From an uncultured virus (IMG/VR IMGVR_UViG_3300030376_004046) (taxonomy: Duplodnaviria > Heunggongvirae > Uroviricota > Caudoviricetes), in the IMG/VR virus record IMGVR_UViG_3300030376_004046, positions 1 to 64,000 of that record: a DNA stretch of 64,000 nucleotides. One strand, written 5' to 3'. Below, piece by piece: positions 1 to 64,000 of the stretch. The notes under the pieces were generated by a model that had not been told where the DNA came from, did not search any database, and saw only the letters and a list, made by a program, of their open reading frames with translations. The position numbers and the translations under genes are program-made. The stretch's first letter is position 1, and the number at the start of each line of letters is the position of its first letter.

Positions 1-155
1 GTTTGTTCTACAACTACAGGGCCTTGATTACCGAACTGATCTAAGTCATTATTCAAGGTTATTGTAATTGGTAAGTATTTACCTTTTTTACCCGCGTATA
101 TTTTATCTTTAGGTATTTTTGTTAGGTCAATACTTGCTTTAATAATACTAGCCAT
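1..155 (-). CDS. Conserved Bacteroidota-phage protein, probable ssDNA-binding protein (runs off the window edge)
   Basis: ATG at 155-153 gives MASIIKASIDLTKIPKDKIYAGKKGKYLPITITLNNDLDQFGNQGPVVVEQT, open to position 1. It follows the exonuclease and ERF genes, so SSB is a context-based inference. Confidence 0.5.
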   Translation of the reverse strand, partial: MASIIKASIDLTKIPKDKIYAGKKGKYLPITITLNNDLDQFGNQGPVVVEQ

Positions 156-165
156 ATAATTTTTT

Positions 166-897
166 TTATAATGTTTTGCTTATGAAATATTGTTTAGGAT
201 CAAAGTCCTTGGTCTTGTAGAACAGATCATAAGCTTCTGCTGCTCTACGCACCTTATCTTCCCCACGTTCATAAAACTCAGGTGAACAATCAAACATGCC
301 TATATTATGCGTGGCTTTATCGACAACTATAAATAGCATCTCATATCCAAACAACTTACTGTAGATATAAGCCTGAGAATCATAGTTATACTTTGACGCT
401 GACCATTTAAACTTTTCAATATCAGCGGTGGTTTTTAAATCAATAACTAGTTTTTCTTCATGATTAACAATATCTGCTTTACCTTTCCAATCGTTGTCGA
501 ACATATTTATTATCTGTGGCTGTTCGTATTCGATTTGTGGGCCTTGTATAAGATCTTTACATATATTATTACTCATTACTTTTTCTCGCATTAATTCAAT
601 TGTATCTACCTCATGTTGTAGCAGACACAGCTCGCCACCAGCAACATCTTTATAAGCTTTTGTATTTCTTGTACTAGACTTGACAACTTTGTATTTATCA
701 ATTTTGCCAGGTTCTAATATACAAGTATGAAAATATCCACCTATTAAAAATGCTGGTGATGGCTTGCTTGGTTCAAACGCTCGTAACGGATCTTTCAATA
801 GTTTACCTATATGCGAGTTAGATAAAAACTTATTACCAAACTCACCATAGTAATCTTCATCGTTACAGAGTCTTTTTAATATTTGCTTTTTGTTCAT
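166..897 (-). CDS. PD-(D/E)XK exonuclease, RecE/exonuclease VIII-like (DUF3799 type)
   Basis: LSNSHI, GGYFHTCILEP, KGKADIV...IDLKTT and YDSQAYIY motifs; adjacent to ERF. Confidence 0.85.
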   Translation of the reverse strand: MNKKQILKRLCNDEDYYGEFGNKFLSNSHIGKLLKDPLRAFEPSKPSPAFLIGGYFHTCILEPGKIDKYKVVKSSTRNTKAYKDVAGGELCLLQHEVDTIELMREKVMSNNICKDLIQGPQIEYEQPQIINMFDNDWKGKADIVNHEEKLVIDLKTTADIEKFKWSASKYNYDSQAYIYSKLFGYEMLFIVVDKATHNIGMFDCSPEFYERGEDKVRRAAEAYDLFYKTKDFDPKQYFISKTL

Positions 898-1423
898 TTG
901 TTAATTTGTATTTAGATTCAATAGCATCAATACTACCGCCTGCAGCTACATACTCTTTTGCTTTAGCTAACTGCTCTTTTGTTATAGTTGGTTTAGCTGC
1001 TTCTTTAATTTTATTTACTGCATTAGACTTACCGTGGTTATTAGTTGAGTCTGCGTCTGCTGTATCATCGATTAAGAATAAATTACCTAGTGCATACTTT
1101 TTACCATAAGATGATGCTGCACCAAACTGCTGTGCTGTTTGCATACCTTTTTGGTTTAAGTCTACGCCGACAATAGCTGTAGCGTGTATAGCATTGTCAC
1201 CATCGGATATTGTTGCTGTTGATTTAATTGTTGGAACAGGGTCGGTCATAATTAATTCTTCATTAAGAATAACTGTAACACCGTGTTTTAATAAGAAAGG
1301 CTTTGTAGCCTCTAAGATGTCTTCAGCTTTACGAAAGTAATACTTACCAAAGCTGTTGTAACTTGATTTTTTAGCTTTTAACTCAGTCTGAATTGTAGCT
1401 AGTTTTTGGTTTAATTTGTTCAT
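863..1423 (-). CDS. erf: ERF-family ssDNA annealing protein
   Basis: N-terminal KKSSYNSFGKYYFR and the ERF signature QQFGAASSYGKKYALGNLFLIDDTADAD. Confidence 0.9.
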   Translation of the reverse strand: MNKLNQKLATIQTELKAKKSSYNSFGKYYFRKAEDILEATKPFLLKHGVTVILNEELIMTDPVPTIKSTATISDGDNAIHATAIVGVDLNQKGMQTAQQFGAASSYGKKYALGNLFLIDDTADADSTNNHGKSNAVNKIKEAAKPTITKEQLAKAKEYVAAGGSIDAIESKYKLTNEQKANIKKTL

Positions 1424-1445
1424 AATTTGGTATTTGGTTTATTAT

Positions 1446-1474
1446 TATAATTACACGTTTTTAATTCATTTTAC
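1446..1474 (-). promoter_or_regulatory. Class II phage promoter (GTAAA-N15-GTAATTATA) upstream of erf
   Basis: Minus strand reads GTAAA atgaattaaaaacgt GTAATTATA, the same architecture as at 8163, 36254 and 48798. Confidence 0.65.
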
Positions 1475-1483
1475 ATTAGTAAC

Positions 1484-2242
1484 TCACAGGTAATCAAGTA
1501 CTTGCGAGTGATCTACATTTTCTACAAGTTTATCAACTGCTTGTCTTTTAAGTTGAGATACTCTTACATAAGCACCACTTCCTTCTATATTTAATTTTTC
1601 AGCTATCTGCTTAGCTGAATGCTTATCACAATCAAGCCCATAACTTAATCTTAATACATTAAACTCTTTGTCATTTAAATGCTGTTTAAGCAATGATGTT
1701 AAATACATATTTAAAAACTCTTGGTTATATGGTTCTGACTTATCTTCTATTTGCATAAACATATCATCATCTTCTCTTGCTGAGTCTATACTTAAAAATA
1801 TACTGTTAAAAAACATAGCCACAGCTTTTTTATCTTTACCAAAGTTTTTGCGTATATTATTTGTTACATGTTCAGGTAAACGCATTTGACCTCTATTTGT
1901 GTCTATAGCTCTACGTATACCACCTTTAATACGTTTAGATAAAAAGCTTTTCATTGTTTTTTCTTGATCATCAGATTCAGCCATTTTATTCCAGTCTATA
2001 CGATCTACGGCTTTACATAGATTTAAATTGCCTTCTTGTATTATATCTAATATACTCATACAACCACTAGCTTGTTGTGATGTTGCAAACTTTCTAGCTA
2101 TATTTTCTACAAGAGGCATAAATAAAGTTATTAATGTATTTCTATCATATAAAGAAAAATGTTCTTTTATTTTTATTCTTGCTATTGTTTTTTCTAAATC
2201 AGTTTTATATCTAATATAGTTCTGTATATTATAATGTTTCAT
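1484..2242 (-). CDS. Phage-encoded sigma-70-family RNA polymerase sigma factor
   Basis: Region 2 LDIIQEGNLNLCKAVDRID...RIKGGIRRAI and MRLPEH; region 4 LNDKEFNVLRLSYGL...SAKQIAEKLNI...RVSQLKRQAVDKL. Confidence 0.9.
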   Translation of the reverse strand: MKHYNIQNYIRYKTDLEKTIARIKIKEHFSLYDRNTLITLFMPLVENIARKFATSQQASGCMSILDIIQEGNLNLCKAVDRIDWNKMAESDDQEKTMKSFLSKRIKGGIRRAIDTNRGQMRLPEHVTNNIRKNFGKDKKAVAMFFNSIFLSIDSAREDDDMFMQIEDKSEPYNQEFLNMYLTSLLKQHLNDKEFNVLRLSYGLDCDKHSAKQIAEKLNIEGSGAYVRVSQLKRQAVDKLVENVDHSQVLDYL

Positions 2243-2862
2243 AGTTGTTTGTTTAACAATTCTTTCTCACGTTTTAACTCTGCACCTATGTTTCTATGTA
2301 TTGTTCTACTAGTACAGTTTAATAATTTAGCTAACTTACTTATAGTTATTTTATTATTATTATTATTTATTTCTAACATACAGTTATATATATCATCTTC
2401 TGTTATGCGTTTACTTCTACCTATTAACTCACCTACAATACGTAGCTTTTTTTCTTTACTNNNNNNNNNNATACGTGTAAAAGGTTTAAATATAACTTTA
2501 CGTAGTTTATTTTTTGGCGGCCTGTCTAAATCTAGCATACTAACCTCATATACTATTTTACGTAGCAAGTCGTCGTGTATAGCAAAACTAATAAAATTAT
2601 TTGACTTATTACATATAACTTCAGCTAATTTTAAAAACATATCTTGATCAAGCTTTGGGTTTAAATACCACAACACCAATAGATGCCATTTTAAAGACCT
2701 GTATGTTGTTATCTTTGCTGACGATCTAAATAGCTCATAACATTGATATGTACCGTTTAGATAAAACATATATACTTCATTATCTATGTCTGGTATATCT
2801 GTTACCGGATGTCTACGGTATACGATGCGATTATTATTTAAATAGTTTAAGTTACGTGACAT
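2239..2862 (-). CDS. Protein with a C-terminal helix-turn-helix (spans an N10 gap)
   Basis: KITISKLAKLLNCTSRTIHRNI HTH motif. Confidence 0.65.
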   Translation of the reverse strand: MSRNLNYLNNNRIVYRRHPVTDIPDIDNEVYMFYLNGTYQCYELFRSSAKITTYRSLKWHLLVLWYLNPKLDQDMFLKLAEVICNKSNNFISFAIHDDLLRKIVYEVSMLDLDRPPKNKLRKVIFKPFTRXXXXSKEKKLRIVGELIGRSKRITEDDIYNCMLEINNNNNKITISKLAKLLNCTSRTIHRNIGAELKREKELLNKQL

Positions 2863-2882
2863 TAGCCTGTTACTAGGTATTA

Positions 2883-3371
2883 TTAATGGGCTGTTGTCAC
2901 AGCCTCAGGTATTTGTTTATATATTTTTTCTTTATTAATGTTGGCAACAACATGTTTTTCACCGATGTAATAATTCCAATATGCTTTAATACTACATTTA
3001 TCTTTATATTCATCTGGCATACATTGAGGTGGTTGTGTAAATTCTGTACGTGGTATATCATTTGGAAACCTCCATAAATGTCTACATTTAGTTATTGACA
3101 TATGTGTCTTACCATATCTTAATTCATATTCAAAGCCTAAAGCTCTCATATGTTCATATAGCCAAGAATAATTAGCTGCACATTGACGTGTCCATATTGT
3201 AGATGGATGGTTTTTATGAGCTAATTTGTAAGGTATATCTAACTTACTACCTAATATATGATGAGCTGCACATAACATTTGAGCTGACTCTAATATCATT
3301 TTAACTACATGCTTATTGTATTGTACTTTAGCCGCTATTACAGGGCTTTCATCTAAATAAAATATATTCAT
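2883..3371 (-). CDS. Pyrimidine-dimer DNA glycosylase/DenV-related protein
   Basis: MNIFYLD...KHVVKMILESAQML, HKNHPSTIW, EYELRYGKTH and PPQCMPDEYK, typical of this phage family. Confidence 0.75.
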   Translation of the reverse strand: MNIFYLDESPVIAAKVQYNKHVVKMILESAQMLCAAHHILGSKLDIPYKLAHKNHPSTIWTRQCAANYSWLYEHMRALGFEYELRYGKTHMSITKCRHLWRFPNDIPRTEFTQPPQCMPDEYKDKCSIKAYWNYYIGEKHVVANINKEKIYKQIPEAVTTAH

Positions 3372-3475
3372 TGTTGTTGTTCTTTAGCTAATTTTTCTAT
3401 TACTTTTACTAGTTTAGTTAATGCCTTAGTTAAGTCGCTAATGTCCTTATACATTTGCTGTTGGTTACGTGTCAT
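3368..3475 (-). CDS. Small coiled-coil hypothetical protein (35 aa)
   Basis: MTRNQQQMYKDISDLTKALTKLVKVIEKLAKEQQQ; start and stop overlap both neighbours. Confidence 0.55.
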   Translation of the reverse strand: MTRNQQQMYKDISDLTKALTKLVKVIEKLAKEQQQ

Positions 3476-3816
3476 TTGTTATGTTTTTTAAGTATTCTAT
3501 TAACTTCGTCCATACGTTGTTTAATAATAGCACATTTTTCATATGCCTCATCTTCTTGAAATAAATTCATAAGTGTCATAAGCTTTGCAGCTTCACCTAG
3601 TGCATTTTCTTCTTCTGTTAGTTCAAGATCTTGGTAAGCCGTTGACCAAGCTATGTCAGACTTGGACACATGGTGAAACCAGTCTTCCATAGACTTAAGT
3701 TTAACCATACGGCTTACGATCTTGATTGCTAATGCATTTAATCCTTCATCACCTACCTTCAATGCATCTATTTTATCTAATATTTGTTTATTAGTTACAC
3801 GTTTATTATCTGTCAT
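3472..3816 (-). CDS. Hypothetical protein with a C-terminal UVR-like motif
   Basis: FQEDEAYEKCAIIKQRM resembles the UvrB/C EdYEkAA.IRD motif. Confidence 0.55.
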   Translation of the reverse strand: MTDNKRVTNKQILDKIDALKVGDEGLNALAIKIVSRMVKLKSMEDWFHHVSKSDIAWSTAYQDLELTEEENALGEAAKLMTLMNLFQEDEAYEKCAIIKQRMDEVNRILKKHNK

Positions 3817-3958
3817 TATTTCTTTTAAATTTAATTATCCATTTATTACCAAAAGCTAGTCTATATTCATTAACTAATCTAATGGCCTCTAGTCTATTAT
3901 CTGCTGTGTCTATAACCTCAGCATCATTATATTCATATAATCCTATTATATTATACAT
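3806..3958 (-). CDS. Small hypothetical protein (50 aa)
   Basis: MYNIIGLYEYNDAEVIDTADNRLEAIRLVNEYRLAFGNKWIIKFKRNNDR fills the gap and overlaps both neighbours. Confidence 0.6.
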   Translation of the reverse strand: MYNIIGLYEYNDAEVIDTADNRLEAIRLVNEYRLAFGNKWIIKFKRNNDR

Positions 3959-4160
3959 TGTCTATTTTTGTTAAGTTATAATAATCTGCTACGTAGTTTA
4001 TATGTCTAGATGTAGTTGGACTCCACCAGCCAAATACGTGTAGCTCTTCATCTACAATCCTTGCAACTCTAGTTGAATAAGAGTATACATCTTCGCCGTT
4101 TATAATACGTAAGTTTTCTTTGTACCTAGGTAATTTAACCATATCTATTGTTTTAGTCAT
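3951..4160 (-). CDS. Hypothetical early protein
   Basis: ORF in the operon with a YSYSTRVA...WWSPTTSRHINY motif seen in small phage proteins. Confidence 0.65.
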   Translation of the reverse strand: MTKTIDMVKLPRYKENLRIINGEDVYSYSTRVARIVDEELHVFGWWSPTTSRHINYVADYYNLTKIDNV

Positions 4161-4485
4161 CTTTTAACACTTTAAATTGGTTAGTAATATTTCTCATTAT
4201 ACTTTCTTCTAAGTCATACGCATCAGTGAAGGTTAAGTCGCTGAGTTCTAGCTTGTTATCATAACCTAGATTGAACTCATATTCAAACATACCGCAATCA
4301 AATTCAAATCTTTCTAGCACTGTATTTACTGCGTCGTTAATTGCATCCATTTGTACTGCTGTTATCTCTGGTTTGTTAACATCTTCTAACTCTTGTTGTT
4401 TAGACTTTAGGTCTACATTTAGTTGTTGTATTTTTTCTTGTAAGCCTTTTACTGTAGCTTCTAACAGTTCTTTGTTTTCTGACAT
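4153..4485 (-). CDS. Hypothetical protein with an N-terminal coiled coil
   Basis: ORF directly downstream of a class I promoter motif. Confidence 0.65.
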   Translation of the reverse strand: MSENKELLEATVKGLQEKIQQLNVDLKSKQQELEDVNKPEITAVQMDAINDAVNTVLERFEFDCGMFEYEFNLGYDNKLELSDLTFTDAYDLEESIMRNITNQFKVLKDD

Positions 4486-4539
4486 TTTATTTAATTTTAT
4501 TTATTAATATTATCTATTAGTTATCGTATTTAGTTTGTG

Positions 4540-4677
4540 TTATTCATACCATACACCATATACTTTGACACCTTTAACCTCACACATTAGTTTTTGTTTC
4601 TTGATCGGTTTTTCTTTTAGTAGGCTTTTGTCCCAGTATTTAGGATTTTTGCTGTTCAGCTTTCTCTTTTTGCTCAT
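4540..4677 (-). CDS. Small basic hypothetical protein (45 aa)
   Basis: MSKKRKLNSKNPKYWDKSLLKEKPIKKQKLMCEVKGVKVYGVWYE. Confidence 0.55.
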   Translation of the reverse strand: MSKKRKLNSKNPKYWDKSLLKEKPIKKQKLMCEVKGVKVYGVWYE

Positions 4678-4767
4678 ATAATTCTATGTTTTTTTCTATG
4701 TTATTAATTTCTCTCTTACCTAGTTTATATATTACTAGTACTATTGCTGATATTACTATTGCTGTAT

Positions 4768-5220
4768 TCATATTACATTATATCTATGTCCATTAACAAT
4801 TACTTTTACTTCTAAATCTTGGTCTACATCATACCTTTCTTTTACTTCTTCATGTTTCCATTTAGGTATATAATCACCATTTGATAGTTTGTTTGATTGA
4901 TTTATATAATAGTTTTTGAGACAAAAGGCTATTAAATATTCTAGTCTTTCTTGTTCGTCTAGTATTAGTATACGTTCTTTTGATGGCCACCTGTAGTCTT
5001 TAGTTGGCTGTATTGTTCTAGTTTTATTTAGTTGCCAACTCGGGCAATAACCACCTGCTTTAGTACGCCTAACATAGCCACTAGCGAAACTTGCGACGTG
5101 TATAGCAGCGCCATACTGGTCGCATACTGGTAGTTTAAACTCACGAGTGCCATTTGCTTTTTGTTTGTCTGTAGTAACTTCTTGTATTTGTAAGAAGTTT
5201 AGTTTATCTGTTATATTCAT
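4768..5220 (-). CDS. Hypothetical early protein
   Basis: 150-aa ORF in the operon. Confidence 0.65.
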   Translation of the reverse strand: MNITDKLNFLQIQEVTTDKQKANGTREFKLPVCDQYGAAIHVASFASGYVRRTKAGGYCPSWQLNKTRTIQPTKDYRWPSKERILILDEQERLEYLIAFCLKNYYINQSNKLSNGDYIPKWKHEEVKERYDVDQDLEVKVIVNGHRYNVI

Positions 5221-5488
5221 AGTATAATGCTTTTAGTTGTTCAATAATTGCTCTACCTGTTCTTGTATTATAGCCATAGCTGTGTGTATGTAGTTGAGGT
5301 ATTGGATCATTAAAGAATAATAATCTCATATAATCTAGAGCATCAGGTGCTTTGGCAAACTGAGTGCTGTAGTTAGTTTCTGCTACATCATTACAAGCTG
5401 CAGCAATACAATCTGGGCAGTGTCTCATGCCATCTGGTGTTCTATAAGACATATAGTCTTTTACTTTTTGCGCTGTTAGTTTTTTCAT
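5204..5488 (-). CDS. Hypothetical early protein (CxxC)
   Basis: ORF 13 nt downstream of a class I promoter motif. Confidence 0.65.
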   Translation of the reverse strand: MKKLTAQKVKDYMSYRTPDGMRHCPDCIAAACNDVAETNYSTQFAKAPDALDYMRLLFFNDPIPQLHTHSYGYNTRTGRAIIEQLKALYYEYNR

Positions 5489-5532
5489 GTTTAATTTTAT
5501 TATATTATCTGTTACTAATCGTTTTTATTTTG

Positions 5533-5590
5533 TGGATAGTGCGGGACTCGAACCCGCTACATTTAACTAATTGTGCCGCCTTTGCTATCC
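5533..5590 (-). ncRNA. Truncated tRNA-like element (acceptor stem and T arm, no proper D or anticodon arm)
   Basis: GGATAGC-N26-GCGGG TTCGAGT CCCGC-ACTATCC-A: a perfect T arm and a GGATAG/CTATCC stem, only about 58 nt. Confidence 0.6.
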
Positions 5591-5655
5591 TATTAGTTAG
5601 TTTGTATAAGTACCGTTCGGTACGAGCCTAGGAGATACTTACTAGTGTACTTATA

Positions 5656-5865
5656 CTAACCTAACATTGTACCATAACCTCTACGCTGAGTTAACTTTGA
5701 TATGCGAGCAGCATCGCTACCTGACATTATCTGTATAGAGTTACCTGTTTTGTGGTTTATTAGTGGTGCACAACCATATGCTTCTGTAGTTGAGCAGTTA
5801 ACACAGTTACTATAACCAAGATTAACTCTGCCTTGAGGTATTATATTTCCACACTTACACTTCAT
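5656..5865 (-). CDS. TraR/DksA-like C4 zinc-finger protein
   Basis: Probable start at 5865; MKCKCGNIIPQGRVNLGYSNCVNC resembles C..CG..IP..R......CV.C. Confidence 0.6.
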   Translation of the reverse strand: MKCKCGNIIPQGRVNLGYSNCVNCSTTEAYGCAPLINHKTGNSIQIMSGSDAARISKLTQRRGYGTMLG

Positions 5866-6020
5866 TACTCTGCAATATAAGTTAGACCTCTGTAGTTGAA
5901 CCAAGTAGTTATTTCACTTGTACCAAATTTTGGTGGTAAACTACATATAGTGTATGGTTTGTATGGTATACCATTTAATTCAATTTTGTTTGCTTTTTTA
6001 AATTTAATTTTGTTTGTCAT
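5865..6020 (-). CDS. Small hypothetical protein (51 aa)
   Basis: MTNKIKFKKANKIELNGIPYKPYTICSLPPKFGTSEITTWFNYRGLTYIAE, 12 nt downstream of a class I motif; its stop overlaps the next ATG. Confidence 0.65.
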   Translation of the reverse strand: MTNKIKFKKANKIELNGIPYKPYTICSLPPKFGTSEITTWFNYRGLTYIAE

Positions 6021-6042
6021 AATTTTTTATTTATATTATCTG

Positions 6043-6282
6043 TTAGTGTTTGTATTTATTTTGTGTATCAATTTCTATACAGTTTACTACTGCTCTATGT
6101 AATAATTCTTCTTGTAATTCTTTTTCTGTTTTTGGTACTTCATTATCCCACACTTCATAGATATACTTATGACATTCTTGTTCTGTTCTGAAAAAACTAC
6201 CTTTTTGTCTACCATAACTATCAGTTACATTTACTGAATAGTGTGTGTTACCTTTGTACTTTGTTATACTATAATCTCTCAT
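6043..6282 (-). CDS. Hypothetical early protein
   Basis: ORF downstream of the class I motif at 6302. Confidence 0.65.
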   Translation of the reverse strand: MRDYSITKYKGNTHYSVNVTDSYGRQKGSFFRTEQECHKYIYEVWDNEVPKTEKELQEELLHRAVVNCIEIDTQNKYKH

Positions 6283-6444
6283 ATTTTATATTTATTTGTT
6301 AATATTATCTTGCTCGCATCGTATTTATGTTGTGTAAAGTATGACATTTGCCTGTTACTCTAGTTTAATTAACTACCTTATGTCACACTTTTAATAAAAG
6401 TACTATAATTGTTTAGTTAATATTTTTAGTGTGGAGGTATTACT

Positions 6445-6678
6445 CTACTTCTCTATGTCTATAATTAGATAAGACATTTCTAAATCATCAATGTAATGAG
6501 TAAATTGTATTTTATTTAGTATTAATTCATTAGTCATTTTAAGTAGACTACAAGTGTATTCAAATAGTACAATAGAATTATCACTATGTTTTGTAATGTG
6601 TTTTAATTTAGTAATTTCTTCACAGTCTTGTAAGTAATGGTATTCTTCGTTTTCTAGTATTTTATATAATTTCTTCAT
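6445..6678 (-). CDS. Hypothetical early protein
   Basis: ORF downstream of the class I motif at 6694. Confidence 0.6.
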   Translation of the reverse strand: MKKLYKILENEEYHYLQDCEEITKLKHITKHSDNSIVLFEYTCSLLKMTNELILNKIQFTHYIDDLEMSYLIIDIEK

Positions 6679-6798
6679 ATTTATTATTTATATATATTAT
6701 CTGATGGTGGTCGTGTTTAGTTTGTGTAAGTGGCGAGCGCTGTGCTATACATCGTGCTATACACGATCACCTTTCGGTGACCGAGTACAACTTCTGTA

Positions 6799-7023
6799 TT
6801 ATCTACAGAATGTTGGTATGTTGTTTGTGTTAGTATAACTTTTGTACTTTTTGAAACAGTTCATGTTATCGAAACGTTCTTTGTTTTTGTTATATACATC
6901 GTCGTGATTGTATGTTATTTGTTTACCTTTTTTAGTTGTGAAAGTTATAATTGTATTAGTACCGATTAGACTTTTTCTGATTACGAATCTTTTTGTTATT
7001 AGTTTGTTTAATTTGTTTGACAT
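6799..7023 (-). CDS. Hypothetical early protein
   Basis: ORF downstream of the class I motif at 7060. Confidence 0.65.
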   Translation of the reverse strand: MSNKLNKLITKRFVIRKSLIGTNTIITFTTKKGKQITYNHDDVYNKNKERFDNMNCFKKYKSYTNTNNIPTFCR

Positions 7024-7103
7024 AGTTATTTATTTATTTAGTTATTAATTTATTTATATATATTATCTATTGTTAGTTGTATTTAGTTTGTGAGTTGAGT
7101 ATA

Positions 7104-7289
7104 TTAATAGTTATGTATTAATATAATAGTATTATTGTGTTGTATTAGTTTAGTGTGTGGGCAATGTAAGTTATTATTGTGTATTGATGTAGTTGGAAAT
7201 GATATTATAGTATTGTTATTAGTATAATAAGTTATATTGTTATTGTTTAAGTAATTTAATGTAGTTTGTTTGTGTTGTTTAGTAGTCAT
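7104..7289 (-). CDS. Low-complexity N/T/I/H-rich ORF, first gene of the minus arm
   Basis: ATG 11 nt downstream of the class I motif at 7301; the coding strand has only two G. Confidence 0.45.
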   Translation of the reverse strand: MTTKQHKQTTLNYLNNNNITYYTNNNTIISFPTTSIHNNNLHCPHTKLIQHNNTIILIHNY

Positions 7290-7333
7290 AGTTTTTATTT
7301 ATATTATCTGATGATAGTCGTATCTAGTTTGTG

Positions 7334-7700
7334 CACTCAGTAGTAAATGCTATACACACTCGCCTTGACGACGAGCGTCGGTGTGCCTCGCTTGTATGGT
7401 CAATGAAATACCAATCATCATACATATATTATCTAGTTAGTATCGTACTTAGCTTGTGCATATGCTATACATCAGCGGCCTGGCCTGGGGCCGGGGGCTG
7501 CCTAGCTATTTCCTAAATATTCTAGGAATAATGTTTTTTTTATTTTAATTACATTATATAATAGAAAGGTAAAAACAATTGTGTGATTATCAAAAACGAA
7601 AGGGGCGGTGGCCAAAGTAGAATGCGTTTTAGTTGTGGCTGGGGCTACTAAAAAAGATATTGTAGCACTATACCCCTATATTTATAATATGTTTTTTTCT
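7334..7700. other. Non-coding divergence island with GC-rich hairpins; probable genome terminus or origin
   Basis: All genes to the left are on minus and those to the right on plus; GC-rich tracts at 7472-7506 and 7600-7650 in an AT-rich genome. Confidence 0.5.
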
Positions 7701-7714
7701 GTGACTATATATAT

Positions 7715-8161
7715 ATGAAGAAACTACTAATTATAATTTTACTATGCTTTAACTATGTTAATGCTCAAACAATATGCGACTCTCTATCTTTTAGTGTAGG
7801 TACAAGCTCGGCGCTTACGGTTATAGGTGTAAACAGTTCTTCAGACAGCACTAACTTTATGTGGGGTGTTTGTGATAACAGCATGTGTTATTCTTCAAGT
7901 GGCGATACTGCATATTTCTTTTTAGTTAATCCAATAGATACAGTAAAGGTATGTTATGATATATCTCCACAGTGGTCGTGTAATGAGTGTTACTATGTTA
8001 TATTCAACGGTTTCACATGGCAACTACTTGATTTCACTACACATGTAAGTGAAGTAAAGCCACAACCTTGCAATAACAAAATATACGACTTGTTAGGCAG
8101 AGAGCTGCGTTATATACCAAAAGGAACTATATATATAAAGAATGGTATACTTTATAAATAG
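7715..8161 (+). CDS. Secreted Cys-rich protein with a T9SS-like C-terminal sorting tail
   Basis: Signal peptide MKKLLIIILLCFNYVNA|Q; C-terminus NNKIYDLLGRELRYIPKGTIYIKNGILYK. Confidence 0.7.
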   Translation: MKKLLIIILLCFNYVNAQTICDSLSFSVGTSSALTVIGVNSSSDSTNFMWGVCDNSMCYSSSGDTAYFFLVNPIDTVKVCYDISPQWSCNECYYVIFNGFTWQLLDFTTHVSEVKPQPCNNKIYDLLGRELRYIPKGTIYIKNGILYK

Positions 8162-8162
8162 T

Positions 8163-8191
8163 GTAAATTACTTGTTTACTATGTAATAATA
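8163..8191 (+). promoter_or_regulatory. Class II phage promoter GTAAA-N15-GTAATAATA
   Basis: Matches the motif at 1446, 36254 and 48798; ends 6 nt before ATG 8198. Confidence 0.65.
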
Positions 8192-8197
8192 CTATAT

Positions 8198-8434
8198 ATG
8201 AAAGGATCACCGATTAGATTAAAACAGAAATTATCACCTAAGGCTGCTGCTGCTAAAAAAGCTAGAGATATAGCGTTTGCTAAAACTCCCGCTAGAAAAC
8301 GCAAAAAAGCACAAAATCAAAGATTAGGTCAAAGATCAGATAGTGACATACATCATAAGTCTGATGGATCAGTGGTAAGAGTATCTGTTAAAAAAAATAG
8401 AGGTAATTTTGGTGAAGGAACAAAAAACGAGTAA
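8198..8434 (+). CDS. Small basic protein, possibly a degenerate HNH
   Basis: DIHHKSDG...SVKKNRG; N-terminal MKGSPIR tag. Confidence 0.5.
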   Translation: MKGSPIRLKQKLSPKAAAAKKARDIAFAKTPARKRKKAQNQRLGQRSDSDIHHKSDGSVVRVSVKKNRGNFGEGTKNE

Positions 8435-8436
8435 AT

Positions 8437-9219
8437 ATGGCATTTAAAATGAAAGGAAGTCCTCATAAAAATGGAGGCATACAAGGATCTCGCGTGCATA
8501 AAAAATCTATAGCTAGAGCCATGCAACCTTTAATAGGTGAAAGTACTAGAACAAAAGCTGACTCTTCTTTAGTAAATCAAGCATATAGATTAGGTCAATC
8601 GTTTAAGCCTGCAAAAGTCAATTTCAAATTAGATATACCAGAGATAAAACTACCTAAAGGTGATAAAGAAGAAGAAATTAAAGGATGTACGTACGAAAAT
8701 GCTACAAATTACAATCCTGACGCAACAGTAGATGATGGAAGTTGCGAGTATCCTGATCGTACAGAAATAGTTACTAATAATGATAATGGTGATGGTGATG
8801 GTGATGGTGGTGATGGTGGTGACGGTAACGGTGATGGTGGCCCTGCCACTGTAAATAACTATATGAGTCCATCAGATGGGAACGCGTCTAACTCATTTAA
8901 TACTGTTTATGGTGATGATCCACTGACTGCAGAGATACGAGATACATCAGAACTACAAGCTGGTCAAGTTGAAGACTTAATGGATAGTTTAAGATTTAGT
9001 AGTGGCCAAGGAGTAGAAATACTGACAGATACACAAAGAGCAAACATTAAAAAAGATTTTGAAAACATGACTTTTTTAGAAAGAAATAAATTATTAAAAG
9101 ATTTACAAGGCTCTGTAATGCAAAAAAGAGACGATAGAATATATAAAAACGCTAGAGCAGGTAGCGTTTTAAGAAAAAAAATGAGAAAAAGCGGTTATAC
9201 ACCACCAGAATTTAGATAA
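8437..9219 (+). CDS. MAFKMK-tagged protein with one GCT..A.NYNP.A..DDGSC repeat and a Gly-Asp tract
   Basis: Translated motifs; GGTGAT repeats at about 8788-8840. Confidence 0.7.
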   Translation: MAFKMKGSPHKNGGIQGSRVHKKSIARAMQPLIGESTRTKADSSLVNQAYRLGQSFKPAKVNFKLDIPEIKLPKGDKEEEIKGCTYENATNYNPDATVDDGSCEYPDRTEIVTNNDNGDGDGDGGDGGDGNGDGGPATVNNYMSPSDGNASNSFNTVYGDDPLTAEIRDTSELQAGQVEDLMDSLRFSSGQGVEILTDTQRANIKKDFENMTFLERNKLLKDLQGSVMQKRDDRIYKNARAGSVLRKKMRKSGYTPPEFR

Positions 9220-9229
9220 AAAATATATT

Positions 9230-9517
9230 ATGCAAAAATTTAAAAAATCAAGCGGATTTAAAATGAAAGGGTACACCTACCCAGGAACTTCACCAGCTAT
9301 GAAAAAGAAAAACGGCGGCGTTGTAGACAAAATACATGGAGGCTTTGAAAAGGCTGCCGATAAAATGAACAAAAGAGTAAAAGACTCTAAAACAATAGCA
9401 GGCGGATTTATACATGCTATTGGCGCTTTACCTGCAAATGTAGGTGAAGTAACAACAAGATACATTAAAAAAGGCGTAGATGCTATAAAAAATAAAAAGA
9501 AACAAAAGAAAAAATAG
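9230..9517 (+). CDS. Small basic protein with an FKMKG...SPAMK tag
   Basis: ORF in the operon; Lys-rich. Confidence 0.65.
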   Translation: MQKFKKSSGFKMKGYTYPGTSPAMKKKNGGVVDKIHGGFEKAADKMNKRVKDSKTIAGGFIHAIGALPANVGEVTTRYIKKGVDAIKNKKKQKKK

Positions 9518-9562
9518 GGAAAGACCCTAGACCAAGTCAATATTAACCAAAAACAAACCAAA

Positions 9563-9856
9563 ATGACTTATTTATACTACAAGACTAGTACATTAACTAG
9601 CAATACAAAACCGAATGAAAAAACTATTAACCAGTGGACACATCTAGCTGACAAAAAGAACTGGAGAATTACACAGCTACCAAATGGATTTTACCAAACA
9701 GAGGTGAGTGATCCAAATTCTGATAAAAATTGGCACGATGTTACGCGTAGAGAGACCTTAGAAGGCGCTGAAGCAGCAATTGACGGAAGCGTTGACCATT
9801 TCTCTAAAAAAATAGAGGCTACAAAAGGGCCAAAAGTAGTAAAAACATTCAAATAG
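9563..9856 (+). CDS. Conserved hypothetical protein
   Basis: WRITQLPNGFYQTE...WHDVTRRETLEGAEAAID. Confidence 0.7.
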   Translation: MTYLYYKTSTLTSNTKPNEKTINQWTHLADKKNWRITQLPNGFYQTEVSDPNSDKNWHDVTRRETLEGAEAAIDGSVDHFSKKIEATKGPKVVKTFK

Positions 9857-9963
9857 TGAAGTTTATTAATAAAATAGGCTTAATTGCTATGGGGTGGATA
9901 GGTATATTTGTTACAATATTTCTATATTATATATCTATTAAGTCTATTTTGTTAATGTTTTAA
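9856..9963 (+). CDS. Possible small membrane peptide (35 aa)
   Basis: GTG start overlaps the previous stop; KFINKIGLIAMGWIGIFVTIFLYYISIKSILLMF forms one hydrophobic helix. Confidence 0.35.
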   Translation: MKFINKIGLIAMGWIGIFVTIFLYYISIKSILLMF

Positions 9964-9988
9964 CAAATTTAATCAAATTTAATCAAAT

Positions 9989-11446
9989 ATGGAATACAAT
10001 CAGCCTAGTGAGATTGTCAAAGATGTAAATTTTGGCGATATTGCTAAAAATAAAGTAATTGCTGGTGTTGAAAAGCTAGCAAAAGCAGTAAAATCAACCT
10101 TAGGAGCATCTGGAAAGTGTGTTATATACGAAGATGCTAGAGGTAACCCGGTCATAACAAAAGATGGTGTAACCGTTGCAGAATCGGTAGTCTTATTTGA
10201 CCCGGTTGAAAACATGGGTGCTACCCTTATTAAGGAAGCTGCTAGAAACACAGTGAGAGAAGCGGGCGATGGAACAACTACAGCTACCGTACTCGCTGAA
10301 TCTCTATTAAAAGAAGTAAACAACAGCGAAGGAACTGTTAGAGAGATAAAAGACGGGATTAAATCCGGTCTTAAAAAGGTAAACGATTACCTAGATAAGA
10401 TTTCTGTCAAGATCGAAGGCGATATGCTCGAATCTGTTAGTTCAATAAGTTGCAATAATGATGCAGAACTAGGAAAGATTATAGCAGAAGCTTATACTAA
10501 AGTAGGTAAAGATGGTGTGGTGTTAATGGAAGAGCTTGATAACCCATTAGTATTAATAGTATCTTCAGAAATACCAAACATAAGAAAAATACAAACAGTA
10601 TTAGAGCACGTGATAAAAAACAAACGGCCTTTACTTATAGTTGCTCCAGTTGACCAACAAGTTAAAGCTGCTCTTCTTATGAATAAAGTAAAAGGTAATA
10701 TTAAAGTTAACATAATTGACTTACCAGGCTTTGGTCCTACTAAAGACGATACAGTTGCTGACTTAGCTTTTCTTGTAGGAGCTAAGGTTATAAATGAGCA
10801 ACTAGGTGATGATCTTGATTTAATCGATGTAGATTGTTTAGGTGAAGCGTATAACGCTATTACTGATGATAAAAACACGGTGTTAACTATAGAAACTCCA
10901 GAAGATCAAATGGAGGAAAGAATTAAAAGTATTAAGAAAACTATAGATAAATGGGAAAAGAATCCATTTATACAGAAAAAACATAGAGAAAGATTAGCTA
11001 TGCTATCAGGATCGGTTGGAATGGTGAAGGTAGGTGCTGATTCTAAAGTTGAACTTAAAGAAAAGAAAGATAGAATAGAAGATGCTATTTACGCTACAAA
11101 AGCGGCTTTGAAAGAAGGAATAGTACCAGGAGGAGGTGTAGCACTGCTAAACGCGTCTCAAAAAATTTCGACCGACTGCGTCGGTGAAAAGATATTACTA
11201 GAAGCTATTTCAGCACCTTATAAAACTATATTAGAAAACGCTGGTTTAGTTATGAACGTAAATATCATAGAAGGTACTGGTATTAATGTAATAACAGGTA
11301 AAGCAGTTGACATGATTGAATCTGGTATTATAGATCCAGTTCTTGTTACTAAGTCTGCGCTTAAAAATGCAGTAAGTGTAGTATCAACAATTATATCTGC
11401 AGATTGTGTAATTTCAAATATGAGAATGAATGAAAGNNNNNNNNNN
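9989..11446 (+). CDS. groEL: Chaperonin GroEL (Cpn60) with an apparent internal deletion; true stop lies in the N gap
   Basis: VITKDGVTVA, GDGTTTATVLA, EGIVPGGG and GIIDP motifs. Confidence 0.95.
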
Positions 11447-11642
11447 TGGTCTTATAATGACGGATGATACAGATGTAGACAACCGTTATATAAAAGCAAA
11501 AATAATATCGTGTGGTAATTTAGTTGAAGGATTAAAAGATGGTGACACGATATATTACGATAAACATGCTGGACACGACATATCATGGAAAGACACTCTG
11601 TATAGAGTTATTCGTGATGGTGACGTTGTTCTAGTAGATTAA
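11430..11642 (+). CDS. groES: Co-chaperonin GroES (N-terminus interrupted by the N gap)
   Basis: GLIMT...KAKIISCG...LKDGDTIYYDKHAG...VIRDGDVV, directly after groEL. Confidence 0.85.
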   Translation: MKXXXXGLIMTDDTDVDNRYIKAKIISCGNLVEGLKDGDTIYYDKHAGHDISWKDTLYRVIRDGDVVLVD

Positions 11643-11710
11643 GCCTAAACCATAATCCAAAACCCTTAAACTTAAAAACGAAAACAAATTATTAATTAAA
11701 AGAACAAAAA

Positions 11711-12031
11711 ATGAAAGTTTTACGATTCAAAAAAGTTGCGACTAGCACAAACGACGCAAATATAGAGTATTATGTTCCTGCTGATAGAATCCTAGCTATG
11801 GTTTCTTCATCTACAAATAACACTCTAACTTTACGATTAAAAGCAATTGCTGGTACAAGTAACGACACTGCTGGTGATACAATTGTAATCACTGCAACAG
11901 GTGCTGCTGAAACAACTGGTGATTTAATCGCTGAGCATTTATATGGTAATATGGCCAATGGAGCTTCACCAGTAATAGATGCTAATTTTAACAATAGCGC
12001 GATATCAGCATTGGTATTGACAGCTGTCTAA
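11711..12031 (+). CDS. Hypothetical virion-type protein, paralog of 12058-12345
   Basis: Shares PAD, NT..LR, GTS.D, ITATG and IA.H with the next ORF. Confidence 0.65.
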   Translation: MKVLRFKKVATSTNDANIEYYVPADRILAMVSSSTNNTLTLRLKAIAGTSNDTAGDTIVITATGAAETTGDLIAEHLYGNMANGASPVIDANFNNSAISALVLTAV

Positions 12032-12057
12032 TTATTAACCCTTAAATATATATTGAT

Positions 12058-12345
12058 ATGAATATTTTAAAACTAAGAAAAGATGCTAACGAATGCACTT
12101 GGTTGCCTGCTGATAAAGTAGAGTTTATAGACGTTGTTGATGCTAATACTGTTGATCTTCGATGTCTTGGTACTTCAGATGATTTAGCTTTTGACGAAGT
12201 TGCTATAACAGCGACTGGTAAATCTAGCGAAGTAGCTGAAGTAATAGCAGGACACATACATCAAAGCGCTATCCAAAAAGGTGGTGTTATTAATGTAGCC
12301 GCTATAGATGGTGTAACCAGTATAGCTGCAATAGCTGCTGCTTAA
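12058..12345 (+). CDS. Hypothetical protein, paralog of 11711-12031
   Basis: Shares the same motifs with the preceding ORF. Confidence 0.65.
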   Translation: MNILKLRKDANECTWLPADKVEFIDVVDANTVDLRCLGTSDDLAFDEVAITATGKSSEVAEVIAGHIHQSAIQKGGVINVAAIDGVTSIAAIAAA

Positions 12346-12351
12346 TCTTGA

Positions 12352-12792
12352 ATGAGATTAACCGCGCAGGATCTGCGTGAATTAAACATCCTTAAGTATT
12401 ACAGGCTCACTAGAAAGTGGGTCTGTAAAACTTACGGGTTAAAAGATGCAGATTTGGAATTATTAATTTATTTAGATTGTAAAGGAAGATTTACACGAAA
12501 CGATTTTATCAACGGAGTTTACACATATTCGTGGGATAAAGCAAGGTGGGAAAGATTAAGGGATGGAGGTTGGATTGATGTTTGGAGGCATAGAAATAGA
12601 ACAACTATTATGTACTCTGTATTTAAAACTTCTTTCAAATGCTCTCAAATGATAAGTAGAATTTACAGAATACTTCTAGGTGAGGAAGATCTTCCTACAT
12701 CAGAAAGAAGTGTATTTTATAACAACAAGTCATATACAGATAAAGTTTACAATAAAGCTATAGATGATATGATTAAAGATAAAGATAGATAA
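12352..12792 (+). CDS. Conserved phage protein, possible winged-helix fold
   Basis: GLKDADLELLIYL...WERLRDGGWI resembles a MarR-like wHTH. Confidence 0.5.
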   Translation: MRLTAQDLRELNILKYYRLTRKWVCKTYGLKDADLELLIYLDCKGRFTRNDFINGVYTYSWDKARWERLRDGGWIDVWRHRNRTTIMYSVFKTSFKCSQMISRIYRILLGEEDLPTSERSVFYNNKSYTDKVYNKAIDDMIKDKDR

Positions 12793-12796
12793 AAAT

Positions 12797-13417
12797 ATGT
12801 ATGATAAAATAAATGCTTTGGCGTCACAAATGCGTTCACCTGTAAGACGTATTACCGACCCTAGCACAAGTCAACAAAATAGACCTCTTGAAACTGATAG
12901 TTCTTTATCAGAGTTTGATAGTTTTAATTTTGACGATTTATATGGTGTTACTCCAGATGGTTTTTATGACACAACCGGAATGGGTTATAATTACACTATT
13001 GCTGCCTACGGTGATGATTCTGAGAAAAAACTAAAAAAAGGCAGGTATTCATATACTGAAAGAGTTTTAGTTTTAAATGAAGAAGCTAGAAAAATTTTAA
13101 GAGAAGATATAGAATATTTTGAAAACGCTGATGATATTGATGATTTTAGTTATGCTAGAGTAATGGAAACTCACAGCCCTGTTAGTACAGACAGGATGTT
13201 TGATGTTATACAAACAACTAAAATAGAAAATAAAGATGGTGATTTAGAACAAGTGATTGTTAAAAGTAAAAATAAAACAACAATATATACCTATGATCCA
13301 GAAAGTGGTAAACTACTTAATATAGATGACCAAGATGTAGATAACGAATCTGAATTAAGAACTAGTAGGGGTGAAGTAGAGTATGTTAAGGGTGAACTTG
13401 GTATAGGTACTAACTAA
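12797..13417 (+). CDS. Acidic hypothetical protein
   Basis: 206-aa ORF with an N-terminal MRSPVRR tag-like motif. Confidence 0.6.
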   Translation: MYDKINALASQMRSPVRRITDPSTSQQNRPLETDSSLSEFDSFNFDDLYGVTPDGFYDTTGMGYNYTIAAYGDDSEKKLKKGRYSYTERVLVLNEEARKILREDIEYFENADDIDDFSYARVMETHSPVSTDRMFDVIQTTKIENKDGDLEQVIVKSKNKTTIYTYDPESGKLLNIDDQDVDNESELRTSRGEVEYVKGELGIGTN

Positions 13418-13427
13418 AAAAAAGTAA

Positions 13428-13862
13428 ATGGCATTTAAACTAGGATCAGAAAAAGGTAATTACGCTGTTAACGGTGAAATAAAAACAAAAATGCGTTTTG
13501 GCCAGCAAGCTGGTGGAGACGCGTCTGTACCTGGTACTCCAGTAATTAGAGTACCATTAGATGAAGGTGTTATGGGTGAAGCCAACATGGATGGTAGTAT
13601 ATTTATTAGTGATCAAATAACACCTGGTAGTCAAGAAGAATCACAAGTAATAAACCACGAAATGAGACACGCTACAGACATGAAAACAGGTAAACTAGCG
13701 TATACAGACGATTATGTTATGTATAACGGAGATAAATTTATGAGAAAAAATATTAATGGTGTTGATGCTATATTGGTAGATGGTAAATGGAAAGAAGCTG
13801 GAGACACTGGTTTTCCTTGGGAAAACGATGCTAATAATGGTCACGATGAAGGATATATTTAA
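13428..13862 (+). CDS. Zincin-like metallopeptidase
   Basis: GEANMDGSIFI...VINHEMRH (HEXXH)...PWENDA; starts with MAFKL. Confidence 0.75.
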   Translation: MAFKLGSEKGNYAVNGEIKTKMRFGQQAGGDASVPGTPVIRVPLDEGVMGEANMDGSIFISDQITPGSQEESQVINHEMRHATDMKTGKLAYTDDYVMYNGDKFMRKNINGVDAILVDGKWKEAGDTGFPWENDANNGHDEGYI

Positions 13863-14064
13863 AGATAATAATGATTATAATGAAAAATCTGTTATAGGAT
13901 TTTTAGCATTTGCAGTAATGTGTGTGATTATGTTAGTAGACGTAATAACGGGTTATTTTGGTAAAGACCTAGTAATTAATGAATTTATATACGATTCATT
14001 TGTATTTGTAGTGATTGGTTGCTTCGGTATAAGTGGATTAGAAAAATTTGCAAAAAAGAAATAA
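13846..14064 (+). CDS. Two-TM membrane protein, holin-like
   Basis: Probable start at 13846 (MKDIFKD); two hydrophobic helices and a basic C-terminus. Confidence 0.6.
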   Translation: MKDIFKDNNDYNEKSVIGFLAFAVMCVIMLVDVITGYFGKDLVINEFIYDSFVFVVIGCFGISGLEKFAKKK

Positions 14065-14065
14065 T

Positions 14066-14452
14066 ATGTTAGATAAATTATTTGGAGGTGGCGCTGCTGA
14101 CCTCGTTAAAAGTGTAGGTGGTGTTATAGATGGTTTACATACATCTGACGAAGAAAAACTCGCTGCAGAGTTAAAAGTAAAAGAGTTAGTAGCACAATAC
14201 GAAACTCAAATGGAAAAAGAAATAACTTCTAGATGGCAAGCAGACATGAAGTCAGATTCATGGTTATCTAAAAACATCAGACCATTAGTTTTAGCATTTT
14301 TAGTAATATCAACTGTACTATTAATATTTATAGATGCAGGTGCTATTAACTTTGTGGTAGAACAAAAATGGACTGACTTATTACAATTAGTATTAATAAC
14401 CGTGATCGGTGCTTATTTTGGTGGTCGATCATTTGAAAAAGTAAAAAAATAA
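14066..14452 (+). CDS. Holin (GTA 3TM-holin-like)
   Basis: RWQADMKSDSWLSKNIRPLVL...GAYFGGRSFEK; probable start at 14066. Confidence 0.75.
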   Translation: MLDKLFGGGAADLVKSVGGVIDGLHTSDEEKLAAELKVKELVAQYETQMEKEITSRWQADMKSDSWLSKNIRPLVLAFLVISTVLLIFIDAGAINFVVEQKWTDLLQLVLITVIGAYFGGRSFEKVKK

Positions 14453-14456
14453 AAAA

Positions 14457-14864
14457 ATGGGAATAAATTCAACAGAAGTCTCTTATGGCTTTGGACAATT
14501 AGGTAGCGTATACACCACAGCAAGTAGTGACGCTATAAAGCCACCAACAAATAAAGTTTTTGTAGCTATAACAATGTTAGCTGATACTGTTTTTGATGAC
14601 TCAGCTGGTTTAGTTGCTGATAATCCAACTGTTAGAACAGCTGTAAATACTACAGCAGTAGCCGCTGTTTATATAGGTACAGAAAAAGCCGCTGGTGATT
14701 TAGCTGCTGGATCAGAAACTACAGACGAAGGATCTGGTGGTCTTATTATTGGTGGTAGTAGTGAAGCAGACGCCGTTACGTTTCCAAAAGGAGTTACTAT
14801 TTACGGTAGATGGACTGAAATAGATGTTCACTCTGGAGCTGTGATAGCTTATATAGGAGACTAA
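14457..14864 (+). CDS. Virion structural-type protein
   Basis: FPKGVTIYGRWTEI...IAYIG; small-residue-rich. Confidence 0.55.
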   Translation: MGINSTEVSYGFGQLGSVYTTASSDAIKPPTNKVFVAITMLADTVFDDSAGLVADNPTVRTAVNTTAVAAVYIGTEKAAGDLAAGSETTDEGSGGLIIGGSSEADAVTFPKGVTIYGRWTEIDVHSGAVIAYIGD

Positions 14865-15658
14865 TGTTAGGATTAGGTAACAGCGTAACTTCTAGTCAAT
14901 ATGTAGATAGCTGGACACCAGCAAGTTTATCAAACTTAACGTTGTGGTTAAAGGTTAATCAAAATATTACTGCGGATCAAGATAGCGGTGGTACTTCTGT
15001 CACTCATAGTACAGCGGCTGGAAATATGGCAGATCAAGACAAAATTAATGCTTGGAACGCTTTTGGTTCTACAAGTATAAACGCAGTGCAAACAGATACT
15101 GGCGACAAACCTCTTTGGGAAACAGATGCGGCAGATATTGGTGGTGTAAAATTCCATAATCAAATTAAATTTATGGATCTTTCTGAAGAAATTGATTTAG
15201 ATGCAAACACAGATTTTACAATAGCTGTAAGATTTAAAGCTACTGATTTAAGTGCTGCTCGTGGTCTTATGGGGAGCGCCGCTACTGAGTTTTTAAGATT
15301 AAATAGTAACACAACCTTAAGAGCTAAAGTAAACAATGTAAATAGAGATTTCGCTTTAGCAAGTGGAACTATAGCGACCGATGAGTACTTTACAGTTCTT
15401 ATTGTTAGAAGTGATGGTTCTACAGGGAATTTAAACGTGTTTATTAGAGGAAACGAATCTCTAAATGGTACTGCTACAGGAACACAAATGGGTAGTCAGT
15501 TAACAGACGCCGGTGAAATAACAATAAGTGACATAGGAGCATCTTTTGACGAAAGTGGTAATTTTGTAGGATTTTTTAAAGATGTACTTATATGGGATGG
15601 AACAGCTGCTAGCTCAGGAGATAGAAAAGAAATATTTGACTATATAGAAGGACAATAA
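14864..15658 (+). CDS. ConA/LamG-like beta-sandwich protein (virion accessory or fibre)
   Basis: MLGLGNS N-terminus, WTPASLSNLTLWL, DFTIAVRF and IGA...FVGFFKDVLIWD. Confidence 0.6.
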   Translation: MLGLGNSVTSSQYVDSWTPASLSNLTLWLKVNQNITADQDSGGTSVTHSTAAGNMADQDKINAWNAFGSTSINAVQTDTGDKPLWETDAADIGGVKFHNQIKFMDLSEEIDLDANTDFTIAVRFKATDLSAARGLMGSAATEFLRLNSNTTLRAKVNNVNRDFALASGTIATDEYFTVLIVRSDGSTGNLNVFIRGNESLNGTATGTQMGSQLTDAGEITISDIGASFDESGNFVGFFKDVLIWDGTAASSGDRKEIFDYIEGQ

Positions 15659-15679
15659 AATAAAATTAACTTAAATTAA

Positions 15680-15964
15680 ATGAAAATGGCAAAAAAAGAA
15701 AAGGTTCTGGATCTTAAACCAGAAAAAATAACTGATGAACAACTAGAAAAAGTTCAAAAAACAGTAAACAACATGAATAGATCACAGTTAGAAATAGGTT
15801 CTATGGAGCTTAGAAAGCATGATCTTTTGCATGGTATAGCTGGTCTTAGAGATGAACTTACTTTGTTACAAAAAGAATTTGAAAAAGAATACGGTACATT
15901 TGATATAGATATTCAAAGTGGTGCTATAAATTATACAAAAGAAAATGGCGAAGTTAATTCGTAA
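15680..15964 (+). CDS. Coiled-coil hypothetical protein (possible assembly chaperone)
   Basis: Heptad pattern ending in EKEYG..DIDIQSGAI. Confidence 0.6.
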   Translation: MKMAKKEKVLDLKPEKITDEQLEKVQKTVNNMNRSQLEIGSMELRKHDLLHGIAGLRDELTLLQKEFEKEYGTFDIDIQSGAINYTKENGEVNS

Positions 15965-16166
15965 AATCTCAGTAGGGAAAGATTACAAAAACGACGCCAT
16001 GCACTATGCTGTTGGACAAGAAGTTTATGGAGGTCATACTATTTGTGATATATTAGAAGAAGATGAAAAATATTCTATATATATCAAAAAAAACAAAGAC
16101 GTTTTACCTTGGAAAGACTTTAACAAAAACATGGCTGTATCTATAGAATATAATCTAGAATACTAA
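15945..16166 (+). CDS. Conserved hypothetical protein
   Basis: IRKISVGKDYKNDAMHYAVGQ. Confidence 0.7.
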   Translation: MAKLIRKISVGKDYKNDAMHYAVGQEVYGGHTICDILEEDEKYSIYIKKNKDVLPWKDFNKNMAVSIEYNLEY

Positions 16167-16747
16167 TGAAAAGTGTTTACAACTTTGTTGTAAAACCAAA
16201 AGGAGAAAGATACAATAATAGCAAAAAAATTGGTGATAAAGAGTTAATACTTAACACTGAAATATTTAATCATCAATATGTAAACAGAGAAGCTTTTGTT
16301 GTATCAACACCTATAATTGGTGATACAGATATAAAACCAGGTGACACAGTGATAGTTCATCACAACGTGTTTAGAAGATGGAACAATGTAAAAGGTATAG
16401 AAAAAAATAGTAGAAGTTATTTTAATGAATCTACTTATTTTATAAACCACGACCAAATATTTTTATATAAAAGAAAAAAAGAGTGGATAGCTCCAAGAGG
16501 TTATTGTTTTATAAAACCTTTAAAAGCAATAGATCAGTTTAATATTGAATCAGAAAAACCACTTCAAGGTGTTGTTAAGTATACAGATGGTACGGTGAAG
16601 ATTGGCGATCTAATTGGTTTTAGACCAAAAAGTGAATACGAATTTATAGTAGATGGTGAAAGACTATATAGAGTTTTATCAAATTTTATTACAATTAAAT
16701 ATGAATACCAAGGAGACGAAGAAGAATATAATCCAAGCTGGGCATAA
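16166..16747 (+). CDS. GroES-like protein with two tandem co-chaperonin-like repeats
   Basis: Repeat 1 FVVKP...VVSTP...IKPGDTVIVHH; repeat 2 CFIKP...GVVKY...VKIGDLIGF...EFIVDGERLYRV. Confidence 0.6.
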   Translation: MKSVYNFVVKPKGERYNNSKKIGDKELILNTEIFNHQYVNREAFVVSTPIIGDTDIKPGDTVIVHHNVFRRWNNVKGIEKNSRSYFNESTYFINHDQIFLYKRKKEWIAPRGYCFIKPLKAIDQFNIESEKPLQGVVKYTDGTVKIGDLIGFRPKSEYEFIVDGERLYRVLSNFITIKYEYQGDEEEYNPSWA

Positions 16748-16976
16748 GGCCGTTGATGAATTAATCAAAGTTGCTAAAGAACCTATTGTAGACTCTGATG
16801 ATGATATATCAGCAGATAGATTAAAAAATGCCGCGGCTACTAAAAAACTAGCTATATTTGACGCATTTGAAATACTTAACAGAATTCAAGAAGAAGAGAA
16901 CCTGCTTGAGGGCAAAGCACCTGAAGAGAGAAAGGAAAAAATCTTTAAAGGATTCGCAGAAGGCAGATCTAAGTAA
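16701..16976 (+). CDS. Helical protein upstream of the terminase (possible small terminase subunit)
   Basis: ATG at 16701; stop overlaps the terL start. Confidence 0.5.
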   Translation: MNTKETKKNIIQAGHKAVDELIKVAKEPIVDSDDDISADRLKNAAATKKLAIFDAFEILNRIQEEENLLEGKAPEERKEKIFKGFAEGRSK

Positions 16977-19192
16977 TGTACGAGCAAAATTTAGTTAAAA
17001 CAATAAAACCTATTAAACGCGCGACTATAAGTCGGCTTAACAAATCTAAAAAATGGAAATATGGATACAATAAAGAACATGATATCATTGTTATATCAAA
17101 AACTGGTCAAATTGGCGAAGTGGTTGAAATCCAAAATTTGCGAATTGCGCTGCCAAGAGTGCCAGGGCAAGTGTACAAACATGAATTAAATAAATGGGCT
17201 AAACAAGATTATCCTAAAGAACTTGCTAGGTTAAAAAATATATTTGACTGGAAAAACCATCCAGAAGAACAAAAAGAACAATGGTTTGACTATATAGACG
17301 AAGAGTTTAAAAGAAGAGATGAAGGTTTTTGGTTTGTTAACAATAGTAAACCAACTTACATAACAGGTACTCATTATATGTATCTACAATGGAGCAAGAT
17401 AGATGTTGGGGCTCCTGATTTTAGAGAAGCTAACAGGTTGTTTTATATATTTTGGGAAGCTTGTAAAGCGGATAAAAGATGTTATGGTATGTGTTACCTA
17501 AAAAACAGAAGGTCAGGATTTTCGTTTATGTCATCTGCAGAAACAGTTAACTTAGCCACACTTGCAAGTGATAGTAGATATGGTATACTTTCTAAAACAG
17601 GTGCTGATGCTAAAAAAATGTTTACAGACAAAGTTGTACCGATTAGTATAAACTATCCGTTTTTCTTTAAACCTATACAAGACGGTATGGATCGACCTAA
17701 ATCAGAGTTAGCGTATAGAGTGCCCGCTAGTAAATTCACTAGAAAAAAGATTACAACAAATGAAAAGTTAGAAGACATACAGGGGTTAGATACAACTATA
17801 GATTGGAAAAATACAGGTGATAATAGTTACGACGGTGAAAAGTTAAATTTATTAGTGCATGACGAAAGCGGTAAATGGGAAAGGCCTGATAACATACTAA
17901 ACAACTGGCGAGTTACAAAAACTTGCTTGCGGTTAGGTAGTAGAATAGTTGGTAAATGCATGATGGGATCTACTTCTAACGCTCTTGATAAAGGAGGTGA
18001 TAATTTTAAAAAACTATATAATGCAAGTGATGTCACAAAGCGAAATAGAAACGGCCAAACAAAATCTGGTTTATACTCTTTGTTTATCCCAATGGAATGG
18101 AACTATGAAGGATTTATTGACGAATACGGAGTTCCAGTATTTACTACTCCTGACGGGGATGTGCTCGCACCAGATGGTGAATTAATAGATATAGGTGTAA
18201 TAGACAGTTGGCAAAACGAAGTTGACGGATTAAAAGACGATCAAGATGCTTTAAACGAGTTTTACAGACAGTTCCCGAGAACTGAAGAGCACGCGTTTAG
18301 AGATGAAACAAAAAATAGTATTTTTAATCTTGTAAAAATATATGAACAAATAGATTATAATGAAGAAATGTCTAGAACATTAGGCATTACTAGAGGTAAT
18401 TTTCAATGGGTAAATGGCGTAAAAGACACGCAGGTTATATTTTATCCAGATGCAAAAGGTAGATTTAAGGTTAGCTGGGTGCCACCCCAACAGTTACAAA
18501 ATAGAGTTATACTTAAAAATGGGGTAAAACATCCTGGAAATGAACACATGGGGGCGTTTGGTTGTGATTCATATGATATATCAGGAACTGTAGATGGTGG
18601 TGGATCTAAAGGTTCTTTACACGGTTTAACTAAGTTTAGCATGGAAGACGCTCCTGCTAATAGTTTTTTCTTAGAATACTTGTCAAGACCTCCAACAGCA
18701 GAGATGTTCTTTGAAGACGTATTAATGGCGCTAGTATTTTACAGCATGCCAATACTAGCAGAAAATAATAAACCGAGGTTGTTGTACTATTTAAGAAGAA
18801 GAGGTTATAGAGGTTTTAGTATGAATCGTCCTGATAAGATTTGGAATAAATTATCTGTAGCAGAAAAAGAAATTGGTGGCATACCAAATTCAAGCGAAGA
18901 TATAAAACAAGCACATGCCGCTGCAATAGAAATGTACATACAAGATCATGTTGGCATGAAACAAGATGGAACTTTTGGTAATTTATATTTTAATGAGTTA
19001 CTAAATGATTGGAGTAGGTTTGATATTACAAAAAGAACAAAGTTTGATGCAACTATAAGTAGTGGTTTAGCTATAATGGCAAACAATAAACATTTATATG
19101 CGCCAAATGCTAAAATCGAAAAACCTAAACTAAATATAAATATATCCAAGTATACTAATACTGGAACTAATTCAAGAATAATTAAGCAATAA
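16976..19192 (+). CDS. terL: Terminase large subunit
   Basis: LKNRRSGFS (Walker A-like), LLVHDESGKW (Walker B), MMGSTSN and nuclease GCDSYD; located before the portal. Confidence 0.9.
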   Translation: MYEQNLVKTIKPIKRATISRLNKSKKWKYGYNKEHDIIVISKTGQIGEVVEIQNLRIALPRVPGQVYKHELNKWAKQDYPKELARLKNIFDWKNHPEEQKEQWFDYIDEEFKRRDEGFWFVNNSKPTYITGTHYMYLQWSKIDVGAPDFREANRLFYIFWEACKADKRCYGMCYLKNRRSGFSFMSSAETVNLATLASDSRYGILSKTGADAKKMFTDKVVPISINYPFFFKPIQDGMDRPKSELAYRVPASKFTRKKITTNEKLEDIQGLDTTIDWKNTGDNSYDGEKLNLLVHDESGKWERPDNILNNWRVTKTCLRLGSRIVGKCMMGSTSNALDKGGDNFKKLYNASDVTKRNRNGQTKSGLYSLFIPMEWNYEGFIDEYGVPVFTTPDGDVLAPDGELIDIGVIDSWQNEVDGLKDDQDALNEFYRQFPRTEEHAFRDETKNSIFNLVKIYEQIDYNEEMSRTLGITRGNFQWVNGVKDTQVIFYPDAKGRFKVSWVPPQQLQNRVILKNGVKHPGNEHMGAFGCDSYDISGTVDGGGSKGSLHGLTKFSMEDAPANSFFLEYLSRPPTAEMFFEDVLMALVFYSMPILAENNKPRLLYYLRRRGYRGFSMNRPDKIWNKLSVAEKEIGGIPNSSEDIKQAHAAAIEMYIQDHVGMKQDGTFGNLYFNELLNDWSRFDITKRTKFDATISSGLAIMANNKHLYAPNAKIEKPKLNINISKYTNTGTNSRIIKQ

Positions 19193-19194
19193 AT

Positions 19195-21639
19195 ATGGCA
19201 TATTCTAGCAAAAGCTATTTTCCTAGTCAAACTGTTAGTGACGCTGAAAAGCTGAGCTATGACTATGGTTTAAAAGTTGGTAAAGCAATAGAGCAAGAGT
19301 GGTTTGATAATGATAGAAATATTAACAGATACAGAACTAACCACAGTGATTTTCACGATTTAAGATTGTACGCTAGAGGCGAACAGTCTATTCAAAAGTA
19401 TAAGGATGAATTGTCTATAAATGGTGATTTGTCCTATTTAAATTTAGACTGGAAACCTGTACCTATTATATCTAAATTTGTAGATATTGTTGTTAATGGT
19501 ATAGCGGAAAGAACATACGATATAAAAGCTTATTCACAAGATCCATATGGAGTTTCTAAAAGAACAAAATATATGGACGCTGTGTTAAAAGACATGAGGT
19601 TAAGAGAGTTTAATCAAACTGTTCAACAAGATTTAAATTTAAACGTTAGAGACAGTAACGTACAAGAACTACCAGATACAGATGAAGAATTAGCACTTCA
19701 CATGCAAATAACTTACAAGCAATCAGCTGAGTTAGCAGAAGAACAAGCTTTAAACGTCTTGATGGAAGGTAATAAATATGAGTTAATTAAAAAGCAGTTT
19801 TATTACGATCTTACTGTGTTAGGCATAGGTGCTGTTAAAACCTCTTTTAACACATCTGAAGGCGTTGTTATTGACTATGTAGATCCAGCTAATTTAGTAT
19901 ATTCTTACACAGAATCTCCATATTTTGAAGATATATATTATGTTGGAGAAGTAAAATCAATTCCAGTAAATGAACTAGCAAAACAATTTCCATTTTTATC
20001 AGAAAGTGATTTAGATGAAATAATGAGCAATAAATCTAATAATAGATCTAATTATAACTCAAGACACAATTACGACAAAGAAGATAATAACACTATACAA
20101 GTTTTGTATTTTAATTATAAAACTTATATGAATGAAGTTTACAAAGTAAAAGAAACTGGAACTGGCGCTGAAAAAGTAATACCTAAAGATGACTCCTTTA
20201 GTCCGCCAGAAGGTATGCAGGGTGGTTATGGCAAAATGTTAAGATCAATAGAGTGTTTGTACGAGGGCGCTATGATACTTGGTACAAATAGACTACTTAA
20301 GTGGGAAATGGCAAAAAACATGATGCGTCCTAAAAGTAATTTTACTAAAGTAAAAATGAACTATGCTATTGTAGCTCCTAGAATGTATAATGGTAAAATA
20401 GATTCTTTAGTTAAAAAAATAACTGGATTTGCTGATATGATTCAATTAACACACCTAAAGTTACAACAAGTATTATCACGTATGGTTCCTGATGGTGTTT
20501 ATCTAGATGCTGATGGTTTAGCAGAAATAGATTTAGGCAACGGTACAAACTATAATCCACAAGAAGCTTTAAATATGTTTTTTCAAACAGGTTCTGTTAT
20601 CGGTAGAAGTTTTACTTCAGAAGGCGATATGAATCCAGGTAAAGTTCCTATTCAAGAAATAACTAGCGGTAATGGTGGTAATAAAATGCAAGCGCTTATA
20701 GGTAATTATAACTACTATATGCAAATGATTAGAGATGTAACTGGGTTAAATGAGGCTAGAGACGGTAGTATGCCAGATAAAAATGCTTTAGTGGGCGTTC
20801 AGAAATTAGCCGCTGCAAACAGCAACACTGCGACAAGACACATATTGCAAGCTGGCTTGTATTTAACAGCTGAAACGGCAGAATGCCTATCACTAAGAAT
20901 ATCGGATATACTAGAGTATTCACCAACAAAAGAAGCTTTCATACAATCAATAGGCGTGCACAATTCATCTATACTTGAAGAGTTAAAAGAACTTCACTTG
21001 TACGATTTTGGTATTTTCATTGAACTACAACCAGATGAAGAAGAAAAAATGATGTTAGAAAATAACATTCAAATGGCATTACAACAACAGGTTATAGAAT
21101 TAGCCGATGCAATTGATATTAGAGAAATAAAAAATATAAAGCTAGCTAATCAACTTTTAAAAATAAGAAGAAAGAAAAAACTTGATAGAGATCAGCAGGT
21201 ACAAATGCAAAACATGCAACAACAGGCTCAGTTAAACCAGCAGTCTGCTCAAGCAGCAGCTCAAGCTGAGGTGCAAAAAAACCAAGCAATATCACAAAGT
21301 CAAGCTCAATTAGAACAAGTGAAATCTCAATTAGAATCTCAAAAAATGCAACAAGAAGTTATGCATAAGAAAGAATTAATGGAATTAGAATTTAATTACA
21401 ACATGCAACTTAAAGGCATTGAAGTTGAAGGACAAAAAAGTAAAGAGAAAGAAAAAGAAGATCGTAAAGATGAAAGAACTAGAATTCAAGCATCTCAACA
21501 ATCAGAATTAATTGATCAAAGAAACAACAACAAACCACCTAAAAATTTTAGTCAAGCTACGTCTATGATGGATTTTGAATCCGAGGGTAATGATTTATTA
21601 AGTGGTGGATTTGGTTTAGGACAATTTGATCCTCAATAA
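19195..21639 (+). CDS. Portal protein
   Basis: 814 aa after terL; PVPIISKFVDIVVNG and IRDVTGLNEARDG; long Gln-rich C-terminal coiled coil like a P22-type barrel. Confidence 0.85.
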   Translation: MAYSSKSYFPSQTVSDAEKLSYDYGLKVGKAIEQEWFDNDRNINRYRTNHSDFHDLRLYARGEQSIQKYKDELSINGDLSYLNLDWKPVPIISKFVDIVVNGIAERTYDIKAYSQDPYGVSKRTKYMDAVLKDMRLREFNQTVQQDLNLNVRDSNVQELPDTDEELALHMQITYKQSAELAEEQALNVLMEGNKYELIKKQFYYDLTVLGIGAVKTSFNTSEGVVIDYVDPANLVYSYTESPYFEDIYYVGEVKSIPVNELAKQFPFLSESDLDEIMSNKSNNRSNYNSRHNYDKEDNNTIQVLYFNYKTYMNEVYKVKETGTGAEKVIPKDDSFSPPEGMQGGYGKMLRSIECLYEGAMILGTNRLLKWEMAKNMMRPKSNFTKVKMNYAIVAPRMYNGKIDSLVKKITGFADMIQLTHLKLQQVLSRMVPDGVYLDADGLAEIDLGNGTNYNPQEALNMFFQTGSVIGRSFTSEGDMNPGKVPIQEITSGNGGNKMQALIGNYNYYMQMIRDVTGLNEARDGSMPDKNALVGVQKLAAANSNTATRHILQAGLYLTAETAECLSLRISDILEYSPTKEAFIQSIGVHNSSILEELKELHLYDFGIFIELQPDEEEKMMLENNIQMALQQQVIELADAIDIREIKNIKLANQLLKIRRKKKLDRDQQVQMQNMQQQAQLNQQSAQAAAQAEVQKNQAISQSQAQLEQVKSQLESQKMQQEVMHKKELMELEFNYNMQLKGIEVEGQKSKEKEKEDRKDERTRIQASQQSELIDQRNNNKPPKNFSQATSMMDFESEGNDLLSGGFGLGQFDPQ

Positions 21640-21666
21640 ATTTATTAATTATTATTATATTATATT

Positions 21667-22902
21667 ATGGAAAACAAAAAAGAAGAACCTACAGTAGATA
21701 ATACTGTGGAAAAAATAAAGGTTAAAAAACCTAAAGCAAAAAAATTTGCAACACCTAAAGACAATGTTACAAAAGTTAACATTAAAGATAAATCAGAAGA
21801 AAAAAAAGAAGACGTTACCAAGGTTGATTTAACTAAAGAGCAAGAGCCAAAAGAAAATGAAGTTAAAAAAGATAACACTAACGACGAAGGAGTGGTTGCA
21901 GAGTCTAAAGATGCCGAGTCCACACAGGAACAAGAAAAAATACAATCGGAAGAAAAAACACAACAAACTCCAGTATTAGAAGAAGTAACAGAAGATTCTA
22001 CAGAGCAAGAGGTTGCTAAAGTAGAAGAAAAAGTTGAGGAAGCTATAGCTGAAGCAGAAGCTACTGGAAAACCATTACCAGAAAACATTCAAAAGTTAAT
22101 TGACTTTATGGAAGAAACTGGTGGTGATTTAAATGATTACGTAAAACTTAACCAAGATTATAGCAAAGTTGATGATAATACTATTTTAAAAGAGTATTAT
22201 AAAAAAACAAAACCACACCTAAATAACGAGGAAATTAACTTTCTTATGGAAGACACGTTCTCTTATGACGAAGAAGTAGACGAAGAAATAGAGATTAAAA
22301 GAAAAAAATTAGCGTTAAAAGAGCAAGTTGCCAACGCTAAACGCCACTTGGACGGGCAAAAGTCCAAATACTATAAAGACATTAAGGCTGGAAACAAACT
22401 TACAACTGAGCAACAAAAAGCTGTAAATTTCTTTAATAGATACAACAAGGAGTCAAAAGCAAATCAAGAAATAGCAAAAACAAACTCTGATATTTTTACT
22501 CAAAAAACTAATCAAGTTTTTAACAGCGAGTTCAAAGGTTTTGAATATAACGTTGGTGAAAAAAAATATAGATTTAACGTAAACAACGCTGAAGAAATTA
22601 AAGAAACTCAAAGCAATTTAAATAATTTTACCAAAAAGTTTTTGGATAAAAAAATGGCTTTAACAGACGCTATGGGTTATCATAAATCTCTTTATACAGC
22701 GATGAACGCAGATGCTATTGCTAAACATTTTTACGAACAAGGAAAGGCAGATGCAATAAAAAATAGTATTGCTAAGTCTAAAAACGTTGATATGAACCCA
22801 AGACAAAGTCATGGCGTAGTAGAAGCTGGTGGAATTAAAGTAAGAGTGTTAGGTGATAATTCTTCTGATTTCAAGTTTAAAATTAAAAACAAAAATAAAT
22901 AA
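21667..22902 (+). CDS. Capsid scaffolding protein (putative)
   Basis: Long E/K-rich disordered N-terminus; lies between portal and capsid genes. Confidence 0.65.
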   Translation: MENKKEEPTVDNTVEKIKVKKPKAKKFATPKDNVTKVNIKDKSEEKKEDVTKVDLTKEQEPKENEVKKDNTNDEGVVAESKDAESTQEQEKIQSEEKTQQTPVLEEVTEDSTEQEVAKVEEKVEEAIAEAEATGKPLPENIQKLIDFMEETGGDLNDYVKLNQDYSKVDDNTILKEYYKKTKPHLNNEEINFLMEDTFSYDEEVDEEIEIKRKKLALKEQVANAKRHLDGQKSKYYKDIKAGNKLTTEQQKAVNFFNRYNKESKANQEIAKTNSDIFTQKTNQVFNSEFKGFEYNVGEKKYRFNVNNAEEIKETQSNLNNFTKKFLDKKMALTDAMGYHKSLYTAMNADAIAKHFYEQGKADAIKNSIAKSKNVDMNPRQSHGVVEAGGIKVRVLGDNSSDFKFKIKNKNK

Positions 22903-22922
22903 CAATTTAAAATTAAAAAATT

Positions 22923-24440
22923 ATGGCAATTACTCCAGGAGATAATTTGAATAGCGTTGCTGCTCCACAAAAGCAAGCGTTAAACACAAATTATCTAGAC
23001 TTAGCTACGGGATCAGCAGATACCCTAGGCTGGGCACAACAATACGTACCAGATCTTATTGAAAAAGAAGCTGAGGTTTTTGGAAACAGAACTATCTCAG
23101 GATTTCTTTCACAAGTAGGAGCTGAAGAGAGCATGACAGCTGATCAAGTTGTATGGTCTGAACAAGGTAGATTACACTTAGCTTATAAATGTACTATGAT
23201 CGATGCTGATCAAGGTATTGGCGGCGACAATCCAGGGTGTGAGATTGAAATATTAACTGACATGGATGGTCAAGATCCAGGTTCTGATCACGGTGTTCGT
23301 GTAAATGACACTGTAATTGTAGCTGGTGGAACTGGTGTTACTTTTAAAGGTCTTGTAACACAGGTAAGTGGTACAAACATTGAAGTAGCTAACTATGAAG
23401 ATGCTGATGCAGCTGCTGGTATAGCTGATGCAGCTTCATGTACTATATTAGTTTATGGTTCTGAGTTTGGAAAAGGTAGATCATACCAGACTAGCGCTGG
23501 TTATGGTACTGACGGTTCTTATGGAACAGCTACTGATTCAAGAGGTGCTAACGAGCCTAAGTTCAAAACATTTACTAACAAGCCAATTATATTAAAAGAT
23601 TACTACGAAGTATCAGGTTCTGATGCGTCTAGAATTGGTTGGGTAGAAATTACTAGTGAAACAGGCGCTTCTGGATACTTATGGTATTTAAAAGCTGAGG
23701 CTGATACAAGAGCTAGATTTACTGACTACTTAGAAATGTCAATGATTGAAGGTGTTAAAGGTTCTGGAACTACTGATGTTGATTTAATGGTTGGCGGAAC
23801 TAATGGCGACGCTGTTGGTACTGAAGGTTTATTTGCAGCTATCGAAGATAGAGGTAATTTAACCTCTGGTGTTACTGGTGTTAACGCTGCTACTGATTTA
23901 GCTGAGTTCGACGCTATTTTAGCTGAATTTGACAAGCAAGGTGCTATTGAGGAAAACATGATGTTTGTAAACAGAGCTACTTCGTTAGCAATGGATGATA
24001 TGTTGGCTTCTATGAATTCTTACGGAGCTGGTGGTACTTCTTACGGAGTGTTTGACAACTCTGAAGACATGGCGCTTAATTTAGGTTTTTCTGGATTCCG
24101 AAGAGGTTCTTATGACTTCTACAAATCTGACTTTAGATACTTAAATGACTTTGCTACAAGAGGTGGTATTAACGCTGTTGCTGGTGCTAGCGCTATTAGA
24201 GGGGTTGTAATCCCAGCTGGTACATCAACTGTTTATGACCAACAATTAGGAAAAAATCTTAAAAGACCTTTCTTACATGTTCGTTATAGAGCTTCTCAAA
24301 CTGACAACAGAAAGATGAAAACTTGGGTTACTGGTTCGGTTGGTGCTGCTACATCTGCACTTGACGCGATGCAAATACACATGCTTTCTGAAAGATGTTT
24401 AGTTGTACAAGGTGCTAACAATTTCATGTTAATGAAGTAA
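22923..24440 (+). CDS. Major capsid protein
   Basis: Gene position, G/A/D-rich composition, strongly biased codons, and a strong terminator downstream. Confidence 0.8.
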   Translation: MAITPGDNLNSVAAPQKQALNTNYLDLATGSADTLGWAQQYVPDLIEKEAEVFGNRTISGFLSQVGAEESMTADQVVWSEQGRLHLAYKCTMIDADQGIGGDNPGCEIEILTDMDGQDPGSDHGVRVNDTVIVAGGTGVTFKGLVTQVSGTNIEVANYEDADAAAGIADAASCTILVYGSEFGKGRSYQTSAGYGTDGSYGTATDSRGANEPKFKTFTNKPIILKDYYEVSGSDASRIGWVEITSETGASGYLWYLKAEADTRARFTDYLEMSMIEGVKGSGTTDVDLMVGGTNGDAVGTEGLFAAIEDRGNLTSGVTGVNAATDLAEFDAILAEFDKQGAIEENMMFVNRATSLAMDDMLASMNSYGAGGTSYGVFDNSEDMALNLGFSGFRRGSYDFYKSDFRYLNDFATRGGINAVAGASAIRGVVIPAGTSTVYDQQLGKNLKRPFLHVRYRASQTDNRKMKTWVTGSVGAATSALDAMQIHMLSERCLVVQGANNFMLMK

Positions 24441-24457
24441 GCATTTATTATATTAAA

Positions 24458-24492
24458 GAGACTGGGATTAATTTCCCAGTCCCTTTATTTTT
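24458..24492 (+). terminator. Rho-independent terminator after the capsid gene
   Basis: GACTGGGA-ttaatt-TCCCAGTC followed by CCTTTATTTTT. Confidence 0.8.
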
Positions 24493-24516
24493 ATTAATTT
24501 TATTATATATTATATT

Positions 24517-25359
24517 ATGACAAAAAAACAAGAAACAAAAAAAGTGGTTGCAACACCACCAGTTGAAGAACAACCAAAAGTTGTGAAACAAACAAAAGTT
24601 GAAACACCGGTTATGGAAAAACCATTACTAAAAAAAGAAACTTGGGAATTAAAAAACAGAATGTACTATTTGAAAGGTGGTAAAAAACCTGTTAGTAGAT
24701 CTATAAGATCATCAAATATATATTATTTTGACGAAGAAAAAGGATACGAAAGAGAATTGAAGTATTGTTCAAACCAAAGAACACCTTTTGTTGATGAAAT
24801 GAAAGGCGATCAAAGACTAGAACATATTATATTTAGAGACGGTGCTTTGTACGTAGGAAGAGAGAAAACAGTTTTACAAAAGCTATTAAGCTTATACCAC
24901 CCACATAAAGACACACTTTATTACGAACACAAACCACAATTAATAGCAGAAGATCAACTAGAAAATATTAATTTAGAAGTAGACGCTTTAGTCGCGGCTA
25001 GAAACTTAGATGTTGATATGGCTGAAGCTGTTATGCGTACTGAGGTTGGTTCTAAAGTGTCAAACATGAGTTCTAAAGAACTTAAACGCGATTTACTTAT
25101 ATTTGCTAAAAGAAATCCTAGTTTGTTCTTAGATTTAGTAAATGATGAAAATATTGTTCTTAGAAATTTTGGTATTAGAGCCGTTGAAGAAAAAATATTA
25201 GTGTTATCACAAGATCAACGAACTATTTCATGGGGTTCTAATAATAGAAAACTATTAAACGTTCCTTTTGATGAACATCCGTACTCAGCATTAGCTGCTT
25301 GGTTTAAAACTGACGAGGGTATGGAAATATACTCAAGTATTGAAAAAAGATTAAATTAA
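24517..25359 (+). CDS. Conserved hypothetical protein (head-associated)
   Basis: 280-aa ORF after the capsid gene. Confidence 0.7.
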   Translation: MTKKQETKKVVATPPVEEQPKVVKQTKVETPVMEKPLLKKETWELKNRMYYLKGGKKPVSRSIRSSNIYYFDEEKGYERELKYCSNQRTPFVDEMKGDQRLEHIIFRDGALYVGREKTVLQKLLSLYHPHKDTLYYEHKPQLIAEDQLENINLEVDALVAARNLDVDMAEAVMRTEVGSKVSNMSSKELKRDLLIFAKRNPSLFLDLVNDENIVLRNFGIRAVEEKILVLSQDQRTISWGSNNRKLLNVPFDEHPYSALAAWFKTDEGMEIYSSIEKRLN

Positions 25360-25366
25360 TCTAACT

Positions 25367-25401
25367 GTAGAGCGGTCGCCCTACGGGGCGATCGTAACTA
25401 C
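25367..25401 (+). other. Stable intergenic hairpin with a cUACGg tetraloop
   Basis: CGGTCGCCC-TACG-GGGCGATCG, extendable by GTAG/CTAC; no U tract. Confidence 0.6.
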
Positions 25402-25415
25402 TAAAATATAATAAA

Positions 25416-25583
25416 ATGGAAAACAAAAAATCAAAAGGATTAGGCGACTCAATAGAAAAATTTATGAAAGCAACAGGAATACATGATTTAGCTAAAGCTG
25501 GAGCAAAAGCTATGGGCAAGAAAGATTGTGGGTGTGGTAAAAGAAGAGACGCTTTAAATAAAAAATTTCCTTATCAAAAATAA
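25416..25583 (+). CDS. Small protein with GLGD...DCGC..RR..LN motif (55 aa)
   Basis: MENKKSKGLGDSIEKFMKATGIHDLAKAGAKAMGKKDCGCGKRRDALNKKFPYQK; below the ORF-track cut-off. Confidence 0.7.
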   Translation: MENKKSKGLGDSIEKFMKATGIHDLAKAGAKAMGKKDCGCGKRRDALNKKFPYQK

Positions 25584-25592
25584 AAAAATATT

Positions 25593-26327
25593 ATGGCAAT
25601 AAGTGTAGATGATGTTTATCAAAAAGTTTTAGCTATAGCTAATAAAGAACAGAGAGGTTATATAACTCCACAAGAGTTTAATTTGTTTGCCGATCACTCT
25701 CAAAAAGAAATATTCGAGCAATACTTTTATGACTTAAATCAGTTTAATAGAATACCTGGTAATTCAATGGGTCACTCTGATATGAAAGACATTATAGAAA
25801 GTAAAATAAGTGCTTTTGAAATTTGGACAGACATTGCTAACACTGTTTTTGATTCTGATGGAAATATAGATTTAGGACAGTTTTCATTATACAGAATAGT
25901 AGAAGTAATGGTTGATTACAATTCTAATAAAAAAAATGTAATTGCAGAAGAAGTTACCGCTAAAGAGTATACAAAATACAGTAACAGTCCTTTAGCTAAA
26001 GAAAGCGAAAAAAGACCAGTTTATATACACGATGCTTCTGGTTTTGATAGAATTAAAATAATTCCACCTCCGCCCGTAGAAGGTGGTGTAAAAATAAATT
26101 ACATTAAAAAACCATCAACACCTAAGTGGGGATATATAGTTTCTCAAAATAGTAACACAGCTCTTTGGAATCCAGGCGCATCAACAGATTTTGAATTACA
26201 TCCGTCAGAAGAATCAGAATTAGTTTATAAAATATTAAAACTAGCTGGTATATCAATGGTAAGAGACGATATTATGAGAGCTGGTCAAGGTATGGAGTCA
26301 GTACAAATTCAACAAGAAAAACAATAA
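25593..26327 (+). CDS. Head-tail adaptor or tail ring protein
   Basis: NKEQRGYITPQEFNLFA...YIKKPSTPKWGY...FELHPSEE; gene position. Confidence 0.65.
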   Translation: MAISVDDVYQKVLAIANKEQRGYITPQEFNLFADHSQKEIFEQYFYDLNQFNRIPGNSMGHSDMKDIIESKISAFEIWTDIANTVFDSDGNIDLGQFSLYRIVEVMVDYNSNKKNVIAEEVTAKEYTKYSNSPLAKESEKRPVYIHDASGFDRIKIIPPPPVEGGVKINYIKKPSTPKWGYIVSQNSNTALWNPGASTDFELHPSEESELVYKILKLAGISMVRDDIMRAGQGMESVQIQQEKQ

Positions 26328-26331
26328 ATAA

Positions 26332-27825
26332 ATGGGATTATTAGACAACACTACTCAACAATCATATTACCAAGGTGATGATTACGGTAATTATCAATTT
26401 ACGTCATTAGATAATATTATAACTCAATTTAAAATTGCTTATGTTGGAGAAAGCAAATTAATATCTAAAATAAAAAGAGCAGACATATCATTTTTTGCTC
26501 AAAGAGCTTTACAAGAGTTATCGTTTGACACGTTTAAATCTTGCAAGTCACAAGAAATTGTTTTGCCACCTAGTTTACAAATGATTCTTCCACGTGATTA
26601 CGTTAACTACACTAAAGTTAGTTGGGTAGATTCATCAGGCGTTAAACACCCGTTATATCCAACAAGTAAAACTTCAAACCCTACAAAAATAATTCAAGAT
26701 AGTGATGGTAATTATGAGTTTCCAGGTGCTCACCCGGTTTTAGTTAATCAAGATTTTTCTAGTACATTTGCTGTGCCTTGGTACAAAAGTGATGTTTGGA
26801 CAGAAGGAACAATCGCGCAGTCAAATGTTGTATTAGGAACTGATGCTATAGAAGTTGTTAGTGGAGAGTTAACATTTACTCAGCATGTACATAACTCTTG
26901 GAATAAAGATAAAAGTAGGTTGTATTATGCTTATCAAAAAATAGATGTAAGTAACTTAAACAGTATAGAGTTGTCAGCAAAAGGAACAGCAGCGGCAGCA
27001 GCTACAGACGTTACTGGTGGTACTTTAGTTATGGGTTTAATTGATTTTGATCCTACTGGAACTAACACTTTAAACTACAGCGCAAGTAATAATTATTCTG
27101 AACTTGCAGACCCAACAGCAATAAACTGGTTGCAAACTATAGATAATGAAAATGCTTATTTAGAGTGGCTACCAGGATCTAGCGCTGAAACTAAAACTCT
27201 TATTGAGGATAGCGCTATAGATGTTTCTAATCACAATGATGTTTGGGTTATTATTACTAGTAAGGTTGATTTTTCAATAGCAAATACAACGGCTTCTGCA
27301 GTTAATAGCATAGATGATATAGTATTAACTAATACAGAAATTTTAAACGTTTTAAAAACAGATCCTTTAACGTCTACAACTTGGGACAACTATAAATCCA
27401 ATGCTCCTTCAGAAAATAGTAATCAAGATTACGAAGATGATATTCACTGGAAGATGAAAAGCGGTAGATACGGTTTAGACCCTCAACACGCTCAAGTTAA
27501 TGGGTCTTTTTATATAGATTGTAAAAGTGGTAAAATACACTTTAGCTCTAACGTAAGCGGGCAAACCGTGGTATTAGATTATATAAGCGATAGTCTTGGC
27601 ACTGATGAAGAGATGCAGGTTCACAAACTAGCTGAGGAAGCAATGTATAAACATATAGCGTACGCGATAGTATCAACTAGATCTAATGTGCCAGAATATA
27701 TAGTTCAAAGATTTAAAAAAGAAAAATTTGCTGAAACTAGAAAAGCAAAACTAAGACTTTCTAACATTAAATTAGAAGAAATAACTCAAATTTTAAGAGG
27801 TAAATCAAAACAAATTAAACACTAG
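26332..27825 (+). CDS. Tail ring or structural protein with a central inserted beta-rich domain
   Basis: LPRDYVNYTKVSWVD and LDYISD...VHKLAEEA termini around a Thr/Asn-rich insert. Confidence 0.6.
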   Translation: MGLLDNTTQQSYYQGDDYGNYQFTSLDNIITQFKIAYVGESKLISKIKRADISFFAQRALQELSFDTFKSCKSQEIVLPPSLQMILPRDYVNYTKVSWVDSSGVKHPLYPTSKTSNPTKIIQDSDGNYEFPGAHPVLVNQDFSSTFAVPWYKSDVWTEGTIAQSNVVLGTDAIEVVSGELTFTQHVHNSWNKDKSRLYYAYQKIDVSNLNSIELSAKGTAAAAATDVTGGTLVMGLIDFDPTGTNTLNYSASNNYSELADPTAINWLQTIDNENAYLEWLPGSSAETKTLIEDSAIDVSNHNDVWVIITSKVDFSIANTTASAVNSIDDIVLTNTEILNVLKTDPLTSTTWDNYKSNAPSENSNQDYEDDIHWKMKSGRYGLDPQHAQVNGSFYIDCKSGKIHFSSNVSGQTVVLDYISDSLGTDEEMQVHKLAEEAMYKHIAYAIVSTRSNVPEYIVQRFKKEKFAETRKAKLRLSNIKLEEITQILRGKSKQIKH

Positions 27826-27828
27826 TAC

Positions 27829-30800
27829 ATGCCAGAGATTAAACAGAATTTTACCGGTGGTAAGATGAACAAGGATCTTGACGAAAGACTTGTTTCAAAT
27901 GGAGAATATAGACATGCAATGAATGTACAAGTATCTACATCAGACAACTCTGAAGTAGGTACTGTTCAAAATCTTTTGAGTAATATTAAACTTCAACCGA
28001 ACCAACAAGACTCACTTATAAGTCAAGATAATATTTGTGTCGGTAGTATAGATGACGAAAAAAACAATGCTGTATATTGGTTTTTATCACAAGGAGCTGG
28101 CGGTTCAATTAACGACGCGTTAATGAATTACAGTCTTACACCTGGTACAGCAATCACATCTCCAGATCCAATATTTAACGCCATATCTTCAGGTGCCAGT
28201 ATAATGGAATACAAAGACAACACTGTATCACCTGTAGTTATAGAAGCTTCTAACGTTGTGTTACCATTACAAGGTTATTTCCAACAGTCAGTGCAGAGTC
28301 AAGCTGGTTATTATTTGTTGACTTTATTAAATTTTTATCCAACTCAAAATCAACTCATACTGCAGGGCATGGTCTTGTCAACTGTTTATGTTATACAATC
28401 TGGTTGGAACGCTAACAACACTCCAGCTATAACAAACACGTATGATTTTTCTAACGGTGCTAACTACACACCTCTTACTGGTCCAAGTCCAACAAGTGGA
28501 GTGTTTAATCCAGACCCACCAACAGTTAGCGGATTTGGCGCTAATAACTCTGTACAGTTATCTTATATGCCGGATGATTTGCTTACAGAGGTTACAGCTG
28601 GATCTATTTTGGCTTTTGAGTTTAACTTTGGAGAAGAATCTGGTTATAATCCTCCTTTAAACTTTCCTGTTGATGATAACGGTAATCACATCATGATAAC
28701 TGGAATAAATATTATTGATGAAATGTTATTCTGGACGGATGGCCAAAACGAACCTAAAAAAATAAACATACCAAGATGTAAACTAGGAACTCCTACCAAC
28801 CCAATTGGTTACACTAGACTCATAAACGAAGAAAGAGGTATAACAATGAGTGATAATATACCTTTAGCAGAGCAACACGTTACTCTTATTAGAAAACCAC
28901 CTAGCAAAGCTCCAGTTTTAGATTTAAAAACAGGTAGAGATTATAGTGGTTTACAACTTAACCCACCAGAAGTATACACTGGCGCTGTAACTATAACAGT
29001 AGATCAGTTTCCAAATACTAATACTAATGATGATATAATAACAGCAACAGCGCCTAATATTGATCCGTATGATTTCTCAGGCGTATCAGTTGGTGAAACT
29101 GTAGAAATACAAATAGATGAAGATATATATGGTAATACGAACTTCACACTTGTAGACTGGAGTGTTGGTGGTCAAGTAGTTTTAAAAGAATATGACGATT
29201 TATCAAGTGGCGCTTCAGAGCCTCCAGCAATTCCAATAACGGATTATAGAATAAAAGCAGAAATAACCGACGCTCCAAACGGTTTTACAGCTACTGCTAC
29301 AACGCCTATTATTGTAGAGTTAGAAATAATAAATATTGATGGCTTTCCACTAGGAGCTGATCCTAACACAGGAGAAAGAAAATATGCTATAGATAAATAT
29401 GACACGTACGAAAGACTGTTTGAGTTTAAGTTTCCTAGATTTGCAACTAGATACAAATATAGCGACGGTGAATATTCTACTTATTCTCCTTTTACTCAAA
29501 TAGCATTTGTTCCTGGAAGTTTTGATTATCATCCTAAGAAAGGTTATAATTTAGGTATGACCAACTTGATAAGTCAAATTGATATAAAAAACTTTAGATT
29601 AAACGATACGCCTTTAGATGTTGTTGAAATAGATATACTTTATAAAGAAGATGGTTCACCTAATGTTTATACCGTTGATACTATTAAAGTAAATTCTATT
29701 GATAATTATTGGCAAAATGACACATATACTATAAACAACGAAACAATTAAAGCTACAGTTCCTTCAAACCAACTGTTAAGATCTTGGGATAATGTTCCAA
29801 AAAGCGCATTAGCACAAGAAGTAACTGGTAACAGAATTGTTTTTGCTAACTACACTCAAGGCTGGGATGTTTTTGATACTGCTGGTAATCCATATTCTCC
29901 AAACTTTAAAATAAATTTACTTGAAACATCACATCCATTAGGTTGGGGTGATTATCAAACTAACACGATAAAATCTATAAAATCTCTAAGGGAATACCAA
30001 CTAGGAGTTGTTTTTATTGACGAGTATGGTAGAGAAACGCCAGTTATATCAAATCCTTCTGGAGCTTTTGAAGTAGATTACTCAAGAGCAGATGAGGCTA
30101 ATAGAATAAGGGTTAAGTTTGGATCTGATGCGCCTAAAAATCAAAAGTACTATAAGTTTTATATAAAACAAACATCTGGTGAGTATTATAATTTAGCAAT
30201 GGATCGTTGGTATGACGCTGAGGACGGTAACGTTTGGTTGTCTTTTGCTAGTATTGATAGAAACAAAATAGATGAAGAAACGTTTTTATTACTAAAAAAA
30301 TCACAAGAGTCTAGCGAAGCTGTAAAAACAAAAAATAGATATAAGGTTTTAGCGATAGAAAATGAAGCACCTGATTACATAAAAACAAACGTATTAAAAA
30401 TTATATCTGCAAAACACTTTAATGGTACAGACCCTGTTTTTAACGCTAATACTACTTCTGATAATCCAGTGCAAGGAACAGATAAATTTACCTTGAATTA
30501 TAATCATTTTAACAATACTTCAGCTAGTAAGTTACATGAAATAGATGATGGAGATTTGTATTTTACACTTTCACTAACAGGTTCTAGCGCAGAAAGTCAA
30601 GAGTACAGAATAACCTCTATAACTACAGACGCTTTTGATTCAACAGTACCTATTGATCCAAAGTATTATATACAAACAGATCGTTTTTTAGAAGATGATG
30701 TTAACTTTGTAACTGACGATCCAACAGGTCAGTTTTCAACAGAAATACAAGACCAAGCTGTAATAAATATATTTAAGAAAAAAGTTGAAAACTTACCTAT

Positions 30801-33800
30801 TTTTGATGGTAAGTTTTTTGTTAAGATATATATAGACGATACGTTTAGAACATACATTTCTCAAGATACTACTAAAAACCAACAATGGAGAACAGTTACA
30901 TCTAAAAAAGTATATTCTATGAGAGAAAACCACCACGTGACGCATAGTATAAAGGCTACTGGTCATGGTGAAGATGTTAACGGAGACAATGCAACAGGTG
31001 GTAGATCAGCATATAGTCATCCTTTTGGTAGATTTGCTTGTTATTTTAGAAGATATGATTATGGTAATACAGAGTGGCCAACTGATGATATGGACGACAT
31101 ACAGGGGTTGGACATGTCAACGTCTAAATATAGATTTGATTCTCCAAGTAATAGTGGTACTATAACGAATAATGGCACCACTCCAAGCGTACCTTGGTTT
31201 ACTGAGTTTTATCAATACACTGGTTTTCACAGGAGTTCATCTCAATATTATGGTGCTACAAATGTTTATAGTGCCGGTGTTAATGCCAGCGCTGCTCATA
31301 GTTATCTTGATAATAATAAAGTTGCTGATCGTTTTGCTAGGAAAAATGAGGTTTGGTTTTTAGACATGTACAAACACGTTGATAAAGCTACGGCTAGTCA
31401 AAATTCTTTAAATTATTTTCAGCACCCATCGTCACAAGCAGACCAATTTGACATGAGTGATTTATCAATTGGTGGTATAGGGCCTATGCAACCTATTGGT
31501 AGTACCTCGGGTACAGATGCTTTAGATATTTCTACTGGTTACCACCATTTTAAATTAACACTTGGTCCTATTTTCTTAAACAAATCTATAGGAAATCAAA
31601 CGGCGGAAAACGAATACTCTGCTCTTCCTGTAGGGGGTGGAATATTCACACATGGTTTAACTCAAGGAACGAATTTTGATAATTTTTTTGCTGTAGGAAC
31701 AGGTAATCCAAACTACCAGGATTTATCAACAACTCTTTTTACTGATAGACTTAACCCAGGTAGCACATGGAGATGGGCTGAAGATCCAAATTTAAAAGAA
31801 TATAATATCACTGGTAACGTATACCAAAATAATATTTTAAGGTATTATACTCATGGGGGCTATGATGATGCCGGAGAGATTTTAAGAGAGACTGCTGGAT
31901 CCCTGACTAGTGGTGGAACGCTTGGGGATGGTGGCCATTTTAACGGCGCTCAATTATCACCAAATTTTAATAAGACATGGCGGTGGACACAGGAGCACGT
32001 TTCAGGGCAGTTAAACTGGGTGCCAGCGGACGTAGGTGGTATACAATCAGATATAGGACCAATAATTGGTGGTAGAAAAACATCTTTAACCACTGCAAAC
32101 CCAGTTTCAGGTTCAGGTCCTTTTGGTAACCATCTTGGTCCTGGATCAACGTCTAGTACTGGAGATGATTCAAGTTCAGTTGGTATAAATCACCATTATA
32201 TAGTGGTTACTCAAGCATCCTATTTAGCGGCTACCGATCAATTTGGAAATTCTTGTAGAGTAGTACCGGGTTATGTGGTAACTAGTTATGTAAATGAAAG
32301 CGCTCAAGCTGTTGTCTGTGACACTGGAACAACCAAACCTCATTTAGTTGTTAGAGATGTTATTGTTAATAATGGAATATATAACGGTGTAGCTTCTACA
32401 AAAATATATTTAACAGGTTATATGGAAGCTTTAGATTTAACTCATGTTGTAAGGTGTGATCCAAGCACAAGTATAACCTTTGCGCAAGGAGCTATGAATG
32501 GTTATAGTCCTAACTCTGCAGCTAGAATTAGTTTGCAAAAAAGTACAACGGGTACTGGGGCATTTACAACTAACGCTAACACAGGGGTTAATACAGGTGG
32601 TAGTGTTAATTTATTATACGCTGTTGGTTACACAATGGAGTTTATTGAGCCTAGTTATGATAATATAACTTTGCCAGAAAACCCAGCTATATGGGAGACA
32701 GAACCTAAAGACAGTGCTGATTTAGATATATATTATGAAGCAAGTGATTTAATACCTATAAAACTAGATGACAGTACAGATTCAGGGTTTTTACCTTTGC
32801 AACAAGAGCAAATTGGGTTTCAACTTATTGGTACGTTTGAAAACTGTACTATTGAAACTCATGTAAGCGTGCAAGGTTTTTCTATACCTACTGGAACTGT
32901 TATAAACTCTATATCAGGAAACATTTTAACATTATCTCAACTTCCTACAGGTGTTGGTGGTAATCCAATAGCTATAGGTAATAACGATAATGTAAATATA
33001 ATAAAACCAGATGGTAGTATATTTACTTCAACTGTTGAAAGTATAAGTGATTTAGAATTAACTATAGACGCTTTCACTTGGAAACATTATCATACTTTAA
33101 ACTGGTATAATTGTTATTCTTTTGGAAATGGCGTAGAATCTAATAGAGTTAGAGATAGTTTTAATGCTCCGTTTATGTCTAATGGTGTTAGAGCTTCATC
33201 TACTTTAGAAGAAAAAATAGAACAAGAAACTAGAAAATATGGTTTGATATTTTCTGGAATATATAATGCTGTTAGTTCTACAAATAGCTTAAATCAATTT
33301 ATACAAGCAGAAAAAATAACTAAAGAAATAAATCCAATATACGGAAGCATTCAAAAGTTACACTCAAGATCTACTGCTGATGGTGATTTAATTACTTTAT
33401 GTGAAGATAGAGTTTTAAAAATACTAGCTACTAAAGACGCTATATTTAACGCAGATGGTAATCCTCAGTTAGTGGCTAATGTAAACGTTCTTGGTCAGGC
33501 TATACCATATGCTGGAGAATACGGTATATCTAAAAACCCAGAGTCATTTGCATCAGAGTCTTATAGAGCTTATTTCACAGACAAACAAAGAGGTGCTGTG
33601 GTTAGATTATCAAAAGATGGGTTAACACCAATATCTGATCACGGCATGAAAGATTGGTTTAGAGATCATTTAAAGCTTAGTGATAAACTAATTGGTAGTT
33701 ATGATGATAAAAAAGACGAATATAATATAGCTTTAAAAACTAACGAGCCACTACAACCAGAATACGGTTCACAAGAATATGTACTGTCTTTTAAAGAAGA

Positions 33801-34284
33801 CATAAGAGGTTGGGTAAGTTTTAAATCTTTTATTCAAATGGAAAGTGGTATTAGTATGGCTAGCAACTACTATACTTTTTATGAAGGTAAAATATATCAA
33901 CACCATGCAGAAACTGGTAGCTTTAATAGTTTTTATAGTATTACAAATCCTTCTTCTATAACATTTTTATTAAACGATAGTCCTAGTGTTGTCAAAAGTT
34001 TTAAAACATTGTTATATGAAGGTTCTCAAGCAAAAGTAACTCAAGAATTACAAGATGGTCAATATTATAATTTAATTGAGAAAAAAGGTTGGTATTTACA
34101 AAATATAAACACTGACATGCAGTTTGGCGCAAATGTTGAGTTTATAGAAAAAGAAAACAAGTGGTTTAACTATATTAAAGGTTTTGAAGGAGGTGAAATT
34201 GAAGAAGAAGATTTTACTTATCAAGGTATAGGAGTTGTAAATTCTTCTCAACTTCAAATAATTAACTCAATAATACAATCATAA
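27829..34284 (+). CDS. Large tail nozzle/stabilisation protein
   Basis: FTGGKMNKDLDERL...GEYRHAMNV N-terminus, LFWTDGQNEPKKINI, FGNGVESNRVRD and EFIEKENKWF; typical of Bacteroidota podovirus tails. Confidence 0.7.
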   Translation: MPEIKQNFTGGKMNKDLDERLVSNGEYRHAMNVQVSTSDNSEVGTVQNLLSNIKLQPNQQDSLISQDNICVGSIDDEKNNAVYWFLSQGAGGSINDALMNYSLTPGTAITSPDPIFNAISSGASIMEYKDNTVSPVVIEASNVVLPLQGYFQQSVQSQAGYYLLTLLNFYPTQNQLILQGMVLSTVYVIQSGWNANNTPAITNTYDFSNGANYTPLTGPSPTSGVFNPDPPTVSGFGANNSVQLSYMPDDLLTEVTAGSILAFEFNFGEESGYNPPLNFPVDDNGNHIMITGINIIDEMLFWTDGQNEPKKINIPRCKLGTPTNPIGYTRLINEERGITMSDNIPLAEQHVTLIRKPPSKAPVLDLKTGRDYSGLQLNPPEVYTGAVTITVDQFPNTNTNDDIITATAPNIDPYDFSGVSVGETVEIQIDEDIYGNTNFTLVDWSVGGQVVLKEYDDLSSGASEPPAIPITDYRIKAEITDAPNGFTATATTPIIVELEIINIDGFPLGADPNTGERKYAIDKYDTYERLFEFKFPRFATRYKYSDGEYSTYSPFTQIAFVPGSFDYHPKKGYNLGMTNLISQIDIKNFRLNDTPLDVVEIDILYKEDGSPNVYTVDTIKVNSIDNYWQNDTYTINNETIKATVPSNQLLRSWDNVPKSALAQEVTGNRIVFANYTQGWDVFDTAGNPYSPNFKINLLETSHPLGWGDYQTNTIKSIKSLREYQLGVVFIDEYGRETPVISNPSGAFEVDYSRADEANRIRVKFGSDAPKNQKYYKFYIKQTSGEYYNLAMDRWYDAEDGNVWLSFASIDRNKIDEETFLLLKKSQESSEAVKTKNRYKVLAIENEAPDYIKTNVLKIISAKHFNGTDPVFNANTTSDNPVQGTDKFTLNYNHFNNTSASKLHEIDDGDLYFTLSLTGSSAESQEYRITSITTDAFDSTVPIDPKYYIQTDRFLEDDVNFVTDDPTGQFSTEIQDQAVINIFKKKVENLPIFDGKFFVKIYIDDTFRTYISQDTTKNQQWRTVTSKKVYSMRENHHVTHSIKATGHGEDVNGDNATGGRSAYSHPFGRFACYFRRYDYGNTEWPTDDMDDIQGLDMSTSKYRFDSPSNSGTITNNGTTPSVPWFTEFYQYTGFHRSSSQYYGATNVYSAGVNASAAHSYLDNNKVADRFARKNEVWFLDMYKHVDKATASQNSLNYFQHPSSQADQFDMSDLSIGGIGPMQPIGSTSGTDALDISTGYHHFKLTLGPIFLNKSIGNQTAENEYSALPVGGGIFTHGLTQGTNFDNFFAVGTGNPNYQDLSTTLFTDRLNPGSTWRWAEDPNLKEYNITGNVYQNNILRYYTHGGYDDAGEILRETAGSLTSGGTLGDGGHFNGAQLSPNFNKTWRWTQEHVSGQLNWVPADVGGIQSDIGPIIGGRKTSLTTANPVSGSGPFGNHLGPGSTSSTGDDSSSVGINHHYIVVTQASYLAATDQFGNSCRVVPGYVVTSYVNESAQAVVCDTGTTKPHLVVRDVIVNNGIYNGVASTKIYLTGYMEALDLTHVVRCDPSTSITFAQGAMNGYSPNSAARISLQKSTTGTGAFTTNANTGVNTGGSVNLLYAVGYTMEFIEPSYDNITLPENPAIWETEPKDSADLDIYYEASDLIPIKLDDSTDSGFLPLQQEQIGFQLIGTFENCTIETHVSVQGFSIPTGTVINSISGNILTLSQLPTGVGGNPIAIGNNDNVNIIKPDGSIFTSTVESISDLELTIDAFTWKHYHTLNWYNCYSFGNGVESNRVRDSFNAPFMSNGVRASSTLEEKIEQETRKYGLIFSGIYNAVSSTNSLNQFIQAEKITKEINPIYGSIQKLHSRSTADGDLITLCEDRVLKILATKDAIFNADGNPQLVANVNVLGQAIPYAGEYGISKNPESFASESYRAYFTDKQRGAVVRLSKDGLTPISDHGMKDWFRDHLKLSDKLIGSYDDKKDEYNIALKTNEPLQPEYGSQEYVLSFKEDIRGWVSFKSFIQMESGISMASNYYTFYEGKIYQHHAETGSFNSFYSITNPSSITFLLNDSPSVVKSFKTLLYEGSQAKVTQELQDGQYYNLIEKKGWYLQNINTDMQFGANVEFIEKENKWFNYIKGFEGGEIEEEDFTYQGIGVVNSSQLQIINSIIQS

Positions 34285-34286
34285 AC

Positions 34287-35855
34287 ATGGCAAACGGATA
34301 CGGAGGTTCATCAAGTTCATCAAGTTCATCATACTCTTCTAGCAGTTCTATTACACAAACCGATAGAGCTCCAGCTCCACCTGGTTTTCACTATATGCCA
34401 GATGGAACTCTTATGTCAGACGTTGAGCATGAAAAATTATACAACAAAAGCGCGCAAGATGAAAAAACAAAAGTTATAAAAAATTTTAACATAGATCTTA
34501 GTAATATTAAAGCCGCTGGCGAAAGTAGACGTTTTATAGTGCAAGGTGATAGTAATTCTGTATTTACTTTAATAGTAAAAAACAACCACGATAACTATTA
34601 CAACTTTACAACTGAAACATTTACAACCACACCAAATAGTTTACAAGAAATTATTAAGTCTAGAGCATATAACGGAAGTATTAAGTTTCCTGCTTTACCT
34701 GATACTAATACTGATACTTATGATTTTTATTTAATAGCTAGTTTACAAGAAAACACAAAACATAGTCAATATAAAGAAGCTAGATACGCTGATAACACTG
34801 TGGATTTTAATTCTTCTAGTGGATCTGATTCCGCGGTGTTGTTAAAAAAAATATACCAAGAAGCTGATAAAACAGTTACATTAACGGCTATTTCTCCAAA
34901 CGCATTAACTGGTTTTAGTGGTGTTAGCATAACCACCGACGCCGTAACCGTAAGTGGTAGAAATAGAGGGGAAAAATTATCATTCACTATTGTAGCTACA
35001 GCTAATACGAATAGAAATTTTGTTATACAAAGACAGCCCTTGGCAGAAGATTTCGCTGCTTATGTAGAGAGAACTATTGGTAGCGCTAGTTTACCTATTT
35101 CTGGTGAAGACGTAAGTTCATCTACTTATTATAGATGGCCAATAAACAACATTGTTGGTTTGCTACCTGGTATGTTTTTGGCTCCATCTTCTGACGTTAC
35201 TGCTGGCACGGTAATAAGCGATTACAAGGTAACAGTTGAAGAAACAGTTGTAAAAAAACAAAAAACTTCATTAGGTTCTTTTATCTCAAAATCTTATACT
35301 AAAGATTCTACTATTGATTTTGTGAAAGCAATAGAGCCAACAGCTCCGGCTGTTTTGACAAACGGTGTTGTAACTAGTCAAGCTGGTAATGTTGTTTTTA
35401 ATCTACAACAAGCAGACGCTTTAAAAGATAACGATATAAAAATATATGGTTATGGTTCTTCGTCTATTAAAAGCCTTAGTGGTTATGATCTTAAATTTAG
35501 TAATTTAAAAGTAGAATTAACACCAGTAACAACTACTGTAGATGGAGTTGTTAGCAACAGTACAAATGTAACTGTAGACGAAAGAGCTGGTATAAGAGAT
35601 AAAGTTAGTACTGTAACAGGTGTTGGTATTGATGTTTCTGCAGCAATACCTACTGTAGATAGTGGTGCTGGCGCTGTAAACGGTAATGGAACTATAGTTC
35701 TTAGCGCGGCACAAACTTTAGAAGATGGTATAACACTAACATTTGGCGGCGCTAGTAGAATAGCTACGATAACAGGTGAGGTTGAAGTACTTGAAGCTGG
35801 AGCATCAGATGTAGTTATACGTCTTGATTTAGAAAAAATATTAACCGCAACATAA
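34287..35855 (+). CDS. Structural protein with a Ser-rich N-terminus
   Basis: APPGFHYMPDGTLM motif; AGTTCATCA tandem repeat near 34305-34330; beta-rich body. Confidence 0.65.
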   Translation: MANGYGGSSSSSSSSYSSSSSITQTDRAPAPPGFHYMPDGTLMSDVEHEKLYNKSAQDEKTKVIKNFNIDLSNIKAAGESRRFIVQGDSNSVFTLIVKNNHDNYYNFTTETFTTTPNSLQEIIKSRAYNGSIKFPALPDTNTDTYDFYLIASLQENTKHSQYKEARYADNTVDFNSSSGSDSAVLLKKIYQEADKTVTLTAISPNALTGFSGVSITTDAVTVSGRNRGEKLSFTIVATANTNRNFVIQRQPLAEDFAAYVERTIGSASLPISGEDVSSSTYYRWPINNIVGLLPGMFLAPSSDVTAGTVISDYKVTVEETVVKKQKTSLGSFISKSYTKDSTIDFVKAIEPTAPAVLTNGVVTSQAGNVVFNLQQADALKDNDIKIYGYGSSSIKSLSGYDLKFSNLKVELTPVTTTVDGVVSNSTNVTVDERAGIRDKVSTVTGVGIDVSAAIPTVDSGAGAVNGNGTIVLSAAQTLEDGITLTFGGASRIATITGEVEVLEAGASDVVIRLDLEKILTAT

Positions 35856-35865
35856 TAAAATAAAC

Positions 35866-36261
35866 ATGGCATTAAACACTGAGGCTAGTATAGGTAATTT
35901 AAATTTTGATATAAATTTTTCTCTACAAATTGGAGATCTTTTGTATTGTAATCCCATAAGTTCTTCTATTGGTGGTTTTTCTACTTATGTCACAACAAAA
36001 TTAATTGGCGAAGTTACAGAAATAAACACAGAAGAAAGTTATATAGGTTTTAACTTTAGTTCAATAGGTTTGACTAGCGCTCAAATAAATTCTGTTTTTA
36101 ATTTGTCTGCACAAAGTTTTATTACTTTTAAAAAGAATTTATCTGTAAATAGTAGTAGTTTAAAAGGTTATTATGCTTTATGTGAATTTGTAAATAACGA
36201 CTACAACAATAGAAACGAATTGTTTTCTGTTGGCTCGCAAGTGTCTATAAGTAGTAAATAA
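35866..36261 (+). CDS. Tail-associated protein
   Basis: INFSLQIGD...SSLKGYYA...ELFSVGS. Confidence 0.6.
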   Translation: MALNTEASIGNLNFDINFSLQIGDLLYCNPISSSIGGFSTYVTTKLIGEVTEINTEESYIGFNFSSIGLTSAQINSVFNLSAQSFITFKKNLSVNSSSLKGYYALCEFVNNDYNNRNELFSVGSQVSISSK

Positions 36262-36282
36262 AGCACAAAAACTGTGACTATA
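36254..36282 (+). promoter_or_regulatory. Class II phage promoter GTAAA-N15-GTGACTATA
   Basis: Matches the motif; precedes the ejection-protein block. Confidence 0.65.
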
Positions 36283-36305
36283 TTAGATATAAATTAAATT
36301 AAATT

Positions 36306-36800
36306 ATGTCTAAAAACGAATTACAAAAAATATTTGATAATACACCAGCAAAATCTTATAAAGAAAAGGTAAAACAAATAGAAGATTATTTTGTTAGTAT
36401 TGCGGACGGCGAAAATATAATTGGCAACGGTAAAGAAATAACTTATGCTGAAGGACTTTGGGAATACAAACACTCTTTTGCAAACGGTTTGTACATGCGA
36501 GAAATGAAAATGAAAAAAGGTCAATTAGGTTTTTCAGCAATACACAAACACAGTTATGGCTTTTTTTTACTATCAGGTTTACTAGCAGGAACAAAAGAAG
36601 ATGGTATTGACGAGTTTGTTGCGCCATGTTATATAGTGTCACCACAAGGCGCTAAAAGAATTGTTTATGCTATTGAAGATTGTGTTATAGTAACAGTACA
36701 TGCAAATCCTACAAACACTCAAGATTTAGATGAGTTAGCAAAAATAAACGTAGTGTTTGATTGGGATGACTATGAAGAATTTATAAAAAATAAAAAATGA
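36306..36800 (+). CDS. Cupin-fold protein
   Basis: HSFANGLYMREM...IHKHSY...APCYIVSPQGAKRIVYAIEDCVIVTVH. Confidence 0.7.
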   Translation: MSKNELQKIFDNTPAKSYKEKVKQIEDYFVSIADGENIIGNGKEITYAEGLWEYKHSFANGLYMREMKMKKGQLGFSAIHKHSYGFFLLSGLLAGTKEDGIDEFVAPCYIVSPQGAKRIVYAIEDCVIVTVHANPTNTQDLDELAKINVVFDWDDYEEFIKNKK

Positions 36801-36825
36801 GAATATTAATTAAAAAATATATATT

Positions 36826-37533
36826 ATGGCTTGGGGTGCAGTAGCAGTTGGTGTTTCGGCGTTAACTGGATATATGGGTGTTCAGAGCGCTAATAAAAAT
36901 AGAAGATTAGCAGCGGCACAAGCTAGAGACGCTAAAAAAGAAAGAATAAAACAACAAGAGCTGTTAGATATAGAAAAGGAAAGGTATAGAAGTATGCAGT
37001 TTAAAAATCCTTTTGAAAACATGGAAAACGCTTTTGAAGATTTAACTGTAAATCAGCAAGCAGCTCAATTTCAAGCCCAACAATCCTCTCAACAATTAGC
37101 AGATGTAATGGGTGGACTACGTGATGCGGCTGGTGCTAGTGGTATTAGTGGTTTGGCTCAAACATTAGCTAATCAAGGTGCTTTACAAATACAAAGAATA
37201 TCCGCTGGTATAGGACAACAAGAGGCATCAAACCAAAGACTAGCAGCACAAGGTTCTATGCAAAATCAATTAGCAGAAAAACAAGGCCTACAAAACATCG
37301 AACAAGCAAAAAGAGATAGACAAGCAACTTTACTTGGCATGCAAATGGGTGAAGCTACTGGTGCTAACGCGGCTTTTTCTCAAGCTCAAGCAAACCAAAT
37401 GAGCGCACAGATAGCTCAACAGCAAGCTTTAATACAAGCTATTCAAGGTACAGTAAGTACTGGTATGAAAGCAAATGAGGGTGATTTATTTAGAGACGAA
37501 TATTTTGGGTATAATACAGAATTTTTAACATAA
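36826..37533 (+). CDS. Putative DNA ejection (pilot) protein
   Basis: Hydrophobic G/A-rich N-terminus and a Q/A-rich coiled coil. Confidence 0.6.
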   Translation: MAWGAVAVGVSALTGYMGVQSANKNRRLAAAQARDAKKERIKQQELLDIEKERYRSMQFKNPFENMENAFEDLTVNQQAAQFQAQQSSQQLADVMGGLRDAAGASGISGLAQTLANQGALQIQRISAGIGQQEASNQRLAAQGSMQNQLAEKQGLQNIEQAKRDRQATLLGMQMGEATGANAAFSQAQANQMSAQIAQQQALIQAIQGTVSTGMKANEGDLFRDEYFGYNTEFLT

Positions 37534-37537
37534 TAAC

Positions 37538-39100
37538 ATGGCAATAGATAACAAATTAATAGAAGCATCTTTTAAACACAGCTTATCACAAGCAAAAGTA
37601 ACTGCTCCAGATTTAACGCCTTTATATCAAGGTGCTATAGACGCTACAGCTAGTTATTATAAAGCAATGGATAATGTGTTCAAAGGTTATATAGAGTTAG
37701 AGCAAAAAATGGAGGTAGGTAGACACAAGCAGTTAAGTGAATTTCAAAAAACATTGCAAAAACAAAAACAAAAACTTATTGACAAAGGTGAAACAATGAG
37801 TCAAAAAGTTATCGATGCTTTAGACATGGAAGTAAGGAGACTTCAAGAAGAATTTATGGCTGTTAACACATATGGTAGAGATGATAATGTTGAAAACCAA
37901 AGAGCAAGAACAAGGTTGAGTTCTGAACTTGAAAGAGTTATAAACGAGGCTTATAACGCTAGGCAAACATTTGAGTTATTATATGAACAAAAAGATTCAT
38001 GGATTGATGGTGCTTTAAGCGCTGATGTTATAGCTGCTCAAAACAAAATGATGGGTATTGATATAGACAACGACCCAGATGTTTATGTTGGCTTTGTAGA
38101 TGGTAAATTAACTTTTTATGCAAGAAACTTTAAAAAAGAGTATAAAAGCGTTAGAAATCCAGATCCAACTTCTGTTGTTGGTTTTATAACAGAAGAGTAT
38201 ATGACTGGTGAAGCAGCTTTTAACATAGATCAAATGAGAGAAAATTTTCCAGCAGCTTTGTTAGAAAAAGACAATCAAATAATAGCTCTTGTAAACGATA
38301 TAGAAGAACAAGCTTTTGATCGAGGAAAAGCAAATGAATCATCAAATTTAAATGTTGACGAAATTTTATCTCAATTAGATGTTATAATACAAACACCAGA
38401 ACACTTTAGAAGCTTAGGCTTAAGAAGAGTTGGTATGGGTGGTAGTAACAGAAACATAACGCTTGGTAGACCTTCTTTTCTTACAGAATTAAAGTTTAGT
38501 GGAAAATATGGTATACAATTAGAATTAATGGATGCAACGTTTAAGGAAATGTTTGAGGAAATGATAGAAGCGTTTGGCGGAGACGGTGTTATAGATCAAA
38601 ACGATATTGAAAACGCCGCAAACCCAAGAATATTTAGAGAAAATTACAATGAAATGATTAAAGTCTTAACAGATATAGAAAATCCTAATTTTAATCTTGA
38701 AAGGTCTAAAAAACTTTTAATTGGTCATTTTAAAGAAATAATAGAAGAAAAATACAAAGCATCATATCTAAAAGGTTTACCAAAAAATGCTCAAAACAGA
38801 ACAATTGAATTATTTGGTAAAACAGTAATAGCTCCAACAAGAGGAAATGAAGTTGAAGATTACAACACTGTTTTAGCTATATCAGAAGGTCAACAATATA
38901 TTACCCTTGGTGGTAGAAATAAAATAATATACAAGTTTGATCCAAGTACAGGTAATTATGTAGCTCATGGATATCCTAACAAAACTCCTTTTACAGGTGC
39001 TGACAGAACGGTTCACACGCGTCACGAGTTAATAAACACATACGGTGGTATATATAGCAATGTTGATCCTAACTACGACTTTGGTTACGAGGGTAGATAA
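37538..39100 (+). CDS. Putative internal virion/ejection protein
   Basis: Helical protein between the pilot-like protein and the giant protein. Confidence 0.55.
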   Translation: MAIDNKLIEASFKHSLSQAKVTAPDLTPLYQGAIDATASYYKAMDNVFKGYIELEQKMEVGRHKQLSEFQKTLQKQKQKLIDKGETMSQKVIDALDMEVRRLQEEFMAVNTYGRDDNVENQRARTRLSSELERVINEAYNARQTFELLYEQKDSWIDGALSADVIAAQNKMMGIDIDNDPDVYVGFVDGKLTFYARNFKKEYKSVRNPDPTSVVGFITEEYMTGEAAFNIDQMRENFPAALLEKDNQIIALVNDIEEQAFDRGKANESSNLNVDEILSQLDVIIQTPEHFRSLGLRRVGMGGSNRNITLGRPSFLTELKFSGKYGIQLELMDATFKEMFEEMIEAFGGDGVIDQNDIENAANPRIFRENYNEMIKVLTDIENPNFNLERSKKLLIGHFKEIIEEKYKASYLKGLPKNAQNRTIELFGKTVIAPTRGNEVEDYNTVLAISEGQQYITLGGRNKIIYKFDPSTGNYVAHGYPNKTPFTGADRTVHTRHELINTYGGIYSNVDPNYDFGYEGR

Positions 39101-39115
39101 TAAACTATTATTAAT

Positions 39116-42100
39116 ATGAATAACACGGAAGAAATCGAAATAAAAGACGTTATAAACATTAATAATGTTACTACTGGTGATATTATTAAAATGAACAGAG
39201 AACAGGTTAAACTTGTTCAAAAGCAGCTAGTAGATCTCGGTGCTGATCTTGGTAAAACTGGTCCTAATAAAGACGGTGCCGACGGGGATTGGGGACGTAT
39301 ATCTAGAGCTGCTTTTAGTTTTTATAAACAAGGTAACGATTTAAAAGATTTTGTACCACCTCCACCAATAAAAAAAGTTGACACAAGTAAAAATCCTTAT
39401 CAAAAATCTAACGCTTTAAAAGACGTGTTAAAAGAATTTGTAATAACTGCACTAAACTCTTCACCATCTAGGTATAAAGAAGGTGTTGATTCTGATAATA
39501 TTGATGTTGAAGATTTTGACTTCTGGAGTATTGTAGGTAAAAAGTTTCCAGATTTACAAGGTTATGATCCAAAACTGTTAAACGCGTATGCTAGTACAAT
39601 AGATAAAAGATCTTTTGATACAAATCCTAATCAAATCCCTAAAATAGCAGATATTAATTGGGAAGAAATAAACGAAATGTATACCGATGATTTTAATTTT
39701 TTAGCCCCTTCTCATGAATTAGCAAATCAAAACGGTAGGGGTACTGATGGTATTGTACAGCCTGTTGGATGGTGGGAAGATAAATACGCAAAAGAAAATG
39801 ATCAATACGGCGATGGTCTTGATGATAATTTTTGGTATCAAGGTGGAGGTCCAGATATGATGTTAGGACCGTATACGAAGTCAAGCGACGAAGGTAACAC
39901 TTGGACTCCCATGACCATAGAAGAGATTGATTTATATGAGAAAAAAAGAAAAAGAAATCAAATTAATAGGTGGAGAAATCAATCTAATTTAGATAGTGAA
40001 CAAGCAATAAAGTATTCTACTCCATTAGAAAACGCTTATAGATTTTCTCCATCAGAAAAACAAGAAAATGCTGTTGTTGCTAAAAACAAAAGTGCTATTG
40101 ATGATATTCTTTCAAAAATTAGAAAGTATAATGCTTTAGTAGCAAAGCAAGGTGATTATTATAATCCTAGTGCACTTTCTCTTACCAATGAAAATCAGGG
40201 AAGTTATATTGTAAAAGATCAAAATGGAAAAATTGTACATAATTTAGCTTGGGGTGTAGGGTCAAATCCTTGTAAATATAGTGGTGGTAAAGTTGTAAAA
40301 AGCAGTTACTTAGGCTGGGACTGTAATAAATTAAGAGCACTTGTTAGCGATCCTAAATTTATAAATGAAAGAAAGTTACAGCTGTCTATAAAGGGTACTT
40401 GGACATATTTTAAATATTTAAAAGCTAGGAACAAACTGCAAAAGTTAGATAAAGAAAGAGGATTGATAACTGACAACGTAGGCCCATATAGATTTATAAC
40501 AGGTACTCTTGATCCAAATTTTGAAGGAGTTCCTTTGTATAAAGTTTTTGATAATACTCCATCTGAAGGCGCTGGAGATGAATTTGTTCAAAGTGGTGAT
40601 TATTATTTAAACCAATCAAACGGACAAAAGTATCAATATATTGATGGGAAGCACGTGGTTCAAGAAGAGTTTCCTTTTCAATGGACTACCGAAAGAAATA
40701 TTAGAAGAGAGATGAACCAAATGTTTATTGACGATGCTGCAGCTGAAATAACACAAAACAATGTAGAAAATTATGTTGACAACAATCAATCATGGTGGCA
40801 ACTTACAACGCCAGCCACTCAGAAAAAACTAACAAAAGACACAGAAGCCGCGTTAAAAACTTTAGGCAAAGATGCTAAAAAAAATGTTACACTTTTAAAA
40901 ACAACAATAGGTCTTATTGAAGATGGGCAAGTTGAAATAAGTAAGTTGTTAAAATCATATAGAACAAAAGCCGAAGAAAAAGCAAATTATTTTACAGCTA
41001 AATCAGAAGAGATTGATTTAAAGTTTGAGCGAATAGGTAAACCAGTAACATATGGTCCTTTTAAATGGGGTGAATATCAATACAACGCATATAATAGCAT
41101 TGTAAAAGAAGCTAATGATTTAAAAGCTGAATACAACACTGCACAAAAAGAATTAGAAAACGAACGCATACAAATAAAAACCCTACAAGATCAACAAAAA
41201 AGTAATGTAGTTGCATATAACAAGTACTTACTAACAGCAGAAAGTCTTGTTAAAGATGAAGAAGAACTTATTGAGTTTCACAATCATATATCAAGAAATG
41301 GACATCCTATAACTTTTGCTGCTGCTAAACTTTTAGCTAGTGCAACATCTATTGCTAGTGGTCTTGAAGGCTTAATAGCTGAGATACCTATGAATATAGA
41401 GAAAATAGTACCAGGTCATTGGACAGATGAATACCCTACTATTAACGCTATTACGTCAACGCTTGAAGGTTGGGGAGATTCTTTTGAGGAATGGAGGGGA
41501 GGTATACCTATTGTTGAAAATGGTAAATTTACCGGTCAATATACCAGCGGTTATAAGGCGGAATTAAAAAACTTTGTTGCAGAATTACATAATGGTGTTA
41601 CAGTAATGCCAGAGTGGGGAAATCTTAAATCTGCTGAAGATTACGGTATGTATATATTTGGATCTGTATCTCAGTTCTTGCCACAACTTGTAGTACTATA
41701 TGCTAGTGGTGGTACCGCTGGGTTATCAATTCTTGCTGGCTCTGCAGCAGGTAGTAGTTTGGATGAATCTAGATTTTCAAATCAACTTGGTACCACTGAT
41801 TATAGTTTGGCACAAAGATGGATGCACGCTGGTCTTATATTTGGCGCTGAGTACACTACTGAAAAATTTACACTTGGTATACTAAAAAGAACACCAAATC
41901 CTTTAAAAAAACGTATACACACTGGTTTTGTTGATACTTTTAAGAAAACTTTTCAGCCAAAAAGCTTAGGTCTTGGCGCTTATTATATGACTGGAGAGTC
42001 GTTGTCAGAAGGAGCTGCAACGGTGTTTGGGCAAAACTTAGGCGATAAATTTATTTATGGCATGAACGAGGTGAGCATATGGAGAGACGCTCCTGAATCT

Positions 42101-45100
42101 ATGGCTCAAGGTCTTATTATGGAGCGTACTGTTACTATGCCTGGTATTATAGCTAATAATTTTATAAGACCTTTTGTAGGTAAAACCTACGATATGCAGA
42201 TAGATTTATATAGCAATAGATTAAAAAATATTTCAGATAAATTAAAAAATCCAGCCTTAACTTCAGATAAAAAGATGAGATTGCTCAGCGAGTATATGGA
42301 TATTACTTTAGAACGAAGCGCTTATTCCCAAGAAAACTTCGAGAATGTTGATATGATGAACGAAAAAGAAGTTGAAGAGTTAATAGAAATAGACGTAAAA
42401 CTTCACGAGCAAAGAAAAAAAGAAGATGATATAAGAGAGGACAACGACTTAAATAGAGAAGAAAAAATAGACGGAATAAAAGAAAGTCGTATAGAAGAAA
42501 ATAAACTAAAAGATAGAAGAAATCAAATTGTAGAGCCATATGAAAATGTTGAAACTAGAGAAAAAAAGGTTAAGCAATATAAAGAGAATAAAAAGTGGCT
42601 TATAGATAAAATTAAAAAATACAACGATCGTAGAGATAAAAAATACGGTGTTGGTAAAGGCACTAGACTTGTTTTTGAAGAGCTTGAAACAACTCAAGAT
42701 GTTAAAGATTTTTTTGAAAATTTGTTCATGCAAGATGCTGCTCTCATTAGAGAAGAAATATCAATGTTTGAAGAGTTGTTAAAAAGTCCCAAAACACCTA
42801 GAGTTCAAAAAACTAAAATACGTCAAGAGTTAGAAATACTTAGAAGAGAGCAGCGTGATAACTTTAAGAGAATGAAAAAAGGGCCTGACTCTCACGGTTT
42901 TATACATAGAGATAGAGACGGAAATAGTACTATATATGTAAATAAAAAAGTTTCTTTATTAGATAAAAATGGAAATGTATTTGTAGCTGCTCATGAGTTT
43001 TTACACTTTGCTTTGCAAAACACAATAAAAGGTGATGACTCTATTAGAACTAAATTAGGCGATGCATTGCTTGAATACACTAACACGTTGAAAACTGATA
43101 GTACTTATAAGCTTAGAAAAAAACTAAGTAGATATGGTACTTTTGATACAGATGGAAACTTTAAAAAAGATTCAAACTTTGGCGAAGAAGTTATTACGTT
43201 AATGTCTGAATCTATATTAGATGGTACATTAGAATACAACGAAGGGTTTTTTACTAAAATAGGTGATTTTGTAAGACAAACATTACAAAAATATGGAATA
43301 ATAGGTATTAAATTCAATACTGGTAAAGACGTATATAATTTCATAAAAGATTATAATGCTTCTATGAAAAAAGGTTATGAAAGCAGCGCTATTAACCAGG
43401 CAATAGATAATGGAGCTAAAGGAATATTAGTTGAAGGAGCGCAGGACAAGGGTAATGATTATTTTCAAATGTCTAAAGGATCTAAAAAAGAGGTTGACGA
43501 TTTAGCCAACATGGGTTGGGATAATAAATCTTGGAAAGAACAAGGTTATAAATTTGCCATTGGTGAGTTGCAAGAAAATAGATTACTTGATGGTTTAATT
43601 AGAGCACAATACAAAGCAGATATTGTACCACCTGATTTTGTTAGCGATGTATATGCACAGTTAACTAGACATGTAAGAAACTTTAATCCTGAAATGAATG
43701 ATAGTTTGTTTGGTTGGATAAACAGTCAGCTACATAATAAAGCGGCTGAGGTTTATAATAAAATTTATAAACAAACAGCAGAAGGAAAATTTGCAAAACC
43801 TATAGAAGATAAAACTAAAGAAGGTGAAACAAAAGTTCAAGTGGCTGCTGAAAAAGATGTTGATATGGAAGCTTTTGAAACAGAAGATATATCACCAGCA
43901 GCTCAAGCTAGAAAAAAAGCTAAGTCTAAAGCTAAAAAAGAATCTGAGTTTAGAAGAGTAATTAGTTTTGAAACTAATAGCGATATATACAATGAAATAT
44001 TAGAATCTGCTAAAAAAAGTTTAATAAGAGCATATGCTAAGACTAGAAATATTAAAGATGTTGCCGCAAGAGAAAGAGCCGTACTAGAAGAGTTACAAAA
44101 AGAACATAACAGCCTTAACAGTCCTTTGTTTAAACAAATTAAAAACTGGTTATCATATGGTATACCAAAAGAAGTTGTTCCCAAAGGCACTAAAGATATA
44201 TATCTTGAAAACTTAAAACAGTTTAGAGAAGATATAGTGAAACTTATATCAACAGCTGATTTTGTACAAATAGAAAGACTTGTTGCTGAACAAGATAAAA
44301 TTTTTACTAGATTTAAAGGACAACTTACTAGAAAAGGAGACGTTGAAAAAGCTGTAAACGAAGGTAGATTACCGCCAGATTCTTTAAGAAAATATGATAA
44401 AGACAAAAAAGTTCCTGAATACGACAAGGTAATACCTGATCAAACTCAAATTATAGAATATGCTGATCAGCCTGGATCTATACCTTCTAAAAAAGATCCT
44501 ACTAAAATGGTTAGAAGTGGATTAAAAGGTACTAGAAAAGATGGTCTTACAAAAAACATTGTAAACGGATTAGTACTAGACGCTTTAATGGAAGCTAGAC
44601 AAAGTAAAGAAGTTCAAGATATGTTAGCTGAAATGGATGTAGATGCTACAAGCGTACAACAGTTAAGCGTAACTATAGGTAGACCAGCAGATGTTATGTT
44701 TTCAAGTGCTTATGACTCTTCTAAAATAATTGATTTATTTGAAATAAATAGAAAGTACAAGTCTAAGTTAATGGGTCAAAACCAAATAAATAAGTCTATA
44801 GATTTTCTTAAATATTTAATAAACTCTACAGAACCAGCTGGTAATTACGGTTCTGTTGTACGAATAGCAGAAGTATTAAAAAGTGAAATAGAAAGAGGTG
44901 GTACTTTTTCTAATATAGTTGATCGTACTTGGAATCAAATACAATTAGAAGGTATTGCTAATTATCAAATTGAAAGCACGTTATATGATGGTGCTTTAAC
45001 GCCAAAACATTTAGATAATTTACTAGGTAAAGCTAAAAGATTTTCAGATGCACAAATAAGAAATATAGCTTTTCCTAAGATTGTTGAAGATTTACAGCAG

Positions 45101-48100
45101 GATTATGAAAACGCTGATAAAGATGCTAAAGACCAAGTTATTATTGATTGGTTAAAAAACAATAGTAAGTCATCTAGAACAGCAAAGGTAGTTTATAATG
45201 GTGTAACTATAACTGCTAACGAGCAGATATATGAATTAATAATAAAACAATTTAATAACAAAAAGTTTAGTGTAGATTTTGTAAACAAAGAAAAAACAAA
45301 AAAAGCTATATTTTATCTTGGTAATCAATTAACAACTTATAAAAAAATAATTGAAATAAAAATAGATCCAAGTGGTTCTGTTGAAATCATGATAGAAGAA
45401 GCTGGTAAAACTAGAGATTATATTATTAAAGTTATTAAATCTGATAAGTCTATAGAAGATAAAAAAGCTATAATTAATTTATTATCAGTAGATCAGGTTG
45501 GACCTATTAGAAAATTATCTAAACCAGCTGGTCATATAATAAACTATGAAGGTAAAACAACATTAGAACATAGACCACCAATAAATGAAATTAAACAAGA
45601 AATAAATAGAACTATTGAAAATCCTTCAAAAGAAAATATAGAAGCTTTAGAAAAGATGTTAGATAATTCTTATGTTATTTTATTACCTACAACGCTTAGC
45701 AAAATAATAGATAAAACAAATAAAACAAAAGGTGATTTACAAACTGTAATGAATCTACCCCAAGTTCAAAAAGAAATACAAGAAAAAGGATATGAATTTG
45801 ATAATCGTACTGATATTCAGTTTAGTAAAGTAGAAGATAGTGCTAAAATTATAGATGAAGCAATTTTAGTTTCTCGTTTAAACAACCCTGCGCGTGGTAT
45901 AACTGTTTTAGATTTTGATGATACTTTAGCTACTACAAAGTCAATGATTAGATATACTAGACCAGACGGCACTAAAGGTAAACTAAATGCTGAGCAATAT
46001 GCTGCTACATATGAAAATTTATTAGGACAAGGTTATAAGTTTGATTTTACAGAGTTTACAAAAGTAGTAAAAGGTAAAACAGCACCTTTGTTTAAAAAAG
46101 CTTTAAAATTACAAGGAAAGTTTGGTCCAGAAAATATGTTTGTTTTAACAGCTAGACCAGCGGAGTCTGCAAAAGCAATACATGACTTTTTAAAAGCTAA
46201 TGGCTTAAATATACCTTTAAAAAATATAACTGGTTTAGCAAACTCTACAGCTGATGCTAAGGCACTTTGGGTAGCTGGTAAGGTTGCAGAAGGTTATAAT
46301 GACTTTTATTTTGCTGATGATGCTTTACAAAATGTTCAAGCTGTTAAAAACATGTTGAATCAGTTTGATGTTAAATCTAAAGTTCAACAAGCTAAAATAC
46401 AGTTTAGTAAAGCAGGTAACTTAAACAGAGAGTTTAACAAGATAATTCAACAAACAACTGGTACTCAGGCTGTTATAAAATTTTCTGATGCGCAAGCTAA
46501 ATTAAGAGGTAACAAATCAAAATACAAATCAATAATACCAGCATCAGCACAAGATTTTGTTGGTTTATTATATAACTTTTTAGATAAAGGAAAGAGAGGG
46601 GAAAAACAAATGGAGTTTTTTAAGAAAACTTTAATTGATCCTTTTTCACGAGGTATAGATGAATTAAATGCTTCTAGACAAATAGCTTCAGAAAACTACA
46701 AACAATTATTAAAAATTTATAAAAATATTAAAAAAGACTTACCAAAAAAACTTAAGGAGTTTGATGGTTATGAAAATGTAGAGTTTACTGTTGATCAAGC
46801 TATTAGGGTTTATCTTTGGAAAAAAGCAGGTTTTGAAATACCTGGTTTATCAAAAAAAGATGCTGCGTTATTAAATAATTTTGTAAAAAATGATGCGGAG
46901 TTAAAGCAGTTTGCAGATAAAGTTGGTAGAATATCTAAAAGAAAAGAAGGTTATGCTAAGCCAAGTGAACACTGGTTGGTTGAAAACATAAATTCTGACT
47001 TGTTAAGTGATGGTGCTATTGGAGATGTAAGATCTAAATTTTTAAACGAATTTATACAAAATAAAAACGAAATATTTTCTAAAGAAAATTTAAATAAAAT
47101 ACAAGTTATATACGGTAAAAACTTTAGAGAAGCTTTAGAAGACATGTTATTTACCATGGAGACTGGTAGAAACAGAAAGCAAGGTACTAATAGGCTTGTA
47201 AACATGTATATGAATTGGGTTAATAATGCTGTTGGTGCTATTATGTTCTTTAACATGAGATCCGCGTTACTACAAACTATATCTTTAACTAACTATATAA
47301 ATTGGAGCGACAATAGTATACTTGCAGCAGCAAAAGCATTTGCTAATCAAAAACAATATTGGGCAGACTTTGTAATGATATTTAATTCTGATTATTTAAA
47401 ACAAAGAAGAGCTGGTAACAGAAGAGGTATTAATGAAGCAGAACTTTCAGCAGCTGTTGCAGCTAGTCAAAATAAAGCTAAAGCAGCTATAGCTTGGTTA
47501 TTACAAAAAGGGTTTTTACCAACACAAATTGCAGATAGTTTTGCTATTGCTAGTGGTGGAGCTGCTTTTTATAGAAATAGAGTTAAGTCTTTAATGAAAG
47601 AAGGCATGACTAAAGAAGAAGCTGAAAAACAAGCATTTTTAGATTTTCAAGAAATAACAGAGGTGTCACAGCAGTCATCTAGACCGGACATGCTATCTCA
47701 ACAACAAAAAAGTCCACTAGGTAGATTAGTATTAGCGTTTGCTAACTATCCAATGCAAGCTGGTAGAATTATGAATAAGGCCATTAGAGATATAGTAAAC
47801 AAAAGAGGTGATACCAAAACTCACATTTCAAAAATAATTTATTATGGCGCTATCATGAATATTATATTCCACGCTTTACAGTCAGCTATGCTTGCTATGA
47901 CTGATGATGAAGAAGAGTTTGATAAAAGAACAGATAGAGCTTTAAACAGTATGATAGATACTTGGTTAGTAACTATAGGTTTTGGAGGTAGAGCTGTTAG
48001 TGCTGTAAAAAATGCGGCAATAGAATATCAAAAACAAGATGCTAAAGATACTGATGAAGAGTTTTTAACAAAATCAGACCATACATATACAATACTACAG

Positions 48101-48793
48101 CTTTTAAGTTTTTCCCCGCCTATAAGTTCTAAAGTAGGAAAGATATATAGATCTATACAGTCAAGAAAATATAATAGAGAAGTGTTTAAAAAACGAGGTT
48201 TAACATTAGATAATCCTATTTGGAGCGCTGTGGGTAACGTAATAGAAGGTTTTACAAATATACCGCTTGGTAGATTAGCAAATAAAATGTTAAACATAGA
48301 TAATGCTATGGATTCAAGCAATACTTACTGGCAAAGAGCTGCTTTACTTTTAGGTTGGAATACTTGGGATTTAGGTATTAAAGATCAAGATATAGAAGCT
48401 ACAAAAGCTGAAATAAAGCAACAAAAAACAAATCAAAAAAAGATAAAAAAACAGCAAGAAAAAGATTTAAATAAAATAAATAACAAAAAAAAGAAAGAAG
48501 AAGCTAAGCAATACAAAGAAAAGGTAAAAAAAGATCCAAACTTGATAGTTGAAAAATCTTTATTTGATTTAAATAAAGAACAACAAGTAGAACTTTTGAA
48601 AAAATTAGGTTTAAAAGATGATGAAATAAAAAAATTAAATTATGAATCTAATAGAGTAGAAAAAATATCTGATTTAAAAAGCAAAAAAGAAAACAAAAAA
48701 ATAATAGAAGAATACTTAAATGAATATATAATAAAAACAATGGAGGAGCAGTCAAAAAGAAAAACCTCAGTAAGAAAATCTTCTAAGAGATAA
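39116..48793 (+). CDS. Giant (3225 aa) polyvalent ejection protein: PG-binding, zincin HEXXH, sigma-region-2-like, HAD and C-terminal helical domains
   Basis: VKLVQKQL..LG...DGDWG; HEFLH...EE; DFVSDVY...FNPEMNDSLFGWI; LDFDDTL...LTARP...FADD. Confidence 0.75.
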   Translation: MNNTEEIEIKDVININNVTTGDIIKMNREQVKLVQKQLVDLGADLGKTGPNKDGADGDWGRISRAAFSFYKQGNDLKDFVPPPPIKKVDTSKNPYQKSNALKDVLKEFVITALNSSPSRYKEGVDSDNIDVEDFDFWSIVGKKFPDLQGYDPKLLNAYASTIDKRSFDTNPNQIPKIADINWEEINEMYTDDFNFLAPSHELANQNGRGTDGIVQPVGWWEDKYAKENDQYGDGLDDNFWYQGGGPDMMLGPYTKSSDEGNTWTPMTIEEIDLYEKKRKRNQINRWRNQSNLDSEQAIKYSTPLENAYRFSPSEKQENAVVAKNKSAIDDILSKIRKYNALVAKQGDYYNPSALSLTNENQGSYIVKDQNGKIVHNLAWGVGSNPCKYSGGKVVKSSYLGWDCNKLRALVSDPKFINERKLQLSIKGTWTYFKYLKARNKLQKLDKERGLITDNVGPYRFITGTLDPNFEGVPLYKVFDNTPSEGAGDEFVQSGDYYLNQSNGQKYQYIDGKHVVQEEFPFQWTTERNIRREMNQMFIDDAAAEITQNNVENYVDNNQSWWQLTTPATQKKLTKDTEAALKTLGKDAKKNVTLLKTTIGLIEDGQVEISKLLKSYRTKAEEKANYFTAKSEEIDLKFERIGKPVTYGPFKWGEYQYNAYNSIVKEANDLKAEYNTAQKELENERIQIKTLQDQQKSNVVAYNKYLLTAESLVKDEEELIEFHNHISRNGHPITFAAAKLLASATSIASGLEGLIAEIPMNIEKIVPGHWTDEYPTINAITSTLEGWGDSFEEWRGGIPIVENGKFTGQYTSGYKAELKNFVAELHNGVTVMPEWGNLKSAEDYGMYIFGSVSQFLPQLVVLYASGGTAGLSILAGSAAGSSLDESRFSNQLGTTDYSLAQRWMHAGLIFGAEYTTEKFTLGILKRTPNPLKKRIHTGFVDTFKKTFQPKSLGLGAYYMTGESLSEGAATVFGQNLGDKFIYGMNEVSIWRDAPESMAQGLIMERTVTMPGIIANNFIRPFVGKTYDMQIDLYSNRLKNISDKLKNPALTSDKKMRLLSEYMDITLERSAYSQENFENVDMMNEKEVEELIEIDVKLHEQRKKEDDIREDNDLNREEKIDGIKESRIEENKLKDRRNQIVEPYENVETREKKVKQYKENKKWLIDKIKKYNDRRDKKYGVGKGTRLVFEELETTQDVKDFFENLFMQDAALIREEISMFEELLKSPKTPRVQKTKIRQELEILRREQRDNFKRMKKGPDSHGFIHRDRDGNSTIYVNKKVSLLDKNGNVFVAAHEFLHFALQNTIKGDDSIRTKLGDALLEYTNTLKTDSTYKLRKKLSRYGTFDTDGNFKKDSNFGEEVITLMSESILDGTLEYNEGFFTKIGDFVRQTLQKYGIIGIKFNTGKDVYNFIKDYNASMKKGYESSAINQAIDNGAKGILVEGAQDKGNDYFQMSKGSKKEVDDLANMGWDNKSWKEQGYKFAIGELQENRLLDGLIRAQYKADIVPPDFVSDVYAQLTRHVRNFNPEMNDSLFGWINSQLHNKAAEVYNKIYKQTAEGKFAKPIEDKTKEGETKVQVAAEKDVDMEAFETEDISPAAQARKKAKSKAKKESEFRRVISFETNSDIYNEILESAKKSLIRAYAKTRNIKDVAARERAVLEELQKEHNSLNSPLFKQIKNWLSYGIPKEVVPKGTKDIYLENLKQFREDIVKLISTADFVQIERLVAEQDKIFTRFKGQLTRKGDVEKAVNEGRLPPDSLRKYDKDKKVPEYDKVIPDQTQIIEYADQPGSIPSKKDPTKMVRSGLKGTRKDGLTKNIVNGLVLDALMEARQSKEVQDMLAEMDVDATSVQQLSVTIGRPADVMFSSAYDSSKIIDLFEINRKYKSKLMGQNQINKSIDFLKYLINSTEPAGNYGSVVRIAEVLKSEIERGGTFSNIVDRTWNQIQLEGIANYQIESTLYDGALTPKHLDNLLGKAKRFSDAQIRNIAFPKIVEDLQQDYENADKDAKDQVIIDWLKNNSKSSRTAKVVYNGVTITANEQIYELIIKQFNNKKFSVDFVNKEKTKKAIFYLGNQLTTYKKIIEIKIDPSGSVEIMIEEAGKTRDYIIKVIKSDKSIEDKKAIINLLSVDQVGPIRKLSKPAGHIINYEGKTTLEHRPPINEIKQEINRTIENPSKENIEALEKMLDNSYVILLPTTLSKIIDKTNKTKGDLQTVMNLPQVQKEIQEKGYEFDNRTDIQFSKVEDSAKIIDEAILVSRLNNPARGITVLDFDDTLATTKSMIRYTRPDGTKGKLNAEQYAATYENLLGQGYKFDFTEFTKVVKGKTAPLFKKALKLQGKFGPENMFVLTARPAESAKAIHDFLKANGLNIPLKNITGLANSTADAKALWVAGKVAEGYNDFYFADDALQNVQAVKNMLNQFDVKSKVQQAKIQFSKAGNLNREFNKIIQQTTGTQAVIKFSDAQAKLRGNKSKYKSIIPASAQDFVGLLYNFLDKGKRGEKQMEFFKKTLIDPFSRGIDELNASRQIASENYKQLLKIYKNIKKDLPKKLKEFDGYENVEFTVDQAIRVYLWKKAGFEIPGLSKKDAALLNNFVKNDAELKQFADKVGRISKRKEGYAKPSEHWLVENINSDLLSDGAIGDVRSKFLNEFIQNKNEIFSKENLNKIQVIYGKNFREALEDMLFTMETGRNRKQGTNRLVNMYMNWVNNAVGAIMFFNMRSALLQTISLTNYINWSDNSILAAAKAFANQKQYWADFVMIFNSDYLKQRRAGNRRGINEAELSAAVAASQNKAKAAIAWLLQKGFLPTQIADSFAIASGGAAFYRNRVKSLMKEGMTKEEAEKQAFLDFQEITEVSQQSSRPDMLSQQQKSPLGRLVLAFANYPMQAGRIMNKAIRDIVNKRGDTKTHISKIIYYGAIMNIIFHALQSAMLAMTDDEEEFDKRTDRALNSMIDTWLVTIGFGGRAVSAVKNAAIEYQKQDAKDTDEEFLTKSDHTYTILQLLSFSPPISSKVGKIYRSIQSRKYNREVFKKRGLTLDNPIWSAVGNVIEGFTNIPLGRLANKMLNIDNAMDSSNTYWQRAALLLGWNTWDLGIKDQDIEATKAEIKQQKTNQKKIKKQQEKDLNKINNKKKKEEAKQYKEKVKKDPNLIVEKSLFDLNKEQQVELLKKLGLKDDEIKKLNYESNRVEKISDLKSKKENKKIIEEYLNEYIIKTMEEQSKRKTSVRKSSKR

Positions 48794-48797
48794 TAAA

Positions 48798-48826
48798 GTA
48801 AAGATTTAAAAAAATAAGTGATTATA
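48798..48826 (+). promoter_or_regulatory. Class II phage promoter GTAAA-N15-GTGATTATA
   Basis: Matches the motif; ends 5 nt before ATG 48832. Confidence 0.65.
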
Positions 48827-48831
48827 TAAAA

Positions 48832-49911
48832 ATGGTGAAAAAACTAATAATACTACTGCTATTACTACCTAGTTTAGTAGTTTGTCAAACTTTTAAAAAA
48901 GAAGACCTTGAAGACTTGCTAAAGTTTTCTACTTTTTATGCCGCAGTTAACGGTGGTACATCATTATCTGATGTTGATGTATTTTCTGTAGATAATGGTT
49001 TATCTACACAAACTATTTCAACTCCTTATGATTATAATTTTACCATAGGACTCCGTAAAATAGCTAGGTTTGGATATGAGAATAAGGCAAATACTTTTTA
49101 CGATGGTACGGAATCTAATTACAGTGACGCGGCAACTGTTGGTAAAGTTAGAGGGGTTGAGTATTTATTTGAAATAGATTACAAAAGACAAGAAGGAGTA
49201 GATTATATGGATCAACATCATTTTATTAGATTTAGTTCTGACGATGGTTGTCCTGATGAATTATGTGTAAACTTTTTTGCTTTAAAACTAGAGTATCTTG
49301 AAGATGGTTTTGCAGATGTAAAATATTTTGAAGCTTCAGAACGTTATAGACATAGAAAAAATGCTAATTTATCTTGGAACATAGGGCTAACGCATCGCTT
49401 AGCTGAACCATACGGTTATAACGCTTTAGATGAGTGGATGTTAAGCAATGGCAATATACATTATACTTATTTAGCGTTACAAGAAGGATATACGGTCGAT
49501 GTGTATAGCAGTGAGTACTATAATCCAGCTGGCGAATTAGTGGCTACAAGCGCTGAAGTTTGGGAGGCAGTTGTTATACCTGAAGTGTTAGCTGGTTACA
49601 CTCAAAAGAAAAGAAACGAATTAAAAAAAACAATACAACACTCTTTAGTTTTAGGATTTGATTATTACAAATATTCTAAATCAACATGGCTACACGCTTG
49701 GGGTAGTATAATGCCTTATCACTATGATGATGGTAGCGAGTTTAGTTATCACAATTATGTTGATGGTCAATGGTATGATTACTCAGGAGGGTTAATATAT
49801 GGTATAAAAGTAAACAAACAACTAGGGTATTTTGTAGAAGGAAAGTATAATAAATATTGGAACAGAGAGTGGTACGATTTTAAACTAGGAGTTAACTACA
49901 CAATTTTTTAA
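48832..49911 (+). CDS. Predicted outer-membrane beta-barrel protein
   Basis: Signal peptide ending VVC|Q, aromatic alternating strands, and C-terminal YDFKLGVNYTIF (terminal Phe beta-signal). Confidence 0.7.
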   Translation: MVKKLIILLLLLPSLVVCQTFKKEDLEDLLKFSTFYAAVNGGTSLSDVDVFSVDNGLSTQTISTPYDYNFTIGLRKIARFGYENKANTFYDGTESNYSDAATVGKVRGVEYLFEIDYKRQEGVDYMDQHHFIRFSSDDGCPDELCVNFFALKLEYLEDGFADVKYFEASERYRHRKNANLSWNIGLTHRLAEPYGYNALDEWMLSNGNIHYTYLALQEGYTVDVYSSEYYNPAGELVATSAEVWEAVVIPEVLAGYTQKKRNELKKTIQHSLVLGFDYYKYSKSTWLHAWGSIMPYHYDDGSEFSYHNYVDGQWYDYSGGLIYGIKVNKQLGYFVEGKYNKYWNREWYDFKLGVNYTIF

Positions 49912-49930
49912 AAATTAAAAAACAATAATT

Positions 49931-50128
49931 ATGGCATTTAAAATGAAATTAAAATCTCCACTTTTTCAAAAAGTTGGGAAGTTGAAAGTACAGCAATTAA
50001 AAAAAGTTGGAAGGTTGACAAAAAAGAACTACGAAGGATCTTTTGAACAAGCTTTTGCTAATGCTAGAAAAAGTGGTGCTAAAGAGTTTATTTATAAGGG
50101 TAAAAAATACAATACTAAAATAAAGTAA
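49931..50128 (+). CDS. Small basic MAFKMK-tagged protein
   Basis: MAFKMKLKSPLFQK...SFEQAFANARKSGAKEFIYKGKKYNT. Confidence 0.7.
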   Translation: MAFKMKLKSPLFQKVGKLKVQQLKKVGRLTKKNYEGSFEQAFANARKSGAKEFIYKGKKYNTKIK

Positions 50129-50133
50129 ACATA

Positions 50134-50424
50134 ATGGCAAAAGAATTAAATGAAGATACAGCGTTTAAGCTAAGTATAAAAACAATGATGGGGCTAGCGT
50201 TTGCAATAGCAACTTTAGCTGGTATGTGGTTTACATTACAAGCTGAAATAGCAGAAGCTAAAGAATTACCAGTTATACCACCACCACCAGATCCAGAAGT
50301 TACGCGTATGGAGTTTGACATGAAAGATCAAATGATACGTAATACTATTATGACAACACAGAAAGACGTTGAAGAAATAAAACAAACTTTAGAAAAAATA
50401 GAAGACAAACTTTATGATAGATAA
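50134..50424 (+). CDS. Single-TM protein with a Pro-rich linker and a coiled coil
   Basis: TM GLAFAIATLAGMWF, then PPPPDP and heptads. Confidence 0.7.
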   Translation: MAKELNEDTAFKLSIKTMMGLAFAIATLAGMWFTLQAEIAEAKELPVIPPPPDPEVTRMEFDMKDQMIRNTIMTTQKDVEEIKQTLEKIEDKLYDR

Positions 50425-50773
50425 TATTAACTGGCAAACAAGAGTTATGTACATGTTAATAATTATTATCATGTTATCTTGTAGTGTTTGTTTTAGTCAA
50501 ATAAAAGTAGTGCAGTTTAATGCTGGTTGGAATAAGGCTAACGATGTGCCTTGGGTAATGAGTTTAAAAGACTGTAAGACTATAGGTTATACAGATGTTG
50601 GTAAAGATACTAAAGCACAAGCAAAATACAAAATAGCCTCTGTACCTACTATAATAATATTTAAAGACGGAGAAGAAGTTGCAAGATTTCAAGCTGATCT
50701 TAGTTTTACAATGGTAGCAACAAAAGAAGAAGTACAAGAAGAAATAGATAATATAATAATGAGCGATTTTTAA
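50414..50773 (+). CDS. Exported thioredoxin-fold protein lacking CXXC
   Basis: Signal ending CFS|Q; VVQFNAGWN; YKIASVPTIIIFKDGEEVARF. Confidence 0.7.
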   Translation: MIDNINWQTRVMYMLIIIIMLSCSVCFSQIKVVQFNAGWNKANDVPWVMSLKDCKTIGYTDVGKDTKAQAKYKIASVPTIIIFKDGEEVARFQADLSFTMVATKEEVQEEIDNIIMSDF

Positions 50774-50775
50774 TT

Positions 50776-51147
50776 ATGCCAGGAACACACAAACAAAACA
50801 GTATGTTTAAAAAAACTAAAGGATACATTCAAGATGGTAATCCTTTTCCCGTGACTAGTTGTGGTAGACGTAGAAATACAGGGTCACCATTACACAGCAA
50901 CGAACCGCGCAAAACTACAAAAGGTAAAAATAGGAACTTTAGAACAGTTGAGGAGGGCGCTGGGATGACCGCTAAAGGAGTTAAAGAATATAAACGTAAA
51001 AACCCTGGAAGTAAGCTTAAAACAGCTGTAACAGGAAAAGTTAAACCAGGTAGTAAAGACGCAAAAAGAAGAAAATCTTTTTGTGCTAGATCAAAAGGTT
51101 GGACTGGCGAAAGAGGTAAAGCGGCAAGAAGAAGATGGAAATGTTAA
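50776..51147 (+). CDS. Small basic phage protein
   Basis: GMTAKGV..Y...NPGSKLKTAVT...RRKSFCARS...ARRRWKC, a motif common in marine phages. Confidence 0.7.
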   Translation: MPGTHKQNSMFKKTKGYIQDGNPFPVTSCGRRRNTGSPLHSNEPRKTTKGKNRNFRTVEEGAGMTAKGVKEYKRKNPGSKLKTAVTGKVKPGSKDAKRRKSFCARSKGWTGERGKAARRRWKC

Positions 51148-51668
51148 AAGATTTTGACATATCAAGTTTTAAAAAACAAAAACCACCTAGTGATAATAGT
51201 TTTGATACAGACCAAGAAATTAAAGCTCTTAAAAAAATACCTTTAAGAAAAGAGTTTGTTAAAAAGTATGATGACATAGAGGCGGCGTTTGAAAAAACAG
51301 CTAAAGAAAATAATATAAAAGATTACGATAAAAAGATCGCTGCTAAACTTATAAAAGAGTCTGCACCTGTAATATTAAAACTAAAGAAATATCACAACAG
51401 ACCAAGGCCATATGAATTAGATAAATCTTTAAGCGCTGTTAAAATGAAATCAATGAACACGCCTTCATATCCATCTGGTCACTCTGCGCAGGGTATGCTT
51501 ATAGCATCGGCATTGAAAGACAAATACGGTAAAGGAAAAGCCTTTATGCAAACGGCTAAAAACATATCTGATAGTAGAAACACAGCGCACGCTCATTATA
51601 AAAGCGATAGTAAAAACGGAACAGAATTAGGAAAACAAATGTATAAACACGTTAAAAACAAAATTTAA
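51135..51668 (+). CDS. PAP2/haloperoxidase-superfamily phosphatase
   Basis: All three motifs: KKYHNRPRP, YPSGH and SRNTAHAHYKSD. Confidence 0.85.
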   Translation: MEMLKDFDISSFKKQKPPSDNSFDTDQEIKALKKIPLRKEFVKKYDDIEAAFEKTAKENNIKDYDKKIAAKLIKESAPVILKLKKYHNRPRPYELDKSLSAVKMKSMNTPSYPSGHSAQGMLIASALKDKYGKGKAFMQTAKNISDSRNTAHAHYKSDSKNGTELGKQMYKHVKNKI

Positions 51669-51669
51669 A

Positions 51670-51888
51670 ATGAAAAAAGCACCTACAAAAATGAAAAAAA
51701 CAGCAATGAAAATGAAAAAAGCTCCTGCTAAAATGAAAAAAGCTCCAATGAAAAAAGCTTTAGTTGGTAAACAAGCTAACTTACCAAAAGAACTTAGAGA
51801 TAAAATACTAGCTTCTCCTGGTAAAATGTTAAAACCAGCTGCTATGAAAATGATGAAAAAAGGAGCGGTTAAAATGAAAAAGAAATAA
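51670..51888 (+). CDS. Histone-like K/M/A/P-rich protein
   Basis: MKKAP repeats. Confidence 0.65.
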   Translation: MKKAPTKMKKTAMKMKKAPAKMKKAPMKKALVGKQANLPKELRDKILASPGKMLKPAAMKMMKKGAVKMKKK

Positions 51889-51889
51889 T

Positions 51890-52048
51890 ATGGCATTTAA
51901 AATGAAATCACCTTTAAAAGGTAAAAGAGGTTTGTGGGATAATATACATGCTAAAAGAAAAAGAATAAAAGCTGGTTCTGGAGAAAAAATGAGAAAACCT
52001 GGCAGTAAAGGTGCTCCGTCAGCTAAAGATTTAAAAGACTCTCAATAA
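51890..52048 (+). CDS. Small basic MAFKMK-tagged protein (52 aa)
   Basis: MAFKMKSPLKGKRGLWDNIHAKRKRIKAGSGEKMRKPGSKGAPSAKDLKDSQ. Confidence 0.75.
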   Translation: MAFKMKSPLKGKRGLWDNIHAKRKRIKAGSGEKMRKPGSKGAPSAKDLKDSQ

Positions 52049-52176
52049 TGGCATTTAAATTAAGACAAGTAAATTCACCTATGAAGTGCTGGACAAAAGC
52101 TGGTTATATTAGAAAACCTGGTACAAAAAAAGGCGCTAAGGGCAGTTGTTACAAGCCTGGTAAAAAGAAAAAATAA
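52048..52176 (+). CDS. Small basic MAFK-tagged protein (42 aa)
   Basis: MAFKLRQVNSPMKCWTKAGYIRKPGTKKGAKGSCYKPGKKKK; TAATG coupling. Confidence 0.7.
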   Translation: MAFKLRQVNSPMKCWTKAGYIRKPGTKKGAKGSCYKPGKKKK

Positions 52177-54330
52177 ATGAAAAAATTATTATTACTATTA
52201 TTATTACCAATACTATCATTTAGTCAAAACTGCACACCAACTTTAATAGCTACTGACACGTGTATGTACGGTTATGCTAGAACATGGGTTGAGTGGCAGC
52301 CGTTAGATAGTGGTTGTACTATTGCTAATATTCATAGAGGAACACCTTATAATACATATTCTTGGGGTTGGAGTAATCAAAATATAACTAATTATTCTTT
52401 TTATAATAATTATAGTCCTGGAGATCCATTTGCTAGTTCAGATGGTTTTTGGATGTTTTTAGAAATGACTGATGGTACTTTTACCGATACGATATATGCT
52501 AGTGAATTTACTTGTATATCTGGCTGTATGGATCCATCTTATGATAATTATAATCCATTAGCTAATATACCAGATGTTTGTTTAGCAATACCACCACCAC
52601 AAGATGATTGTGCTGATACTACAAAAACATCTATAACAATAGAGTTTGTGCCAGACACGTATGCCGGTGAAACATCTATGCGCGTGTTGAACCAAGATGA
52701 TAGTACTTTGTTTTTCTTACCACAAGGATTTTTCAATAATGTAGGCACTGGTAATATGTATATTGAAACAATATGTGTGCCTATAAATGACACAGTTAGA
52801 TTTATGATATATGACTCGTATGGCGATGGCATATGTGGTAGTTGTTTTGGAGGTGTTGATGGTTATGCTTTAATCACGGATGAGTGTGGCGATACTATAT
52901 ATAGTTTAACTCCAGGTGATAATTTAAACTTTGGTCATAGCGATACATCAGATGTGTTTGTAATGAAAGATTGTAGCTGGATACCTGTTGTTGGCTGCCC
53001 TAATCCAGCTTATTTAGAGTTTAATCCAGCAGCTGATATAGATAATCCAGCACTGTGTGTTACACCTAGAGTAATAGGTTGTATGGACAGTGCTATGTTT
53101 GATTTTAACCCTATAGCTAATACGCCACTTATGGAAGATACTTGTGGTTATATGCTAGAGCTTACTGATGGTGGCGGTGATGGTTGGTTAGGTGCTTACG
53201 TTGTGGTAAATCAATTAGGTAATTCATACGGTCCTTATACTAACGTAAGTTCTTTTGTTGAAACCATAAACTTAGAATTAAAATCAAACCACCCGGTTAC
53301 AATTAGAGCTTACTCACAAACAAGTTCTGATGCTACTATAGATCAGATAGGTTTTAGATTAATAAACCCAGAAGGTATAATTATAGCTTCAGGTGGCACA
53401 AACCCTTGGAGTGATAGAATAATGTTATTTCCAGATAAATACATAGCTTTACCAAATTGTCCTACTATATGTATGCCATATTATTATGGTTGTATGGATG
53501 CTACGGCTTATAATTATGATGATAATGCAAATACTAGTGATAGTAGTTGTTATTACGAACCTGGATGTACTGATCCACAGTACTTAGAATATTACACTCA
53601 AGGATATACAGCTGATTATAACAATGGTGATTGTCAAACAGAAGCTATATGGGGTTGTACTGATAGTTCGGCTTTTAATTATGATAGTTTAGCTAACTTA
53701 GATAATGGTGGTTGTACACCTGTAATATTAGGTTGTATGCAGCCTCTAGCGTTTAACTATGATGCAAACGCTAATACTGACGATGGTAGTTGCATACCTT
53801 ATATATATGGTTGTATTGATCCTACAATGTTTAACTACGATGCAGCTTGTAACACTGATGATGGAAGCTGTATACCTTACAGTTACGGCTGTACAGATTC
53901 AACAGCATTTAATTATGATCCAAACGCTAACGCAGACAACGGGTCTTGTATTGAAATAGTACATGGCTGTATGGATCCAAACGCATATAATTACGAGTCA
54001 ATTGCTAATGTTAACGATACTTTATCTTGTTTATATGATGCTGGTTGCATTACTGGTCCGGGAATACCTTATTGGTTAAATGATCCTTGTTATGCTTGGG
54101 TTATTTCAGTAGATGATTATTGTTGTAACAATGAGTGGGATGAAATATGTCAGTTAACATATGATTATTGTGAAGGAACTTGGATTGGTCCTCAACCAAA
54201 AAGAGATTCTGAAAAGAAATTATTAGCAATTACAGATATATTAGGTAGACCTGTAAATAAAATAGAAAAAAATAAACTTATGATATATATCTATAGTGAT
54301 GGAACTATAGAAAGAAAATTAATTAAGTAA
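52177..54330 (+). CDS. Secreted Cys-rich repeat surface protein with a T9SS-like C-terminal domain
   Basis: Signal ending SFS|Q; about 10 GC(T/M)D..A.NY...AN.DDGSC repeats; DSYGDG and DGGGDGW motifs; C-terminus KKLLAITDILGRPV...IYIYSDGTIERKLIK. Confidence 0.8.
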   Translation: MKKLLLLLLLPILSFSQNCTPTLIATDTCMYGYARTWVEWQPLDSGCTIANIHRGTPYNTYSWGWSNQNITNYSFYNNYSPGDPFASSDGFWMFLEMTDGTFTDTIYASEFTCISGCMDPSYDNYNPLANIPDVCLAIPPPQDDCADTTKTSITIEFVPDTYAGETSMRVLNQDDSTLFFLPQGFFNNVGTGNMYIETICVPINDTVRFMIYDSYGDGICGSCFGGVDGYALITDECGDTIYSLTPGDNLNFGHSDTSDVFVMKDCSWIPVVGCPNPAYLEFNPAADIDNPALCVTPRVIGCMDSAMFDFNPIANTPLMEDTCGYMLELTDGGGDGWLGAYVVVNQLGNSYGPYTNVSSFVETINLELKSNHPVTIRAYSQTSSDATIDQIGFRLINPEGIIIASGGTNPWSDRIMLFPDKYIALPNCPTICMPYYYGCMDATAYNYDDNANTSDSSCYYEPGCTDPQYLEYYTQGYTADYNNGDCQTEAIWGCTDSSAFNYDSLANLDNGGCTPVILGCMQPLAFNYDANANTDDGSCIPYIYGCIDPTMFNYDAACNTDDGSCIPYSYGCTDSTAFNYDPNANADNGSCIEIVHGCMDPNAYNYESIANVNDTLSCLYDAGCITGPGIPYWLNDPCYAWVISVDDYCCNNEWDEICQLTYDYCEGTWIGPQPKRDSEKKLLAITDILGRPVNKIEKNKLMIYIYSDGTIERKLIK

Positions 54331-55427
54331 TGAAATTTATCGGTCAATTTATACAAAGCTTTATAGCTAGATTTCGTAACTCTGTGTTTTTTGAAAGTGT
54401 AGAAAACGCAGACTCTGATACTGATAAATTTTTAGTTATAGGATCATCTGGTAAGTTAAAATATAGAACAGGAACTCAAGTTTTATCTGATATAGGTGCA
54501 GGAACAGCAACAGGAGATATAACTTCTGTAACAGTAACAACTGACACCGGAGCACCTGGTAGGATTTCTGTTGCTAGTGGAGATGTTAGTATTGCTTTAG
54601 AAGGTGCTAATGGTGTTAATGTTACAAATTCTGGTACGACAATAACAGCACAAGCAGTTCCTGGTGAAATAGATCACGATTCGTTAAGTAATTTTGTTGC
54701 GGCAGAACACGTTGATTGGGCTGGGTCTAGTGCTGGAACAATACACTCTACTAATATACCTACACTAAATCAAGATACAACTGGATCTGCTGCTACACTT
54801 ACAACTGCAAGAGCTTTTCAAACTGACCTTGCAAGTACATCTACAGCTAATTTTGATGGTAGCGCTGCCAACACTCACGGTGTAACTGGAACTTTAGCTT
54901 TAGGCAATGGTGGTACAGGTAATACAACCGGTGTTCAGGCTGGTAAAAATTATAGAATAGTAAATTGTAATTTTAGAGCAGACATAGGTACAACTAAATA
55001 CTATTTACCATTAAAATCTCAAGATGAGCAAACGGTACTAACGAGGGAAGAAAATCAAGAAGTAGCAATTTGTGATGGTAGACTAGTTTCTATTACGTGG
55101 AGAGCAGAGGCTTTTCATAATTTTGGTTCTGATGCTACAGTAACTTTTGGTGTTGAAACAAATACTGTAGGAAGCTCATACTCTGGTGGTTATTCTGTTC
55201 AAGAAACAGAGTCAGTCACAGTTAACCACGCGGATGACCAACATTTATGGCATGTTGTTTTTGATACAGCAAAACATTGGGATTCTACAGATATGTTTGC
55301 AATATCAATACAATCAGATACAGATATAACAGGTAGTAACGAGAGAATATTTTTAACATTAGTAATAGAAGATGATTGGTCTACATATTTAGCTGGATCA
55401 ACTAGAGAAATAGATACAACACCTTAA
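54330..55427 (+). CDS. Tail fibre-like protein
   Basis: GDITSVTV, LNQDTTGSAATL and TGTLALGNGGTG fibre repeats. Confidence 0.65.
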   Translation: MKFIGQFIQSFIARFRNSVFFESVENADSDTDKFLVIGSSGKLKYRTGTQVLSDIGAGTATGDITSVTVTTDTGAPGRISVASGDVSIALEGANGVNVTNSGTTITAQAVPGEIDHDSLSNFVAAEHVDWAGSSAGTIHSTNIPTLNQDTTGSAATLTTARAFQTDLASTSTANFDGSAANTHGVTGTLALGNGGTGNTTGVQAGKNYRIVNCNFRADIGTTKYYLPLKSQDEQTVLTREENQEVAICDGRLVSITWRAEAFHNFGSDATVTFGVETNTVGSSYSGGYSVQETESVTVNHADDQHLWHVVFDTAKHWDSTDMFAISIQSDTDITGSNERIFLTLVIEDDWSTYLAGSTREIDTTP

Positions 55428-55458
55428 TAAAATAAATAAATATTAAACAAATAATAAC

Positions 55459-55815
55459 ATGGCAACATTAATACCAACTTTAACATTATCTTGTGCAGAT
55501 GCCACAACTGATTTAATAAACTTTTCTGTGGTAGATAATTTAAATATAACTAAAGCTGTAATAGCACCTAGTAAAATAAAATTATCTACAGGCGATTTAA
55601 CTTTATTTGCAGCTGCATCTTACACCAAGTCATATGTTTATCTTAAAAATACAGACGACACTATAGCTATAAACATAGAAATTACAGATGGTAATGATAC
55701 GATACAATTAGCAGCTAAAGAATTTGCTTTTTTTCCTTGGACAAGTGGAAGTGATATTATAGCGTTTTCAGCTTCAGGTACACCATACCTAGAATACGCT
55801 ATATTTGAGGCATAA
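55459..55815 (+). CDS. Virion protein, paralog family 1 of 3
   Basis: YVYLKN...LAAKEFAFFPW...LEYAIF. Confidence 0.65.
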   Translation: MATLIPTLTLSCADATTDLINFSVVDNLNITKAVIAPSKIKLSTGDLTLFAAASYTKSYVYLKNTDDTIAINIEITDGNDTIQLAAKEFAFFPWTSGSDIIAFSASGTPYLEYAIFEA

Positions 55816-55851
55816 AATAAAAATCAATTAATAACAAATAAAAACAACAAC

Positions 55852-56280
55852 ATGGCAACAACAACAGCAACAATTAGCATTTCCAGTTCAGACTTGATGC
55901 CTGGTAGTCCTTTAAATATAAGTGCTAGTTCAACATTAATGAAGACTGGTATAACTACTGGCATGGAGTTGATGGAAATGGGTAATGCAGAAATAGCACA
56001 GGATTATGAGGCTCAGTTATTTGCGGATGGACCTGCAACAGACAACGGTGCTTATTGGATCTACATTTGCAATACAACTACAGATGATGATACTAGATAC
56101 ATAGAATATAAACTTCATGAAACCGTAATAGGTAGATTATATGCAGGTGACTGGATGTTTGTACCTTATAATGCTAGTGACGGCGACGCGGAAGTAGAGG
56201 TAAAAGCTCTTATAGGTATAAACAAGATAGAGTACGCAATGTTTAAAACCGCATGGACTCTTCCAGCAGCTGAATCATAA
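55852..56280 (+). CDS. Virion protein, paralog family 2 of 3
   Basis: MATTTAT; IYICN; IGRLYAGDWMFVPY; IEYAMF. Confidence 0.65.
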   Translation: MATTTATISISSSDLMPGSPLNISASSTLMKTGITTGMELMEMGNAEIAQDYEAQLFADGPATDNGAYWIYICNTTTDDDTRYIEYKLHETVIGRLYAGDWMFVPYNASDGDAEVEVKALIGINKIEYAMFKTAWTLPAAES

Positions 56281-56304
56281 AAATAAATAAATAAATAAAT
56301 AAAT

Positions 56305-56745
56305 ATGGCAACAACAACAGCAACTATTAATGTTAGTAGTGATATACTTAGTTATCCTGTTAGTATTAGTAAAACAATGACAATGAGCAAAAGTGCTAAT
56401 CCTTCTGTAGGTTTAGATGAAACAACTGGTTTGCGTACTAAAAAATTTACAACTGCAACTGCAGCGGTAATTGTTGAGCACGATGAGCTTACAGACGATA
56501 AAGCACATAAAATATATATAAGAAATGCCAGTACGAATAAAGCAGAGTTTTTCTATGTAGCTTATAATGCCTCTGCAGCAGCAGCAACTACAGCTGAAAC
56601 TATAGGTAAATTATATGGTGGAGACTGGATGCTTATGCCTTATGATGGTAATGTTAATATAACTGTAGCTTCTTCTACTGCAACCGAAACACAAATGCTA
56701 GAATACATGGTATTTGCAGATGGTATTGTAGAAGCTAAAGGCTAG
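56305..56745 (+). CDS. Virion protein, paralog family 3 of 3
   Basis: MATTTAT; IYIRN; IGKLYGGDWMLMPY; LEYMVF. Confidence 0.65.
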   Translation: MATTTATINVSSDILSYPVSISKTMTMSKSANPSVGLDETTGLRTKKFTTATAAVIVEHDELTDDKAHKIYIRNASTNKAEFFYVAYNASAAAATTAETIGKLYGGDWMLMPYDGNVNITVASSTATETQMLEYMVFADGIVEAKG

Positions 56746-56751
56746 AATAAC

Positions 56752-57072
56752 ATGGCTAAATACTTTAATATAACTGGTGCATCATCTGCAGCTGCTGAAT
56801 TAACTAGAGAGTTATTAGCGCCTGGAGATGGTGTAAGAGTTTCTTCTATATCACTAGTTAACGTGCACGCAGACACTAAGTGTACCGTTGATTTATATAT
56901 AGAAAAATCTTTAACTGGTAAATTTTATATATTAAAGAGCGTTGAACTACCTATAGGTGCAACACTAGTACATGATTTTACCTTTAACAATGGTACTAAT
57001 GAATTTGGTTTATATTTAAAATTAACTAAATCAGCATCTGAAACACCTTCTGTAGATGTAATAATTAAATAA
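56752..57072 (+). CDS. Small beta-rich virion protein
   Basis: ISLVNVH...VDLYI...YILKSVELPIGATL. Confidence 0.6.
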   Translation: MAKYFNITGASSAAAELTRELLAPGDGVRVSSISLVNVHADTKCTVDLYIEKSLTGKFYILKSVELPIGATLVHDFTFNNGTNEFGLYLKLTKSASETPSVDVIIK

Positions 57073-57078
57073 AATAAA

Positions 57079-60000
57079 ATGGCAATAGATTGTTTAGATT
57101 GTAAAATAGTTATATCAAACACCTCAGGCGTTTTGGGTGGCCCAATAACTTTTACAGATCCATTTACTGGTCTTTCTAACACAGTTTCATATCCTTATTT
57201 TGAACCAGGTGAGGTTGCAAAATATGACAATTTGTTTTGGATAAAATGTCCTTATTTTCCAACACCAAACAATCCTTTTGCAGGTGGTGAACAAATAAAA
57301 AGATTTGTAATTACAGAGAGTGACTGTACTCTTGGGCATGCTGACACTGGACCAACATCTGTTATATGGACTCCTAATAATAATCCATTAGGTATTACTT
57401 CTACAGGTAAAGGTATGTGCGCTAAAAATGCAACAACATTAATAATAGGTAGTGTATCTTTAAACTTGGGTACTGATTGGCTTTGTGAGGTAGATGTAAG
57501 TGGTTCCACAGCGGTGGTAACACCTTTGTTTCAAGCTGGAGGTTTTATAAACGGAGACATTGTTTATATACCTTCTACTGATACAATAGTCGCTACTGTA
57601 GACACAGGTTCAGGTTTAACTTTTGCTATTCACTATGACATGAATGGTAACGTTTTGGGCCAAAGTTCTTTAAATTTAATAGGTACAAATCCAGATTCTG
57701 TTTTTTCTCAAGATGATGATGTTTATATCTGTACTAATAATAACATATTTCAATTTGATTTATCTTCTTATACGTTAAATCCTTCTATATTAACTAATGT
57801 CGGTGCGGGTGTTACTGATACTGGTAGTCATCCAGAGTGTTATATTAAAGATTTTTGTTATGAAATAGGTGATGTAACAAGCACGTTTAACGGTGGGGCA
57901 GGTGGTATTGTTTTTGCTACACCGTTTACTGGTTTAAATCAAACGCCTTTTTATTATGAAGTAGCTTTTGATGATTTAGCTACGGGTACCACGCCTATAA
58001 ATACCGTATTCACTGATGATTCATTTCCTTTTTCACAATATAACTCTCCAGATGGACAAGTTCAATGTGGTGAAGAAATATTTGCTGGTTCCTTGGGTAC
58101 ACCTATATACAAACCGTGGGATCTTTTAGGTGCTGAATTTGGTTCTTACAATAACGGTTTAACAATACCCACCTCAACTGATTTTGGCACCGGTGATGTT
58201 AATACATTTAACATTTTAAATCACCCTGCCACACCTACTTTCCCTACACACGATATAGCTGCTTATTTATGTTCAAACTACATATTTAATGGAACTAAAG
58301 GTTGGTTTTTACCGTCGTTAATGGAGTTTCATTTATTAGCTACTAATCTTGGGCCTGGAACTCCTTTTGAAAATGATTTAAATTTAGACACTAATTTTAG
58401 TAGATTACAAAACACTTATTGGACTTCTTCTGAGGTTAATGGTAAAATACTTAACCCTCTTTATCCCGACACATCTCTTAAATATATAGGAGGTCCAGAC
58501 GATTTTAAATCAGATCCTTTCGCTTGGGGTTATACAGCTGTTAACCCAACTCCTCCATATAGTGCTTCTACTTTTACTCCAGGACCTCATGTTTTTGCTA
58601 GATGTAATACTCTTTCTGTAAGAGCTATAAGAAAATTTGAGTGTGTAGAGCCAGAACCTACTCCAGAAATTCCTTTCAATTGGGTAGATGATGTACAGTA
58701 CAGACAAAACAAAATTCAGCAAGAATTTAGTATGTCAACTGGTATAAATCTTGCTGGTAGCGCTGCTAGTAACTGGAGTAGAACAATGTTAACCGGTCCT
58801 AGTAAACTTGCACCATCTTTAGACCCATCAACTTGGGTTACTAGTGAATATGAATTTGATGCTGTTATTGGATTAGAAGAATTTAGATGGGCTGTAAGTG
58901 CTACAGATGTAGCTGGTAATAAATATGACGTAGGCGATTTTAGTGATTTTAATAACCCAGATGGTTATAAGTTTAAATTTTATACAGCTGACAAGGTATT
59001 TTTAGGGGAATGGCATTATCAAAATTGTGAAGTAAAACAACCAGGTATGCAGCATAATATCTTTGATAATCCTGTATACTCTTTTGCTAACGCACCTTGG
59101 TTTGATGATACGGTGTTTCCAGGTAGAATATCTTTAATATTTACAAACCCTACACATATTAGTGGAGATTATCCAATTGTTTCATATGGTTTTTATGATT
59201 CTGTTTGGGGTCAAGGTGAATCTAGAGGTAGAAAAGTAGATAATTCATGTGCAACGTGTTGTAACGATGCAATACATGTGTTAGCAGATCCTTCAGTACC
59301 TTTACAAGGATATACTAGGTCTCATTTTCCGTACTTACCAGATCCTAAGTTTCATTATGCTTATGATAATGAATATGAAGAAGGAACTTTTCAAGGTACT
59401 ACTGGTAGTTATGCTTTTATTCATTTTAGTTGTAAAATGGCTGATCAAAAAACAATACCTTTGCCTGATATGAACACTGGCACCAACACTACAACAAATG
59501 CTAAAAATGTTATTTGTCTTAAAGAACCTTTTAATGATATAAAACAAACACCAGGACAAAACGTTTTGGCTGAAAAAACAAGTGGACACATAGGTACCGC
59601 TTATCCACTTACTAGAGACTACGGAGATGATTGCCAGGGCAATTGGATAGGTTTACAACCTTCGTCTTTTAACACTAATATTTATTCAAACTATGCTTTA
59701 TCAGGTAGTAACCCACCTGTAACTTTAGGTTTAATCGGTGCGCCAACTAACCCGAATGGGAGTTATGGGGTAGGTACTTTAAGTACGTTAAGATCTATTA
59801 ATAAACCATTCTTTCCAAAACATTTTTTATGGACTTGGCATGCTGTTTTTGACCCAAATCAATTTACAAATAATTTAACACCAATTTTTGATAATTTTTT
59901 AGATGGTTTAGATTCAGGTTGTAGTCATGGTTGTAGTTACGATGTAGGAGACACGGGTCCAGCAGGAGGTATTATTTGTGCTGTTCCATATATGAATGTT

Positions 60001-61503
60001 AATGATACTTCAAATGCTATTTACGGTCCTATTGTACCGCCTATACAAGGTAATGTAACTTTAGTTAACCCAACTAATTTTTACTATGAATTATCGCCTG
60101 TAAACTTAAATACACCATCTACATCTAGTTACACTAACTATCCACAATGGGGTTCTCAAGACATTATAAATGGTATAGATATAAATGTTGCTTTTGATCC
60201 TAATTATGCTGGTTTATGGGCCTTTGACTCTAGTTTATATGATTATTTTGGTACCGGTCCAAACTTACTTGATTATCCATCTGGCCCACTAAATGACAGT
60301 TGGGAAATGGAACAAGTTGGTCAAGGAAAAATTACACATGATGCAATGATTGCTGTTAACAATGGTAATCCTGTACTTACTTTACCTACAAACCCCGCAA
60401 ATCCACCAGGTGATTATTACAATGCTTTTGAGGCGTGTGATAATTATACTTTAAATAATTTTGATGATTGGTTTTTACCAAACGTAAGAGAAATGGAGTT
60501 TGCTAGAAGTTACACGCCACCAGGAACATTACATAATTCACTTGGCGCTTATACAGCTTCTATTACTTGGAATACAGGTTCTAGTGAAACTAGTTATTGG
60601 ACATCTAATACCGCTAAAGGAAATCCAAACTCTTTTTATGCCCCATCAAACTATACTAGTGGAAGTCAGTTTCCTATGACAGCAGCCCAAACCACTTTTC
60701 ATGAAAACTCCGGTGGTACAGCTTATATACCACAAAACTATCAATTTGTAAACTATGTAAGTGGAGGATTTGCGCTTAATTACGGTTATGTAGTTGCATC
60801 TGATCCTTTAGTTGAAGCAAATCCAATAGATAATCCCATAGGTCCTGGTTGGAGAACTCCTAGTAGTAGAATTAATAGACATAATGTTAGAGCAATGCGT
60901 AGATTTACCTGTCCACCACCCGCTGTAGTGGGTGCAGAAAAATATACTTGGTCTTTATGTGCTTATAAAGATACTAGCGGGGTAATTAATTTTTTCCCTG
61001 GTCCTTGGGTTGTTGGTTCTGTTTATGATCAAGGCCCAGTAGTTATGGATAATATAGGTTCTAATGCGTTTGCAGATGATTGGGTAGCTGATGTTCAAAC
61101 TACTTTAGGTGTATCTGTAATGCCAGGACAGGTTGTTGGGGTTAATTTTTCACCACCTTTACCAGGTGGTATGACAGATTTATATATTAAATTTGAAGGT
61201 TTAAGTTTACCTTGGGATGAAAAATTAGAAATAACAGGTTTATTAGCAACACCAGTTACCACTGTTACATACACATTACACCAAGACTGTGATACTGCTA
61301 TCTATGGAGTATCTATAGTTGATCCTGATGATACAAGCACCGCTCGTTTACAAGCGCCTGATGTTAAATTTAAAAAGAGAGTAACTACAACGGAAATTAT
61401 AAATGAAGAGCAAAAAAAGGAAAATAGAGATATAATAGAAAAAAACAGAGAAAACAAAAATATAATAAGAAAAAATGGACAAAATGATAAGCGGACATAT
61501 TAG
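57079..61503 (+). CDS. Large adhesin/receptor-binding-like protein with two DUF1566 (Lcl C-terminal)-like domains
   Basis: Two copies of Y.(I/V)GD...AGGI...A...C..Y..N....WFLP...E...YWTS...VRA.R.F. Confidence 0.7.
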   Translation: MAIDCLDCKIVISNTSGVLGGPITFTDPFTGLSNTVSYPYFEPGEVAKYDNLFWIKCPYFPTPNNPFAGGEQIKRFVITESDCTLGHADTGPTSVIWTPNNNPLGITSTGKGMCAKNATTLIIGSVSLNLGTDWLCEVDVSGSTAVVTPLFQAGGFINGDIVYIPSTDTIVATVDTGSGLTFAIHYDMNGNVLGQSSLNLIGTNPDSVFSQDDDVYICTNNNIFQFDLSSYTLNPSILTNVGAGVTDTGSHPECYIKDFCYEIGDVTSTFNGGAGGIVFATPFTGLNQTPFYYEVAFDDLATGTTPINTVFTDDSFPFSQYNSPDGQVQCGEEIFAGSLGTPIYKPWDLLGAEFGSYNNGLTIPTSTDFGTGDVNTFNILNHPATPTFPTHDIAAYLCSNYIFNGTKGWFLPSLMEFHLLATNLGPGTPFENDLNLDTNFSRLQNTYWTSSEVNGKILNPLYPDTSLKYIGGPDDFKSDPFAWGYTAVNPTPPYSASTFTPGPHVFARCNTLSVRAIRKFECVEPEPTPEIPFNWVDDVQYRQNKIQQEFSMSTGINLAGSAASNWSRTMLTGPSKLAPSLDPSTWVTSEYEFDAVIGLEEFRWAVSATDVAGNKYDVGDFSDFNNPDGYKFKFYTADKVFLGEWHYQNCEVKQPGMQHNIFDNPVYSFANAPWFDDTVFPGRISLIFTNPTHISGDYPIVSYGFYDSVWGQGESRGRKVDNSCATCCNDAIHVLADPSVPLQGYTRSHFPYLPDPKFHYAYDNEYEEGTFQGTTGSYAFIHFSCKMADQKTIPLPDMNTGTNTTTNAKNVICLKEPFNDIKQTPGQNVLAEKTSGHIGTAYPLTRDYGDDCQGNWIGLQPSSFNTNIYSNYALSGSNPPVTLGLIGAPTNPNGSYGVGTLSTLRSINKPFFPKHFLWTWHAVFDPNQFTNNLTPIFDNFLDGLDSGCSHGCSYDVGDTGPAGGIICAVPYMNVNDTSNAIYGPIVPPIQGNVTLVNPTNFYYELSPVNLNTPSTSSYTNYPQWGSQDIINGIDINVAFDPNYAGLWAFDSSLYDYFGTGPNLLDYPSGPLNDSWEMEQVGQGKITHDAMIAVNNGNPVLTLPTNPANPPGDYYNAFEACDNYTLNNFDDWFLPNVREMEFARSYTPPGTLHNSLGAYTASITWNTGSSETSYWTSNTAKGNPNSFYAPSNYTSGSQFPMTAAQTTFHENSGGTAYIPQNYQFVNYVSGGFALNYGYVVASDPLVEANPIDNPIGPGWRTPSSRINRHNVRAMRRFTCPPPAVVGAEKYTWSLCAYKDTSGVINFFPGPWVVGSVYDQGPVVMDNIGSNAFADDWVADVQTTLGVSVMPGQVVGVNFSPPLPGGMTDLYIKFEGLSLPWDEKLEITGLLATPVTTVTYTLHQDCDTAIYGVSIVDPDDTSTARLQAPDVKFKKRVTTTEIINEEQKKENRDIIEKNRENKNIIRKNGQNDKRTY

Positions 61504-61939
61504 TTATAAAGAAAGCGTGTATAGCACAACTGCTTTACGTAGAGGTATAGATAACAAACCTAATGAAGAGCAATTAGCAAACATGAAATTAATTGGTGAA
61601 AAAATATTTGAACCACTTAGAGAATATGTTGGTGGACCTATAAAAATAAATAGCTTTTTTAGAGGTAAAGAGTTAAACAAGGCTATTGGTGGTAGTAATA
61701 GATCACAACATTGCAAAGGCCAAGCTATGGATATTGATGACACGTTTGGTTATAAAACAAATGCACAAATGTATGATTTTATAAAACATAATTTAGATTT
61801 TGATCAAATGATATGGGAGTTTGGTAATGATGATAATCCTAACTGGGTACATATCAGTTATGTTTCACCTAATAAAAATAGACAGGTTTGTTTAAAAGCA
61901 TATAAACAAAACGGTAGAACTAAATACATGGTTATATAA
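61475..61939 (+). CDS. Peptidase M15 endolysin
   Basis: INSFFR...NKAIGGS..SQH..GQAMD...WVHISY. Confidence 0.85.
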   Translation: MDKMISGHISYKESVYSTTALRRGIDNKPNEEQLANMKLIGEKIFEPLREYVGGPIKINSFFRGKELNKAIGGSNRSQHCKGQAMDIDDTFGYKTNAQMYDFIKHNLDFDQMIWEFGNDDNPNWVHISYVSPNKNRQVCLKAYKQNGRTKYMVI

Positions 61940-63600
61940 TGGACAATAGATTAATGACACTAGCAGGTTTATCACCTTTAAAACAAGATGATAACAAAGA
62001 AGAAGTAAGAACTTATGAACTAATGGATTTTGATGATCTTATTATTAGACAACAGTTTAATGAATCAAGATTTAAATCAGATGCAGTTAGTCCTGCCGGT
62101 GCTATTAGCATTGCACAAATAACTAAACAAACTTTTAATGAGGGTATAAAAAATGGTTACGTTCCAAAAGATACTAAATTTGAAGATTTAGCAAAAGATG
62201 ATGCTTTAGCAGAAAAATTCCAAAGAGCATACATAAAAGATTTAATGACTAGATCTTGGAATAAAGGTTCTGATGTGGTTAAACAAGCAAAAGCTTTAGC
62301 TGCATATAACATGGGTCCTACTAGACTTGTAAATATACTTAATGAAATGAAAGCAGATGGTATAGATATATATAGTGATGATATGTTATGGGTGGCAAAA
62401 TTACCAGAGTATCACAAGCACTTAAAAGGAACTAAAAAAGGAGAAAGTATAATTGAATCAATGAATTATGTTGAAAATATAATGCTAGGTGGAGATGAGA
62501 TATACGAAAACAATTACAAAAGATTATATGATGAAAGATTTCCAGAAGAAGAAGTAATAGAAGAAGAAAAAGAACTTAGTTTTTTTGAAAAAATGATGGA
62601 AGCTATGAAAGATGTTAAAGCCAAACAACAAAAAACAGAGGGTTCTTTAATGAAACTAAAAGATCCTTATACTGGTGAAAAAATGTTTGAGTCACCTATA
62701 AAAAATATTACTGTAAATCCTATATCAGGTTTATCACCTTTCAAACAAGCAGAAGAAGAAAGTTTTTTAGATAAATTACCTTCATATACTGATATGTTTG
62801 ATGTAAAAGCTTTAATAAGAAAACAACTAGCTAAAAATTTATATCCAGTTGGATACACAGGAAGATATGGAAGTGGTGTTGGATTTGGTGAAAGATTTTT
62901 TAATGCTTTGTTTGGTAGTGAAGATGAAAAAGATTATGCTAATAGTAATACATCTTATAATGATATTGATAGTTATTATAAACGTACAGGATTAGATCCA
63001 TCTAGAGATCTTGATTTTATTGCAGAAAAAGAACGTATGGATTTATTACAAATGGTAATGGGTCAAGAACAAAAATATAATACAATACAACCTTCTAGAT
63101 ATAAACCAACTGTAGGCCATGAAAAAGGTGATAAATATTATCGATCAAAAGCAACAGAAATATCTATAAGAAAAAGTTTAGAAAGTAATTATGTAGAAAG
63201 TGAATATGATACACTTGGTATGACTAATATATATAGAGAATTACAAAAACAAAAACCTAATAAAAAAGGTATTAAAAGCATATCAAAACGATTAGAGTTT
63301 TTAGGCGAATATAATAGTTTAGGAAATACTACATTTAGTTTAGGTGAAGATGAAAAAGGAAAGTATATTTCTTATTATGACGTATGGGATTTAGATCCTA
63401 CACTTGAAAAAACAGATAGTGGAATTTTTGTTAATTATCTTGGTTCTACCGATAATAATGCATTAGATAAAATAATATCATCAATTATTGATGGTGCAAG
63501 TATTTCAAATATATTAGATTTAACACCTCCAAAAATTTATGGAAGAGTTTATTTGAAAGAAGTTTTATCTGAAGATCAGATAAAAGAATTAACTAAATAA
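61939..63600 (+). CDS. Lytic transglycosylase (SLT-like) domain fused to an unknown C-terminal domain
   Basis: NESRFKSDAVSPAGAISIAQI and ALAAYNMGP. Confidence 0.75.
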   Translation: MDNRLMTLAGLSPLKQDDNKEEVRTYELMDFDDLIIRQQFNESRFKSDAVSPAGAISIAQITKQTFNEGIKNGYVPKDTKFEDLAKDDALAEKFQRAYIKDLMTRSWNKGSDVVKQAKALAAYNMGPTRLVNILNEMKADGIDIYSDDMLWVAKLPEYHKHLKGTKKGESIIESMNYVENIMLGGDEIYENNYKRLYDERFPEEEVIEEEKELSFFEKMMEAMKDVKAKQQKTEGSLMKLKDPYTGEKMFESPIKNITVNPISGLSPFKQAEEESFLDKLPSYTDMFDVKALIRKQLAKNLYPVGYTGRYGSGVGFGERFFNALFGSEDEKDYANSNTSYNDIDSYYKRTGLDPSRDLDFIAEKERMDLLQMVMGQEQKYNTIQPSRYKPTVGHEKGDKYYRSKATEISIRKSLESNYVESEYDTLGMTNIYRELQKQKPNKKGIKSISKRLEFLGEYNSLGNTTFSLGEDEKGKYISYYDVWDLDPTLEKTDSGIFVNYLGSTDNNALDKIISSIIDGASISNILDLTPPKIYGRVYLKEVLSEDQIKELTK

Positions 63601-63630
63601 AAAAAAGGGAGCATAGCTCCCTTTATTATT
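63599..63630. terminator. Bidirectional intrinsic terminator between the convergent arms
   Basis: A-run, AAAGGGAGC-ata-GCTCCCTTT, then ATTATT. Confidence 0.85.
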
Positions 63631-64000
63631 ATAAATTAGTTATCTCACAACTACCACCACTACAAGCTAGTTCACCTGATAAATCTGTTTCGTCTGTAGT
63701 TTCTGTGATGTTAGATAAATCTACATCATTTAAACTTTTAACTCTTTTATTAAACTCTGTTTTAGTAATATCTTCAAACGGTGCTTGAGTATAAGTACCA
63801 CCATCGTAAGGTAAAACAGATAAACCATTATACTTATCTCTATTTTCCCACATCCACTCACCTGCTTTTTTCCAGTCTTCTTTCTTTAAACTAATAGTCG
63901 CAGATACATTATGTGTGTTACTACCTTTTCTGTGACCAGGTTTAACCCACTCTGTAGCTACTTTTTTTACACGTTTAAGTAAATCAAACGCAGACTCAGT
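63629..64000 (-). CDS. nrdJ: Class II (B12-dependent) ribonucleotide reductase, C-terminal part
   Basis: Frame open from the window end: THNVSATISLK...NGLSVLP...YTQAPFEDIT...ELACSGGSCEI with a C-terminal Cys pair. Confidence 0.85.
   Translation of the reverse strand, partial: TESAFDLLKRVKKVATEWVKPGHRKGSNTHNVSATISLKKEDWKKAGEWMWENRDKYNGLSVLPYDGGTYTQAPFEDITKTEFNKRVKSLNDVDLSNITETTDETDLSGELACSGGSCEITNL

Follow-up and report, generated by a model that had tools for sequence, protein, structure and literature searches.

The leftward arm of this phage genome repeats a long two-part motif, and the question is what reads it: the host holoenzyme, host core RNA polymerase carrying a phage-supplied sigma factor, or a phage polymerase.

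An eight-copy motif on the minus strand

A pattern search of the window (the whole 64-kb stretch of DNA that was analysed) with CTAAATACGA-N8-AGATAATAT, allowing up to 3 mismatches, returned 8 matches, all on the minus strand within 4507-7458, with motif starts at 4507, 5502, 6033, 6302, 6694, 7060, 7301 and 7426. Shuffled controls gave a mean of 0.08 matches and a maximum of 2, with 8 reached in none of 100 shuffles, confirming the description in the initial annotation of eight minus-strand copies in 3 kb with a spacer of constant length and variable sequence. Both AGATAATAT, without mismatch, and the prefix CACAA are present in every copy. With a looser pattern, the whole 68,711-bp genome yielded one additional, weaker minus-strand copy and one poor plus-strand match at 49182. 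The putative promoter copies and their predicted starts are:

7426..7458, minus strand: promoter copy 1, the most upstream; predicted start an A at 7421
7301..7333, minus strand: promoter copy 2; predicted start 7296, 7-nt leader to ORF 7104-7289 (61 aa)
7060..7092, minus strand: promoter copy 3; predicted start 7055, 32-nt leader to ORF 6799-7023 (74 aa)
6694..6726, minus strand: promoter copy 4; predicted start 6689, 11-nt leader to ORF 6445-6678 (77 aa)
6302..6334, minus strand: promoter copy 5; predicted start 6297, 15-nt leader to ORF 6043-6282 (79 aa)
6033..6065, minus strand: promoter copy 6, overlapping the end of the upstream ORF; predicted start 6028, 8-nt leader to ORF 5865-6020 (51 aa)
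5502..5534, minus strand: promoter copy 7; predicted start 5497, 9-nt leader to ORF 5204-5488 (94 aa)
4507..4539, minus strand: promoter copy 8; predicted start 4502, 17-nt leader to ORF 4153-4485; heads the gene run ending with the helix-turn-helix (HTH) protein, sigma, Erf and exonuclease
507..539, minus strand: ninth copy, weaker, CACAAATCGAATACGA-N8-AGATAATAA; lies within the exonuclease ORF

For 7 of the 8 copies the motif ends 11-36 nt upstream of the ATG of an ORF. The remaining copy, at 7426, is directly followed by a possible 23-codon ORF, and its predicted start is the A of the ATG that would open this ORF as a leaderless message, unless a short RNA is made. The view that almost every small early gene has a copy of its own, "early" being a label given from gene content, is somewhat overstated: ORFs 5656-5865, 4768-5220, 4640-4771 and 4540-4677 each depend on the promoter of the preceding gene. 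The ninth copy has a counterpart kept at the same place in relatives. A stable hairpin lies immediately upstream of copy 4, and a tRNA-like fragment directly precedes copy 7; an Rfam search of region 4300-7800 gave nothing at threshold.

Promoter geometry

The clade consensus is yACAAAyTAAATACGA-N9-GATAATA, which places GATAAT at -12 to -7, the upstream block yACAAAyTAAATACGA at -37 to -22 and a start purine 7 nt beyond GATAAT. Across 214 distinct sites, position -1 is T in 66%, and position +1, which lies exactly 7 nt past the last T of GATAAT, is a purine in 92%; the search did not force this signature. In the window, 7 of the 8 sites have Y followed by A at the predicted start. GATAAT, which has the A2 and T6 of a sigma-70-type -10 hexamer, is present at all 8 window sites. 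When relatives were anchored on GATAATA only, 323 distinct sites lay on the strand of the phage sigma gene (see below) and 104 on the other, and the AAATA upstream block accompanied 168 of the former versus 6 of the latter. The next ORF followed 0-40 nt past the predicted start at 114 of 212 sites, relative to 24 of 200 random positions. Sigma-70-family promoters of the -35/-10 class have their -35 element 16-18 bp upstream of the -10. CAAAyT at -35 to -30 corresponds to a 17-bp spacing; the strongest upstream conservation, AAATACGA at -29 to -22, is nearer the -10 than a classical -35 element. By its sequence signature, the motif has the geometry of a sigma-70-family promoter.

Bacteroidota housekeeping promoters carry TTTG at -33 and TAnnTTTG at -7. 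No TAnnTTTG occurs on the transcribed (minus) strand in 4300-7700, in agreement with the earlier remark that the motif is unlike this consensus in the direction of transcription. An antisense reading, based on a TTAnTTTG in the reverse complement that departs from the Bacteroidota -7 box at one position, was rejected because CAAA varies to CAAT in relatives and a -33 element is lacking. Scanning positions 1-8000 for TTGACA/TATAAT gave 56 sites, the shuffled controls giving 44.2 +/- 5.9; no motif site of the 8 was among those called. None of these sites folds into an N4-type hairpin (lowest energy -1.2 kcal/mol), the upstream block has no dyad symmetry, and the sigma-28 arrangement TAAAGTTT-n11-GCCGATAA was not found, TAAA and GATAA both being there, 4 bp closer together.

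Conservation in related phages

Thirty-six related loci were gathered through the sigma gene, their sigma factors being 53-87% identical. The loosened motif was present in 32 of the 36, with 230 of 255 core motif matches on the strand of sigma. Eight further relatives with sigma have records estimated by CheckV to be 77-100% complete; nearly all motif matches lie on one strand in seven of them, six with 4-10 pattern matches and G003 with a single match, and G009 has only two weak matches, one per strand. Five complete relatives without sigma, which are distant and infect other hosts, gave 0-2 weak matches, the same as the reversed-pattern control. The nearest sigma-less relative, MW202828.1, has no copy of the promoter motif; its early arm carries another, palindromic element in 15 copies. 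The record G001, which has the giant-protein domain discussed below without sigma, is not a test case: it is truncated within the early arm, and Erf and the DNA-binding protein are missing from it too.

In this distribution the motif behaves like a promoter class private to the phage clade. Co-variation of the motif with the sigma-like domain, proposed as a check in the initial annotation, was met with a divided answer: sigma-less relatives lack the motif, but sigma and the giant-protein domain are inseparable by co-occurrence, because both are features of the clade. The clade is very large: the sigma profile was matched by 8000 of 8000 scored candidates, and the giant-protein domain has 480 representative clusters. 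Within the clade, the ACGA part of the motif is gone from locus L003, although its sigma is 87% identical and keeps the region-4 helix unchanged, and L024 and L025 have close sigmas and different bases at -37, -35 and -13. No earlier description of the motif was found in the literature searched, and the word "promoter" occurs 0 times in the phi38:1 transcriptome paper. The window stretch is found mostly in marine DNA runs, together with one metatranscriptome in which it has a small share, and the clade, marine Flavobacteriia podophages, has no cultured member.

A stand-alone sigma factor in the same arm

Two adjoining genes of the leftward arm and one gene of the structural arm are relevant to the identity of the reader:

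1484..2242, minus strand: stand-alone sigma-70-family factor, 252 aa, with regions 2, 3 and 4 (profile and structure-match evidence)
2239..2862, minus strand: 207-aa protein with a C-terminal HTH; its stop overlaps the sigma start
39116..48793, plus strand: 3225-aa multidomain protein of polyvalent-protein type, structural arm
43478..43792, plus strand: sigma region-2-like domain, aa 1455-1559 of the 3225-aa protein (fold search)
43928..44710, plus strand: conserved domain behind a linker, aa 1605-1865 of the same protein (confident model, pLDDT 85.5)

The 3225-aa protein had been put forward as the obvious candidate reader. This overlooked the complete stand-alone sigma, which on architecture is the fuller candidate, and whose gene lies downstream of the same promoters. 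It matches phrog_351 (E 2e-20), TIGR02937 (60 bits versus a cut-off of 42.9) and Sigma70_r2 (25.3 versus 24), with Sigma70_r4 just under its cut-off (23.9 versus 24.1), and its closest solved relative is FliA/sigma-28 (full-length match to 1rp3, E 6e-11). The sigma-profile search returned close relatives only, which gave the profile no added depth. The HTH gene, within which a masked N run falls at 2461-2470 of the window, adjoins sigma and is fused with it in an operon in 34 of the 36 related loci. No RNA polymerase gene was found among the 68 ORFs scanned; PHROGs and Pfam scans of the ORFs gave no single-subunit polymerase match, and the whole-genome search with PF00940 had no working control.

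A sigma region-2-like domain in the 3225-aa protein

The 3225-aa protein has two invariant motifs, HExxH at aa 1293-1297 and a HAD-like DxDxT at aa 2266-2270. Its C-terminal part is LPD38/39-like, the protein atlas pointing to LPD38 or LPD39 clusters; no Pfam match reaches threshold. In the model of the domain at aa 1455-1559, most of residues 1-100 have a pLDDT above 90. In a fold search with residues 1-105, the best 28 of 48,161 chains were nearly all sigma region-2 domains, every one a sigma-factor entry except two unnamed chains, headed by SigB 8x6g_H (Z 7.0, rmsd 3.4, 89 aa) and sigma-32 8hkc_E (Z 6.9). These 28 have Z 5.3-7.0, with rmsd about 3-3.6 for most and 71-110 aa aligned, and Z 5-7 is a range in which helical bundles can match by arrangement alone and is not decisive by itself. 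The highest-probability Foldseek matches (0.66-0.91) were sigma-factor entries, and 23 of 30 named protein-atlas matches to the stretch were Sigma70_r2 clusters.

At the sequence level, TIGR02937 matched 3 of 13 homologues of the domain (best E 3.9e-6), and the giant protein of the window scored 18-20 bits, below the cut-off of 42.9. A six-frame Sigma70_r2 search of the genome marked only two places, the sigma gene and a stretch at 43634-43744 within the giant protein, the latter sub-threshold (12.7 bits versus 24). Pfam Sigma70_r2 matched 0 of the 13 homologues, profile searches against solved-structure sequences, with the full length and with the region, gave coiled-coil noise and no sigma, and an hhalign comparison of the region with the sigma family of the phage itself gave a probability of 0.1%. 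The best 150 matches of an exhaustive profile search all belonged strongly to the family of the domain itself and were for the most part giant proteins and fragments; one fragment was found as a small free-standing homologue. The sigma-like domain ascribed to this protein, at about aa 1455-1559, is supported by the fold search, by the TIGR02937 matches and by the sub-threshold Sigma70_r2 match. A disordered acidic linker lies behind it. The following domain, aa 1605-1865, matched no sigma-3 or sigma-4 fold (best Z 4.9, to unrelated chains), and from the lack of a convincing solved-fold match to its model neither newness nor an absence of DNA reading follows.

Candidate readers of the promoters

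The eight copies are best read as the phage's own promoter class, used with a phage-supplied sigma-type factor. Promoters confined to a single large clade of marine Flavobacteriia podophages would drive the leftward arm, comprising the small early genes and then the HTH protein, sigma, Erf, exonuclease and replication genes. They would be read by host core RNA polymerase with a sigma supplied by the phage and not the host housekeeping sigma, the main reader most likely being the 252-aa FliA-like factor, possibly aided by its constant HTH neighbour; we give clade-private promoters read by host core and mainly this sigma about an even chance. The motif, its conservation and geometry, the two sigma-like elements and the co-occurrence are observed; transcription start at the predicted sites, the identity of the reader and the timing are what we infer. 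Because the sigma gene lies behind its own promoters, the loop would be self-amplifying and its first round would need a primer; with private promoters before the first genes and the sigma gene, and no polymerase gene found, something would have to prime it. This reading has difficulties: a sigma behind the promoters it reads cannot alone start infection, AAATACGA sits nearer the -10 than a classical -35 would, the motif bases of L003, L024 and L025 differ under close sigmas, and classical cascades such as phiEco32 (PMC12276001) use the phage sigma for middle and late, not early, genes.

A primer could be the sigma-2-like module of the 3225-aa protein, which would enter with the DNA, bind host core and open the promoters within the first minutes, a proposal we regard as rather unlikely; the stand-alone sigma, made from the primed promoters, would then take over or serve other promoters. 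The bootstrapping problem would be solved, the fold search, Foldseek, TIGR02937, the six-frame Sigma70_r2 search and the protein-atlas matches favour a sigma region 2, and the HExxH about 160 aa upstream and the disordered flanking linkers fit release by cleavage; the LPD38/39-like part is shared with polyvalent proteins proposed to be injected (main text of PMC5512222). Against these points stand sequence matches that all fall under curated cut-offs, solved-structure profile searches that gave no sigma and the hhalign probability of 0.1%, together with fold scores that helical bundles can reach, the finding of a sigma-2 fold and no sigma-3 or sigma-4, and packaging and injection that are deduced from gene position only. 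The nearest sequence models of the module are of ECF type, and usual ECF-type -10 elements do not resemble GATAAT. Direct use of the promoters by the host holoenzyme, with the phage sigma kept for later genes as in classical cascades, would require no primer and also seems unlikely. A GATAAT followed by a Y/R start is common to bacterial promoters in general, and the late arm has another conserved element, CTGTGACTATA, at 7699 and 36272 and in two relatives, that could be the target of the phage sigma. In Cellulophaga phage phi14:2, the host-dependent middle promoters reportedly resemble ordinary -35/-10 promoters and are used by E. coli holoenzyme (bioRxiv 10.1101/2020.03.07.982082). Against such use stand the lack of TTTG/TAnnTTTG on the transcribed strand and of any TTGACA/TATAAT call at the 8 sites, a 16-bp upstream block conserved far beyond host promoters, and the absence of the motif from the sigma-less (distant, other-host) relatives.

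MotA boxes lie near -30, and the 16-bp block, which is centred near the same position, might in this style bind a phage regulator (e.g. the 207-aa HTH protein) switching a weak generic -10 on or off. The HTH-sigma operon fusion and the variation of the ACGA sub-block independently of sigma region 4 fit such an operator, which is nevertheless quite improbable: the block is not a dyad, the 8 sites form no hairpin, and where the block differs between loci the HTH recognition helix, too, stays the same. That the repeats serve a phage-encoded RNA polymerase of T7, N4 or crAss type is barely credible. The conserved signal is long, this phage shares a crAss-type muzzle domain, and AATACGA-N8-AG presumably resembles a T7 promoter; the resemblance was rejected for lack of a polymerase gene among the ORFs scanned and because the spacer varies at positions that T7-type promoters conserve. 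No ORF has a polymerase-family match, the giant protein has no DxDxD motif, its full-length profile found no N4 or crAss polymerase among solved-structure matches, and hairpins are again missing from all 8 sites.

Discussion

Phages that re-program host polymerase with a sigma of their own are well known, and in these either the host sigma or an injected polymerase takes care of the first genes. The coliphage phiEco32, a podophage, has no polymerase of its own and encodes a divergent sigma, gp36, with a co-factor, gp79; host sigma-70 transcribes its early genes, gp36 is the factor for the middle and late ones, and the element is AATGTA at -11.5 (PMC12276001). The present phage resembles it in a host core redirected by phage sigma, in private promoters and in a second small protein tied to sigma, and differs in that the private promoters precede the first genes and the sigma gene and carry a 16-bp upstream block. 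The sigma-28 (FliA) promoter as given in PMC2859248 shares the -10 core GATAA and upstream TAAA, and FliA is the best solved relative of the phage sigma; unlike that promoter, the motif has 18 nt from T to G instead of 22, a longer upstream block and a Flavobacteriia phage setting. N4 vRNAP and gp66 of the crAss-like phage phi14:2 are complete polymerases delivered by the virion; N4 promoters are hairpins and phi14:2 early transcripts showed no common motif (PMC4496689; bioRxiv 10.1101/2020.03.07.982082). As in those phages, a giant protein among the structural genes could start early transcription on entry, whereas here only a sigma-2-like module, with no catalytic motif, was found. The link to crAss-like phages, by gene order and the muzzle domain, is loose.

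T4 middle promoters combine a MotA box with AsiA, the host sigma being kept and remodelled. They resemble the present sites in a -10 with a phage-specific box near -30 replacing the -35 (see also PMC12276001); unlike T4, this phage encodes a full sigma, and no relatives of MotA or AsiA were seen. The 3225-aa protein is like the polyvalent proteins treated in the main text of PMC5512222 in being giant, multidomain and encoded among late genes, with a metallopeptidase-like HExxH and an LPD38/39-like part. Neither "sigma" nor its Greek letter occurs in that main text, so the sigma-2 module would be a domain type unlisted there.

In this phage even the very first genes, and the sigma gene as well, lie behind private promoters, and the predicted sigma-2 fold in a giant structural-arm protein is a concrete candidate for the primer. 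Speculatively, and against the balance of probability, the sigma-2 module of an injected polyvalent virion protein would capture host core polymerase on the incoming DNA and prime the private promoters, and the stand-alone sigma would lock the switch on. If true, one of the most abundant phage clades of the sea would have a protein-primed, self-amplifying sigma takeover that uses neither host sigma nor a phage polymerase. For many marine viral contigs, the consensus and the predicted starts could help with the annotation of transcription units and could guide the mapping of metatranscriptomes.

Genome organisation

The virus record is 68,711 bp long with a G+C content of 32.7%, is rated "complete" by CheckV, and contributes its first 64,000 bases to the window. 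Leftward genes run from approximately 7458 to 1 and continue from the far end of the record down to 63629, and rightward genes run from 7715 to 63600. The leftward arm opens with approximately 12 small ORFs of unassigned function, followed in order by genes for a DNA-binding protein, a 207-aa C-terminal helix-turn-helix (HTH) protein, a 252-aa predicted sigma factor, Erf and an exonuclease, and, beyond the end of the record, for primase/helicase, thymidylate synthase, MazG, resolvase and ribonucleotide reductase. The rightward arm encodes GroEL/GroES, holin, terminase, portal, virion proteins, a 2151-aa protein with a crAss-type muzzle domain, a 3225-aa protein and endolysin. No match to RNA polymerase families was found among the 68 ORFs scanned. 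The closest deposited relatives by terminase identity are the uncultured podovirus MW202828.1 (64%), the Flavobacterium 'elemo' phages (45%), and Cellulophaga and Tenacibaculum phages (33–39%). The window contains ten-N runs at two places, 2461–2470 (inside the HTH gene) and 11437–11446 (near the groEL end).

4507–7458 (−), eight copies of a two-part repeat (copy 1, the most upstream, at 7426; copy 8 at 4507)
507–533, weaker ninth copy found by pattern search, inside the exonuclease gene
1484–2242 (−), 252-aa FliA-like protein
2239–2862 (−), 207-aa HTH protein
39116–48793 (+), 3225-aa protein
43478–43792 (+), sigma-2-like module of the 3225-aa protein (aa 1455–1559)
43928–44710 (+), domain behind this module

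The repeated element has the geometry of a promoter

A search for CTAAATACGA-N8-AGATAATAT, allowing up to 3 mismatches, gave eight matches in the window, which all fall within 4507–7452 of the minus strand, compared with a mean of 0.08 in shuffled sequence, where none of 100 shuffles reached eight. All eight copies carry both an exact 9-mer AGATAATAT and the CACAA prefix, and the spacer is constant in length and variable in sequence, as the initial annotation had described. None of the eight copies forms a hairpin as single-stranded DNA.

Using the 252-aa sigma protein as bait, 36 loci were taken from viral contigs (sigma identity 53–87%), and a loosened form of the motif was present in 32; in each of the other four, the contig extends for under 4 kb upstream of sigma. 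When the core was tightened (AAATACGA, ≤2 mismatches; N9; GATAATA, ≤1 mismatch), the strand of the sigma gene holds 230 of 255 matches, and the 214 distinct same-strand sites give the consensus yACAAa.tAAATACgA-N9-GATAATA. In columns free of search constraint, 66% of these 214 sites have a T and, at the position directly after it, 92% have a purine, which lies exactly 7 nt past the last T of GATAAT. The −10 hexamer (−12 to −7) of promoters used by sigma-70-family holoenzymes usually stands in this relation to the start site. Anchoring on GATAATA alone gave 323 distinct occurrences on the sigma strand versus 104 on the opposite strand, which repeats the picture from the motif search; here the upstream block appears confined to the strand of the sigma gene (168/323 versus 6/104). 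Predicted starts fall 0–40 nt before the next called ORF at 114 of 212 sites versus 24 of 200 random positions, a conservative figure given the crude ORF calling. For the other copies in the window, predicted leader lengths are 17, 9, 8, 15, 11, 32 and 7 nt, and the predicted start of copy 1 coincides with an ATG. No earlier description of the motif was found in the literature searched.

Further elements in the window

5541–5600 (−), tRNA-like fragment with acceptor stem and T arm only, directly upstream of promoter copy 7
6743–7471 (−), four exact copies of TGTATAGCA within approximately 730 bp
6760–6790 (−), stable hairpin with a GAAA loop (z = −4.6) and without a U tract, separating an early gene from the promoter that follows
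7460–7715, divergent control region with a G+C-rich tract, odd in a 33% G+C genome
7699–7710 (+), exact CTGTGACTATAT, before the first rightward gene
36272–36283 (+), exact CTGTGACTATAT, before a tail-fibre-like gene

The tRNA-like fragment was not called as a tRNA by ARAGORN, and Rfam gave just a weak tmRNA T-arm match (E 0.005). Each TGTATAGCA copy has a G+C-rich hairpin or tract before it and a promoter copy after it, and TGTATAGCA stands before the first promoter in several relatives too; window-wide, with 1 mismatch allowed, this 9-mer is not above chance. The divergent region has the same order of parts in relatives (A run, ATTATAAATATAGGGGTATAGTG, C-rich tract, AAAACGCA), and it is a candidate genome end, packaging site or origin. 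Two relatives carry CTGTGACTATAT at the homologous positions, and in relatives it makes up one half of a long inverted repeat; it is a possible late promoter or leader structure.

Host-type promoters

The initial annotation had set the motif apart from the Bacteroidota consensus, and this held, with no TAnnTTTG found on the transcribed strand of the motif region. None of the eight motif sites passed a TTGACA/TATAAT scan, which was itself not above chance in the scanned stretch, and no host-type promoter was found in the leftward arm. An antisense Bacteroidota −7 box, seen as a one-mismatch look-alike in the reverse complement, was set aside because this part varies among relatives. The genome's only intergenic fit to the host-type pattern (TTG, 19 nt, TATATTTG) lies at 9880–9910 (+), before the phage groEL.

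Two regions resembling sigma factors

When the whole genome was searched in all six frames with Pfam Sigma70_r2, exactly two places matched, the 252-aa protein (25.6 bits, above the cut-off) and aa 1507–1543 of the 3225-aa protein (12.7 bits, below the cut-off). The 252-aa protein also matches TIGR02937 (60 bits; cut-off 42.9) and phrog_351, its best solved relative is FliA/sigma-28 in a full-length match (E 6e-11), and by these comparisons it is predicted to be a complete sigma factor with regions 2, 3 and 4. The sigma gene and the stop of the HTH gene overlap, and 34 of the 36 loci carry the two genes together. The sigma family is very large, with all 8000 scored candidates matching the sigma profile. 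In genome collections the sigma occurs in MAG contigs only, mostly short ones binned with unrelated taxa. A single Flavobacteriaceae MAG carries it on a 117-kb and a 25-kb contig (loci L127 and L128), which hints weakly at the host. At approximately twice the phage genome length, the 117-kb contig is possibly a concatemer that was placed in the bin of its host.

In the sigma-2-like region of the 3225-aa protein, three of the 13 diverged homologues match TIGR02937 (best E 3.9e-6), a further two match other sigma-70 sub-families, and Pfam matches none of the 13. Sigma70_r2 clusters make up 23 of the 30 named neighbours of this region in the protein atlas. When aa 1455–1870 were folded with the 13 homologues, model residues 1–100 were mostly helical with pLDDT >90, and residues 101–151 were disordered and acidic, with a second domain after them. 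A fold search against 48,161 solved chains returned, in the best 28 rows, sigma-factor entries (SigB, sigma-32, SigK, SigI6, SigE, SigW, AlgU, RpoS, SigR, sigma-70 and sigma-28 among them) save for two unnamed chains, covering model residues 1–105 at Z 5.3–7.0, values that can come from a common helical arrangement. The top-probability Foldseek rows (0.66–0.91) were also sigma-factor entries. The exclusiveness of the fold list and the sequence hints together make a sigma-2 fold likely. The domain behind the module, folded alone (pLDDT 85.5, pTM 0.82), matched no solved structure above Z 4.9, so the sigma-like domain of the initial annotation is seen as a sigma-2 module and not as a whole sigma. 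This fold evidence supports the sigma-like domain that the initial annotation had suspected; the complete 252-aa sigma went unmentioned in it.

Elsewhere, the 3225-aa protein has an invariant HExxH at 1293–1297 and an invariant HAD-like DxDxT at 2266–2270, and no DxDxD motif was found in it. Its C-terminal part resembles LPD38/39 of polyvalent proteins. The most conserved part is encoded at 46433–48415 (+), with dozens of invariant residues across 23 homologues, and the LPD38/39-like lead is the sole family pointer there.

Proposed reading of the putative early promoters

Among ten further large relatives' records, the sigma was found in eight; the two others are a truncated record (G001) and one estimated to be 88% complete. 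Seven of these eight have almost all of their pattern matches on a single strand (4–10 matches in six, one in G003), and the eighth (G009) has just two weak matches, one per strand; a reversed-pattern control gave 0–1 matches. The complete relatives elemoA, phi13:2, phi38:1, Gundel_1 and MW202828.1 all lack the sigma and have 0–2 weak motif matches. The domain of the 3225-aa protein is absent from the same sigma-less phages and present in every testable sigma-bearing one. Co-occurrence therefore cannot separate the two candidate readers.

The repeats are most simply explained as a private promoter class that the host core polymerase would read when joined to the phage-encoded sigma. This holoenzyme would fire the private promoters, including those before the sigma gene, which in the window lies behind the copy at 4507 and in some relatives has a motif copy directly in front of it. 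Because the sigma lies behind these promoters and no host-type promoter was found in the arm, the loop needs a primer, for which the candidates are an injected sigma-2 module, as initially proposed, the sigma itself carried in the virion, and leaky host reading. A simple sigma-4 contact fits poorly with the best-conserved upstream bases lying at −29 to −22, with one relative that has the same region-4 helix and has lost the ACGA part, and with near-identical sigmas paired with different bases at −37, −35 and −13. Another protein may read part of the upstream block, or recombination may homogenise the copies.

The closest system to these predicted private promoters is phiEco32 (gp36 and gp79), which differs in using host sigma-70 for its early genes (PMC12276001). 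Sigma-28 promoters share TAAA and GATAA with the motif, whereas their spacing is 4 bp wider (PMC2859248). N4 and phi14:2 inject complete polymerases, and the early transcripts of phi14:2 had no motif in common (bioRxiv 10.1101/2020.03.07.982082).

MW202828.1, the nearest sigma-less relative, has the 16-bp palindrome GTGTCGTTAACGACAC in place of the motif, with 15 copies (14 exact) at 43745–55154 (loci L001/L002), mostly 20–40 nt before small early genes. This palindrome may be an operator or a promoter of hairpin type. With the motif accompanying the sigma and the palindrome found in MW202828.1, the repeated early element changes with the transcription factors of the lineage.

Follow-up and report, generated by a model that had tools for sequence, protein, structure and literature searches.

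An uncultured ocean podophage of flavobacteria-like hosts encodes a three-gene envelope module that is real, widespread and undescribed, and that combines a predicted outer-membrane beta-barrel (ORF 48832), a predicted single-pass inner-membrane protein (ORF 50134) and an exported thioredoxin fold devoid of active-site cysteines (ORF 50414). A shared envelope function of the three products is well supported by gene order. As to the nature of that function, the trio is tentatively read here as a three-part, barrel-anchored spanin substitute acting as a late-expressed lysis module, a reading to which we give somewhat less than an even chance. The window, i.e., the whole stretch of DNA that was analyzed, comprises the first 64,000 bases of a virus record of 68,711 bases that is rated complete by estimate, and the three open reading frames that an earlier sequence-only reading had grouped together were all found in it (Table 1).

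Table 1. Position and properties of the module genes and of related features in the window
Feature	Coordinates	Strand	Remarks
Small exported protein, 148 aa	7715..8161	+	Short T9SS-like tail; same upstream motif (at 7701)
Small two-helix membrane protein	13780..14064	+	In clades B and C, family members frequently lie within or next to the trio; no convincing family match
3TM holin	14048..14452	+	Match to HMM of a neighbor family that matches phrog_3427 holin; trio lies 34 kb downstream
Conserved upstream motif, probable phage late promoter	48798..48829	+	Core GTGATTATA at 48818-48826
Outer-membrane beta-barrel (predicted), 359 aa	48832..49911	+	12 strands; Gln19 follows the signal peptide; ends in Phe
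Small basic ORF, 65 aa	49931-50128	+	Variable insert between barrel and membrane gene; outside the conserved module
Single-pass inner-membrane protein (predicted), 96 aa	50134..50424	+	One hydrophobic stretch, proline linker, helical periplasmic part
Exported thioredoxin fold, 119 aa	50414..50773	+	11-nt overlap with ORF 50134; W-N-x-x-N, cis-proline P78
Secreted cysteine-repeat protein, 717 aa	52177..54330	+	T9SS-like C-terminal sorting signal; usual clade-A companion, not core
Peptidase M15 endolysin	61475..61939	+	PF08291 E 9e-15, phrog_894 endolysin E 6e-29; 10.7 kb downstream of the trio

The terminase, portal and structural genes of the virus resemble those of flavobacterial podophages. 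Terminase matches in GenBank comprise 87 records, of which 68 are Flavobacterium phages (elemoviruses, 45.6% identity) and most of the remainder are phages of Cellulophaga, Tenacibaculum, and Maribacter. One tail protein contains a crAss muzzle domain, and the genome also encodes GroEL; GroEL-bearing marine phages of this kind are treated as putative Flavobacteriaceae phages in the accessible text of Nishimura et al. (PMC5332604). The trio is located on the late strand, directly downstream of a 3,225-aa ORF.

Barrel-seeded scans recovered the module from four clades (A to D), each monophyletic with an SH-aLRT of 100 in a quick, unrooted tree of 48 rows, and the barrels of clades B and C are about 30-37% identical to that of the window, which belongs to clade A. 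The complete trio was present at 75/80 loci in clade A (the best 80 of 471 close loci), 72/80 in clade B (the best 80 of 96) and 74/80 in clade C (the best 80 of 222), in total 221/240 among the best barrel-seeded loci, and the five clade-A loci lacking it stop within about 1.1 kb of the barrel. Clade D comprises eight loci: all five with flanking sequence hold the trio, two stop inside the barrel, and one is a spurious match. When the thioredoxin fold served as the seed instead (the best 80 of 162 loci, 78 of them new and many on clade-A contigs), the barrel was detected at 71/78 loci and at one more on an adjoining stretch of the same contig, the other six being cut off 0.3-4 kb downstream. 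Dereplication at 88% identity of the 269 loci with one intact copy per gene left 131 loci, the window included. The membrane and thioredoxin genes lie at most 40 nt apart in 130/131 of these, and the barrel gene lies within 4 kb of this pair in 126/131, at a varying position. Trio contigs range from about 20 kb to 165 kb, the small clade-B ones carrying siphovirus-like gene sets. The conservation of gene neighborhood that the sequence-only reading had put forward as a check therefore came out in its favor, as the trio co-occurs across marine phage relatives, also after rearrangement. Seven longer matches were considered as natural fusions; the six that were read contain an internal signal peptide or unrelated domains and were set aside as gene-calling or assembly artefacts.

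No match to the barrel or the thioredoxin fold was obtained by tblastn among 50,697 GenBank phage records, and the barrel was not found in 400 sampled Bacteroidota genomes or in 281 further genomes of one order, the latter set lacking a positive control. Three GTDB matches are taken to be phage contigs in MAGs because they sit among phage genes. However, the barrel family is not strictly phage-only: at one locus (L335), a 27%-identical barrel, which forms a long branch among the other barrels in the unrooted tree, lies beside DUF3089 and flavodoxin genes on a cellular-looking contig from which the partner genes are absent. Searches with the distant barrels P0128, P0152, and P0232 yielded no loci. 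For the membrane protein, two marginal matches turned up.

These arrangements bear on whether the three proteins act together at all. A tight pair of membrane protein and thioredoxin fold might simply travel with a separate barrel through a shared stage of action, without any three-part complex; the barrel shifts relative to the pair by up to 7 kb and sometimes to the opposite strand, L199-L202, L205, and L206 have a duplicated pair around a single barrel, and L335 demonstrates that a lone barrel exists. This is nevertheless the least probable of the alternatives weighed here, given that the trio is kept in four deep clades and across such a range of genome sizes, and that the thioredoxin-seeded loci almost always hold the barrel or end early. 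A prediction of the complex (the barrel, two periplasmic membrane-protein parts, and the thioredoxin fold) scored 0.21 against a mark of 0.32, which speaks neither for nor against it, and mutual-information covariation over the 269 paired rows (effective number 39) gave no inter-protein pair above intra-protein noise, with a shuffle control that breaks relatedness. Of the trans-envelope complex initially proposed, the shared envelope function is borne out by gene order, and a physical complex is a hypothesis.

For the barrel, two AlphaFold2 models (59 and 127 sequences; pLDDT 76.5 and 78.1; pTM 0.72 and 0.73) both contain 12 long amphipathic strands with alternating hydrophobic and polar faces, and these models agree with fold searches, which return outer-membrane barrels, in predicting for ORF 48832 a beta-barrel, one that ends in Phe as noted initially. 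The predicted protein combines the hallmarks of outer-membrane barrels, namely a signal peptide, an even number of amphipathic strands, and a terminal aromatic residue. Strand count and fold matches suggest that the barrel is closed and indicate its probable orientation: by strand counting, a helical insertion (residues 192-266) would face outward and a long, conserved loop with low model confidence (77-107) would lie on the periplasmic side. Among the parts examined, conservation is highest at residues 73-111, where 41% of columns are at least 90% conserved versus 18% overall. The top Foldseek match is NanC (E 4.8e-5), and VIA-align scores are led by Tsx (Z 10.7, rmsd 4.9, 196 aligned), NanC (10.5), TamA (10.3), and EstA (10.2) for the first model and by OmpG (11.5), CymA (11.2), KdgM (10.5), and OmpLA (10.3) for the second. 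Since these matches are tied within about 1 Z unit, at 5-12% identity, none stands out and the barrel is assigned to no named family. It has no sequence family in Pfam, PHROG, NCBIfam or PDB and no profile match to the Tsx, NanC/KdgM, OmpLA, autotransporter or T9SS PorV/PorP families; a true relative is found in a single unnamed viral model (E 6e-25, 21% identity), and 3,714 barrel relatives were counted at E<=0.001.

The phage barrel resembles other 12-stranded barrels (Tsx, NanC/KdgM, OmpLA, autotransporter beta-domains, and FapF) in its predicted strand number, amphipathic strands, terminal Phe, and charged lumen, but is only 5-12% identical to them at an rmsd of about 5 A and differs by its large helical insertion on the outer side and its long loop, which is conserved. 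The invariant Ser nucleophile of OmpLA is absent, and a lipase function was rejected, with no invariant Ser or Cys in the 131-locus set. The Ca-binding DxDxDG-type motif present in some distant barrels occurs at 0/131 paired loci for the pattern and range used. The cyanophage outer-membrane barrel (PF24653) and other phage outer-membrane proteins are likewise marine-phage beta-barrels, neighbors in features with weak fold matches; they give no sequence match and are mostly much smaller, and we know of no comparable partners for them.

The barrel lumen is lined by invariant Arg, Lys, and Glu residues and a Trp-His ladder, with R75, E110, K152, R173, R189, and H288 as invariant inward-facing charges. 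These charges and the conserved loop would exceed the needs of an anchor and suit a gated channel or a sensor. The barrel might accordingly be a phage solute channel, possibly plugged, that feeds the infected cell through nucleoside or acidic-sugar uptake, the two small proteins serving as its gate or helping its assembly; the nearest folds include Tsx, NanC, KdgM, OmpG, and CymA, and in clade C the trio frequently adjoins ribonucleotide reductase genes. However, non-channels (TamA, autotransporters, and OmpLA) match equally well at 5-11% identity, an inner-membrane partner is superfluous for simple porins, and the module occupies the late strand and, in small phages, minimal lysis cassettes, all of which render a channel improbable.

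The predicted inner-membrane protein contains a sole hydrophobic stretch (residues 17-35, mean hydropathy 1.6) followed by a PPPPDP proline linker at residues 49-54, so that both features noted initially are present, and K12 and K16 suggest an N-in topology. Its predicted 61-residue periplasmic part is helical and carries invariant E60, K64, and R69, while cysteine was found in the membrane protein at 0/131 dereplicated loci. The coiled coil ascribed to this protein is read from its heptad pattern and from matches that are weak and generic, rather than from a predictor. Rz-like PHROG matches of the membrane protein (E about 0.015; 3 and 2 of 111 members) were taken as coiled-coil noise. The description of the module as three genes only had overlooked ORF 49931, which lies between barrel and membrane gene and has no family match in Pfam/PHROG-type searches; its slot is empty in most relatives, the membrane gene directly following the barrel at 40/63 clade-A loci.

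ORF 50414 was recognized correctly as an exported thioredoxin fold without active-site cysteines. Its family profile matches 193 solved sequences at E<=0.001, with thioredoxins and PDI domains on top, and cis-proline P78 is invariant (131/131), which together identify the thioredoxin fold; 4,404 thioredoxin-like relatives were counted. Alignment to solved thioredoxins places W-N-K-A-N over W-C-G-P-C, both cysteines being replaced by Asn, and thereby corrects the earlier proposal that FNAGWN replaces WCxxC. The active-site motif is W/F-NxxN at 130/131 dereplicated loci, and neither active-site position holds a Cys at any of the 131, in contrast to the CxxC/CxxS of redox-active thioredoxins; thiol chemistry is therefore impossible at that site. 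A single Cys54 elsewhere in the fold occurs in 55/64 clade-A and 30/40 clade-B loci, and at other positions in clade C. Compared with the thioredoxin family (PF00085, TIGR01068), ORF 50414 shares the fold, the F-x-A-x-W lead-in, and the cis-proline, but has NxxN for CxxC, a shortened following helix, and export, and it scores under the curated cut-offs. The substrate-binding elements of the fold thus appear to be under selection, compatible with a binding role.

All four exported proteins of the window carry Gln right after the apparent signal peptide (4/4), as had been observed before, with cleavage sites read by pattern rather than by a predictor. This Gln is conserved in relatives, namely in 127/131 barrels and 131/131 thioredoxin-like proteins (Gln29), against a proteome Gln content of 3.8%, and fits the Q-rule of Bacteroidetes as set out in the accessible text of two papers (PMC5837995, PMC10653852). 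The promoter-like motif reported upstream of the barrel is likewise real and conserved: an AAGTGA-type motif lies at most 60 nt from the barrel start at 38/63 clade-A, 1/40 clade-B, and 0/26 clade-C dereplicated loci. The window contains eight copies of GTGAYWATA versus 3.65 +/- 1.94 expected, a number reached in 2/100 shuffles, and three of them are located 14-32 nt ahead of the late-strand genes 7715, 36306, and 48832. A sigma-70 scan gave no site upstream of the barrel, and the motif is probably a phage late promoter.

The neighbors of the module were counted at those dereplicated loci that have over 2 kb of sequence to either side (43/63 in clade A, 25/40 in B, and 18/27 in C), which are related rather than independent. 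T9SS-type cargo lies within 2 kb of the trio in 36/43 loci of clade A, 25/25 of B, 0/18 of C, and 0/5 of D, and when clades A-C are pooled it is a commoner neighbor (61/86) than an endolysin (39/86). Orthologs of ORF 52177 carry the canonical TIGR04183/PF18962 domain in tail position (L038: 38.6 bits, cut-off 23), whereas the TIGR04183 model gave no match to the window's own ORF 52177 tail, a variant that also ends secreted Bacteroidota proteins, e.g., GH16. The HMM of the clade-B cargo tail recognizes the tail of the 7715 product (E 1e-7). Phage-encoded T9SS cargo is already known from Cryophage (Bellas et al. 2020, PMC7468147), where, as with ORF 52177 and its orthologs, variable phage proteins carry a host sorting tail; this comparison covers the companion gene only, the accessible text making no mention of a barrel, membrane or thioredoxin partner. 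The trio could then serve as an anchor or folding aid for phage cargo or a surface lipoprotein displayed on the infected cell, as the cargo directly follows the barrel in 35/40 clade-B loci, a slot that in clade C is taken by a lipoprotein in 7/27 loci. However, the trio is intact without cargo in all 18 clade-C and five clade-D loci, which argues against a required cargo for the anchoring role suggested initially, and the cargoes of clades A and B belong to different sequence clusters; we regard this role as about as improbable as that of a channel. The only companions common to all clades are the trio genes themselves, since clades C and D lack the cargo and in clade A the lysis genes lie apart.

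An endolysin candidate occurs within 2 kb of the trio in 6/43 loci of clade A, 25/25 of B, 8/18 of C, and 5/5 of D, and a recognized holin in 3/43, 13/25, and 1/18 loci of A, B, and C, respectively. Because the holin and endolysin of the window are far from the trio, the lysis link derives from relatives and not from the window genome. In the small phages of clade D, the gene order is barrel, membrane protein, thioredoxin fold, endolysin, and 3TM holin, without cargo, and either M15 or DUF5675 fills the endolysin slot at the five flanked loci, two of which are near-identical. Overall, the slot is occupied by four unrelated families: M15 peptidase, a phrog_33083-type protein, a PG-binding amidase, and DUF5675. 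We presume the DUF5675 proteins to be endolysins, for which a literature search gave no confirmation; without them, the nearest-endolysin counts become 4/43 in A, 14/25 in B, and 7/18 in C.

The earlier claim that a lipoprotein spanin is missing was upheld: scanning every frame of the genome gave no credible lipoprotein, and neither did the 14-17 kb around the cassette at 12 small-phage loci, where the positive control worked. A scanned elemovirus stretch likewise gave no lipoprotein. Lipobox-like sequences do occur in some barrel leaders and rare micro-ORFs. Lipoproteins lie near the module at 23/80 clade-C, 6/80 clade-B, and 12/161 clade-A loci, mostly with different shapes, and a spanin role is possible for some of them. 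In a single case, the endolysin of a relative lacking the trio is followed by a different membrane protein with a lipobox-like sequence, a protein present in no trio locus.

The trio resembles the two-component spanins (lambda Rz/Rz1, T4 PseT.3/PseT.2) in several respects: it has a type II helical inner-membrane subunit, judging from sequence, its membrane and thioredoxin genes abut or overlap as spanin partner genes do, and it holds a lysis-cassette position in clades B and D. Unlike an o-spanin, however, the linked partner is a soluble thioredoxin fold with Gln29 and no lipobox, a third gene for an integral barrel is added, and there is no sequence homology. The trio is therefore not a two-component spanin proper, since the defining lipoprotein is absent. 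A periplasmic cysteine for a homotypic disulfide, as in spanins, is missing from the membrane protein, and the thioredoxin fold holds its single Cys54 at most loci of clades A and B. None of the three proteins has the layout of a unimolecular spanin (N-terminal lipobox and C-terminal transmembrane helix). In the accessible text of Kongari et al. (2018, PMC6139136), 91 genomes of spanin-less phages are listed, an outer-membrane protein is proposed as a possible o-spanin with none identified, combined spanin periplasmic lengths span 62-300 residues, a range that includes the 61 + 91 residues of the trio, and the T4 spanins are encoded at a distance from holin and endolysin. In the accessible text of Bartlau et al. 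(PMC8776804), no spanin is reported for the related podophages Gundel and Calle. A Crassvirales review (PMC10136315) attributes lysis of crAss-like phages to spanins and lysins. Searches of titles and abstracts in the openly readable literature gave no description of the trio; its composition matches no described system in the searches made, and gene context is what suggests its function.

The trio is read as a spanin substitute on account of the minimal cassettes of clade D and small clade-B phages, the anatomy reminiscent of an i-spanin, and the lack of a lipoprotein. Greatest weight is placed on these cassettes, which contain few other genes and in which one endolysin replaces another at the same site. 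The localization, topology, binding, and adaptor role of the parts and any effect on the outer membrane are inferred. Like an i-spanin, the membrane protein would be anchored in the inner membrane and extend its helices into the periplasm, and the barrel in the outer membrane would take the place of the o-spanin lipid anchor. The Cys-free thioredoxin fold would act as a periplasmic adaptor joining the two, perhaps by binding peptide at its cis-proline groove. Once holin and endolysin have cleared the peptidoglycan, the bridge could collapse so that the two membranes are joined or torn.

The non-canonical spanin role raised by the sequence-only reading is thus favored by gene context in clades B and D, in addition to the overlapping genes, whereas the link is weak in the window's own clade, where endolysin and holin are rarely adjacent, cargo usually is, and the trio has its own upstream motif. 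The lone barrel of L335 and the missing o-spanin lipoprotein and membrane-protein cysteine also count against it, and envelope genes may merely pool at the end of a late operon. An alternative scenario is that the module acts in superinfection exclusion or lysis timing, with the barrel sensing or blocking a second infection, the thioredoxin fold relaying the signal, and the membrane protein restraining the holin or DNA entry, as modeled on T4 lysis inhibition, which involves holin T and antiholin RI. Such a function would account for the lysis-gene link without membrane fusion, for the tie between a soluble exported partner and a single-pass protein, and for a barrel with a large outer insertion, invariant lumen residues, and an upstream motif of the trio's own. 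However, it would leave these phages with no identified outer-membrane step, and PHROG gives no sequence likeness to antiholins or exclusion proteins; we consider it unlikely, though less so than the channel or cargo roles.

Collectively, for phages that lack a lipoprotein spanin and must still get through the outer membrane, the trio provides a concrete, small, and very common candidate in which an outer-membrane protein would act as o-spanin. It is possible, though we lean against it, that a spanin substitute of this kind represents a third class of outer-membrane lysis machine, in which a barrel replaces the o-spanin lipoprotein and is coupled to an inner-membrane coiled coil by a thioredoxin fold converted from an enzyme to an adaptor. 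If so, this class would serve podo- and siphoviruses of marine Bacteroidota with genome sizes between about 20 and 165 kb and would explain part of the spanin-less phages. If the trio instead gates, excludes or displays, it would still be a phage-built trans-envelope device, two of whose three parts are without a named family, carried by phages that infect bacteria recycling algal biomass.

In the window, the late-strand ORFs at 8437, 13428, 49931, 51890, and 52048 share a short, basic MAFK-type N-terminus, and basic ORFs also often occupy the slot 3' of the thioredoxin gene (31 of the 63 group-A loci, the window's own barrel clade). The late region of the window additionally encodes a PAP2-like phosphatase (51135-51668) and an SLT transglycosylase protein (61939-63600). 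In 5 of the 40 clade-B loci, including L089, L090, L119, and L126, the barrel gene is preceded by TAnnTTTG, the Bacteroidetes housekeeping promoter element.

The window barrel (48832-49911) carries a short two-cysteine insertion in a turn at residues 136-148, and 60 of 131 relatives share this insertion. One contig (L022, in its 12 kb region) harbors a second barrel gene 3' of the cargo gene, 71% identical to the window barrel. A distant barrel homolog (L335:2992-4194, and L336) lacks the partner genes and lies on a cellular-looking contig encoding flavodoxin and DUF3089. In L199-L202, L205, and L206, the membrane protein and thioredoxin pair is duplicated, flanking a single barrel on either side, and this arrangement is followed by an M15 peptidase and a lipoprotein.

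The clade-B cargo (L116:9024-9806 and 75 other clade-B loci) is cysteine-rich and contains an LDL-receptor-like motif; its T9SS-like tail is very short and resembles that of window ORF 7715. In clade C, the trio is adjoined by a further exported protein, small and barrel-like, or by an acidic-tipped lipoprotein (L182:5925-6353; L166:9206-9778).

In a few loci, the region 3' of the thioredoxin gene encodes micro-lipoproteins that are 35-40 aa long and contain a K-x-CC motif.

Micro-lipoproteins with a K-x-CC motif in relative loci
Locus	Positions within locus
L046	4468-4575
L261	10351-10458
L005	7679-7795

Resembling these, leaders that combine a lipobox with KKCC are fused to 21 of 131 barrels, as well as to one thioredoxin (L081) and one cargo protein (L049). 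The lipobox/KKCC element is possibly a mobile leader or lipid anchor.
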